Assembly: GCA_964362305.1 (NCBI GenBank)
Contig: CAYIDY010000005.1
Span: forward strand, 1-43,957
DNA length: 43,957 nt
Direction of reading: 5' to 3'
DNA from: an uncultured Candidatus Saccharibacteria bacterium
Lineage (GTDB): Bacteria > Patescibacteriota > Minisyncoccia > Phycocordibacterales > UBA2100
Below are positions 1 through 43,957 of the stretch, piece by piece. Position numbers and translations under genes: made by a program. The notes below the pieces were generated by a model. It was given only the letters and a program-made list of their open reading frames with translations. It searched no databases and was not told the origin of the DNA. Each line of letters starts with the position of its first letter. The first letter of the stretch is position 1.

Positions 1-150
1 GGATAACCGCTGAAAGCATCTAAGCGGGAAACCAACTCCAAGATAAGGAATCGTTATAGACTCGTGGGAGATGACCACGTTGATAGGCACCAGGTGTACG
101 CACAGTAATGTGTTCAGCCGAGGTGTACTAATTAGTCGACAGAATTCTCA
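1..150 (+). rRNA. rrl: 23S rRNA, 3' end (partial)
   Basis: Conserved 23S 3' motifs GGATAACCGCTGAAAGCATCTAAG and GTTGATAGG...GTACTAA; exact 3' end approximate. Confidence 0.95.
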
Positions 151-344
151 TATGTGACTTCGGTCACAATTCAAACCTCTGCGCGCCGTAAGGCTCACAC
201 GTTTGATGAGGAATTTTGAGAATCGCTATTGGTTTTCTTTCTTTACTCGTGTCGTTCTTTGGTTGCCGAAGGTGTTCTTTTACGTTTGAAGATTTTGTTC
301 TAGTGATTTGGATACACACTGGAATGTAAATTGTTTGAAAATTG

Positions 345-455
345 TGTGTTGGTGATTTGGCGGTGGGGGTACACCCGTTCTCTTTCCGAACACGGAAGTT
401 AAGCCCGCCTGCGCCGATGGTAGTCGCAAGGCAAGAGTAGGTCGTCGCCAACACA
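345..455 (+). rRNA. rrf: 5S rRNA
   Basis: CCGAACACGGAAGTTAAG, GCGCCGATGGTAGT and GAGTAGGTCG motifs; ends TGTGTTGGTGA/TCGCCAACACA pair as helix I. Confidence 0.95.
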
Positions 456-644
456 GAGTTTTCAAAACAAACCGCACTTGACGTAATTCAAAGCGAGTTC
501 ACTATTGTGATGGAGATACTATAGATATAACGAAAGAGGTCGTCGCAGAACACGTGAGCATATGGAAACGTGCTTGAGTGCTCCGCGACCGGCCCTGGCA
601 CCCCCGCCAGTACGCTGAGATGCGTGGAGAGAGAGGATTCGGCG

Positions 645-812
645 ATGAGCCGAGTTCTGATCGGGCTCGCAGCTGCCCTGTTCATGTTAGCTGCCCCCGC
701 TGAAGCGGCCCCCCTGCGTCAAGAAGAGGCGCGTGAGGTGGTTTTCGAAAAAACGTGCAAACCGCCCAAATCGGTTTGCCGGCAGAATCCGTTTAAGTGT
801 TGCAACCGGTAG
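645..812 (+). CDS. Small secreted Cys-rich peptide (55 aa)
   Basis: SD GAGAGAGGA 7 nt before ATG 645; signal peptide MSRVLIGLAAALFMLAAPAEA; C-terminus C-x6-C-x6-CC; terminator follows. Confidence 0.65.
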   Translation: MSRVLIGLAAALFMLAAPAEAAPLRQEEAREVVFEKTCKPPKSVCRQNPFKCCNR

Positions 813-846
813 TTGCGCTTGAACGGAAACGTCACGGTGGGGAATT

Positions 847-883
847 GCGACTGGACACCTCTCGACCAGTCGCTTTTCTTTTT
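847..883 (+). terminator. Intrinsic terminator
   Basis: GCGACTGG/CCAGTCGC stem followed by TTTTCTTTTT. Confidence 0.8.
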
Positions 884-909
884 AATGAGGATAACGATAT
901 ACTTTGGTT

Positions 910-2139
910 ATGTCTGTAGTGCGGCTTCCTATGATAATCGCGCTTCTCATCGCGATTTTTCTCGGTAGCACCAGCACACTATTCGTTGTTGCAAAATTCT
1001 GTGGCTTACCACTCGGTACGTCACTCTGGGTTGATAAAGAGAACATCAGCAAAGGGTACGTTCTTGTATCCCCGTACTATGGCGGAACGCAATTCAGTGA
1101 GCCCGGCAGAATCCATCTCATCGATGAAAATGGTGCGATTCGTCACACGTGGACATCCAGGTACACGACGCTCATTTCGTATCTTCAGCAAGACGACCAT
1201 CTTTTTGTCGGTATGACGCCGCCTCTCAATATCAATGACTACCCGAGCGGTGGTTCGATGGGAATTATCCAAGAACTAGACTGGAACAGTGAGGTTTTGT
1301 GGGAATATAAGGACCTAAAGATGACTCACGACTTCGAGGTTATGCCGGATAAGAGTATCGCCTATATTCGTTGGCATGAAGCATCTCCGCTATTCGCATC
1401 GCGCGTGCGGGGCGGCATGCAGCTTGCGACAACCTCAGTTTGGACGAACGAAATCGTTGTCGTTAATCGTGGAAAGAATATCGTTTGGAGTTGGTTGCCT
1501 GACGACCATCTAGACCCAGGGGACTATGTGCTGAATCCGCTGATTGCACGGAACGACTGGGCGCATATGAATTCAATCCGATACGTTCCTGAGAATCCTC
1601 TAACGAAAACGCCGGCTTTTCTCGTGAGCGCGCGCAACATCAGTACTGTGTTTTTGATTGAATATCCATCGGGAAAAATACTATGGCAATCGCCCAAAGA
1701 CATGTTTGCGCTTCAGCATGATGCGACGCTTGTGGCAGAGGGGAGAATTCTCGTCTTTGACAACGGCCTCTTGCGCAAACAGCCGAAGACCTACGTCGCG
1801 AGTAGGGTTGTAGAAGTTGACCCCAATACCAACGAGATAACGTGGACGTATGACGGTGGAAAATCGGGGCTCGAAAAAATTCAATTTGCATCAAACATCA
1901 TGAGCGGTGCGCAGCGACTGGAAAATGGAAACACGCTGATTAGTGCGAGTATGCTCAACACGCTTCTTGAGGTGACGCCGGATGGCAGTGTGGCCTGGAA
2001 ATACACGAATGATTTCCGTGACGAAGCAGGTCGCATGCATGTTATTTTCAAGGCGCGGAAGTATCCGGCGGGGGCTCGGTGGGAGCAGGCATTAGATTCT
2101 GTTGCGCCCGGAGCACAACTCTGTGCTGCTATACGGTAG
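910..2139 (+). CDS. Arylsulfotransferase (ASST) family beta-propeller protein, N-terminal membrane anchor
   Basis: Motifs DWAHMNSI, QHDA, VFDNG, SGAQRLENGNTLI; start placed at ATG 910, 6 nt after TATACT. Confidence 0.85.
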   Translation: MSVVRLPMIIALLIAIFLGSTSTLFVVAKFCGLPLGTSLWVDKENISKGYVLVSPYYGGTQFSEPGRIHLIDENGAIRHTWTSRYTTLISYLQQDDHLFVGMTPPLNINDYPSGGSMGIIQELDWNSEVLWEYKDLKMTHDFEVMPDKSIAYIRWHEASPLFASRVRGGMQLATTSVWTNEIVVVNRGKNIVWSWLPDDHLDPGDYVLNPLIARNDWAHMNSIRYVPENPLTKTPAFLVSARNISTVFLIEYPSGKILWQSPKDMFALQHDATLVAEGRILVFDNGLLRKQPKTYVASRVVEVDPNTNEITWTYDGGKSGLEKIQFASNIMSGAQRLENGNTLISASMLNTLLEVTPDGSVAWKYTNDFRDEAGRMHVIFKARKYPAGARWEQALDSVAPGAQLCAAIR

Positions 2140-2165
2140 GAGAGTCCCGATGATAGTATCGAGGT

Positions 2166-2588
2166 ATGAAGAAACGCGCGGGAAGAGACTCTAAGAAAAA
2201 ACGCGTTCTCACCTATGGAACCTTCGACCTCTTGCATATCGGGCATATCAATCTGTTGCGGCGTGCGAAGGCTATGGGCGAGCACCTTACCGTCGGTCTT
2301 TCGACAGACGAGTTCAATACTCTCAAACATAAGGAATCGATTTTGCCATTCAAGCATCGCTATGCAATTCTCGAAGCTCTCAAGTTTGTCGATTGTGTAA
2401 TTCCTGAAGAGAATTGGGAGCAGAAAGCCAAGGATATCAAGACGCACAACATTGACATTCTTGTCATGGGCGATGATTGGAAGGGGAAGTTCGATTATCT
2501 TTCGTCCTTTTGCAAAGTGGTATATGTGCCGCGTACGAAACGGATATCGACCACTTCTCTTAAGCATGTAATCTCCGAAATGTTGTAG
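2166..2588 (+). CDS. tagD: Glycerol-3-phosphate cytidylyltransferase
   Basis: TYGTFDLLHIGH, MGDDWKGKFD and RTKRISTT motifs. Confidence 0.92.
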   Translation: MKKRAGRDSKKKRVLTYGTFDLLHIGHINLLRRAKAMGEHLTVGLSTDEFNTLKHKESILPFKHRYAILEALKFVDCVIPEENWEQKAKDIKTHNIDILVMGDDWKGKFDYLSSFCKVVYVPRTKRISTTSLKHVISEML

Positions 2589-2590
2589 CT

Positions 2591-4786
2591 ATGCATGCTT
2601 CTTCTGATAGAAATAATCCAGACGCCAAGATTGGATTCGTAATCTACTACCCGTTCCAGTTTTACGTATATAAAAATGTCTACGAAAAGCTAGCGAATAA
2701 AGCGGAGTTCATCATCGACCTCGGTCCGTTCTATCCGACACCGCAAACGCCCGATGTGCTTCCTGCGATTGTCGCGCTTCTTGAAAAACATGGCGCTTGT
2801 TACCGCATTCTTTCCGATGACTTGTACGTCTCGAAATTGTCAGTCGAACGTTTTCTGGAGCGCTATGACACACTGGTTTCGGTATGGAGTCGTGGTTGTG
2901 TAGTCGTGGCTGACAACCAGAAACATCTTCAGGTGCACATGACGTATGGGGCAGGGAAGGAACTGACGACCTTTGATCTCTCTAAAGCACGGTTCGACCT
3001 CATACTCGCTTACGGCAAATATGACGATGCGTTCTATTCGCAGATTGCACATTCGGTCATCGTTGGGAATCCGAAATTTGACGACTGGTTCGCGGAGGCA
3101 GTAGATGACACAAGCATTGCTTCAACGGTGGCACGGCTCGATACAAAGAAAAAGACAGTGCTGTATCTTCCAACGCATAGTGACCTCTCATCTGTCGATG
3201 AGATTGCGCCTATGCTTGGGACGCTGCGCGACAAATACAACGTCATCGTCAAGCTTCACTATTACACAGCGCGTGAGGAACCCGCGCGAGTGACCGCACT
3301 CAGTGATTCAGGAGCAATAATCTGCGGTGACGACACCGATCTTTTGCCGCTTCTCGCCTGTGCAGACGTGGTCGTGAGCGACAACTCGAGCGCTATCTTC
3401 GATGCGATGCTTGCGGGGAAGTCTCTCATCGTCACAGATTTTCATGATGCTGATTTTTTTGATACCGCCCATCAAAAAATACGCGAGTATCGTCGCGGTT
3501 CGGCACGCGCTCTGACCTATTCGGGGAGCATCGAGCAGCGCATTAAATGTGACGGCACCGTCATGACCATCACTGCTGCAGCGGATCTTGAACAAGCTAT
3601 CGCGCGGATACTCGAGAATGATGATACGCGCGAAAAGTGCAATGCACTCGCAGAGCGATTGTTCTCGTATCGTGATGGGCGCTCCGGTGAGCGTGCCGCG
3701 GCTGCGATAGAAGAGGCGCGCGCGGATGAGCGAAAAGCAAAGCCGTTCCTTTATCATGCCCTCGCGCATTACACGGCACACACGCTCCGCCGCCCATTCC
3801 TAAATGTAACTCGCAGCGAGACCTTGCCCCTCGAGGCCTCGAAACTTCTCGCATGTAGTGTGATTCTTTTTCATGAACCGCTAACATCGGCTCTGGCATT
3901 AAAGCGCTCAGTTCGGGCGCTCGTCGAACAAGAGGGAGACGTCGAGATTGGTATTTTTATCGTGACGCAAGACGAAGAAGCGCTCGAGAAAGCGGGAGTA
4001 GCAGCGACCATTCTCAATCGAGGCGATAGGGTATGCGTGCATATCCATGCGATTCAACGAGGCGAGACACTTGGCACTTCACTTACGCGGCTCATGAGTT
4101 CTATACAACATGACATAGTGTTTTTCACAACGACGCTCTGCGCCGTTCGATCTCGGTGGATTTTGACTCTTGCACGTGAATTCACAACACACCCAGAAAT
4201 CGGTGGTGTCGGAGGATTTGCACGCATCCACTTCAAGGCTTCTTCAACGGTCGAGCGATTTCTTACCCACGAGCGACATCGACAGCTCGGTATTGAAGGG
4301 GAACAAGACCCGTACGTATCATCGGTCATGCTCATTACTCAGATTTTCAATCAAACACCAGCGGGGGATGTTCGTTCAATTGCGTATCGACGTGAGTTTC
4401 TTAAGGTGCTTCCCGCATGGATTGTCTCGCTAGCGCAACTGGAAGCGTACCTGAAGATTTTCGTGCTTCTCCAGAAACCACTCGCATTTGTCATGATGCC
4501 AACATTCCTGTTTGAACCACGAACGCTGCGTGAGGCGATGCGAGAATCGTATGGGCGCGCTCTGGCTCATGGTATGGCGCGGGATGTGATACGGACGAGG
4601 TGGGTGTATCGCGCCGTCTCGCTCTACTCTGTGGCGCGAGTCTGTATTCGATATGTACTACGAGGAAAGCTGCGTCTCGCTGGTATCGCACTCAGTGTTG
4701 GTATGGCCAAGTGGTGGGGAAGCACACGGGCACGATTCGGACTCATGTATCTGCGCATTCGACAATTTCAGCGCTGGTCGCGATGA
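2591..4786 (+). CDS. CDP-glycerol glycerophosphotransferase (TagF/TagB family) with degenerate C-terminal GT2-like domain
   Basis: GNPKFD, VLYLPTH, VKLH, DVVVSDNSSAIFD and DGRSGERAA motifs; adjacent to tagD; C-terminal part only loosely GT-A like. Confidence 0.75.
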   Translation: MHASSDRNNPDAKIGFVIYYPFQFYVYKNVYEKLANKAEFIIDLGPFYPTPQTPDVLPAIVALLEKHGACYRILSDDLYVSKLSVERFLERYDTLVSVWSRGCVVVADNQKHLQVHMTYGAGKELTTFDLSKARFDLILAYGKYDDAFYSQIAHSVIVGNPKFDDWFAEAVDDTSIASTVARLDTKKKTVLYLPTHSDLSSVDEIAPMLGTLRDKYNVIVKLHYYTAREEPARVTALSDSGAIICGDDTDLLPLLACADVVVSDNSSAIFDAMLAGKSLIVTDFHDADFFDTAHQKIREYRRGSARALTYSGSIEQRIKCDGTVMTITAAADLEQAIARILENDDTREKCNALAERLFSYRDGRSGERAAAAIEEARADERKAKPFLYHALAHYTAHTLRRPFLNVTRSETLPLEASKLLACSVILFHEPLTSALALKRSVRALVEQEGDVEIGIFIVTQDEEALEKAGVAATILNRGDRVCVHIHAIQRGETLGTSLTRLMSSIQHDIVFFTTTLCAVRSRWILTLAREFTTHPEIGGVGGFARIHFKASSTVERFLTHERHRQLGIEGEQDPYVSSVMLITQIFNQTPAGDVRSIAYRREFLKVLPAWIVSLAQLEAYLKIFVLLQKPLAFVMMPTFLFEPRTLREAMRESYGRALAHGMARDVIRTRWVYRAVSLYSVARVCIRYVLRGKLRLAGIALSVGMAKWWGSTRARFGLMYLRIRQFQRWSR

Positions 4787-4818
4787 AAGGGGAATATTCA
4801 ATGAGATACAATGCAGTG

Positions 4819-6249
4819 ATGAAATCTGCTCGGTCCCTAACGACTTCAAGAGTGCCACAGCACGGAATACGAGGACATAAGTCAAAGCGACAATTCACGG
4901 GCAAGACGTTTATTATCCGACCCTACGAGATTCGTCCAAAATCGTCAGAGATGCACTTCAGATATGAGACTGTCCTTCGCGATGGCAGCACGGTTTCATT
5001 TGTTGATGTCGTTACATTTCATGAAGCAACGCCTGATATGTGGCAGCGATTGCCGGCGCCACTCCTCGCGTCATGTGCTCAATCTTTGAGTATCATGCTC
5101 GGCATAAATTATTGGATGCCGCACGCAGCTCCTGAAATTCAAATTCAAGGATTTAGTCTTACAAAAGCGCAGGCAGAATTCTGGAACGAGCTCTATACAA
5201 AAGGCCTTGGTGAGTTTTTCTTCGTAGAGAATATTGATTTTCGAGGTCTCATCTCGTTTCCTTTTGACGAAACAGCTAGCGTTGAATCCGCTCGACTCCC
5301 ACATCTCTCAGGAACTTTACTTGCAAATGGTGGAGGCAAAGACTCTGTGGTATCTGCCGAGCTTCTCAGTGAACACGGTATTCCGTTTACGCTTTTCGAA
5401 TGGCGTAGTCGACAATCACAACAAACTATCGCTAAAGTCATCGGAGCGCCGTCGATCATGGTTACGCGGGAATGGGACCGGAGCCTCGCACGCATGTGTC
5501 TTGAGGAGCCATACGAGTTTGCATTCCCTTTGGTATCAACGCTTACTTTTTTCGCCACGATTGCCGCAGCGTTGCATGGGTTTCGTTTTATCGTACTTTC
5601 AAATGAGTCGAGTTCTGATTCGGGAAATGTCGAGTACTACGGTCTCAGTGTCAATCACCAGTGGAGCAAATCAGCAGAAGCTGAAGTGCTCATCCAGAAA
5701 TATATCAACGACTTCATATCGCCGGACATCATTCACTTTTCCTTGCTACGTCCGTTTACTGAACTCGAGGCCACGCGAAGATTTTCTAAGTACCCGTACT
5801 ATTTCAGCTTGTTTTCGAGCTGTAACAATTTGTTCGGCCCGAGGAGGGTGCCAGAAAAAATAGCAGGGCAGGGTTATTGGTGTGGCCGTTGCGCAAAATG
5901 TGTATTTATATTTGCGAGTCTCAGTGCATTTCTCAAACGCGACGTCGTGATTAACATCGTTGGGGAAGATCTCTATTCAGACTCCAATCTCATGCCAATG
6001 TTCCGAAGACTACTTGGACTCGAGGGAGACAAGCCGTTTGATTGTGTTGGCGTTTCTGACGAGATGATAGTGGCGATGCATGAGGCGAGAGCTACCGGAG
6101 CCTATGCCGATACACCTGCAATGGAACTTATTGATGAGGCGCTTCGAAGAAGTGGGAAGTCAATAGACGACATGCGTCGCGATGTCTTTTCTTTCAAACC
6201 CTCGCTGCCAATTCCAGAAGCATTTGCAAAGTGTCACGAGAAATCCTAG
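4819..6249 (+). CDS. MurL-like PP-loop ATPase (UDP-MurNAc-L-Ala-L-Glu epimerase family)
   Basis: GGGKDS, SNESS, VNHQWSKS, FSLLRP, SSCN, WCGRCAKC, KPFDCVG; start 4819 (TACAAT-6nt-ATG) or 4783 (ATGA overlap). Confidence 0.75.
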   Translation: MKSARSLTTSRVPQHGIRGHKSKRQFTGKTFIIRPYEIRPKSSEMHFRYETVLRDGSTVSFVDVVTFHEATPDMWQRLPAPLLASCAQSLSIMLGINYWMPHAAPEIQIQGFSLTKAQAEFWNELYTKGLGEFFFVENIDFRGLISFPFDETASVESARLPHLSGTLLANGGGKDSVVSAELLSEHGIPFTLFEWRSRQSQQTIAKVIGAPSIMVTREWDRSLARMCLEEPYEFAFPLVSTLTFFATIAAALHGFRFIVLSNESSSDSGNVEYYGLSVNHQWSKSAEAEVLIQKYINDFISPDIIHFSLLRPFTELEATRRFSKYPYYFSLFSSCNNLFGPRRVPEKIAGQGYWCGRCAKCVFIFASLSAFLKRDVVINIVGEDLYSDSNLMPMFRRLLGLEGDKPFDCVGVSDEMIVAMHEARATGAYADTPAMELIDEALRRSGKSIDDMRRDVFSFKPSLPIPEAFAKCHEKS

Positions 6250-6277
6250 AGAGTTTTCAGGATGCACGAGTCAAACT

Positions 6278-7996
6278 TTAGGCGACATCGGGTCTCTCGA
6301 TGCAGTAGATTTCATTCGCGAATGTGGGCACGAAAAATCGTTTAGTACGTGGGTTATAGACGGGCCTATTTGTTATGCGCTCTGTAAATTGATAAAAGCT
6401 GCGCTCTGCCTTTGTCTCAGGGTCGAGTTCGGTGAGGCGGCCTGTATTGGCACCAATGAATATACTTTTTCCAATCAGGGTTGGAGAAGCGAATATGCGC
6501 GCACCGGTAGACCATCGCCATTTTTCATTAAAGGTATCGAGATCTATACAGTAGAGATTTTTATCAAGCGATGAGACGTAAACACGGTCGCCCACAATGA
6601 GCGGCGTACAGTAGAGGCCGAATTCTGCCTGAAAGCTAGAACGTACCTCTCCCGTTGCCCTATCGATGAAATAGAGGGAGCCATTCATATTTGCAACAAT
6701 CACGAGGTCTCGTTTTGCATCGTAGGCGATTGATTCTTTAATGTCATGGGCGCTAAATCCGGAATTGAGTTCATGCAGAGTAATTTCTCCGGTCGGCGTC
6801 TTCCAGAGCAGTGCGCCGGTCTTTGCATCAAAAAGGTACGCACAGCCATCGTTGCTGCCGATGATTACTTGTTGATGTTCGTGTATGTAGAGTGGTGTCG
6901 AATGAGTAAAGCAGGGCATCTCCGAGAAATGCCACTGGGTCTTTCCTGTTTTCAGATCAATCGCTGCAATCCCACCACGGCGACGCCAAAGACCGAATTC
7001 AAGACCGATAAAAAGGAGCCCAAGATCCGGGGCAATTGCTGGCGACGAGCCAATCCAATCGGCTTCCATGGACACCCAGCGTTTTTTTCCTGTTGCGGCT
7101 TCGAGTGCATAGACGTTTCCGTCATAGCCACCGAAATATACGACGCCCTCGTGTACGACCGGTGAGGAAAAGATGCCCTTACCTTTCGGATGGTGTCCAA
7201 TCTGATACTGCCACGCTACTTTGCCTGTATCTTGTTCGAGTGCCCAGAAGATGCCGGTGTCGGACCCTACGTATAGACGCGTATCATCGATAACGGGGTT
7301 CGATTTTGGAACAACATACTGATACGAAGCCCTTCCCGCAATGAATTTCCACCTAATTGAATAATTGCTCGGAATCGGAGGAGAATCGCGCTGTGAGATG
7401 TTCTTTGTGCCAAGGGCAGGGAAATCGTTCAGTTCAAAGAGGGAGGTTACCGTGATGCCTTTCTCTGCAAAATACGTGTAGTAATCCAAGTCTCTGAAGC
7501 GCACGAGTGTCCAGATTTCAGTGACCTTTTGCCCAAGGGACTCAAGAATCTCAACTTGCTTACGCGATGTGTGTCCCGAGTTTATGAGGTCATCAAGCAA
7601 GATTATGGGTACGCCGGGGCGCATCTCTCCTTCAATCATGCGCATGAGCCCATCTTTCTTGCGAGACTTTCGGATGAAGAACCCTGACATGTCCTTCACG
7701 CCAAATGCGTGTGCTCCAGCGACGAACGCAGCGACGAAAGGGATTCCCGCAGTCTCCATTCCCCCTAACTGCACGGGCGTTTTCGTGGCGCGGGATTCCC
7801 AAAATAAATGTGTCAGGTCGTCCAAAATTGGTGCGGAAAGCTCTATGGCACGAATATCAAAGAGCCAGTGTCCACCAACTTTCCTGTCCGCTTTTTTACT
7901 GGCGATAGGGGTTGCCTCAGTATTGCGAACAAATGAGCGAGTTTCAATGGCCTGTTTGACGCGTGCGAGCCGCGCAGTTCGCTCAGTGTCGTTCAT
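6278..7996 (-). CDS. Orotate-phosphoribosyltransferase-like domain fused to PQQ/BamB-like beta-propeller
   Basis: N-terminal GGMETAGIP, FFIRKSRKKDG and PRPP loop ILLDDLINSGHT; C-terminal repeats such as VYFGGYDGNVYALEAATGKKRW; no signal peptide. Confidence 0.85.
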   Translation of the reverse strand: MNDTERTARLARVKQAIETRSFVRNTEATPIASKKADRKVGGHWLFDIRAIELSAPILDDLTHLFWESRATKTPVQLGGMETAGIPFVAAFVAGAHAFGVKDMSGFFIRKSRKKDGLMRMIEGEMRPGVPIILLDDLINSGHTSRKQVEILESLGQKVTEIWTLVRFRDLDYYTYFAEKGITVTSLFELNDFPALGTKNISQRDSPPIPSNYSIRWKFIAGRASYQYVVPKSNPVIDDTRLYVGSDTGIFWALEQDTGKVAWQYQIGHHPKGKGIFSSPVVHEGVVYFGGYDGNVYALEAATGKKRWVSMEADWIGSSPAIAPDLGLLFIGLEFGLWRRRGGIAAIDLKTGKTQWHFSEMPCFTHSTPLYIHEHQQVIIGSNDGCAYLFDAKTGALLWKTPTGEITLHELNSGFSAHDIKESIAYDAKRDLVIVANMNGSLYFIDRATGEVRSSFQAEFGLYCTPLIVGDRVYVSSLDKNLYCIDLDTFNEKWRWSTGARIFASPTLIGKSIFIGANTGRLTELDPETKAERSFYQFTERITNRPVYNPRTKRFFVPTFANEIYCIERPDVA

Positions 7997-8058
7997 TCGG
8001 AAAAGTATACTCGATTTTCTCTATCGCGCACCGCTTCTTTCTCAACCCAGTCGATGTG

Positions 8059-8772
8059 TTATGGCTTGCACAAGGTTACGGTGTGGAGTGGCTGCTCTTC
8101 ATCGCTATCAAGGTCTAGTAGCTCGATGATTGCTTCGTCTTTGAAACCGGCATACGGGCGCGCTTGAATGTTGAGTGCTGTTGCCAAAAGTAATATATTT
8201 TCGCTCATATGTCCGGCTTCGATGAGGGCGTGGAGGTATGCAAGGTCTCCGTATTTGGCAGACGAACGATGCCAGACGCTGGTAAATATGACCAGAGAGG
8301 AGAGAGATAGTGATACAGGATGCGGAGCTATGGTTTTGAGGTTGAAATTTTCTGGAAGTGTCACTAAACGCTCGAGCGTGTGAGTGGTCGGATTGTAATG
8401 AAAAACGGCAGGGGACTCTGATTCGAGAGTCATAGATATTAGATATGTCTCGACGGGGTAGAGTGCTCCACCCGAAGGGTAATTCCGACTCTCTCGATCA
8501 CGGCGTTTGCGCAAGCCATGCCCTAACAGGGTTCCAATTTCTTGTAGAGACAGTGCGATTTCAGGGTTTCCGGAGATACCCGAAGCACGATTCGTGAGGG
8601 ATTCCTCTAAGGTGGTGGATAGTGTTTCGGGCTCAGGAAGAGGAATCTGCGGCATGCGCGAATAGACTTTATGTGTTCCTCTCGGTACGTTGTCGGGATG
8701 ATGGGTCGCCCCGCGGCGCGTTTTGAGCGAGGAGCGCAAATCTGCATGCAGTTGTGAGAGAAAGTTCTTCAT
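8059..8772 (-). CDS. SagB/ThcOx-family FMN-dependent azoline dehydrogenase
   Basis: RNYPSGGALYPVETY, KYGDLAY (Lys-Tyr motif), EAGHMSENILL; ATGA overlap with ycaO stop. Confidence 0.92.
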   Translation of the reverse strand: MKNFLSQLHADLRSSLKTRRGATHHPDNVPRGTHKVYSRMPQIPLPEPETLSTTLEESLTNRASGISGNPEIALSLQEIGTLLGHGLRKRRDRESRNYPSGGALYPVETYLISMTLESESPAVFHYNPTTHTLERLVTLPENFNLKTIAPHPVSLSLSSLVIFTSVWHRSSAKYGDLAYLHALIEAGHMSENILLLATALNIQARPYAGFKDEAIIELLDLDSDEEQPLHTVTLCKP

Positions 8773-10208
8773 GAAAAAGGGTGAGGCTCATCAGCAAAAG
8801 GTTCACTCCGCGGCGTATAGCCCAAAATGGTCGGTAGTTCTTTCCAGCGTTTTCCGCCGAATGCCTGGTCGTTTTCAAAAAGATGAGTCCATTGCAATTG
8901 CGGCATGACGACCATCTCGATATGGAATGGGGTAGGGTTGGTGGGAGAGTGTCCCAGGGAGACGGAGACGCAATCGATTTTCTTTTCTGCACACCAGTTT
9001 ACGATGCGTGCCAAATGCTGCTCCTCATCATCTGTATCCCACAGTGACAGTTGCGCTTCTATTTCGGGTCCTGCGATTAGGAATTCAAGCCGGGGCGAAT
9101 TTTCAGGGGCACCCCAATAATAGAGTCGTTCTCTGTGGCCGACGGCACTGGCCGGGGTTTTCGTGTCCCATACATTTCCCTCACGACTCCATAAGCGATG
9201 CGCTCGGAATGCGCGAAATGTCTCTGCTGCAGCCTTCTCGATGCATTTTGTAAGAGAGCGGTGCGCTCTGATGCCAATGGTAAAGCGCGGGACAATGCCG
9301 CTCTCATCTTCAAAAATGACGGCGATAGCGTGAGTGGGAGCGTCTGTTGGCATTTTGATAACATGCATCTTTAGTCGGTACCGTTCGCATGAATCTATAA
9401 GTTTGGCGAGCGCAGGGTCGAGTTTTCTCAAAGAGGTCAAGGAATAGCGGGGAAGCGTGAGTTGGTTGAGCCACATGACCATGTACGCCTCACGTTCTAG
9501 AATCTCATTAGCGCCTGCGCATCGTGCGCCCGAAAGGCTCGGCCAGGTTGCGAGGCCATTGGTTATTATGGGTCTAATCAAAGGCTCTTCTTTGGCACGT
9601 TTAGAGAATGGAATTCTGATACCGCTTACCACCTGAGCCGGGACGTAGGTGGGTGCATCGAGGACGAGCGAGCGTCCCTGAATCCAGGTGAATTTTGTAT
9701 TTATGTCAAAGTGGCGCTTCGGATTTCCCGAGCGCTGGGCATCGGTGTATCCCGAGAAATCAGCAGGGTTAAGCGCAAGCCCCTTTTTTTGAATTTCAGA
9801 AAACGTAGCTCTGGTCGGGTCTATGAAATAGTCTTCCTTCATAAACCAGATGTAGCGCTCCACTACTTCAGCGAGCGCTGCATACAGGGCGTCAGAGTTG
9901 CTGCTCCACGAAGCCCCCCCTGTTCGATGACTCGTTTTGTCATTACAGTACGCCGACCAATAGTGGATGCGCGGCTCGTCGGGCAATTGATTATTACGAT
10001 GAAAGTTCTTCAGAAGACCCTTTTCTTTTAGCAGTTTTGCGAGAGCGAGAGGTTTCGAAAGCGCTACGCTTTCTGGAAAATCGCGAACATCACGTACAAC
10101 ACGCACGCCCAAACGACGCTCAATGAATGCGAGGAAGGAGGCGGTGGCGCGTTCTGTTATAGTTGAATCTTGAGAATTTTCTGCGGCAGAAACTGCGTCA
10201 ATCAGCAT
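8769..10208 (-). CDS. YcaO-family cyclodehydratase
   Basis: AALAEVVERY, TNGLA...ANEILERE ATP-binding motifs, YVPAQVV, C-terminal EPHPFS; start placed at 10208 (TGaTATACT-7nt-ATG). Confidence 0.93.
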   Translation of the reverse strand: MLIDAVSAAENSQDSTITERATASFLAFIERRLGVRVVRDVRDFPESVALSKPLALAKLLKEKGLLKNFHRNNQLPDEPRIHYWSAYCNDKTSHRTGGASWSSNSDALYAALAEVVERYIWFMKEDYFIDPTRATFSEIQKKGLALNPADFSGYTDAQRSGNPKRHFDINTKFTWIQGRSLVLDAPTYVPAQVVSGIRIPFSKRAKEEPLIRPIITNGLATWPSLSGARCAGANEILEREAYMVMWLNQLTLPRYSLTSLRKLDPALAKLIDSCERYRLKMHVIKMPTDAPTHAIAVIFEDESGIVPRFTIGIRAHRSLTKCIEKAAAETFRAFRAHRLWSREGNVWDTKTPASAVGHRERLYYWGAPENSPRLEFLIAGPEIEAQLSLWDTDDEEQHLARIVNWCAEKKIDCVSVSLGHSPTNPTPFHIEMVVMPQLQWTHLFENDQAFGGKRWKELPTILGYTPRSEPFADEPHPFS

Positions 10209-10318
10209 GAGCGGGAGTATATCATGGGCTGTTTTTCTGTATAAAATGCAGAACGCGCTATTCGTTATCCACATGAACAGCCTTTCGAGTTGCACCGTAC
10301 GGCATGATAATGAGCTCA

Positions 10319-10657
<339 letters not shown>

Positions 10658-10660
10658 TAT

Positions 10661-11803
10661 ATGCCTGACAAAGTTATAACTCCTATAGGGACAGGGGGGG
10701 CGCAAAAAAACTCGATGTCGCGCCTCGTTGTACTTCTGGTCGCCATTCTTGCAATCGCTGCAGTAGTTTCATTTGCATGGTCGCTCATTCCTGAAAGATA
10801 TAAAACATGGCAATCGTCATCTCACCTCTGGGACACCTATGCCGCGATGCGCGACGGTAATCTGCAAAGTGCACTTGCCGCATCTCAATCTATTCAAGCA
10901 GATCCGAATGTCAGCGCTGATGAAAAAGCGCGAGCGATACTCCTCACCCTGGGTGCGGGGAGTCGCCTCAGCGGCGACGCAAGTGCAATACTTGCTGATG
11001 TCCAAAACTTGAAACAGTCGATCATAAACGATGAAGTCTCAGTTCCGGTTCGCGCGCGTTTGGTGAGTGCTCTCGCAGCTCAATATGCTCTTTCGGGAAA
11101 TGACGCTGCAGTGTTTGCTGAGATGTTCAAGACCGAGCCATTTAGTACGTACCTCGTCCCAAGGGACATTGACCAATCAATTCACAATCTATATGAATGG
11201 TCGTACACAATCTCCCCAACAGCTCTTGCCACGATAAACCTCGCCCGCTGGTACAGCGAGCCGGTGCTTCCACGCACTAGTCAGCTTACATGGACGATGA
11301 CTGATGAGAGCGCAAAACGTGCGGAAGGGTATCTTTTAGAGGCTGACGCTCTTGTGGCGGAAGAAATGGCAGGCGATACCGAATTCATCAATGGCAGCCA
11401 GTACTTTTGGTTTCGATACTGGCGCGCGAATGTTGTAGCGCGACTCGCAGACAAGCTTGGTGGATCATATCGAGAGGAGTATCGAGCTGGCTTCGACGAA
11501 CTCATCGCATTCATGCTCGCGCATCCTGCGGTCCTTGCGAAGGAAAATCTTCCATTCGCACGTTTCCAGTATGCGATATGGCTCTTGCAGATAGAAGATG
11601 ATAAAGTCGCGGCTACCCAGCAGCTCGATATGTTGGCGCAAGAATTGTCGAAGATGCCATACCTAGACTCTAATCCTTTCGTGCTATCAGTGAGAGATGC
11701 GTATGCCAACTCTCAAGAGGGTGGGCTCTGGAACTTTATCGGGGTCCTTGCAAAGCTTTCTCCAAAATTTGAAGCTCAAATCAGGTCCTTGTTCGGAATA
11801 TAA
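10661..11803 (+). CDS. Membrane-anchored alpha-helical hypothetical protein
   Basis: 380-aa ORF with one N-terminal TM (LVVLLVAILAIAAVVSFAWSLI), Ala/Leu-rich helical pattern, 3 nt after precursor stop. Confidence 0.75.
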   Translation: MPDKVITPIGTGGAQKNSMSRLVVLLVAILAIAAVVSFAWSLIPERYKTWQSSSHLWDTYAAMRDGNLQSALAASQSIQADPNVSADEKARAILLTLGAGSRLSGDASAILADVQNLKQSIINDEVSVPVRARLVSALAAQYALSGNDAAVFAEMFKTEPFSTYLVPRDIDQSIHNLYEWSYTISPTALATINLARWYSEPVLPRTSQLTWTMTDESAKRAEGYLLEADALVAEEMAGDTEFINGSQYFWFRYWRANVVARLADKLGGSYREEYRAGFDELIAFMLAHPAVLAKENLPFARFQYAIWLLQIEDDKVAATQQLDMLAQELSKMPYLDSNPFVLSVRDAYANSQEGGLWNFIGVLAKLSPKFEAQIRSLFGI

Positions 11804-11843
11804 AGTGTACGTAATCTCCTGGCTTTTCGAGGCTCTACGCCGT

Positions 11844-12677
11844 ATGAAATTCTCACTCAACTATCGAGAGGGCAGTTCCACCGTACCTACCGGCGTCGCC
11901 GTCTTTTTAGTAGCGCTCTTCATCTGTCTCTTTATCCCAAGTATCCGAAATACAATATTCGCAAAATCAGTCTTCATATATGAGGATGTTGCGCTCCTCC
12001 TCGCTCCTTCAGCAGATCGTGCGTATGCATATGGCACGCGCCATTTCAATGCCACGGACCCAGCGCACTACAATCTCGCTCGAGCAGAAAAAATGTACAC
12101 GCTCGCGCTTAGCATGGATCCTGCGTTTCCATACACGCATCATCAGATTGCACGCATCGCATTTCTGAAAGGGGATCACGCAAGAGCGCTGGTACACATT
12201 AATGAAAGCATCGATAGAGATCCCGACCCCTCATCTTTCTACATACGTGGCCTCATCAAGGGATTTGTGGGCGACTATGAAGGGGCTGCGCGAGACTATC
12301 GAACATTTTTGAGAGAAAAACCGACGAGTTGGGCAGGGATTAACGACTATGCGTGGGTACTCTTGAAAGCGGACCGACCGCTCGAGGCCTTAGTCGCAGT
12401 GGATTGGGGACTTATCTATTCGCCAGAAAATGTGTGGCTCTATAACAATAAAGCGACGGCCCACATGGAATTAGGCCAATACGAACTTGCCTACGATGCC
12501 GCGCTCCGCGCGCAGGAAATGGTTGGAGGTGTATCGGAGGAAGAATGGCTGCGTGCATATCCGGGGAACGACCCGCTTATTGCAGCGGAAGGCATAGAAG
12601 CACTAAAGAACGCTATCGAAATCAATATACACACCATATCCCTCGCAATCGAAAAGCAGGAAAATGATGTGCCATAA
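11844..12677 (+). CDS. Membrane-anchored TPR protein
   Basis: TPR-like units (AEKMYTLALSMDP, ALVHINESIDRDP, SFYIRGLIKGFVGDYEGAARDY, LYNNKATAHMELGQYELA); N-terminal TM; start uncertain. Confidence 0.8.
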   Translation: MKFSLNYREGSSTVPTGVAVFLVALFICLFIPSIRNTIFAKSVFIYEDVALLLAPSADRAYAYGTRHFNATDPAHYNLARAEKMYTLALSMDPAFPYTHHQIARIAFLKGDHARALVHINESIDRDPDPSSFYIRGLIKGFVGDYEGAARDYRTFLREKPTSWAGINDYAWVLLKADRPLEALVAVDWGLIYSPENVWLYNNKATAHMELGQYELAYDAALRAQEMVGGVSEEEWLRAYPGNDPLIAAEGIEALKNAIEINIHTISLAIEKQENDVP

Positions 12678-12684
12678 TATTCAT

Positions 12685-13932
12685 ATGGAACGAGCGGGAC
12701 GTTTCGGCGAGATGGGAAAGAAAGAAGTTGTAGCGATTATTCTCGCAGTCGCCGTCTTTTTCGGACTCTTCGTGGGTGCGGCAGAGCGCGCGTCACTCGC
12801 ATCAGCCGAGACTCAATTTGTTGAGTATTCAAAATCAGGGATGCAAATAGTTCCTGCATCGTGTGAGTCGAATCCGCCGTACGAACACTACGTTGGAGAA
12901 TGTGGTTCAACTGGCGGTGGCGGTGGGCCAGCGGCTTGCACAATCTCTGCGTCCCCTGGGACAATCAACGCTGGGCAGTCTTCGACACTGTCTTGGACGA
13001 ATGCTCCCAGCTCGGTTTTGTATACCGTTACCTCACGCACTATTTCTCCGACGGTGGGCTCAGTATCGTCAGATTCCGGTAGCATTTCGGTTTCTCCGGG
13101 AGTGACTACGCAGTATACCTACACCGTCAATTACTCAAGCTTATTTGGCGCTCTTGGGAGCCCAACGAGAACATGTGTGACGACAGTAGTCATCAATCCA
13201 GGACCGCCACAGTGTCCGCCCGGTCAGTGGTGGAACGGCACACAGTGTGTTGATAATCCGCCCGGCTCATGTCCCAACGGCCTCGACATAAGCCAGTACC
13301 CATCCTGTACCTGCCCGTCCGGATACACGCAGCAAGGAAACTCATGCGTCCTGACATCAGTATGCCCCAACGGTCTCAATATTTCCCTATATCCGACATG
13401 CACGTGTCCTGTAGGACAGTTCCAGAGTGGATCGATTTGCATCTCAAGCTGTCCTAACGGTCTCAATATTTCTCTCTACCCAACGTGCTCGTGTCCTCAA
13501 GGACAAACACAAAGCGGAGACATTTGCGTCGGCCAATGCACCCCAATCTATTTCTGCCAAGGCAATGACTTGTACTTCCGCAGTGCACAGTGCACAGAAA
13601 CATTCCAAGAAGCATGTGCCTATGGCTGTGCGGGAAGTGCGTGTTTGCCTGCGCCGTCGGGAACTGCAGACATACGCGCAGTTCCGCCACTCGTAAAACC
13701 GGGCCTGACGACAGTTATTTCTTGGAGCACGACCAATGTACAGGCTGGTAGCTGCGCAGTGACGGAAAACAACCCGACCATCATCGATTCGTGGACCGGC
13801 GCTTCAGGCTCGCAACCATCAAGTGGAATTACACAGCAAACTATTTATACATTGCGCTGTACGGGTTTAAACAATCAGCCCATTAGTGACAGTGTTGTGG
13901 TGAACATTGTTCCAGATTTTGAAGAGGAGTAA
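12685..13932 (+). CDS. Secreted/surface protein with Ig-like segments and Cys-rich tandem repeats
   Basis: N-terminal TM/signal; CTISASP..SSTLSW and TTVISW..IYTLRC Ig-like patterns; three CPNGL repeats; TGcCATAAT-6nt-ATG start. Confidence 0.8.
   Translation: MERAGRFGEMGKKEVVAIILAVAVFFGLFVGAAERASLASAETQFVEYSKSGMQIVPASCESNPPYEHYVGECGSTGGGGGPAACTISASPGTINAGQSSTLSWTNAPSSVLYTVTSRTISPTVGSVSSDSGSISVSPGVTTQYTYTVNYSSLFGALGSPTRTCVTTVVINPGPPQCPPGQWWNGTQCVDNPPGSCPNGLDISQYPSCTCPSGYTQQGNSCVLTSVCPNGLNISLYPTCTCPVGQFQSGSICISSCPNGLNISLYPTCSCPQGQTQSGDICVGQCTPIYFCQGNDLYFRSAQCTETFQEACAYGCAGSACLPAPSGTADIRAVPPLVKPGLTTVISWSTTNVQAGSCAVTENNPTIIDSWTGASGSQPSSGITQQTIYTLRCTGLNNQPISDSVVVNIVPDFEEE
13270..13527 (+). repeat. 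Three tandem 26-aa Cys-rich repeats CPNGLxISxYPxCxCPxGxxQxGxxC
   Basis: Units begin at 13270, 13363 and 13450. Confidence 0.9.
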
Positions 13933-13945
13933 GCTTCCGTGTAGA

Positions 13946-13973
13946 TTGACGGATAAACAGATATGAATACAAT
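13946..13973 (+). promoter_or_regulatory. Sigma70-type promoter
   Basis: TTGACG-16nt-TACAAT, 7 nt before leader ATG 13981. Confidence 0.75.
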
Positions 13974-13980
13974 CGTACAC

Positions 13981-14110
13981 ATGCAACAGGCGCAGCAAGG
14001 TTTGCTTCTAGGACTCCTTCTTACCCACTCTTGTGGAGGCCTTGCCTGTGTCTAGATAAAAAACAAATGTAGATACAAACGAGCCCTCCACAAGAGGGCT
14101 CTTTTCTTTT
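13981..14110 (+). promoter_or_regulatory. Leu-rich leader peptide transcription attenuator
   Basis: Leader ORF 13981-14055 MQQAQQGLLLGLLLTHSCGGLACV; 14028-14039 perfectly complementary to 14085-14096; terminator GAGCCCTC/GAGGGCTC plus TTTTCTTTT. Confidence 0.75.
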
Positions 14111-14137
14111 CTCACCCCAAGAGAGAGGAGGCCAGAG

Positions 14138-14311
14138 ATGGCTAACAAGAAGGGGGTCGTGCGCGAGGACTTGAAACTTGCGCGAAAGCTCGCAGCACTG
14201 GCGCGCTGTGAGTTGCAAAAATCAGCGCCAGAGCAAATCGCTCGTTGGCAAACAGAATGGCAAAAAGCTCAAGCTGAGGTCAAGCGACTTCAGCGCGAGC
14301 TGACCTCGTAG
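14138..14311 (+). CDS. Small helical hypothetical protein (57 aa, below ORF-track cutoff)
   Basis: SD GAGAGAGGAGG; MANKKGVVREDLKLARKLAALARCELQKSAPEQIARWQTEWQKAQAEVKRLQRELTS; terminator follows. Confidence 0.65.
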   Translation: MANKKGVVREDLKLARKLAALARCELQKSAPEQIARWQTEWQKAQAEVKRLQRELTS

Positions 14312-14341
14312 AGAGGTTGTCCACTCTCGTCAGTGAGCACT

Positions 14342-14380
14342 CGCCCCCGCAGAATTACATTCTCGGGGGCGTTTCTTTTC
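14342..14380 (+). terminator. Intrinsic terminator
   Basis: CGCCCCCG/CGGGGGCG stem extended by AGAAT/ATTCT, then TTTCTTTT. Confidence 0.8.
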
Positions 14381-14425
14381 CACAGAAAATTTGGTGATTT
14401 ACTCGTGTGCCCTTAGGATACGCCG

Positions 14426-15163
14426 ATGGCGAACATTCTTGTAATTCAATTTCGCTCTGATGCGCGTGCACTTGAGCTTGAAGAACGAGCCATACGTCGC
14501 GTACTTGCAGATACGAACGTTGATGTAATGTGTAAAAACGCGCTCGAGGGGGAAATTGATTGGTCGGTGCCCAAATCAGAAGTGACAGGGTACAGCGGTG
14601 TCGTTCTCGCGGGCTCGGGAGAATTGTATTTCGACGGTGGTCACGCGGAGGAACACGAAGGGCGTGTCATTACCAGTAGAATCGCGCGAGAAGCGAAGCC
14701 GTTTGCAGAATATCTTTTGGAACACGAAATTCCAACACTGGGCATTTGTTTTGGACATCAGCTACTTGGGTATGCAGCGGGAGTGAATGTCGGACATTCG
14801 GTCGTAGAGAGTAAGACCGGGACGCAGACCGTCGAACTGACCGACGAGGGCGCCCTCGACCCGTTGTTTGCCGGATTACCGAGAACATTTCCTGCACAGT
14901 ATGCGCATAAAGATGTACTCTTTGATTTGCCACAAGGCGCAACCATTCTTGCGAGGAACAGTGATAGGTGCCGCTTTTCAGCGCTCCGCTATAGTCCCAA
15001 AATGTATAGCGTGCAATTTCATCCTGAGCGAAGGAAAGAGGATCTCATCATGAGTCTGAGCTGGTTTCCCGAATATTTGCCGAGCGGAGTAAAGCCAGAA
15101 GATGTGTTCGCGGAAACGAAAGAATCAGAGCGGGTAATGAAAAATTTTGCGGCGATGATATAA
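14426..15163 (+). CDS. Class I glutamine amidotransferase (stand-alone, GMP-synthase-like domain)
   Basis: LGICFGHQ nucleophile elbow and QFHPE. Confidence 0.88.
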   Translation: MANILVIQFRSDARALELEERAIRRVLADTNVDVMCKNALEGEIDWSVPKSEVTGYSGVVLAGSGELYFDGGHAEEHEGRVITSRIAREAKPFAEYLLEHEIPTLGICFGHQLLGYAAGVNVGHSVVESKTGTQTVELTDEGALDPLFAGLPRTFPAQYAHKDVLFDLPQGATILARNSDRCRFSALRYSPKMYSVQFHPERRKEDLIMSLSWFPEYLPSGVKPEDVFAETKESERVMKNFAAMI

Positions 15164-15206
15164 GGTGCCTCTATGCAGTCGGGCTCAATAGGTTTAAGCT
15201 GTGGGG

Positions 15207-15980
15207 ATGTCTTGGGCATCACGACGACGAGCAGTGATAATTGGCGGATTTCTTTTTCTATTCGGCACGGCGACAATCATTCCACTCTCTATCTGGTGGT
15301 ATGAACCAGCGACGTGTTTTGATGGAAAGCAAAATCAAGGCGAGACGGCACCGGACAAGAGCGGGCCGTGTACGCTTCTCGATGAGCGGCAGTTGATTCC
15401 ACATGCGATACTGTGGGCCCGTGCTTTTTCAGTTCGCGATGGGACATGGAGTGCGGTGACGTATATCGAAAATCCGAATGATAGGGCAGGGGTCTACCGA
15501 GCGCCGTATCGTTTCAAGCTGTACGACGACCGTAATATTTTGGTCGCTGAACGTGAGGGGTCGTCGTACGTTATGCCGGGCTCCGTGACTCCAATTTACG
15601 AAGGAGGATTTGATACGGGAAATAGAAAAGTTGCGCGCACGTATTTTGAATTTTCGGCGCCCTTAGTGTGGGAGCGGATGCAGGATACCTCGGATGCAAT
15701 CACGATTACAGGGAAGTCGATACTCGACGCTGAAACGGCTCCCCGTGTCATAGCAATAGCAGAAAACACCGCAGTGAGTGAAGCGCGTGAAGTACACTTT
15801 GTGGCAGTCGTCTTTGACCCAGGAGGTAACGCGATAGCATCATCCCGAACTATTGTGCCCGTCTTGGCACCGGAGGCTCGTGAAAATCTTGTATTTACAT
15901 GGCCGGAAGCGTTTACATCTCCTATTGGACGCATCGATGTCTTGCCGCTCCGCGCTCCGGCCCCTCTCGAAGTAGAGTAG
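15207..15980 (+). CDS. Membrane-anchored hypothetical protein
   Basis: N-terminal TM, TCFDGKQNQGE...GPC motif, FKLYD motif; TAAGCT-6nt-ATG start. Confidence 0.75.
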   Translation: MSWASRRRAVIIGGFLFLFGTATIIPLSIWWYEPATCFDGKQNQGETAPDKSGPCTLLDERQLIPHAILWARAFSVRDGTWSAVTYIENPNDRAGVYRAPYRFKLYDDRNILVAEREGSSYVMPGSVTPIYEGGFDTGNRKVARTYFEFSAPLVWERMQDTSDAITITGKSILDAETAPRVIAIAENTAVSEAREVHFVAVVFDPGGNAIASSRTIVPVLAPEARENLVFTWPEAFTSPIGRIDVLPLRAPAPLEVE

Positions 15981-15983
15981 CGT

Positions 15984-17138
15984 ATGCTAAAGGCCGCAGA
16001 ATTTGAGGCGTTTTCACCTCGCCCGTGGTTTGCGTGGATTGATTGGCCACTGTTTCTCTCAGCGCTTGCTATAGCACTCTTAGGGCTCGCGACGATGCGC
16101 CCGTTCATCGATGACCCACAAGGATTTTTTGACAAGCAAATATATTGGATTGTTCTTTCCTGTGTTGTCTTTTTCTTCGCAAGTCTCCCTGAATATGGTT
16201 TTCTGCGTCAGCGCAATATCGTGGTTGGTGCCTACGCCGCCATCATCGCACTTCTCGTCTTTGTGTTTATGTTTGGGACAATCGTGAAGGGTTCTCAAAA
16301 CCGTTTCGACCTCGGATTTTTTGCACTGCAACCATCCGATCCTGCAAAATTCATTCTCATTCTCGTTCTTGCGAAATATTTTGCTCGACGGCACGTGGAA
16401 ATTGGACACATCCGGCACATTCTTGTTTCCGGTGCGTACACCGCGCTCATGTGTGGACTCGTTTTTTTACAGCCTGATTTCGGCGGCGCAATTATTCTTG
16501 CTTCGATCTGGTTTGGCATGGTTCTTGTTGCAGGGATTTCATGGAGGCACCTCGGCGCACTACTCCTTACGGGGGTTATCGCGGTCGGTGCGCTTTGGCA
16601 GTTCGTGCTTCAGGATTATCAAAAGACGAGAATCATTAGCTTTATACATCCGCTCGCCGATATTCGTGGCGCAGGCTACAACGCCTATCAATCCACTATC
16701 GCCGTCGGGTCAGGAGAGTGGATTGGGAAAGGTATTGGACAGGGAAGCCAATCAAAACTGCGCTTCCTTCCTGAGTATCAGACGGACTTTATCTTCGCCG
16801 CGTATGCGGAGGAATGGGGGTTTGTTGGCGTTGTATTTTTGCTCGGACTCTACGCCGTGGTTATCGTGCGTATTCTTCAGATTGCAGCACAGGGTTCGGA
16901 TAACTTTGCGATTTTGGTATCGGTCGGTGTGTGTATCATGTTCATGAGTAATTTTCTCGTGCACGTCGGCATGAATATAGGCCTTCTCCCTGTCACGGGA
17001 ACCACAATTCCGTTTATGAGCTATGGAGGATCCCACATGATTACCGAATTTGCCGCGCTTGGAATCTTAATGGGACTACGGCGTCGCGAGAGAACCCTTA
17101 TTCCAAAAGCACGAACCGTTGCTATCGATTCGTTCTAG
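15984..17138 (+). CDS. rodA: Rod shape-determining SEDS peptidoglycan polymerase RodA
   Basis: LQPSDPAK, QPDFG, GYNAYQS, FLPEYQTDFIF, PVTGTTIPFMSYGGS; polytopic. Confidence 0.9.
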   Translation: MLKAAEFEAFSPRPWFAWIDWPLFLSALAIALLGLATMRPFIDDPQGFFDKQIYWIVLSCVVFFFASLPEYGFLRQRNIVVGAYAAIIALLVFVFMFGTIVKGSQNRFDLGFFALQPSDPAKFILILVLAKYFARRHVEIGHIRHILVSGAYTALMCGLVFLQPDFGGAIILASIWFGMVLVAGISWRHLGALLLTGVIAVGALWQFVLQDYQKTRIISFIHPLADIRGAGYNAYQSTIAVGSGEWIGKGIGQGSQSKLRFLPEYQTDFIFAAYAEEWGFVGVVFLLGLYAVVIVRILQIAAQGSDNFAILVSVGVCIMFMSNFLVHVGMNIGLLPVTGTTIPFMSYGGSHMITEFAALGILMGLRRRERTLIPKARTVAIDSF

Positions 17139-17153
17139 AGCATGTGTAAAGCA

Positions 17154-18269
17154 CTAGCGATAGTGCACCAACGTTTTCTCGAGCATGCTTTCGAGCGTGA
17201 ACTGGCGAAGGACGCGCGAATGGAGGCCCGAGGCGAGCGATTCGCGATACGAAGGGTCATTGTGCACACGTTCCAGCGCCTGCGCGAGCGCGTGGCTATC
17301 GCGCGGAGGTACAAGCACGCCACTTTCTCCATCTTCAATAATCTCAGGTATGCCGCCTACTCGCGTCGCGATGACGGGAATATGCGCCGCGCCCGCTTCG
17401 AGGAGAACATATGAAAGACCTTCGGATAAGGAAGGAAGGATGAGTGCATCAAACGCCTTGAGGTGGTCGGCGGCATCTTCATGAAAGCCGCATAGGTGAA
17501 TCCTGTTTGAGAATTCTGTCGCATTAATCTGCTCTTCGAGCGTGGCGCGCTCTTCGCCGTCACCGATGATCACGTACTGCGCTCTCGGATAGAGCGCGGC
17601 GTGTTGACGAAACGCATCTATGGCGTACGTGAGTCCTTTGACTGGGTGTAATTCTGCAATAGTGCCAAACCAGAAATCACTTGCTGCGCTCTGGGCGAGG
17701 AGGGTCGCACGCGCCTCTTCTTTTTGCATGAATGAACCATGCGTGATTCCGTTTCTGATGACACTCATGCCGCCACCCAGGGCACGTGCAACAGCATCGG
17801 ATACAGCGATAGTGCGATGTGCGAGAAGAGTCGTACAACGGGCAAGAGTGCGTAGAAGAAATCGTTGCACTAATGAACGGTCCTCGTTAAAAGGCCAGCC
17901 GTGCGCCGTGAATACGATACGTGGAACTCCCGCTATGCGCCCAGCAAGTCCGCCGAGTAACCCTACTTTCGAACTATTGAGATGCAGAACATCGGGTTTT
18001 ACGGCGCGAATGATGCGGATGAGGGCCATCAGAGATGAAATATCGGCAAACGCGTTCACATCGCGTCCGAGCGAGGGAATTTCGATAGTACGAATACCTA
18101 CCACGTGAAGTTTCTGAGCAAGCATGCCGTTCCCGCCGTGAGTCACAACCACGTCAAACTCATCTTTTGGGATATGTGTCGCAAGATCAAAGACGTAGCG
18201 TTGCGCCCCGCCCCAATTAGACTTCGTGATGGCAATGAGCACCTTCTTTCTAGCCACCGATTGAGCCAT
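17154..18269 (-). CDS. Glycosyltransferase family 4
   Basis: WGGAQRYV, ELHPVKG, PSLSEGLSYVLLEA, ATRVGGIPE. Confidence 0.92.
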   Translation of the reverse strand: MAQSVARKKVLIAITKSNWGGAQRYVFDLATHIPKDEFDVVVTHGGNGMLAQKLHVVGIRTIEIPSLGRDVNAFADISSLMALIRIIRAVKPDVLHLNSSKVGLLGGLAGRIAGVPRIVFTAHGWPFNEDRSLVQRFLLRTLARCTTLLAHRTIAVSDAVARALGGGMSVIRNGITHGSFMQKEEARATLLAQSAASDFWFGTIAELHPVKGLTYAIDAFRQHAALYPRAQYVIIGDGEERATLEEQINATEFSNRIHLCGFHEDAADHLKAFDALILPSLSEGLSYVLLEAGAAHIPVIATRVGGIPEIIEDGESGVLVPPRDSHALAQALERVHNDPSYRESLASGLHSRVLRQFTLESMLEKTLVHYR

Positions 18270-18324
18270 ATTGTCGCATCATAGCGCTCTTTTTTGAGAG
18301 TGAAAGTGCTGCTATAGTGCCCTC

Positions 18325-19692
18325 ATGAAGATTCTCCGAATTCGCGAACTGGCCGTTCTCTTCATCGGCGACCTCTTTTTTCTCTATCTTTCTCTCTGGT
18401 TTACGCTTTTCGTGCGGTATGTAGAACTTCCAGGAGAGGTGCTGTGGCAAACCCACTTTGTGCCGTTCTCGCTCCTCTTTGCCGTGTGGCTCTTGATGTA
18501 CTTTATTGTCGGACTCTATGACCAACACACGACGATTCTGCACGCAAAATTGCCGGAGCGTATTCTTCGCGTGCAAATAGGTAACGTTGTTCTTGCCGCC
18601 CTCTTTTTCTTTTTCGTTCCAATCTTCGGTATCGCACCGAAAACTAACCTCGTCCTCTACCTCATAATCTCATCTACGTTAATGGTCTTTTGGCGCGTTG
18701 CCATCGTACCGAGGCTCTTAAAGCGCAAGAGCGCACCCGCACTTCTTATAGCGGGTGGAGTAGAGTACAAAGATCTGTACGAAGAGATAAGCCGGAATAC
18801 GCGGTATCCGTTTTACATTGCGGACACGCTGCGCATTGACCACGCCGACGGCGGTTCGCTCTCTGACCAGATTTTTGCCAAACTCAAGAACCCTGACCTC
18901 GCATACGTTATCGTTGATATTCATCACCGAAAGCTTGAGCAAATTTTACCGCACCTCTACAAGCCAATTTTCTCAAACGTACGCTTCATCGACGCGCGTG
19001 AATTGTACGAAGAAATCTTTGAACGAGTTCCGCTCTCTGTGTTATACGATCCGCAATATGTGGAGACATTGACTGCCAAAACTACGGGACCTGCGTATGA
19101 AGTAGCGAAGCGCATCATCGACATTATGGGCGCGCTTGTGATGGGATCCCTCACGCTTATCCTTGCCCCTTTTTTATGGATTCTTATGCGACTTGAAGGT
19201 CCGGGCCCGCTTCTTATTACGCAAGACAGGATGGGGCAAGGAGGGCGACGCATTCATTCTTATAAATTTCGCAGTATGACGCTGAACGACAAGGCGAGCG
19301 CAGAGTGGGTTGGCGAAGGAAAAAACACGGTGACAAAGCTCGGTAATATCTTGCGCCGAATCAGCCTCGACGAATTTCCGCAGTTCATCAATGTCTTGAA
19401 AGGCGAGATTTCTCTGATTGGTCCCCGAAATGACATCGAGGGCTTGGCAAAACGTCTTGCCGACGCTATTCCATACTATGAATTTCGCTATGTCGTAAAG
19501 TCGGGATTGACTGGCTGGGCACAGATAAACCAGCGATACGAACCGGGGAACATTTCACCGCAATCAATTGAGGAAACCAAAATGCGGCTTGCGTACGATT
19601 TCTATTACATCAAGAATCGCTCATTCATGCTCGATGTTATGATTGCGCTGAAGACGTTGAAGCGGATGCTCTTCAGAATGAGTTCTTGGTGA
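18325..19692 (+). CDS. Polyprenyl-phosphate sugar phosphotransferase (WcaJ/CpsE-like)
   Basis: N-terminal TMs; KRIIDI, YKFRSM, SLDEFPQFINVLKGEISLIGPR, GLTGWAQI. Confidence 0.92.
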   Translation: MKILRIRELAVLFIGDLFFLYLSLWFTLFVRYVELPGEVLWQTHFVPFSLLFAVWLLMYFIVGLYDQHTTILHAKLPERILRVQIGNVVLAALFFFFVPIFGIAPKTNLVLYLIISSTLMVFWRVAIVPRLLKRKSAPALLIAGGVEYKDLYEEISRNTRYPFYIADTLRIDHADGGSLSDQIFAKLKNPDLAYVIVDIHHRKLEQILPHLYKPIFSNVRFIDARELYEEIFERVPLSVLYDPQYVETLTAKTTGPAYEVAKRIIDIMGALVMGSLTLILAPFLWILMRLEGPGPLLITQDRMGQGGRRIHSYKFRSMTLNDKASAEWVGEGKNTVTKLGNILRRISLDEFPQFINVLKGEISLIGPRNDIEGLAKRLADAIPYYEFRYVVKSGLTGWAQINQRYEPGNISPQSIEETKMRLAYDFYYIKNRSFMLDVMIALKTLKRMLFRMSSW

Positions 19693-19693
19693 T

Positions 19694-20767
19694 ATGAAAA
19701 CAATTTTTATTACAGGCGCGGCAGGATATGTTGGGTTCATGCTCGTTGAGCAGTTTTTGAAACGTGACGATATCGAGAGGATTATTGCGCTCGATAAGGA
19801 GGAGATGCCTCCGTCTTTCGCGAATAATCCACGCATAATGTACATCCACAAAAATACGAGTGATGCGTGGGAGGAAGAAGTGGGGAAGTATGCGCCAGAG
19901 ATTGTCATTCACGCCGCGTGGCAAATTCGAGATATGTACGGTAATGCCCATCTTCAAGAAAAATGGAACATCGGCGGCTCTGACAGAGTATTTGATTTCA
20001 CGTTTTCTCAGCCTTCGGTGAAAAGACTGGTGTATTTTTCAACGGTTGCGTCATATGGCGCGTATCCCGACAACACCATCGAGCGCGTTTATTTCGAAAC
20101 CGACCCATTCCGTCCGAGCGACTATAGGTACGCGGAAGAGAAGCGTATTGTTGAGATGCATTTAGAAGAGAAATATGCTGCAGCAAAAAAAGCCGGCCGC
20201 GATGTGACTGTCTCCATTATTCGTCCAGCTGCCATTACGGGGCCGCGCGGTCGGTTCGCGCGCATTCGGTTTGGACTTCAGTCGGCGCTTTCGGGCAAAC
20301 TGAGTGGGTCGTTTGTATATTCCTTGGTCTCAACACTGACGTCGTTTATTCCCGCAACATCTCGCTGGGCGCGACAGTTTATCCACGAGGATGACATTGT
20401 CGACATAGCTACACTTCTCGCTTTTGATGAGCGAGTGACAGGGTACGACGCATTTAATGCAAGCCCGCCGGGAGCAATTGTGCTTCCCAAAGATATGGGG
20501 GAGGTTGTTGGGAAGCGCGTAGTTATCGTGCCCCCCTTTATCATTCGCGTCGCCTTTTTCTGTATGTGGCACTTGACGCTCGGTAAAATCCCGACGACAC
20601 GCGGCGCGTGGAAAGGATATTCGTATCCAATAATCGTAGACGGCAGCAAAATCACGAAACAATACGGTTATCAATACCGAATGCCTTCGAAAGATGCGTT
20701 TCAATACACTGACGGACGGTATGAAGACTCAGTGCCGGAAAACGAACGGCGCCACAAAACAGCATGA
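19694..20767 (+). CDS. NAD-dependent epimerase/dehydratase
   Basis: ITGAAGYVG, STVASYG, YxxxK (YAEEK). Confidence 0.85.
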   Translation: MKTIFITGAAGYVGFMLVEQFLKRDDIERIIALDKEEMPPSFANNPRIMYIHKNTSDAWEEEVGKYAPEIVIHAAWQIRDMYGNAHLQEKWNIGGSDRVFDFTFSQPSVKRLVYFSTVASYGAYPDNTIERVYFETDPFRPSDYRYAEEKRIVEMHLEEKYAAAKKAGRDVTVSIIRPAAITGPRGRFARIRFGLQSALSGKLSGSFVYSLVSTLTSFIPATSRWARQFIHEDDIVDIATLLAFDERVTGYDAFNASPPGAIVLPKDMGEVVGKRVVIVPPFIIRVAFFCMWHLTLGKIPTTRGAWKGYSYPIIVDGSKITKQYGYQYRMPSKDAFQYTDGRYEDSVPENERRHKTA

Positions 20768-21714
20768 AAGTACTTGTCACCGGTGGAGCTGGATTTATAG
20801 GGAGTCACCTCGTTGAGGCACTTCTCGACGACGGGCATGAAGTCGTATGTGTCGACAACATGAACGACTACTACGATGTCTCGCTCAAAGAAGCGCGACT
20901 CGCTCGATTTAAAGATAAGGTCTCCTTCTACAAAGTTGACATTGCCGATATGACGGCGCTCGAAGGCGTCTTTCAACAGCATCAGTTCGACGCTATCGCG
21001 CATCTCGCCGCACAGGCTGGTGTGCGGTATTCGCTTGAAGCGCCTCTCGTGTACGTAGACACCAATGTGCGCGGCACGGTGTGCGTGTTTGAATGCGCAA
21101 GGAAATATGGCGTGAAAAATATAGTGATGGCGTCGAGCTCCTCGGTATACGGCGAAATAGAAGGAGGTGAGCCTTTTTCAGAAGATTTTTCTCCGAATAA
21201 ACCGATTTCTATTTATGCAGCGACAAAGCGCGCGACCGAACTCCTCGCGTACACGTATCATCACCTCTACGGACTCAATATTACGAAGCTCCGATTTTTT
21301 ACCGCGTATGGTCCGTACGGTCGTCCCGATATGGCGTTATTCAAATTCGTAACGAATATTCTTGGAGAGAAACCGATTGACGTGTACGCAGAAGGCAACC
21401 AGGAGCGCGATTTTACGTACGTGAGTGACATTGTGGACGGATTTATGCTCGCACTCAAAAAACCGCTTGGGTTTTCGGTGTTGAATCTTGGGGCGGGGAA
21501 TCCGGTAAAGCTTCTTGATTTTATCGAAGTTATTGAACAAGTACTGGGCGTTACAGCGGAGAAAAATCTACTCCCTGCACAGCAGGGGGATGTGGCGCGT
21601 ACGTATGCAGATATTTCAAAAGCATCTCGGGAATTGGGATATAAGCCTAAAATAAGTATTAAAGATGGCGTTGAGAAGTTCGTGCAATGGTACCGAAAAT
21701 ACTATACGATGTAG
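20764..21714 (+). CDS. UDP-glucuronate 4-epimerase-like protein
   Basis: VTGGAGFIG, HLAAQAGVRYS, YAATK, YGPYGRPDMA. Confidence 0.9.
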   Translation: MKVLVTGGAGFIGSHLVEALLDDGHEVVCVDNMNDYYDVSLKEARLARFKDKVSFYKVDIADMTALEGVFQQHQFDAIAHLAAQAGVRYSLEAPLVYVDTNVRGTVCVFECARKYGVKNIVMASSSSVYGEIEGGEPFSEDFSPNKPISIYAATKRATELLAYTYHHLYGLNITKLRFFTAYGPYGRPDMALFKFVTNILGEKPIDVYAEGNQERDFTYVSDIVDGFMLALKKPLGFSVLNLGAGNPVKLLDFIEVIEQVLGVTAEKNLLPAQQGDVARTYADISKASRELGYKPKISIKDGVEKFVQWYRKYYTM

Positions 21715-21721
21715 CAACTCC

Positions 21722-22534
21722 ATGATTGTTGACGGCAAAGCAGTAGCACAATCACTCTACGAAGCGCTCCAGAAGGAGCGCGAACAGTTTGGCGAAGTAA
21801 CCTTAGGGCATTTGGTGACTGAAATGAGCGCCGTTACTGCATCCTATGCGCGCATCAAAGAGCGCGGTGCGGAAAAGTTGGGCATTAGAATGATTAGGAC
21901 TGAATTGCCTGAAGGTTCCGACACCGCGGCGGCTCTCGAGGCTATTCATCAGCTCGTCGAAATGTGTGACGGCGTGATTCCGCAATTACCAATAGTGCCG
22001 GGCATTGACGCAGCCGCTGCCATCAATGCAATCCCAAAAGAGAAAGATGTGGATGTACTTTCGGATGCAGCCGTTGCCGAATTTGAAAAAGGGGAATGGC
22101 CAGCAATTCCGCCCGTTCCCGCCGCGCTCAAATACATTCTGGAATATCACAACGTTCCCATCAAAGGCGCAAACGTTGTCGTAATTGGACAAGGTCGTCT
22201 CGTCGGGAAACCTGCATCGGTTCTATTTACACATCTTGGCGCACATGTGCGGACGCTTGTTAAAGGCGACGACATTGTCGCGGCAACGCGCGAAGCCGAC
22301 ATCATTCTCTCCGGCGCCGGCGTTCCGAGCCTCATAAAGCCCGATATGATTAAAGAAGGTGTCGCGATTGTGGATGCGGGTACCAGCGAGTCCAGCGGGA
22401 AAGTGGTAGGCGACGCGGACCCTGCCTGCGCCGAAAAAGCGTCACTCTTCACGCCAGTCCCCGGCGGTGTTGGGCCGGTTGCTATTGCACATATCTATGT
22501 CAATCTTTTTGAGTTAAAGAAAAAATATGGATAA
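21722..22534 (+). CDS. folD: Methylenetetrahydrofolate dehydrogenase/cyclohydrolase
   Basis: MIVDGK start, KDVD, GRLVGKP, TPVPGGVGP. Confidence 0.92.
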   Translation: MIVDGKAVAQSLYEALQKEREQFGEVTLGHLVTEMSAVTASYARIKERGAEKLGIRMIRTELPEGSDTAAALEAIHQLVEMCDGVIPQLPIVPGIDAAAAINAIPKEKDVDVLSDAAVAEFEKGEWPAIPPVPAALKYILEYHNVPIKGANVVVIGQGRLVGKPASVLFTHLGAHVRTLVKGDDIVAATREADIILSGAGVPSLIKPDMIKEGVAIVDAGTSESSGKVVGDADPACAEKASLFTPVPGGVGPVAIAHIYVNLFELKKKYG

Positions 22535-24059
22535 CACAATTTCTCGCGCGCTCATTTCAGTCTCCGACAAAACTGGTCTCCTTCCATTTGCGAAAGTGCT
22601 GGCTGAGAAGGGGATAGAAATTCTTTCTACCGGAGGGACGGCAAAGGTGCTGCGCGAGGCGGGCGTGCTGGTGAAAGATGTGAGTGAGCACACAGGGTTT
22701 CCGGAAATGCTTGATGGGCGGGTAAAGACACTGCACCCGAAGATTCACGGCGGACTTTTGTATATTCGTGGAAATGCCGAGCATGAGAAAACAGTTGCGG
22801 AACAGGGGATTGGCGCGATTGATTTGGTAGTCGTGAATTTGTATCCGTTTGAACAAACTGTCGCGAAGTCGGGGGCAACTCCCGAAGAAATAATTGAAAA
22901 CATTGACATCGGTGGCCCTGCGATGCTTAGGAGCGGCTCGAAGAATTTCGCGTCGGTGACGGTGGTCGTTGACCCCACGGACTATGAATCTATCGCGAAC
23001 GACATACAGACGAGTGGAGGAACAACACTAGAGCGTCGGCGGGAACTTGCCGGAAAGGTATTTGCTCACACAGCTGCGTATGATGCGGCCATCGCGAAAT
23101 ATTTTGCTGGTGAAGCAGGTGGCTCTCTTACCGTCTCCGCGCCATTGGTTCAAGCGCTGCGCTATGGAGAGAATCCTCACCAAAAAGCGTCTCTGTACGG
23201 CCAGTTTAACGACTACTACAAACAATTGCAGGGCAAAGAGCTTTCGTACAACAACATTCTCGATTTAACGGCAGCGGCGGAACTGATTCAAGAATTTAAA
23301 GGTGAAGCGCCAACCATCGCCATCCTCAAGCACAACAATCCGTGCGGCGTAGGGCAGGGAGCTACTCTGAAAGAGGCGTGGGACAAAGCGTTTGCGACGG
23401 ATACTCAGGCGCCGTTTGGCGGCATCATCGTTTCAAATGTAGTAATGGATGCCGAGGCGGCGAAAACAATTGCCGAAATCTTTAGTGAAGTTATCGTCGC
23501 TCCTGATTTCGCGCCCGAGGCACTCGCCATTTTCCAAGCCAAGAAAAACCTTCGACTTATCAAACTTCTCAAAGATCCGACGATGGGTTCACTGCAGCGC
23601 GTTCGCAGTGTCGGGCCCGACATGTATGTCGCACAAGACGCCGACCTCCACATGCTGACAGAAAGTGATGTGAAAGTGGTGACGAAACGCGCCCCGACAC
23701 CGGAAGAAATGAAGGCTTTGATGTTCGGCTGGCGTGTAGCAAAGCACGTGAAATCGAACGCGATTATTTACACAGCGGGTGACCGCACGCTCGGCGTCGG
23801 TGCGGGACAAATGAGTCGCATTGATTCAACAAAGCTCGCAGTGTGGAAAGCAAAAGAGGCGGGGCTGGATTTGAAGGGAAGCGCGGTTGCAAGTGATGCC
23901 TTCTTCCCGTTCCCAGATGGCCTCATCGCAGCTGCAGAGGCTGGCGCAACAGCAATCATTCAACCGGGCGGCGCCCTCAAAGACGCCGACGTCATCGCTG
24001 CAGCAGACGAGCGAAACCTCGCGATGGTGTTTACGGGAATCCGGCACTTTAGACATTGA
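22527..24059 (+). CDS. purH: AICAR transformylase/IMP cyclohydrolase
   Basis: [40 protein letters not shown]. Confidence 0.97.
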
Positions 24060-24060
24060 T

Positions 24061-24474
24061 ATGATTGACACACTCGAACCAGCCGAACCACTGAAGAATA
24101 TCGTTCAAGGTCTCGTGTCAAATGCAATCCACAGAGAGCTGATAGGCTTCAATGTTTTGAAGTTGCCCGCTGCACAAAAGATGCTTCAAATGGAACTTAA
24201 AACGGCCATGGAGGAAGCTGGCGTAACCACCAACACTAACTCAAGATTTGAAATACATGAGGTGCCAATTTCACCCATGAGCCTTTTACGGGGGCAGCTC
24301 AAAATATATTTTTTAATACGAGCAGACAATTTTAGCAAAAATGGAAACAATGTTTCGTTCGGATGCACGGTGAATATTACGCCAGCGGGGGATTCCGTGA
24401 GTGCAGTATCTCTTTCTGACGTTCGAACTTTTGACCCCAAAGCAGTCGAGCGTGACCGTAGTGACGAGGACTAA
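24061..24474 (+). CDS. Hypothetical protein
   Basis: ORF filling the purH-secD gap, ATG 1 nt after purH stop; no recognised motif. Confidence 0.6.
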   Translation: MIDTLEPAEPLKNIVQGLVSNAIHRELIGFNVLKLPAAQKMLQMELKTAMEEAGVTTNTNSRFEIHEVPISPMSLLRGQLKIYFLIRADNFSKNGNNVSFGCTVNITPAGDSVSAVSLSDVRTFDPKAVERDRSDED

Positions 24475-24536
24475 TTTCGCGAAGTTTTTAGAATAACGTT
24501 TGATTTAGACCGCTTTACGAGGCATACTGTTGCCTC

Positions 24537-25862
24537 ATGTGGAAAACACGACTTGTCGCACTGGTACTCCTTCTCGCGGGGACGGGGATTGGGTGGTACG
24601 TCTTTAATTCTGAGGTGACGGGGTCACGCACATTCCGCCTCGGTCTCGACCTTTCGGGCGGGACACAACTAGTCTACAAGTCTGACCTATCCGATGTCCC
24701 TCCTGGCGACGAAAGAGACGCGATGGCGTCACTTCGTGACACCATCGAGCGGCGTGTAAACTTGTTTGGCGTTGCAGAGCCGATTGTGCAGACGGAGCAG
24801 GGCGGGACGCTTGCAGGCGAGACGCAACAGCGCCTCATTGTGGAATTGCCAGGCGTGACGGACACGGAAAAAGCGATTGCAATGATCGGACAGACGCCGT
24901 CTCTCGAATTTCGACTCCTCAACAGTACAACGACAGTACCAAACGAAGGCACACCGCTTACCGTCGTACGCGACATGTTTGAAGCAGCGGCAATCTCCGG
25001 GAAGCACATCGAGAAAGCGCAGCTGCAATTCGGAGCGGGGAACTCCACCATTTCAAACGAAGCCGCGGTCGTTCTCAATTTCAACGCGGAAGGAAAAGAA
25101 ATTTTCGCGAACCTCACGCGTGACAATGTAGGCCGCCCGTTCGGCATCTTTCTCGACGACGTGCTCATCTCGATTCCCGTTATTCGCGAGGCAATCCCCG
25201 ATGGGACCGCGGTTATTTCGGGCAACTTCACGCCGGATGCTGCACGCGAGCTTGTGCGCAATCTTAACTTCGGCGCGCTTCCCGTGCCGATAGAATTAAT
25301 CTCGACGCAAACAGTATCGGGCACGCTCGGTGCTGAAGCGGTAAATGACGGCTTGTTTGCAGCACTCGCCGGAATCGTCATCGTCGCACTCTTCATGACT
25401 ATCTGGTATCGATTGCCGGGCTTCCTCGCAACACTCGCACTTCTTATGTATGCCATCATCACACTGGCACTCTTCAAACTTATTCCGGTCACCTTGACCG
25501 CAGCAGGCATCGCCGCGTTCATTCTCTCCGTCGGTATGGCCGTTGATGCCAATGTTCTTATTTTCGCGCGCATGCGTGAAGAGATGGATAAAGGAAAGAC
25601 GGTGGACGTGGCAATTAAAGAAGGATTTGACCGTGCATGGCTTTCTATTCGCGATTCAAACATTTCATCCATGATTACCGCCATCATTCTCTTTTGGTTT
25701 GGCACGTCCATCATCAAAGGGTTCGCACTGGTGTTTGGGCTCGGTGTTTTGGTTTCTATGCTCACGGCTATCACCGTTTCTCGCACGTTCTTGATGGCAC
25801 TCGGGCTTAAAGGCCAGGGAGGAGTCGGCCGTTTTCTCTTTGGGAGCGGAGTAAAAATATAA
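24537..25862 (+). CDS. secD: Protein translocase subunit SecD
   Basis: LGLDLSGG, RRVNLFGVAEP, GALPVP, GMAVDANVLIF. Confidence 0.96.
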   Translation: MWKTRLVALVLLLAGTGIGWYVFNSEVTGSRTFRLGLDLSGGTQLVYKSDLSDVPPGDERDAMASLRDTIERRVNLFGVAEPIVQTEQGGTLAGETQQRLIVELPGVTDTEKAIAMIGQTPSLEFRLLNSTTTVPNEGTPLTVVRDMFEAAAISGKHIEKAQLQFGAGNSTISNEAAVVLNFNAEGKEIFANLTRDNVGRPFGIFLDDVLISIPVIREAIPDGTAVISGNFTPDAARELVRNLNFGALPVPIELISTQTVSGTLGAEAVNDGLFAALAGIVIVALFMTIWYRLPGFLATLALLMYAIITLALFKLIPVTLTAAGIAAFILSVGMAVDANVLIFARMREEMDKGKTVDVAIKEGFDRAWLSIRDSNISSMITAIILFWFGTSIIKGFALVFGLGVLVSMLTAITVSRTFLMALGLKGQGGVGRFLFGSGVKI

Positions 25863-25866
25863 TTGT

Positions 25867-26772
25867 ATGTTTGTCATCAAATACAGAAACATATTCTTCG
25901 GACTTATTGGTGCCGTTACGCTCGCATCTCTCGTGTCCCTTGCAATTTTCGGGCTCAATTTCAGCACCGACTTTACCGGCGGCTCGCTTATCGAGGTGCG
26001 CTACGAAGGCACAGTGCCTGAGACAGGTGCACTCCAGGAATCACTCACGACTGCAGGTCTCGAATCGGTCTCAGTACGCGGTGCGGGGGAAGACAGTGTC
26101 ATTGTTCGCGCAGCGCCACTTTCTGAAATTGCACGCTCCGCGCTTCCAAGCGCACTTTCTCCGAACGAGGAAAAAGCGACCATTGAGCGCCTTACCGACG
26201 TTGGTCCCATCATCGGAGAAGAGCTTCGCAACAAAGCACTTATTGCAATCGGTCTCGTCATTACCTGCATCGTTCTTTTCATTGCGTTCGTGTTCCGCAA
26301 AGTTTCAAAGCCGGTTTCAAGCTGGACGTATGGGCTCATCACCATTGTCACCCTGGTGCACGACGTGATTGTCCCGGTCGGCGCATTCGCACTTTTTGGC
26401 TATTTGTGGGGCGCGCACGTAGACACCCTCTTTGTGACCGCAATTCTTACTATTCTTGGGTACTCGGTCCACGACACGATTGTCGTCTTCGACCGAACGC
26501 GCGAGAACTTGCGGTTGAACCAAGAAGCAAACCGAAAAGAAGATTTTGAACTAGTTGCTGGTCGCTCAATCGAACAAACATTTGTGCGCTCGGTAAACAC
26601 CTCACTCACGACTCTGCTCTCCTTGGGTGCGCTCTTTTTCTTTGGCCCTGTCGCGACCCAGGATTTTGCACTCACACTCATCATCGGCATCGTTGCGGGT
26701 ACGTATTCATCCATTGCTCTTGCTACACCACTTCTTTTGGTTGCAGAGCGCTATGCAGGAAAGCGAGCGTAA
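25867..26772 (+). CDS. secF: Protein translocase subunit SecF
   Basis: DFTGG, LVHDV, GYSVHDTIVVFDRTRE, GTYSS. Confidence 0.96.
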   Translation: MFVIKYRNIFFGLIGAVTLASLVSLAIFGLNFSTDFTGGSLIEVRYEGTVPETGALQESLTTAGLESVSVRGAGEDSVIVRAAPLSEIARSALPSALSPNEEKATIERLTDVGPIIGEELRNKALIAIGLVITCIVLFIAFVFRKVSKPVSSWTYGLITIVTLVHDVIVPVGAFALFGYLWGAHVDTLFVTAILTILGYSVHDTIVVFDRTRENLRLNQEANRKEDFELVAGRSIEQTFVRSVNTSLTTLLSLGALFFFGPVATQDFALTLIIGIVAGTYSSIALATPLLLVAERYAGKRA

Positions 26773-27517
26773 CCCCATTCAATCCGTCGGCATTATTGGG
26801 TATGGAAATTTTGGCGCGTTCGTACGCGAGCTCTTACAGCGATTTGCCCCGGAGGTTTCGGTAAAAGTATTTACTCCTGAAAAAGCAGTAGACGGAAAGA
26901 CTTTTTTCTCTCGCGAAGAAGTGGCAGTGTGCGATGCGGTTCTATTCGCCGTTCCGATTCGTGAATATGAAAGCGCGCTGAAAGACACCGTTCCTCTGAT
27001 GAAGCAAGAGGGGGTCATCGTCGACGTTGCGACGGTCAAAATGCATACCGTCGAGCTGGTGAAGAAATATTCTTCGGGTCGGCCCTACATCGCAACGCAC
27101 CCAATGTTTGGCCCAGAAAGTTATGCAAAACGAAACAAGGACGTTGCGAACTTTCGTATTGTCATCGCCGAGCACACATTACCGGCAGATGAGCATTCGC
27201 AGCTAGTCGACTTCCTTAAAGAATTGCACTTCAACGTCATTGAAATGTCCGCAGACAGGCACGACAGAAACTTGGCGGAGACGCTTTTTCTGACTCACTT
27301 CATCGGCCAAGTTGTCACACAGGCCGGTTTTGTCCGCACCGACATCGACACGGTCTCATTCGGATTTCTCATGGACGCAGTGGAGAGCGTGCGTGCTGAT
27401 AAGCAGCTGTTTGAAGATGTGTTTCGCTTCAATCCGCATTGCGCAGAGGTAATGCGCAGAGTCGGTCTTGCCGAGGAAGAGGTACGAAAGTTACTGACAG
27501 CTACAGGTAGTCGTTAA
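26753..27517 (+). CDS. tyrA: Prephenate/arogenate dehydrogenase
   Basis: IIGYGNFG Rossmann motif, DVATVK, THPMFGP, HDRNLA; start placed at ATG 26753. Confidence 0.85.
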   Translation: MQESERNPIQSVGIIGYGNFGAFVRELLQRFAPEVSVKVFTPEKAVDGKTFFSREEVAVCDAVLFAVPIREYESALKDTVPLMKQEGVIVDVATVKMHTVELVKKYSSGRPYIATHPMFGPESYAKRNKDVANFRIVIAEHTLPADEHSQLVDFLKELHFNVIEMSADRHDRNLAETLFLTHFIGQVVTQAGFVRTDIDTVSFGFLMDAVESVRADKQLFEDVFRFNPHCAEVMRRVGLAEEEVRKLLTATGSR

Positions 27518-28643
27518 TGCTTTCAACATTCGCACAAATACTTGCACGAATGTAGCGCTCGCCGTGTGAGCCGAAGGCGCTCCCGGGCGTGACAAGTACC
27601 TGTTTCTCTTTGAGAAGTTGCATGCAGAAAGTTTCGGAGTCCTTGGCTGTGTCGGGAATTTTCGCCCACAGATACAGACTGCCGCGGGGGATTTCAAAGG
27701 TGAGGCCGAGGTCCTTTAGTTTTGCCCCAATAATGTCGCGCCGCGATTTGTACGACTCAAGCATTTTTTGGTGCCACTCCATATCCATATTGGTAAGCGC
27801 GTACGCGCCCAGGCGCTGCAACGGAAGTGACATCCCCGAATCCATTTGAGACTTTACTTTCTGGAGCGCGGCAATGATGTCGCGATTTCCGACAGCCCAG
27901 CCCATGCGATATCCGGCAAATGAGAACGTCTTTGAGAACGAGCCGATTTCGATGGCATATTCCTTCGAGCCAGGAACCTGCAAAATGCTTGGCGCAACGA
28001 AACCATCAAACGTGATTTCTGAATACGCGTTGTCGTAGATGAGTGCGATGTTGTGCTTGGGCGCAAGCGTTGCAAGTTCTTGAATCTCTTCAAGATTCGC
28101 GACAGCTCCCGTCGGATTTGAAGGGAAGTTTAGAAGCAAGTATTTCGTGCGCGCGGAAATCTTTGACTCGATGTCAGCAACCGAAGGCTTAAATCCTCTT
28201 TCGGGTGCGAGGTCGTAGTACATTGGGCTCACGCCAAACAAAAGAGATGGCTCGCTAAACGGCGGGTACCCGGGGTTCGGGACGAGTATTTCATCGCCCT
28301 CATCTGCGAGTGCCAGTGGCAGATGTGCGATACCGTCTTTCCCGCCAAGGAGCGGCAATACCTCATCCGGAGAGAGGTCGACGTTGAAGCGCTTCTTGTA
28401 CCAGGCACACACAGCGTTGTTGAATGCGGGAATGCCTTTGTACCCGGGGTAGAGGTGTGCATCGGCGTCATCTAAAAATTCATTCAGTTTTGCGAGGTAC
28501 TTCTCACTCGGCCGAATATCAGGGCTCCCCGGTCCCAGGTTCAAAACCTTCCGTCCACTTGTCTTTTCAACTTCCAGCGCGGCGTTAGCAAGACGCGAAT
28601 GCACGTACTCGGGGAATTTGTTAAGTCGCTGCGCTATCTGCAT
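27501..28643 (-). CDS. PLP-dependent class I/II aminotransferase (DapL-like; possibly aromatic/prephenate aminotransferase by context)
   Basis: NFPSNPTG, DNAY, SFSKTFSFAGYRMG. Confidence 0.88.
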   Translation of the reverse strand: MQIAQRLNKFPEYVHSRLANAALEVEKTSGRKVLNLGPGSPDIRPSEKYLAKLNEFLDDADAHLYPGYKGIPAFNNAVCAWYKKRFNVDLSPDEVLPLLGGKDGIAHLPLALADEGDEILVPNPGYPPFSEPSLLFGVSPMYYDLAPERGFKPSVADIESKISARTKYLLLNFPSNPTGAVANLEEIQELATLAPKHNIALIYDNAYSEITFDGFVAPSILQVPGSKEYAIEIGSFSKTFSFAGYRMGWAVGNRDIIAALQKVKSQMDSGMSLPLQRLGAYALTNMDMEWHQKMLESYKSRRDIIGAKLKDLGLTFEIPRGSLYLWAKIPDTAKDSETFCMQLLKEKQVLVTPGSAFGSHGERYIRASICANVESINDYL

Positions 28644-28645
28644 AC

Positions 28646-28918
28646 CTATACTCTCTTCTGAATCTTAACCGAGTCTTTGTGTACTGCTTCAAATACTTCT
28701 CGCACGAGGAGAGGGGAGAGCCCTTTCTTTTTTCCCTTCGAGACACGCGCGGCAATCAGCTGCTTCTTTCGTTTCTCGTCAATTACCGCTCCGCCACCCC
28801 TTTTTTTCAGCGCCCCTATTTTTCGCGACAGTGTCGCGCGTTTTGCAAGCGCCGACACAATCACCGAGTCCACCGCATCGATTGCAGCGCGGAGCCGTCT
28901 CAAATCTGGCCTATCCAT
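28646..28918 (-). CDS. Chorismate mutase type II (AroQ)
   Basis: LRRLRAAIDAVD...LAKRA...IGALKK...DEKR pattern; context. Confidence 0.88.
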   Translation of the reverse strand: MDRPDLRRLRAAIDAVDSVIVSALAKRATLSRKIGALKKRGGGAVIDEKRKKQLIAARVSKGKKKGLSPLLVREVFEAVHKDSVKIQKRV

Positions 28919-28982
28919 GTCCAGAATGTAGCCTATTGGAGGGGTTTTGTCCCGTCTGTGGTGCCTGTGGTATCGTTAACGT

Positions 28983-29441
28983 ATGTCGAATTCGTTTGAG
29001 CTGGGAAGTAATCTGCAAAAGATGAAGGTGGTATCCGAGTCCGTCGGTGACGGGGGACGGAGTATTCGTTTCTCTTTACCCCACCCCCACAAAATTGATC
29101 AAGAGGGAGCGTATTTTGAAATGAAAGACTTTGGAAAATTTGTCTATTTTTCGAGCATGCATGCAGACAATGATTTACGCGGTAAAGGGGTCGCGAGGGC
29201 ATTCATCGATAAGGCACAAGCCTACTTGGATGAGCACAATAAATTTGGTTTTGTCAGCAACCAAATATCTCGCATGAACGGCGCGAGGTATATGTATCGT
29301 GCACCAGAGTGGTTTCCATTGTCAGAACATAACTGGATGATTCGAATACCGAAGGCGCTGCGCAATCCTGAGAATCCGCTTGCCGTTCCGCTGCTCGACA
29401 CCGAGTTAAATGAGATGGTGAGGATTTGTATGAAAAACTAG
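28983..29441 (+). CDS. Hypothetical protein, possible GNAT fold
   Basis: LRGKGVA resembles the acetyl-CoA binding motif; TGgTATCGT-6nt-ATG. Confidence 0.55.
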   Translation: MSNSFELGSNLQKMKVVSESVGDGGRSIRFSLPHPHKIDQEGAYFEMKDFGKFVYFSSMHADNDLRGKGVARAFIDKAQAYLDEHNKFGFVSNQISRMNGARYMYRAPEWFPLSEHNWMIRIPKALRNPENPLAVPLLDTELNEMVRICMKN

Positions 29442-29456
29442 TGACGAGCGTGCCAT

Positions 29457-29485
29457 TTGACGTTAAAGAGGCAAGACAGTAGAGT
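29457..29485 (+). promoter_or_regulatory. Sigma70-type promoter of the trp/aro operon
   Basis: TTGACG-17nt-TAGAGT. Confidence 0.75.
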
Positions 29486-29499
29486 GAGCCTAGACAAAA

Positions 29500-29710
29500 C
29501 TATTCAGGTCCCCGAAAGGGGATTGGGCCTGGATTTCCCATCAAGGGAACAGTGGCTAGTGCAAGAGTGCTAACTCGGAATCCTCCGTAATCGGGATAGC
29601 CAGTGATTGCTGGTGAAAGTCCGCCTCTGGCGGAGAAGTAAGGTGGCACCGTGTCGGAAAGACGCCCTTACATCGCGACAAACTGTCGCGGCGTGAGGGC
29701 GTTTTTTATT
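29500..29710 (+). ncRNA. T-box riboswitch (Trp-specifier candidate) with terminator
   Basis: AAGG-TGGCACC-GTGTC...GACGC-CCTT antiterminator; overlapping terminator ACGCCCTTAC...GTGAGGGCGT plus T run; CCGTAA stem IIA/B-like motif; TGG at 29524-29526. Confidence 0.88.
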
Positions 29711-29718
29711 TGTATTGT

Positions 29719-31076
29719 ATGCAACTACCAAAAATTAAAATAGGTCAGAAACCGACATACGTGAAGGTCGCCGAAGATGTCGACTTCTTTGCACTGTTTC
29801 AAAAAATCGAGCCGCAGTTCGAGACCTGTTTTGTATTCGAGTCACTGGGCGAAGAGGGAAAGTTTGCACGCTATTCAATCATCGGGTTTGACCCAGCACA
29901 TATTGTATCTGCGCGTGGGAAAACGCTTACGTATGACGGCAAAAAATACGTCGTCGAGAATCCATACTACGCACTCCGTGACATTCTGCCGCCCGAGACA
30001 ATCGCCCGCAATTATTCGGGAGGCCTCATAGGATATCTGAGCTACGAAGCGGTGAATTACATGGAATCTGTGGATGTGAAGGTGCACAAAGATTTCGACC
30101 AGTTTCTTTTCGGCGTGTATTTGGACGGATTGGTTTTCGACAAACTCACCAACGAACTTTTCTATTTCTTCTTCGATGTGGACCGAAGCGCGATGCTAAA
30201 AACCATACTCAAAGAGCCTGTTCGAAGCGGAGACTTAACGGTGAAGTTTCTTCGCGATGGTATGAGCAAGGAGGAGCACGAAGTGGTAGTAGAGCGAGTA
30301 AAAGAACACATTCGCGCGGGGAACACGTTTCAATGCGAGGTTGGCTTCAAGAGCGAATACGAAGTGAAAGGGGACACACTGCGCATTTACGAGCGATTGC
30401 GCGAGATAAATCCGTCACCGTTTATGTACTACCTGAAATTCGGTGCGAAGCGAATCATCGGCGCGAGTCCTGAATTATTGTTCTCGCTACGCGATGGCGA
30501 AATGACAACGCGCCCGTTAGCGGGGACTATTCGCCGAGGAAAAGACGAACAAGAAGACCAAAAACTTGCACGCGAACTCCTGAGCGACCCGAAAGAGCGG
30601 GCAGAACACACCATGCTCGTTGATATGCATAGGAACGACATAGGGCGCGTTGCGCGTTTCGGCACTGTGCGCGTGAAAGACCTCATGACCGTGAAGCGAT
30701 TCAGTCACGTACAGCACATGTCGAGCGAAGTCACGGGGATTATTCGCCCGGGCAAAGACATGTTTGACGGCCTCGCTAGCCAGTTTCCGATGGGCACCAT
30801 CTGCGGCACGCCGAAAGTGGAGACGATGAAAATAATTGATGCGAATGAGCCCGAAGCGCGCGGTCCATACGGTGGTGGGGTAGGGCAGTTTGGGTTTAAT
30901 GGCGACTGTACATTTGCCCTCACGCTCCGCTCCATGTTTGTAAGCGGCGAGAAAGCGTACACGCAAACGTGCGGTGGAATTGTCTACGATTCAGAGCCGG
31001 AGAAAGAATATGAGGAAATTAGAAATAAGTCGGCGGCGATGAAAAAGACACTCTCCGTTTTTGAGAAAAAAGACGT

Positions 31077-31080
<4 letters not shown>
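29719..31080 (+). CDS. trpE: Anthranilate synthase component I
   Basis: NPSPFMY, GASPE, RPLAGT, KERAEHTMLVD, RGPYGGGVG; followed by trpG and trpD. Confidence 0.92.
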
Positions 31081-31669
<589 letters not shown>

Positions 31670-31673
<4 letters not shown>

Positions 31674-32689
31674 CACCCGCCGAAATAGTACGAAAGCTCG
31701 TGGAAAGAAAAGATTTGTCTTCACGTGAGGCGAGTGATTTTCTTGGCGGCGTCATGGACGGCTCTGTTTCGCCCACAATGACGGCGGCGATTTTGACGGC
31801 GCTACGAATGAAGGGGGAGAGTACTAATGAAGTTGTTGGATTTGTAAGCGCAATGCGCGCGCATATGGTGAAAGTCAGTGCCCCGGGAGCGATGGACGTG
31901 GTGGGTACCGGAGGTGATGGCAGCAATACATTCAATGTTTCAACAACCGCGGCGTTTGTTGTCGCGGGGGCAGGCGTCTTCGTCGCAAAACACGGCAATC
32001 GCGCAGCAAGTAGCAAGTGTGGCAGCGCGGATGTGCTCGAAGCACTCGGCGTGAACATTCAACTTTCAAAAGAGCAGGCGGAGACGGTATTCAAGAAGGT
32101 TGGATTCGTATTTATGCTCGCACCGCTTTTCCATCCGTCGACGAAGAATGTCGCTGCGGTGCGCAAAGAGTTAAAAATCCGAACCATTTTCAATGTGCTC
32201 GGCCCTTTGGCGAACCCAGCGGGAACGACGGTGCAGCTAACCGGCGTACCGGATGAGGCTTCGGCGAAAAGGCTTGCGTCCGTCGCGGCTAAACTAGGCT
32301 ACAAACGAAATCTTCTCGTGACGTGTGCCGGAATGGATGAGGTAGGACTGAATACACCAACCGTTGCATATGAAGTGAAGGGTACGAAGGTGCGACGATT
32401 CTCCATCAATCCACGGCAGCTCGGTTTCAAAAAAGTCCCGCCAAAGACACTTTTGGGTGGCGACGCAAAAGAGAACGCAGCAATACTAGAGGCGATTTTA
32501 AAGGGGGAAAAAGGTCCGCGACGGGACATGGTGGTCTTAAACAGCGCGTGCGCGCTCTACACCGCAGGGAAGGCACGAACCATTCGAGAGGCGATACCGC
32601 TCGCTATCCACAGTATCGATAGTGGCGCCGCGTACGGTATACTTTCCAGCTTGCGGCGAGAAACACAAAAGCTTGCCCAGAACGCATGA
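31670..32689 (+). CDS. trpD: Anthranilate phosphoribosyltransferase
   Basis: DVVGTGGDG, KHGNRAASSKCGSAD, RTIFNVLGPLANP. Confidence 0.96.
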
Positions 32690-33963
32690 GCTCCATTTCA
32701 CTCACACCACAAGCCTCTCCCGTAGAGGCAACCGTCGATATTCCAGGCTCCAAGAGTTACACCAATCGTGCACTATTAATAGCCTCGCTTACGCCGGGAG
32801 TCGTTGAAATTGTTCGCCCCCTCATTAGTGATGACACCGAAGCAATGTTGTCGTGTTTGGGCGCGCTCGGTATCCAGAGCTCGCGAACCTATAGCGGCAT
32901 TCGTATTAGCAACGATATCAGTGCAACAAAAGCAGGCGCGATTGATCTCGATGCACGTATCTCTGGCACGACAATCCGGTTTATCCTCGCGTTGTCGTGC
33001 GTGCTTCCCGGCACAAAAACAGTGCATGGAGAGGCGCCGTTGAACAAGCGCCCTATAAAAGATTTGGTAGACGCATTAAGGCAGCTGGGGGCAGAAATCG
33101 AATATACGGGTCAAGAAGGGTTTCCGCCGCTTCGCGTCTCCTCTTCCAAACTCCGCCCGGGCACCGTGCGAATGTCGGGCTCAATAAGCAGTCAATATCT
33201 TTCTGCATTACTCATGGTCGCGCCTCTCATCGGAGAGGTAATTATCGAAGTCGAAGGCGAGCAAATTTCAAAGCCGTATATTGATATGACCATTGAGACG
33301 ATGCGTGAGTGCGGCGTATCTGTTGTGAACGATAGCTACAAGCGTTATGTGATTCCAGCGGGGCACCAGTACTCTGTTCGAGAGTTTTTCATTGAGGGGG
33401 ACGTATCAAGTGCCGGGTATTTTGCGGCGATTGCAGCCATAACGAAATCAACAATAACGCTCGCACATATGAATCCCAAGTCTCTTCAGGCGGATATGGG
33501 GTTTTTGAAGATTCTCGAACAAATGGGCAACGAGATTGTCTACGAAGAAAGAGCAATTACCGTTGTGGGAAAAGGAGTGAAAGCGATGGAGGTTGATATG
33601 GAGCACTGCCCTGACCAAGCGCAGACGCTCGCGGTACTTGCCGCGTTTGCGCCGGGAAAGACAGTAATCAGCGGTGTACGCTCGCTGCGCGTTAAAGAAA
33701 CAGAGCGCGTAAAGGCACTCGAGCAAGAGCTTGCGAAGATGGGTATCAAAACCGAATCGACGAATGACGTGCTCACAATCTACGGTGGAAGCCCCCAGGC
33801 GGCAACGATAGACACCTATGGCGACCATCGCATGGCCATGTCATTTGCCGTTGCCGGAGCTGTGCTTCCCGGTATGCGTATCAACAACCCCGAAGTTGTG
33901 GGCAAGACATTTCCTGATTTTTGGGACAAACTACAGAGTATTGGCATAGCAATACATTCATGA
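32686..33963 (+). CDS. aroA: EPSP synthase
   Basis: PGSKSYTNR, SSQYLSALL, LRVKETER, DHRMAMS. Confidence 0.96.
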   Translation: MSSISLTPQASPVEATVDIPGSKSYTNRALLIASLTPGVVEIVRPLISDDTEAMLSCLGALGIQSSRTYSGIRISNDISATKAGAIDLDARISGTTIRFILALSCVLPGTKTVHGEAPLNKRPIKDLVDALRQLGAEIEYTGQEGFPPLRVSSSKLRPGTVRMSGSISSQYLSALLMVAPLIGEVIIEVEGEQISKPYIDMTIETMRECGVSVVNDSYKRYVIPAGHQYSVREFFIEGDVSSAGYFAAIAAITKSTITLAHMNPKSLQADMGFLKILEQMGNEIVYEERAITVVGKGVKAMEVDMEHCPDQAQTLAVLAAFAPGKTVISGVRSLRVKETERVKALEQELAKMGIKTESTNDVLTIYGGSPQAATIDTYGDHRMAMSFAVAGAVLPGMRINNPEVVGKTFPDFWDKLQSIGIAIHS

Positions 33964-34481
33964 ACATCATACTTATCGGAATGCGCGGAAGTGGAAAATC
34001 GACGATTGGAAGTATGCTCGCGCAGCGTTTGGGTAAAGATTTCCGCGAACTCGATGCGGAAGTGGAAGAGCTTGAAGGAATGACCATCAGAGAAATGGTC
34101 GAGAAGCACGGATGGGATTATTTTCGAGACAGGGAGACCGAAATCGCGCGCGATGCAGGGAAGAGCGATAACGCCGTCGTTTCCACAGGTGGAGGCGTCA
34201 TCATTCGAATGGAAAATATAGAGGCGCTCAAGCAGAATGGGATTTGCATATATCTACGAACACCGCTGCATGTCCTCCTTCAGCGTATCGGCGGTGAAGC
34301 ATCAAAGCTTCCACGACTTACCAATGAGACGAGTATCGCGGAAGAGATGAGCAAGGTGATGGAAGGTCGTGCGCCGCGCTATGAGGCCGCTGCGGAAGAA
34401 ATTGTGGACACGGAATTTCAGTCGGTTGAACAAGTTGTCGAAGAAGTGTTGCACAGACTTCAAAAGAGGCATATAGAGTAG
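33960..34481 (+). CDS. aroK: Shikimate kinase
   Basis: [10 protein letters not shown]-loop, [14 protein letters not shown]; ATGA overlap with aroA. Confidence 0.95.
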
Positions 34482-34483
34482 AC

Positions 34484-35569
34484 ATGGCGGGGAACTCTTT
34501 TGGGCAACTGTTTCGCATCACTACCTTCGGTGAGTCGCATGGCGGTGCGGTGGGGGTGGTGGTTGATGGCTGCCCACCCGGGATTGAAATTACCGAAGAA
34601 GAAATACAAGTACAGCTCGACCGCCGAAGACCCGGGCAGAGTCACATCACAACGCCGCGAAAAGAGGCGGACACCATAAAGATTCTTTCTGGGTATTTTG
34701 AAGGAAAGACAACCGGCACGCCGATGCTTCTTATCGCATACAACGCCGACACGCGCTCAGAGGATTATCACGATTTGATGCAGGCGTATCGTCCGTCGCA
34801 TGCCGATTACACGTATGAAGCAAAATACGGTTTTCGTGATTGGAGAGGAAGTGGCCGCGCATCGGCGCGCGAGACTCTGGCGCGAGTTGCGGCTGCAGCA
34901 ATAGCACAAAAGTATTTAAAGGAAAAAGCAGGCATCGAATTCTTGAGCTACGTTGAGCAGGTAGGGGACATTAAAGCGAACGTGGATTTTGAAACTGTGC
35001 AGATGAAAGATATCGAGTCCAACATCATTCGCTGCCCGGACCAAAAGACAGCAGAGAAAATGATTGCGCTTGTCGAGAAAGTAAAAGCAGAAGGCGATTC
35101 CATCGGCGGCGTCATTTGTGGCGTGATTCGCAATGTTCCCGCAGGGCTTGGAGAGCCGGTATTTGATAAATTAAGTGCGGACTTAGGCAAAGCAATGCTC
35201 TCAATTAATGCTGTCAAAGGCTTTGAAATCGGTTCAGGATTTGAAGGTACGAAGCTGCGTGGCAGTCAGCACAATGATCCCATGTACACCGATGCCTCGG
35301 GTAAAGTGCGCACGAAAACGAACAACGCAGGTGGCACCGTCGGGGGTATTTCAAATGGCGAAACCATCCACTTCCGCGTCGCATTCAAACCGGTCTCGAC
35401 AATCGGCAAAGAGCAAGACACGGTCACGCGCGACAAAAAGGCGACCAAGCTCGCCGCCGCCGGCCGTCACGACCCCTGCGTTCTCCCGCGTGCAATCCCG
35501 ATAGTGGATGCGATGTCAGCGCTTGTAATAATGGACCACTATTTGCGCAACAGGGCGCAAAATCTGTAA
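34484..35569 (+). CDS. aroC: Chorismate synthase
   Basis: TFGESHG, RPSHAD, SARET, GRHDPC. Confidence 0.97.
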
Positions 35570-35619
35570 AGATTTGGCCCCACCCTCCAGCATCACGCTC
35601 AGAGAATGGGGCCGGGAAC

Positions 35620-35742
35620 TCAGATGAGCCCGAGCCACTTGGCTAGGGCAACAGTTCCAATCGCCAAAACGAAGGCGATGTCGGAGCGGTCCTGCGCAAC
35701 GATACGCAGGCCATCATAGAGTCCCCTGATGAGGGTTCTCAT
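35620..35742 (-). CDS. Putative 40-aa small membrane protein (below ORF-track cutoff)
   Basis: MRTLIRGLYDGLRIVAQDRSDIAFVLAIGTVALAKWLGLI; TGaTAGCAT-7nt-ATG. Confidence 0.5.
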   Translation of the reverse strand: MRTLIRGLYDGLRIVAQDRSDIAFVLAIGTVALAKWLGLI

Positions 35743-35768
35743 AGTAGGGATGCTATCAAGAAAACTTT

Positions 35769-36548
35769 TTAGAGCAATTTTTGTAAAGTTTTCGAAAGCG
35801 AAGCGATTCCACTTTTGTGCTTTCGTATTTCAGCAACAAACACACTTCCTGCAATAACGATATCAGCGAATTTGGAAAGTTTGCGAACATCGGCTCGGGA
35901 TTTGACGCCGAAGCCGACGGCGACTGGGAGGTCACTGGTGTTGCGAAGGAGATTTACGAAACGGGGAAGGACGGAAGAAAACATGCTGGTCGCGCCGGTG
36001 ATACCTTGACGCGATGTGCAGTACCAGAAACCGCTGCCGCTCTTTGCGAGAGTCGCGAGGCGTTCCTGCGGGACACCAGGGGAAACAACGGGAATGAGCG
36101 CGATGCCGGCGGATTGGCAGCTTGCGATTAGCTCCCAGCCTTCTTTTGTATCGAATGGGCAATCGGGGACGATAATGCCGGAAGCGCCATTTTTCGCGAT
36201 TGTGGCGATGAATTTTGAAATGCCGTAGCGGTAGACAGGGTTAATGTAACTCATGACAACCACAGGTTTCCCAAGAGCTGCCACTTTTTTTATAACACCG
36301 AGCGCTTTCTCCACCGTCGCGCCTTTCTTGAGCGCATCTTCAGAGGCGACTGCGATAGTCGGGCCGTCGGCCATAGGGTCGGAGAAGGGGATTTGTACTT
36401 CGATAATATCGGCGCCACCTTTCACCAGCGCCTTTGCCACATTCACAGAATCTGCAATGGTCGGATATCCCGCAATCATGTGCGCCATAAATAGGGCTTT
36501 TTTGCCGCGTGGTTGGCCCAACAGTTCTGAGAGTTTAGTAGCGGCCAT
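35769..36548 (-). CDS. trpA: Tryptophan synthase alpha subunit
   Basis: IPFSDPMADGPTI, MSYINP, GITG, VGFGV. Confidence 0.95.
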   Translation of the reverse strand: MAATKLSELLGQPRGKKALFMAHMIAGYPTIADSVNVAKALVKGGADIIEVQIPFSDPMADGPTIAVASEDALKKGATVEKALGVIKKVAALGKPVVVMSYINPVYRYGISKFIATIAKNGASGIIVPDCPFDTKEGWELIASCQSAGIALIPVVSPGVPQERLATLAKSGSGFWYCTSRQGITGATSMFSSVLPRFVNLLRNTSDLPVAVGFGVKSRADVRKLSKFADIVIAGSVFVAEIRKHKSGIASLSKTLQKLL

Positions 36549-37737
36549 ATTCATCTTTAAGAAACTCGCGGAAACTTTTGTCTTTAAATGCGCGAGCAAA
36601 ATTAAAAAGGTCTTTGTCACCGCGTCCAGAGAGGGTAGCGACAATGATTGAGTGTTTCGGCATTTTCGGTGCAATCTTCATGACTTCCGCGAGCGCGTGT
36701 GCGCTTTCGAGCGCGGAAATTACGCCTTCGTGTTTTGCAAAGAAATCAACGGCCGCAACAGCCTCCTTGTCGAGTGCGTACGTAAGCTCCAGCCTGCCGT
36801 TTGTGTAGAGCGTAGCAAGTTCCGGCCCGATGCCCGGGTAGTCGAGCCCTGCCGAAATGGAATGCGTCGGCGCGATTTGTCCGTCTTCCGTCTGCAAGAA
36901 GAGTGATTTGTATCCTTGGAAGATTCCTTTTTCTCCTGCGAGTTTGCGCGAAGAATGTTGCCCAACCTTTTTTCCGATTCCCCCTGCTTCAACGCCGATA
37001 AGTTTCGCAGGTGTTTCAATGAATTCATAAAAACTACCGATTGCATTTGAGCCGCCGCCAACGCACGCAACTACCGCGTCGGGGAGGCGTCCTTCGCGTT
37101 TCTCCAACTCCTCACGTATTTCGCGTCCAATCACCGATTGGAAGTAGCGATTCATTTCAGGGTAGGGAGCAGGGCCGAGAACCGAACCGATACAGTAATG
37201 TGCGTTGTCCAAATTCTCCATCCAGAATTTGAGCGCCTCGTTCACCGCGTCTTTCAGTGTTTTCGAGCCGTGTTCAACGGGCACAACTTTTGCCCCAAGG
37301 CGTTCCATTAGAAAGACATTCGGCCTCTGACGGCGAATGTCTTCGCTTCCCATAAACACGATGCATTCGAGTCCGAGTTTTGCAGCGACCGTTGCCGTTG
37401 CGACGCCGTGTTGTCCCGCACCGGTTTCTGCAATCAGCATTCGCTTTCCGAGACGCTTCGCAAGAAGTCCCTGCCCGAGGCAGTGCGTGATTTTGTGCGC
37501 GCCCGTATGGTTTGCCCCCTCGTTTTTCAGGTAAATTTTTGCACCACCAAGTTTTCTGGTGGCGCGTTCGGCGAAGATAAGCGGTGTTGGTCGTCCGGAA
37601 AAGTTTTTCAGGAGTTCTTGAAATTCCTTTTGGAACACTTCGTCCTCTTTAGCGCGGGTAAACTCTACAATTAATTTCTGCAGTGTCTCCCACATCATTT
37701 CCGGAACATAGGCTCCACCAAAGGTTTCGTTACTCAT
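36535..37737 (-). CDS. trpB: Tryptophan synthase beta subunit
   Basis: HTGAHKI, ETGAGQHG, CVGGGSNA, SAGLDYPG, SGRGDKD. Confidence 0.97.
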   Translation of the reverse strand: MSNETFGGAYVPEMMWETLQKLIVEFTRAKEDEVFQKEFQELLKNFSGRPTPLIFAERATRKLGGAKIYLKNEGANHTGAHKITHCLGQGLLAKRLGKRMLIAETGAGQHGVATATVAAKLGLECIVFMGSEDIRRQRPNVFLMERLGAKVVPVEHGSKTLKDAVNEALKFWMENLDNAHYCIGSVLGPAPYPEMNRYFQSVIGREIREELEKREGRLPDAVVACVGGGSNAIGSFYEFIETPAKLIGVEAGGIGKKVGQHSSRKLAGEKGIFQGYKSLFLQTEDGQIAPTHSISAGLDYPGIGPELATLYTNGRLELTYALDKEAVAAVDFFAKHEGVISALESAHALAEVMKIAPKMPKHSIIVATLSGRGDKDLFNFARAFKDKSFREFLKDEYGRY

Positions 37738-38512
37738 GAAGTGCGCGCTTTAAGTCAGCTATCTGCGAAATCGGGTTCTCCGAACGCAAGATAGAGGTAC
37801 CGACGAGGATACCACGCGCGCCTGCGGCGCGCACCCGCCGCACGTCTTCGGCCGTTTCAATGCCTGACTCGCTCACGACGGGAATATCGCGCGGGATTTT
37901 GGTGATGAGGTGCTCGGTTGTCGCCAAGTCGATTTTCAGCGTTCGCAAATCACGGTTGTTGATACCGATTACTTGTGCGCGTGCCGCAAGCGCTTTTTCG
38001 ACATCTGCTTCGTCATGCACTTCTACCAAGGCGTCGAGGCCGAGCGATAAGCCCAGCTGAATAAACGACGCGAGAGTTTCGCGAGGGAGGATGGCAGCGA
38101 TAAGTAAAAAGCAATCGGCTCCGGCAATCGCAGCTTCATATATTTGGTACGGGTCGATGATGAATTCTTTGCGCAAGACAGTTTGTGGCACAAGGCCTCG
38201 CACGCTTTTGAGAAGACCCAAACTTCCGCCAAAGTATTTTTCGTCAGTCAAAACAGAAATGACATCGGCCTCGCTTTTTGCATACAGTTCAGCAACATCA
38301 AAAGGGGATTGGGGAATCAGTTCTCCGGCAGAAGGGGACTTTGGCTTTATTTCTGCAATGAGGACGGGACCCTTTTCAAACAGCTCTCGAAACGGTCGGC
38401 GAGTTTGTACAAGCGAACGTGCCTCTTCCTCAATCGCAACGACCGACTTCGCCTGCTTCGCCGCCTCGATTTCAAGCCGCTTTGTTGCTACTATCTCGTC
38501 CAAGATGTTCAT
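37730..38512 (-). CDS. trpC: Indole-3-glycerol phosphate synthase
   Basis: IAEIKPKSPS, SVLTDEKYFGGS, GINNRDL, SESGI. Confidence 0.96.
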   Translation of the reverse strand: MNILDEIVATKRLEIEAAKQAKSVVAIEEEARSLVQTRRPFRELFEKGPVLIAEIKPKSPSAGELIPQSPFDVAELYAKSEADVISVLTDEKYFGGSLGLLKSVRGLVPQTVLRKEFIIDPYQIYEAAIAGADCFLLIAAILPRETLASFIQLGLSLGLDALVEVHDEADVEKALAARAQVIGINNRDLRTLKIDLATTEHLITKIPRDIPVVSESGIETAEDVRRVRAAGARGILVGTSILRSENPISQIADLKRALHE

Positions 38513-38615
38513 TCGATATTGATACAGTAACAATTGCCAGGAGTCCACAATCTAAAATACATACTCGTGTCGTCAGCGCGTTGCCAAGGGTTGCTTATCT
38601 GATAACCTAGAAACC

Positions 38616-39155
38616 ATGTCAGACCTGGAAAAACAGTTCAACTTAGCAGAGAGGAATCCAGATCAAGGGGGCGGCATTCTCTACTGTATGCGCTACAGTG
38701 GCGAACATATTGATGAACATCACGCACAAATAGTGGAGGCTCTAAAGCGAATGGGAATTACATTTACTGATGAAGGTGACAACATTGGCGCGCGCGCTGA
38801 TACGGAATTAAGTCCAGAGGCGGAAAGACAGGTCACTCTTCTTCTCGAGGAGTTGTCGGTAATCAACGAGGCAAGAGAATACAAGGAAGCTGGACTCGAC
38901 GATGTTAAAAATATCCGCGAGTTGAGTGATTATCTCATTTCGACATTCTACTCGTTACTTAAATCGAAGAATATATCTGACGCATACAATTTTGTGACAG
39001 TATTTATACCAAGAATTATTAGCGATATCTCGCTAGCGGATCGGCAAAATAAAGTTCTTACGAATCAAGATCGTGCTGCACTTGATAAACTATCTGAATT
39101 TATGAAGTCTAAGGAGAAGCAATTGAACTCGCACAGAATTACGATCTTGTCTTGA
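38616..39155 (+). CDS. Hypothetical protein
   Basis: 179-aa ORF with TTGCCA-16nt-TAACCT-7nt-ATG; no recognised motif. Confidence 0.65.
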   Translation: MSDLEKQFNLAERNPDQGGGILYCMRYSGEHIDEHHAQIVEALKRMGITFTDEGDNIGARADTELSPEAERQVTLLLEELSVINEAREYKEAGLDDVKNIRELSDYLISTFYSLLKSKNISDAYNFVTVFIPRIISDISLADRQNKVLTNQDRAALDKLSEFMKSKEKQLNSHRITILS

Positions 39156-39186
39156 GGGAGTAACTTGAGGTAAGCGTGGACGTTCT

Positions 39187-39825
39187 ATGACAAGAGTAAA
39201 AATCTGCGGCATAAAAACACTCAACGACGCGAAGGCAGTTGTTGATGCAGGAGCGGATGCACTCGGATTTCTCGTTGATATTAAGGGCGCAAAAAATTCC
39301 GTGGGCTCGGCAACCGCTGCGGCAATCATTGCGCAGTTGCCGCCGTTTGTATCGAGTGTGGCGGTGACGACGGAAACCGATGCAAAAGCGATTTTGCGCA
39401 TCGTACGGAATGCGCGGGCAAATACTATTCAGTTGCAAGGCAAGGTGACACCCGACACAGTGCGAGCGGTGAAAGTATTTTTTGTAAAAGTGTATGTGGC
39501 GATTCACGTGACCGACGAAAACGCGATTGAAGATGCAAAGAAATTTGAAGACGCGGCGGATGCCATCATTCTCGACAGCACCGACAAAACGGGCGCTCTT
39601 GGCGGCACAGGGAAGACGCATGATTGGAGTATCAGCAAAAAGATTGTTGAATCAGTTTCGATTCCTGTGATTTTGGCGGGAGGTCTCACTCCCGACAATG
39701 TTGCCGAAGCTATTCAAAAAGTCCGCCCGTATGCAGTTGATGTGCAGAGCGGCGTTTCGAATCCTGATGGCTCGAAAGATATTGAGAAGGTGAGAGCCTT
39801 CATCCAAAGCGCAAGAGCGGCATAA
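39187..39825 (+). CDS. trpF: Phosphoribosylanthranilate isomerase
   Basis: VKICGI, GADALGF, GGTGKTHDW, LAGGLTPDNV. Confidence 0.95.
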   Translation: MTRVKICGIKTLNDAKAVVDAGADALGFLVDIKGAKNSVGSATAAAIIAQLPPFVSSVAVTTETDAKAILRIVRNARANTIQLQGKVTPDTVRAVKVFFVKVYVAIHVTDENAIEDAKKFEDAADAIILDSTDKTGALGGTGKTHDWSISKKIVESVSIPVILAGGLTPDNVAEAIQKVRPYAVDVQSGVSNPDGSKDIEKVRAFIQSARAA

Positions 39826-39879
39826 AATCTTTGTGAGGCCCCTCGAAAATGAAATAGCTTTGTGTGATATCTTTCAGGA

Positions 39880-41670
39880 ATGGCCGTAGAAAAAGCATCG
39901 TTCTACCCACAAGAAGCAGAGCCGCCTTATTCGGACATACAATCCAGAAGAACGGTATATAGCCAGATGGAGATACCAGCCTCTAAGTCTAGGGGGTCAA
40001 AAAGTTTGCCGGAAGATATAGATGATGTGTTTGACCCAAACGCCGCATACACGCCACACACTTACGAATGGATACGGCAGAGAGAGAAAATGCGAGAGAA
40101 GACTGCGGAAGCAAAAAAGGAAGCAGAAGATAAAGCGGGACACACGGTGTCGGTGCCAGCAGAATTATTTGTGGTCGATGTGCTAGAAGGCAAATCACCA
40201 TTCGAAATACTCGGTGCGCCGGAAGGGGATATGCTGGAGGCACATAAGGGATACAGGCGCCTCATGCGCACGCTTCATCCTGATGTTGTGAATGCGCAAA
40301 TTAAAGAGATAGTAGATGCTGCTTTGGGCGGCTCTGAGAACGCGTGGAAACAATTGTCGCTGTGGGCAAATCGCGAGCAAATCGCTGACGAGGGAAAGCA
40401 AGCTAAGGCACCTAAAATCTTGGAAGAGAAAGAGCTGCTCGCGCTCTCCCCAGAGGACCAGGCGCTCTACGCTCAAAAACATCAAGACTGGGAAGAGAAA
40501 TTGGCTGCAGAAACACCCAATGCCGAGCCGCGTATTTTTGCAATTCGCGACGAACTATTAAAGCGAGCGGCGGAAAAAGCAATACTTATCAATCACGCAT
40601 GGGAGCAGATTAAAAAAGGGCTTTCATACGAAAGCATAGTAGGTGTTTCTTCGTTGTGGGACACATACGAAACTACTTACGGCGACTATCTATCTCCGCA
40701 TCAGAAAATTAGTCTTGAAGGTGATGCAGAATTGACGCGCGAACTTGATTTCACCGTCACGGATACGGGCGAGTTAGTGCTCCAAAATGCTCAAGCTGCG
40801 CACCTGCATTTTGCGATGGGAGTTGATAAAGAGTACGGAATATATCAGGGGTATAGGGAAGATATTCCGATAAAATCACTCTTCGCTTTCCTTGAATTGC
40901 AAGACGGGAGAAGAGTAAAGCCGGAATTGCTCTCGGATATTGCTGAAGAATATGCACTTAGTGTATTTGATGTGGGGCGCTTGCAGGATTTACTTTCTGA
41001 GCGCGCTGAGCCATCTCGCATTGCCAAAGAATTGGGAATAGTGCCTCTCGTAACGCTGCCAGAAAGTGGGGGAAGGTATATGTCTCCAGAAGAGCTAGTA
41101 CAGGAGATTTTAGACCAAGAAAGCGTCTCAGATGAAAGCTTCATTCGTTTCTTTGCAGCGGGGTACACGAAAGAAGCAATTGATTTGGTCCGGGAATTTA
41201 TTGTCCGCGAGAGACCATTCCAGGCAGTAAAGTGTAACCAATTTCTCAATGTACTCAGTTACCAGGCTGCGAAGCGCGGTGATGGGACATTTCTTGACAG
41301 ACGTTCATGGTATTTGAATCAACGTGATGCAGGCGACGAGCTTCGTGAAATAAATGACCATATACATCGTGCATTTAGAAAGACACAATCACGACCCGCT
41401 CAATTTGAGCGTAATATTTATGACGTCCTCAATGGCCCCTCATACACTTTCTCAGACGATACGGACGCTCCTAAATTTCGTGCCGGCGTAGAATTTGGGC
41501 GCGACGGATTGCGTATCATAATTCCAGACCAAGATTTTCGAGACCTTATTCTATCCAAAACAAAGGAAGTGTTCTTTAATGTGAAAGACCTTGGCGTCAT
41601 GAGAGAAATAGCCTACGGACGCAGTCTTCCCGCGAAGGGGGACGGAAAATTTCTTGCGAGAGAGCAATGA
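39880..41670 (+). CDS. Large protein with an internal split J-domain
   Basis: SPFEILG...YRRLMRTLHPD, then AAEKAILINHAWEQI about 90 aa later. Confidence 0.7.
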   Translation: MAVEKASFYPQEAEPPYSDIQSRRTVYSQMEIPASKSRGSKSLPEDIDDVFDPNAAYTPHTYEWIRQREKMREKTAEAKKEAEDKAGHTVSVPAELFVVDVLEGKSPFEILGAPEGDMLEAHKGYRRLMRTLHPDVVNAQIKEIVDAALGGSENAWKQLSLWANREQIADEGKQAKAPKILEEKELLALSPEDQALYAQKHQDWEEKLAAETPNAEPRIFAIRDELLKRAAEKAILINHAWEQIKKGLSYESIVGVSSLWDTYETTYGDYLSPHQKISLEGDAELTRELDFTVTDTGELVLQNAQAAHLHFAMGVDKEYGIYQGYREDIPIKSLFAFLELQDGRRVKPELLSDIAEEYALSVFDVGRLQDLLSERAEPSRIAKELGIVPLVTLPESGGRYMSPEELVQEILDQESVSDESFIRFFAAGYTKEAIDLVREFIVRERPFQAVKCNQFLNVLSYQAAKRGDGTFLDRRSWYLNQRDAGDELREINDHIHRAFRKTQSRPAQFERNIYDVLNGPSYTFSDDTDAPKFRAGVEFGRDGLRIIIPDQDFRDLILSKTKEVFFNVKDLGVMREIAYGRSLPAKGDGKFLAREQ

Positions 41671-41698
41671 GGAGTCGAGAACTGGTCGTGAAAAGCAC

Positions 41699-41850
41699 TT
41701 GACCACATTCTGAACTCGCGGTATTTTTCTTTCATGCAAATCAGCTCGCACATTATTGCGATTATTATCGAGCCCTCGCTCGGGGTCTGATTTGTGTTTC
41801 TAAACTAAGAAATACACACCAGCCCCCGAATCGGGGGCTGGTTCTTTATT
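41699..41850 (+). promoter_or_regulatory. Promoter plus Ile-rich leader peptide attenuator
   Basis: TTGACC-17nt-TATTTT; leader ORF 41734-41790 MQISSHIIAIIIEPSLGV; terminator ACCAGCCCCCG/CGGGGGCTGGT plus TCTTTATT; TCGGGGTCTG can pair with CAGCCCCCGA. Confidence 0.85.
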
Positions 41851-41868
41851 AAATTACAAAAAAACATT

Positions 41869-42249
41869 ATGAAATCAGTACACAGTAACAATGCGCCACA
41901 GGCAGTCGGCCCATACTCACAAGCGATTGAAAAGGGAGGAATGGTATTTTGTTCCGGCCAAATAGGATTGGATCCAGAAAAAGGGACGCTCGTCTCGGGG
42001 GGAGTCACGGCGGAAACTGAGCGTGTCATTAAAAATCTTGAAGCAGTACTTGCGGCAGCGCAGTGCACGCTGCGTGATGTAGTTTCGACCAATATCTATC
42101 TCGTTCGCATGGAAGACTTTGCCGCCGTGAACGAAGTCTATTCACGATTTTTCACGGAGCCGTGGCCCGCACGAGTAACCGTCGGTGTCGCAGCTCTGCC
42201 GAAAGGCGCGACGGTAGAAATATCATGCATCGCATCACGAACCGTATGA
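41869..42249 (+). CDS. ridA: RidA enamine/imine deaminase
   Basis: APQAVGPYSQA, SGQI, PARVTVGVAALPKG..VEI. Confidence 0.93.
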   Translation: MKSVHSNNAPQAVGPYSQAIEKGGMVFCSGQIGLDPEKGTLVSGGVTAETERVIKNLEAVLAAAQCTLRDVVSTNIYLVRMEDFAAVNEVYSRFFTEPWPARVTVGVAALPKGATVEISCIASRTV

Positions 42250-43496
42250 CCAAACAATTCAATCCGCATACCGTCGAGGAGGCGCGCGTGCATCTAAAAG
42301 GAGTCGTCAAAGAAACTCCGCTCATATTCAACGAAGCTCTTTCCGAGATGTACGGCGCAAAAATATATTTAAAGCGCGAAGACCTACAAGTCGTACGTTC
42401 GTATAAACTCCGTGGCGCATACAATCGAATGCGCGTACTCACGGCAGCAGAGAAAAAGCGCGGCGTCGTGTGTGCCTCTGCGGGGAATCATGCACAAGGC
42501 GTCGCATTCAGCTGTAAGAAGCTCAATGTGTCGGGCGTTATTTTCATGCCGAAAAACACACCGCGCCAAAAAGTAGAGCGCGTCGCCTCTCTCGGAAACT
42601 CATTCGTGACCATTGAGCTCTTTGGCGATTCGTTTGATGAGGCCTACGCAGAGGCGCGCCGCGTCGGAGCTCGAACAGGGCGTGTGTTTGTGCATCCATT
42701 CAACGACCCGCTGGTAATTGCAGGCCAAGGAACTGTCGGGATGGAAATCTTGGAACAGCTTCCCGCTCCGGCAGACTATGTTCTCGCTCCGGTTGGCGGC
42801 GGCGGGCTCATCTCCGGCCTCGGTAGTTATATGAAGTTTAGAAGCCCGAAGACAAAAATTATCGGAGTCGAGGCAGAGGGTGCACCGGGCATGACGCAGT
42901 CGCTGCGTGCAGGGAAGGTGGTGACGCTCGAAAAAATCGATTCATTTGCCGATGGCACCGCGGTAAGAACAGTCGGCGACCTCACGTTCGCGATATGCAA
43001 GAAAGTTGCGGATCGAATGGTGGTGGTGCCCGAAGGAAAACTATGCGCGACCATGATTACACTGTATCAACGAGACGGCATCGTGACCGAACCATCCGGG
43101 GCGCTAACCATTGCCGCATTAGACGACATCGCAAAGCAGATAAAAGGGAAGACGGTAGTGTGCATCGTTTCCGGCGGCAACAACGACATCAGTCGCTATC
43201 CGGAAGTCATCGAGCGCAGTTTGGTGTACCAAGGGCTTAAGCATTACTTTCTGATTAATTTCTCACAGCGCCCCGGCGCCCTCCGTCGCTACTTGAATGA
43301 CGCCCTCGGCCCAACCGACGACATTACTCTGTTTGAGTACACAAAGAAAAATAACCGGGAAAATGGGCCGGCATTGGTCGGAATTGAGCTTGCCAAGAAG
43401 GAGAACTGCAAGCCCCTTCTGAAGCGTATGGACGCCCTGGGCCTATCGTACGAGCTTTTACAGACGGATTCACCCCTCTTCCGGTTCCTGGTGTAG
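42246..43496 (+). CDS. ilvA: Threonine ammonia-lyase (biosynthetic, single regulatory domain)
   Basis: KREDLQVVRSYKLRGA, SAGNHAQG, GGGGL, QRPGAL; ATGA overlap with ridA. Confidence 0.95.
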   Translation: MTKQFNPHTVEEARVHLKGVVKETPLIFNEALSEMYGAKIYLKREDLQVVRSYKLRGAYNRMRVLTAAEKKRGVVCASAGNHAQGVAFSCKKLNVSGVIFMPKNTPRQKVERVASLGNSFVTIELFGDSFDEAYAEARRVGARTGRVFVHPFNDPLVIAGQGTVGMEILEQLPAPADYVLAPVGGGGLISGLGSYMKFRSPKTKIIGVEAEGAPGMTQSLRAGKVVTLEKIDSFADGTAVRTVGDLTFAICKKVADRMVVVPEGKLCATMITLYQRDGIVTEPSGALTIAALDDIAKQIKGKTVVCIVSGGNNDISRYPEVIERSLVYQGLKHYFLINFSQRPGALRRYLNDALGPTDDITLFEYTKKNNRENGPALVGIELAKKENCKPLLKRMDALGLSYELLQTDSPLFRFLV

Positions 43497-43579
43497 GCAC
43501 CTTTAGGGGGGTCGGGGAAGGGAGAGGACGGCTTGGGTTATCCCCCCAAAATCCACATAAATCCCCTCTGAAAGTATCC

Positions 43580-43608
43580 TTGACTCGCTATAGGGGCAGT
43601 GATACTGT
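43580..43608 (+). promoter_or_regulatory. rRNA promoter
   Basis: TTGACT-17nt-TACTGT with extended TG; boxA-like GTCCTTTGATAA near 43688. Confidence 0.75.
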
Positions 43609-43923
43609 GTCCCGACCTGTCGCTCTCACATGAAGCTTTTCGGCTTCGGAGACGAAATCCCGAAGGGGCTTTTCGGTGCGATAGGTTGTCCTTTGATAAT
43701 TGAATAGCATTGTACGCAAAACCAATAGATGGAATTAACTTTCCATCTGGTAAAAAACACACAACACACAAGCAAGAACACAAAAAGTAAGAAACCCTTG
43801 AACATTTGCTAGGAGCGAATGTCAGGGAAAAGTAAACAGTAAAGAACAAAGGAATATCCATTCTTTTGTTCTGTCCATCCTAAATAAGTGAAGAGCTCAA
43901 ATAAGCTAAATATAAATTTCATT

Positions 43924-43957
43924 TATACTTAGAGTTTGATCCTAGCTCAGGGTGAAT
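43924..43957 (+). rRNA. rrs: 16S rRNA, 5' end (partial)
   Basis: AGAGTTTGATCCTAGCTCAG at 43931-43950. Confidence 0.93.

Follow-up and report, generated by a model that had tools for sequence, protein, structure and literature searches.

A YcaO and SagB gene pair next to a precursor-like peptide and a phosphoribosyltransferase-propeller fusion in a Patescibacteria genome

In a 0.9-Mb Patescibacteria (CPR) genome, represented by a 90.6% complete assembly, genes for a YcaO protein, a SagB-type dehydrogenase and a fusion of a phosphoribosyltransferase with a beta-propeller are transcribed divergently from an operon that opens with a short peptide. The question is what such a gene set makes. It occupies positions 6278-13932 of the window, the whole 43,957-nucleotide stretch of DNA that was analysed. 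The host is a tiny groundwater bacterium. An initial annotation described the locus as a minimal azole pathway, of possibly new architecture, that uses general secretion in a small-genome bacterium. Its observation of the locus is confirmed, down to the small genome, and its interpretation as a whole is supported in part. Judged from sequence, the gene set probably turns Cys residues of a small exported peptide into thiazole rings, with the aid of an uncharacterised enzyme fusion and of three membrane-anchored proteins so far unreported from such systems. The features are as follows.

6278-7996, minus strand: PRT_prop, 572 aa, an OPRTase-like domain joined to a PQQ/BamB-type beta-propeller
8059-8772, minus strand: SagB-family FMN dehydrogenase, 237 aa, above the TIGR03605 cut-off
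8769-10208, minus strand: YcaO cyclodehydratase (PF02624), 479 aa from ATG 10208
10209-10303: divergent intergenic region between ycaO and PEP, read from the sequence
10304-10657, plus strand: PEP, precursor-like peptide of up to 117 aa, with a family alignment of 46 sequences
10661-11803, plus strand: p380, 380 aa, an N-terminal membrane helix and an all-alpha helical-repeat (TPR-like) domain
11697-12677 (ORF), plus strand: membrane-anchored TPR protein (TPR Pfam families), likely start ATG 11844
12664-13932 (ORF), plus strand: Cys-repeat surface protein with a signal-like N-terminus, likely start ATG 12712
14081-14101: bidirectional terminator-like hairpin, a pattern match only, closing the plus-strand operon

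Every gene described earlier is present at the coordinates given for it. The overlap of 4 nt between ycaO and sagB (8769-8772) makes the proposed translational coupling plausible. The ycaO frame (8769-10319) is open up to TTG 10319 and includes a further possible start at ATG 10274; ATG 10208 is favoured because homologues are 470-500 aa long and align from ORF residue 35-38. PEP may start at ATG 10304, 10310 or 10319. The divergent gap, given before as about 110 bp, thus measures 95-110 bp with ATG 10208, whereas with TTG 10319 the genes would overlap. It contains a promoter-like site on the minus strand (10245-10216, a consensus match only). On the other strand the p380 gene begins 3 nt after the PEP ORF, and the two membrane-anchored helical-repeat proteins are followed by the Cys-repeat protein.

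Heterocyclase, dehydrogenase and propeller fusion

The YcaO protein matches PF02624 with an E-value of 1.6e-34. Its closest solved relatives by profile search are the heterocyclases TruD (1.1e-36), MusD (1.2e-36) and LynD (5.3e-34), with alignments that reach the very C-terminus; McbD is also detectable (3.3e-08). The AF2 model (pLDDT 92.3) matches LynD (4v1v) in Foldseek with a TM-score of 0.70, and its N-terminal extension is short, about 60 residues of low confidence. Residues E114, E117, R118, E235 and P475 are invariant across 54 sequences. The C-terminal EPHPFS pointed out in the initial annotation is present, and its P-H-P-F is kept in the family, with H476, P477 and F478 at least 90% conserved in the same set. 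From sequence and model the protein is assigned to the azoline-forming cyclodehydratases, despite a score of 149 bits against the NCBIfam SagD model TIGR03604, below the cut-off of 219. Its partner scores 101 bits against TIGR03605 (cut-off 78) and carries the Lys-Tyr motif, K173 and Y174 being at least 90% conserved in 52 sequences, which assigns it to the SagB-type FMN dehydrogenases of TOMM/LAP systems.

Most azole-forming YcaOs require a leader-binding partner. The absence of partners noted earlier extends for the leader-binding families to the whole 90.6%-complete assembly, in which ThiF (PF00899), TfuA, SagC (TIGR03603) and PqqD (PF05402) give no match; divergent RREs can escape the ThiF, TIGR03603 and PqqD models. 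Neither family search nor the AF2 model reveals an E1-like/RRE domain within the YcaO itself. ABC exporter, protease and lanthipeptide dehydratase families are absent from the 29 window ORFs scanned (of 46 with a length of at least 90 aa).

PRT_prop combines an OPRTase-like phosphoribosyltransferase (residues 1-215, approximately) with a PQQ/BamB-type beta-propeller (216-572). It matches Pribosyltran weakly, pyrE TIGR00336 with 8.8e-12, PQQ_2 with 3.8e-31 and Beta-prop_ACSF4 with 2.8e-43. Both loops expected of a PyrE are found: the PRPP-binding loop LLDDLINSGHT and the flexible catalytic loop RKSRKK...IEG align with human OPRT (2wns), and 72 sequences all share D135, N139, R109, R112, E122 and G123. 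Three assignments were rejected: a stand-alone PyrE (TIGR00336 45-48 bits, cut-off 106.8, and fusion to a propeller), BamB (TIGR03300 95 bits, cut-off 285) and a PQQ dehydrogenase (TIGR03075 75 bits, cut-off 480). Nor is a signal peptide, expected of periplasmic proteins such as the last two, seen by eye. PRT_prop is rare in the phylum, occurring in 3 of 401 genomes of an even draw.

A precursor-like peptide and its recurring neighbours

PEP starts with a basic stretch and a hydrophobic helix that holds a conserved G-F; a linker, a VAQADAP motif and a Gly/Cys/Ser-rich tail, which has 8 Cys and ends in poly-Asp, follow. Across the family the A-x-A-D-A-P motif is conserved (Ala-Asp at least 90% in the 46 sequences), the Gly/Cys/Ser/Asp tail is hypervariable, and Lys/Arg residues are biased towards the N-terminus in 38 of the 46 and reversed in 2. 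PEP resembles a precursor: its leader and motif are conserved, its core hypervariable. It adjoins the enzymes and its core is rich in Cys/Ser/Thr, as in TOMM/LAP systems. The motif sits about 13-25 residues past the helix and within the source genome is confined to two peptide genes, which makes it family-specific and not a generic signal-peptidase site. A Sec signal peptide would fit the Lys/Arg bias and the helix but not this placement of the motif, and general secretion is no more than a candidate route. Two or more PEP copies occur at L017/L064, L020/L101 and L058, and at L081 in a looser screen.

Of the remaining operon proteins, p380 (AF2 model pLDDT 90.1, transmembrane helix 18-41) matches helical-repeat families only weakly (E at least 0.01), and no residue is invariant across its 54 sequences. 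The Cys-repeat protein matches no Pfam or NCBIfam family.

These genes also occur side by side in relatives, far more consistently than chance would allow. Among 61 kin genomes YcaO is found in 10, PRT_prop in 11 and both in 9, and the TPR protein is present in all 12 that have either. SagB adjoins 10 of 11 further ycaO genes in these kin, and the TPR gene is present at 10 of 10 loci. A wider set of 79 Patescibacteria loci centred on PRT_prop contains YcaO in 50, SagB in 51, PEP in 55, p380 in 50 and TPR in 47, with homologues of the Cys-repeat protein, the least conserved member, in 31. The full seven-gene set of the window is found in 16 loci, and each of the 32 loci with complete flanks has at least one of YcaO, PEP, p380 and TPR. 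The co-occurrence of YcaO, SagB and PRT_prop, proposed at the outset as a check, is thus borne out and extends to the membrane proteins, and the synteny persists through rearranged gene order and strand. The presence of a comparable peptide gene near related ycaO genes had been fixed beforehand as a test of the proposal, which passes it: there is one at 9 of 10 kin loci and at 38 of 50 in the wider set, the filters used finding no PEP in the other 12. PRT_prop and the TPR protein track the system even into two genomes, G020 (93% complete) and G033 (98% complete), in which YcaO is undetected with the window protein. The pathway is not minimal, since PRT_prop, both helical-repeat proteins and the Cys-repeat protein are conserved parts of it.

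Tail composition follows the presence of YcaO. Tails have a median of 4 Cys at loci with YcaO (n=35) and 1.5 at those without (n=12; Mann-Whitney p=0.004), and Cys+Ser+Thr fractions of 0.33 and 0.16 (p=7e-6), in tests that ignore the relatedness of loci. Several YcaO-linked tails hold just 0-1 Cys. YcaO and SagB are not found in 29 of the 79 loci. At one locus, L032, an MbnB/TglH/ChrH enzyme (PF05114, 9.1e-68) lies between PEP and PRT_prop, in the YcaO-SagB position; family searches of the window's cluster and tblastn with this enzyme against the source genome find no MNIO enzyme. Other loci have peptide-tailoring enzyme types in the same position: radical SAM, a pre-ATP-grasp domain, methyltransferases and AMMECR1. 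YcaO and SagB therefore look like an exchangeable module. The recurrence, the tail Cys/Ser/Thr content and the L032 swap together support PEP as a RiPP precursor served by such a module.

Candidate maturation schemes

We give slightly better than even credence to a RiPP-type maturation system built round the small exported peptide PEP, with azoles formed by YcaO and SagB. Its chemical steps, export route, cleavage and biological role are what we infer from the genes. In the cytoplasm the stand-alone YcaO would use ATP to convert Cys, and possibly Ser/Thr, of the PEP tail into azolines, which the FMN-dependent SagB would oxidise to thiazoles/oxazoles. The co-transcribed PRT_prop would be a third cytoplasmic component; at a guess, its propeller docks the peptide in place of the missing E1/RRE partner and its OPRTase-like domain binds PRPP or a nucleotide. 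The basic and hydrophobic N-terminus of PEP would carry the modified tail across the membrane. Recognition or cleavage would most likely take place at A-x-A-D-A-P, and on the outside the product would be received or held by the two helical-repeat proteins together with the Cys-repeat protein, at the surface of the cell. A metal-binding or polyanionic, bufferin-like surface peptide appears a good deal more plausible than a classical antibiotic. Hydrophobic signal-anchors normally enter the membrane during translation, so that cytoplasmic modification would have little time. This counts against the scheme, as do the YcaO score below the SagD cut-off, the missing leader-binding partner, the 12 YcaO loci in which no PEP was found and the YcaO-linked tails with 0-1 Cys. 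Related loci hold extracytoplasmic DsbA-like and rhodanese genes, which would fit free thiols outside the cell but not fully heterocyclised Cys.

It is unlikely, though well worth weighing, that PRT_prop instead performs the class-defining step on PEP, by PRPP-dependent modification or nucleotide-gated docking, with YcaO and SagB as optional tailoring. PRT_prop adjoins PEP, p380 and TPR at loci whose flanks lack YcaO (e.g. L026, L049, L051, L092 and L095), and G020 and G033 keep it as well. Its PRPP and flexible loops are invariant, and the source genome has a PRPP synthase gene and no pyrE above the cut-off, the PRT domain being the best pyrE-like match at 48 bits. A propeller of the same kind is fused to a radical SAM domain at L084, and PRT_prop itself to an AMMECR1-plus-toroid region at L039. 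However, type I PRTases are not known to take peptides as substrates, PRT_prop is not beside the second YcaO-SagB-PEP cluster of the source genome, and G050 has YcaO, SagB and TPR without it. That the YcaO acts on PEP by ATP-dependent leader cleavage, azoline-only chemistry or thioamide or amidine formation is quite improbable. MusD, the second-best solved relative, has a structure (7u58) whose title names ATP-dependent peptidase activity, and the cluster has no protease gene, but 49 of the 50 loci couple a SagB to the YcaO, an arrangement that would be pointless without azoline formation; the missing TfuA and the Cys/Ser/Thr-enriched tails also count against this reading.

Some lineages may modify a protein instead, since a PEP-like segment heads proteins of 260-540 aa at L039, L042, L044 and L024. 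At L039 and L042 those of 263-291 aa combine a transmembrane helix and a folded domain with an AHADTP-like motif, a Pro run and a Gly/Ser/Cys linker; those of 300-540 aa at L024, L044 and L039 have a Gly/Asp/Cys-rich N-terminal segment, and the available part of one paper (PMC11252979) describes an MNIO-modified protein that carries a signal peptide. That the true substrate is generally such a larger exported protein, the Cys-repeat protein or one with a Gly/Cys-rich N-terminal linker, and PEP another membrane or surface component, nevertheless seems improbable to a still greater degree: the short peptide is the gene beside ycaO in the window and most loci, and the Cys-repeat protein is poorly conserved. 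A coincidental neighbourhood, in which YcaO, SagB and PRT_prop are functionally unrelated to the membrane-protein operon, is hardly credible, given a synteny that outlasts rearrangement, matching phyletic patterns and so rare a protein as PRT_prop adjoining these genes.

Beyond the YcaO-SagB scheme that we prefer, a more speculative proposal, tentative at best, is that PRT_prop is a new kind of RiPP maturase whose propeller recognises the precursor in place of an RRE/E1 partner and whose OPRTase-like domain modifies the peptide PRPP-dependently. The propeller would then couple to different catalysts, a PRTase here and radical SAM at L084. If true, Patescibacteria would have a new class of exported modified peptides, marked by a membrane-type leader with A-x-A-D-A-P, two helical-repeat proteins and PRT_prop, in which YcaO/SagB, MNIO and radical SAM enzymes are interchangeable tailoring modules. 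For RiPP enzymology the locus offers an azoline-type YcaO with none of the known partners, an OPRTase-like domain joined to a propeller that is a candidate new substrate-docking domain, and a natural swap of YcaO/SagB for MNIO on one precursor family. CPR bacteria have tiny genomes, and little is known of their host and metal interactions; a conserved, horizontally patchy modified-peptide cassette in such genomes could therefore serve its bearers in attachment, metal handling or competition.

Relation to known systems

The locus resembles the LAP/TOMM system of microcin B17 (McbBCD) in its YcaO, its SagB-type Lys-Tyr FMN dehydrogenase and an adjacent Gly/Cys/Ser-rich precursor. It differs in that the genome lacks an E1-like/McbB or SagC partner, the scanned ORFs include neither ABC exporter nor immunity gene nor protease, a membrane-type segment forms the leader and four additional conserved genes are present. 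The cyanobactin heterocyclases TruD, LynD and MusD are the nearest solved relatives by profile and fold, through the C-terminal Pro-rich end; their chains are 775-784 aa long, with an E1-like/RRE domain as the N-terminal half, against 479 aa here. Bottromycin stand-alone YcaOs also act without an E1-like partner, but in another chemistry context, with no SagB coupling and no propeller protein.

The novelty suggested initially narrows to the architecture, since LAP-type YcaO-nitroreductase clusters are already known from CPR bacteria. The available part of Sharrar et al. 2020 (PMC7298704) reports 110 LAP clusters in 93 CPR genomes, 89 with a nitroreductase, and describes YcaO beside nitroreductase in Parcubacteria and Microgenomates, a peptidase and an 84-aa precursor; that part makes no mention of a PRTase-propeller, of TPR proteins or of a membrane-type leader or motif. 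The architecture was not found in the literature searched and may be new, and an MNIO survey paper mentions neither Patescibacteria, nor propeller, nor phosphoribosyl. Bufferins and other MNIO peptides, in the available parts of two papers (PMC11626156, PMC12452194), are Cys-containing precursors with an N-terminal export signal that leave the cell after modification in the cytoplasm. An MNIO enzyme is missing from the window, which has a predicted YcaO/SagB azole chemistry instead and other partner genes; PEP resembles bufferins in its Cys-containing tail and, if its N-terminus acts as predicted, in its export signal, and the related locus L032 uses an enzyme of the MbnB/TglH family.

Gene layout of the cluster and its surroundings

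The initial annotation proposed a candidate azole-RiPP system made up of ycaO, sagB, a PRTase-propeller fusion and a short peptide gene. The genes form two divergent operons as follows:

6278-7996, minus strand: PRT_prop, 572 aa, an OPRTase-like phosphoribosyltransferase domain fused to a PQQ/BamB-type beta-propeller, 62 nt after sagB
8059-8772, minus strand: sagB, with a 4-nt overlap with ycaO
8769-10319, minus strand: ycaO ORF, likely start at ATG 10208
10304-10657, plus strand: PEP, a precursor-like peptide ORF of up to 117 aa
3 nt after PEP, plus strand: p380, a helical protein of 380 aa
after p380, plus strand: TPR protein
after the TPR protein, plus strand: Cys-repeat protein, 422 aa
14081-14101: terminator-like hairpin downstream of the plus-strand genes

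The likely ycaO start is placed at ATG 10208 because homologues are 470-500 aa long and their alignment begins at ORF residue 35-38. Measured from this start the gap between the operons is 95-110 bp, in agreement with the spacing of about 110 bp given originally. Minus-strand ORFs of 129 and 115 aa opposite the PEP gene (10316-10788) are not regarded as genes; conservation is seen in the plus-strand frame, and the antisense frames are open because of low-complexity repeats. A glutamine amidotransferase gene (14426-15163) is likewise excluded from the system, since it lies downstream of the terminator and is without a counterpart in kin loci.

The source assembly comprises 0.915 Mb, is 90.6% complete and has Candidatus Kaiserbacteria and Paceibacterota (Patescibacteria/CPR group) as its nearest named relatives. 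Among public sequencing runs the stretch is present in four DNA runs, all from one groundwater study, with no RNA run listed. The window also carries an arylsulfotransferase-like protein with an N-terminal hydrophobic segment (904-2139; PF05935, 1.2e-17). Two overlapping genes occupy 2591-6249: a TagF-like glycerophosphotransferase (PF04464, 731 aa) and a long ORF for a MurL-like epimerase (NF041275, 234 bits where the cut-off is 700). A TagF-like gene also adjoins the cluster in the numbered related loci L020/L101, L026 and L027. At 29710-39825 this 0.9-Mb CPR genome has the complete tryptophan route (trpE, G, D, C, F, B, A) along with aroA, aroK and aroC, most of them near or above NCBIfam cut-offs.

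Conservation and distribution

The cluster is a real, conserved system. The window YcaO has matches in 10 of 61 kin genomes. In ten further kin loci SagB adjoins 10 of 11 YcaO genes, and these loci carry the TPR gene (10/10), PRT_prop (7/10) and PEP (9/10), so a peptide gene comparable to that of the window does lie near homologous ycaO-sagB pairs. PRT_prop occurs in 11 of the 61 kin genomes, in nine of them alongside YcaO. Fourteen encode the TPR protein, including all 12 that possess YcaO or PRT_prop; G020 and G033 retain both PRT_prop and TPR, with YcaO undetected.

An alignment scan of species genomes with PRT_prop yielded 221 relatives, from which 79 loci were kept, nearly all with Patescibacteria lineage labels. 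The co-occurrence anticipated in the initial annotation is borne out in this set centred on PRT_prop: YcaO is present in 50 loci, SagB in 51, PEP in 55 (hits from two filters pooled), p380 in 50, TPR in 47 and the Cys-repeat protein in 31. All seven genes occur together in 16 of the 79, and each of the 32 loci whose 9-kb flanks are complete has at least one of YcaO, PEP, p380 and TPR. YcaO/SagB was not found in 29 of the 79 loci, and no PEP was seen in twelve YcaO loci. Six of the loci L015-L025 lie on contigs that recur among L026-L104 (L016 = L056, L017 = L064, L019 = L046, L020 = L101, L022 = L070, L025 = L077), and these pairs are non-independent. The PRT_prop cassette is rare and patchy, since an even draw of the phylum gave PRT_prop in only 3 of 401 genomes, and it is concentrated in the window's own genus (10 of 36 genomes).

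The same genome holds a second YcaO-SagB pair (L023, on another contig, ~14.6-20.8 kb), transcribed away from a PEP of 83 aa that carries the motif AHADAP. Downstream are genes for a p380-like protein, a thioredoxin of the DsbA type (CPYC), a rhodanese with a membrane anchor and a TPR protein. The genome has a single PRT_prop.

Protein families of the cassette

A YcaO profile built from 54 family members finds its best matches in the cyanobactin heterocyclases TruD (1.1e-36), MusD (1.2e-36) and LynD (5.3e-34). The alignment with TruD reaches the last residues, where the P-H-P-F of the family is aligned with the TruD end. The thioamide-type archaeal YcaOs match the profile only partially, and McbD and the YcaO of E. 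coli are remote relatives. The AlphaFold model (pLDDT 92.3) matches LynD with a TM score of 0.70. Invariant residues are E114, E117, R118, E235 and P475, numbered from the 10208 start, and the first ~60 residues form a low-confidence beta-alpha-beta-alpha extension. Neither the family search nor the model detected an E1-like or RRE domain in YcaO. SagB scores above the NCBIfam cut-off and retains the Lys-Tyr pair. Models for ThiF, SagC, PqqD and TfuA match nothing in the window's genome (90.6% complete) and do give matches in control genomes, which upholds the earlier claim that an E1/ThiF-like partner and TfuA are absent.

The phosphoribosyltransferase domain of PRT_prop aligns with human OPRT along two loops, the flexible one and the one for PRPP, and the residues of both are invariant in 72 sequences. 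The genome encodes a PRPP synthase and no pyrE above cut-off. PRT_prop itself was considered as the pyrE of the cell and rejected, its score being far under the cut-off and its domain being joined to a propeller. In public annotations the fusion goes under the names 'PQQ-binding-like beta-propeller repeat protein', 'BamB/orotate phosphoribosyltransferase' or 'hypothetical', with nothing further.

PEP homologues begin with a basic stretch (38 of 46 sequences show the K/R bias at the N-terminus) and continue with a hydrophobic helix, in which a G-F pair is conserved, then a linker and the motif A-[H/Y/Q/R..]-A-D-[A/V/T]-P. The tails that follow comprise 21-75 residues, nearly all Gly, Asp, Ser, Cys, Thr and Ala, without positional conservation. 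In the window's genome the helix and an A-x-A-D-A-P motif occur together only in the two PEP genes and one unrelated ORF, a confinement that speaks against a generic signal-peptidase site. The G-F pair sits within the helix (window 10349-10393) and is kept family-wide, which points to a specific helix contact within the membrane more than to a generic signal sequence. A resemblance of the pair to type IV prepilins was considered and rejected by eye, given the hydrophobic residues before Gly and no Glu at +5.

The p380 protein consists of an N-terminal membrane helix and a helical-repeat domain. Its fold search returned nothing beyond weak matches to helical repeats (E at least 0.01), from which no specific function follows; it is probably a binder rather than an enzyme because the family alignment contains no invariant residue. 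The Cys-repeat protein belongs to no known family. DsbA-like genes accompany the system in 15 of the 79 loci and rhodanese genes in 17. In 26 of the 79 (e.g., L029:7624-8916) the space between PEP and PRT_prop is taken by a gene for a multipass membrane protein of ~430 aa. Its N-terminus bears a conserved motif that includes Cys; it has no Pfam family, and tblastn finds none in the window's genome. Together these three companions hint at extracellular thiol chemistry.

The putative substrate and comparison with known systems

Evidence for PEP as the probable substrate comes from its tail composition in relation to YcaO, from an enzyme swap in L032 and from other inserted tailoring enzymes. PEP tails have a median of 4 Cys in YcaO loci versus 1.5 elsewhere (p=0.004) and a Cys+Ser+Thr fraction of 0.33 versus 0.16 (p=7e-6), a link that is only indicative, as the Mann-Whitney tests ignore relatedness. 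YcaO-less loci include Asp-rich tails with 0-1 Cys (L028, L029, L034, L041). In L032 (5527-9001) an iron enzyme of the MbnB/TglH/ChrH family (MNIO; PF05114, 9.1e-68) and a small upstream ORF, for whose product Pfam gives nothing, lie between PEP and PRT_prop in the exact position of the window's YcaO-SagB, and the PEP of this locus contains a Cys-x-Cys-x-Cys stretch. A stand-alone radical SAM enzyme lies between PRT_prop and a PEP at L074:10436-11821, and a homologous domain is fused to a PRT_prop-like propeller at L084:5169-7742. L036 encodes a protein with a pre-ATP-grasp domain and a methyltransferase. L027, L063 and L080 have an AMMECR1-plus-toroid protein, and at L039:8992-12240 PRT_prop is fused both to an AMMECR1 domain and to a region that resembles an alpha/alpha-toroid.

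Caution is called for by the YcaO-less loci, the YcaO loci with no PEP, the DsbA-like and rhodanese genes and a set of larger proteins. The latter, of 260-540 aa, are headed by a PEP-like N-terminal module (L039:3614-4405, L042:3473-4348, L044:4941-6479, L024:7203-8822) and consist of a helix, a Gly/Ser/Cys/Asp linker and a folded domain, with an AHADTP-like motif and a Pro run in two of them; they have no Pfam family.

Searches of a limited literature collection found no YcaO system described as having a propeller, a PRTase or a leader of the membrane type, and nothing on YcaO combined with a beta-propeller and a precursor peptide. A survey paper on MNIO enzymes mentions neither Patescibacteria nor propeller nor phosphoribosyl. 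LAP clusters as such have already been reported in CPR genomes: an excerpt of Sharrar et al. 2020 (PMC7298704) describes antiSMASH-predicted clusters with YcaO, a nitroreductase, a peptidase and an 84-aa precursor. Set beside these, the conserved cluster of the window may be read as a novel form of azole-type RiPP biosynthesis, lying within a wider, undescribed exported-peptide cassette.
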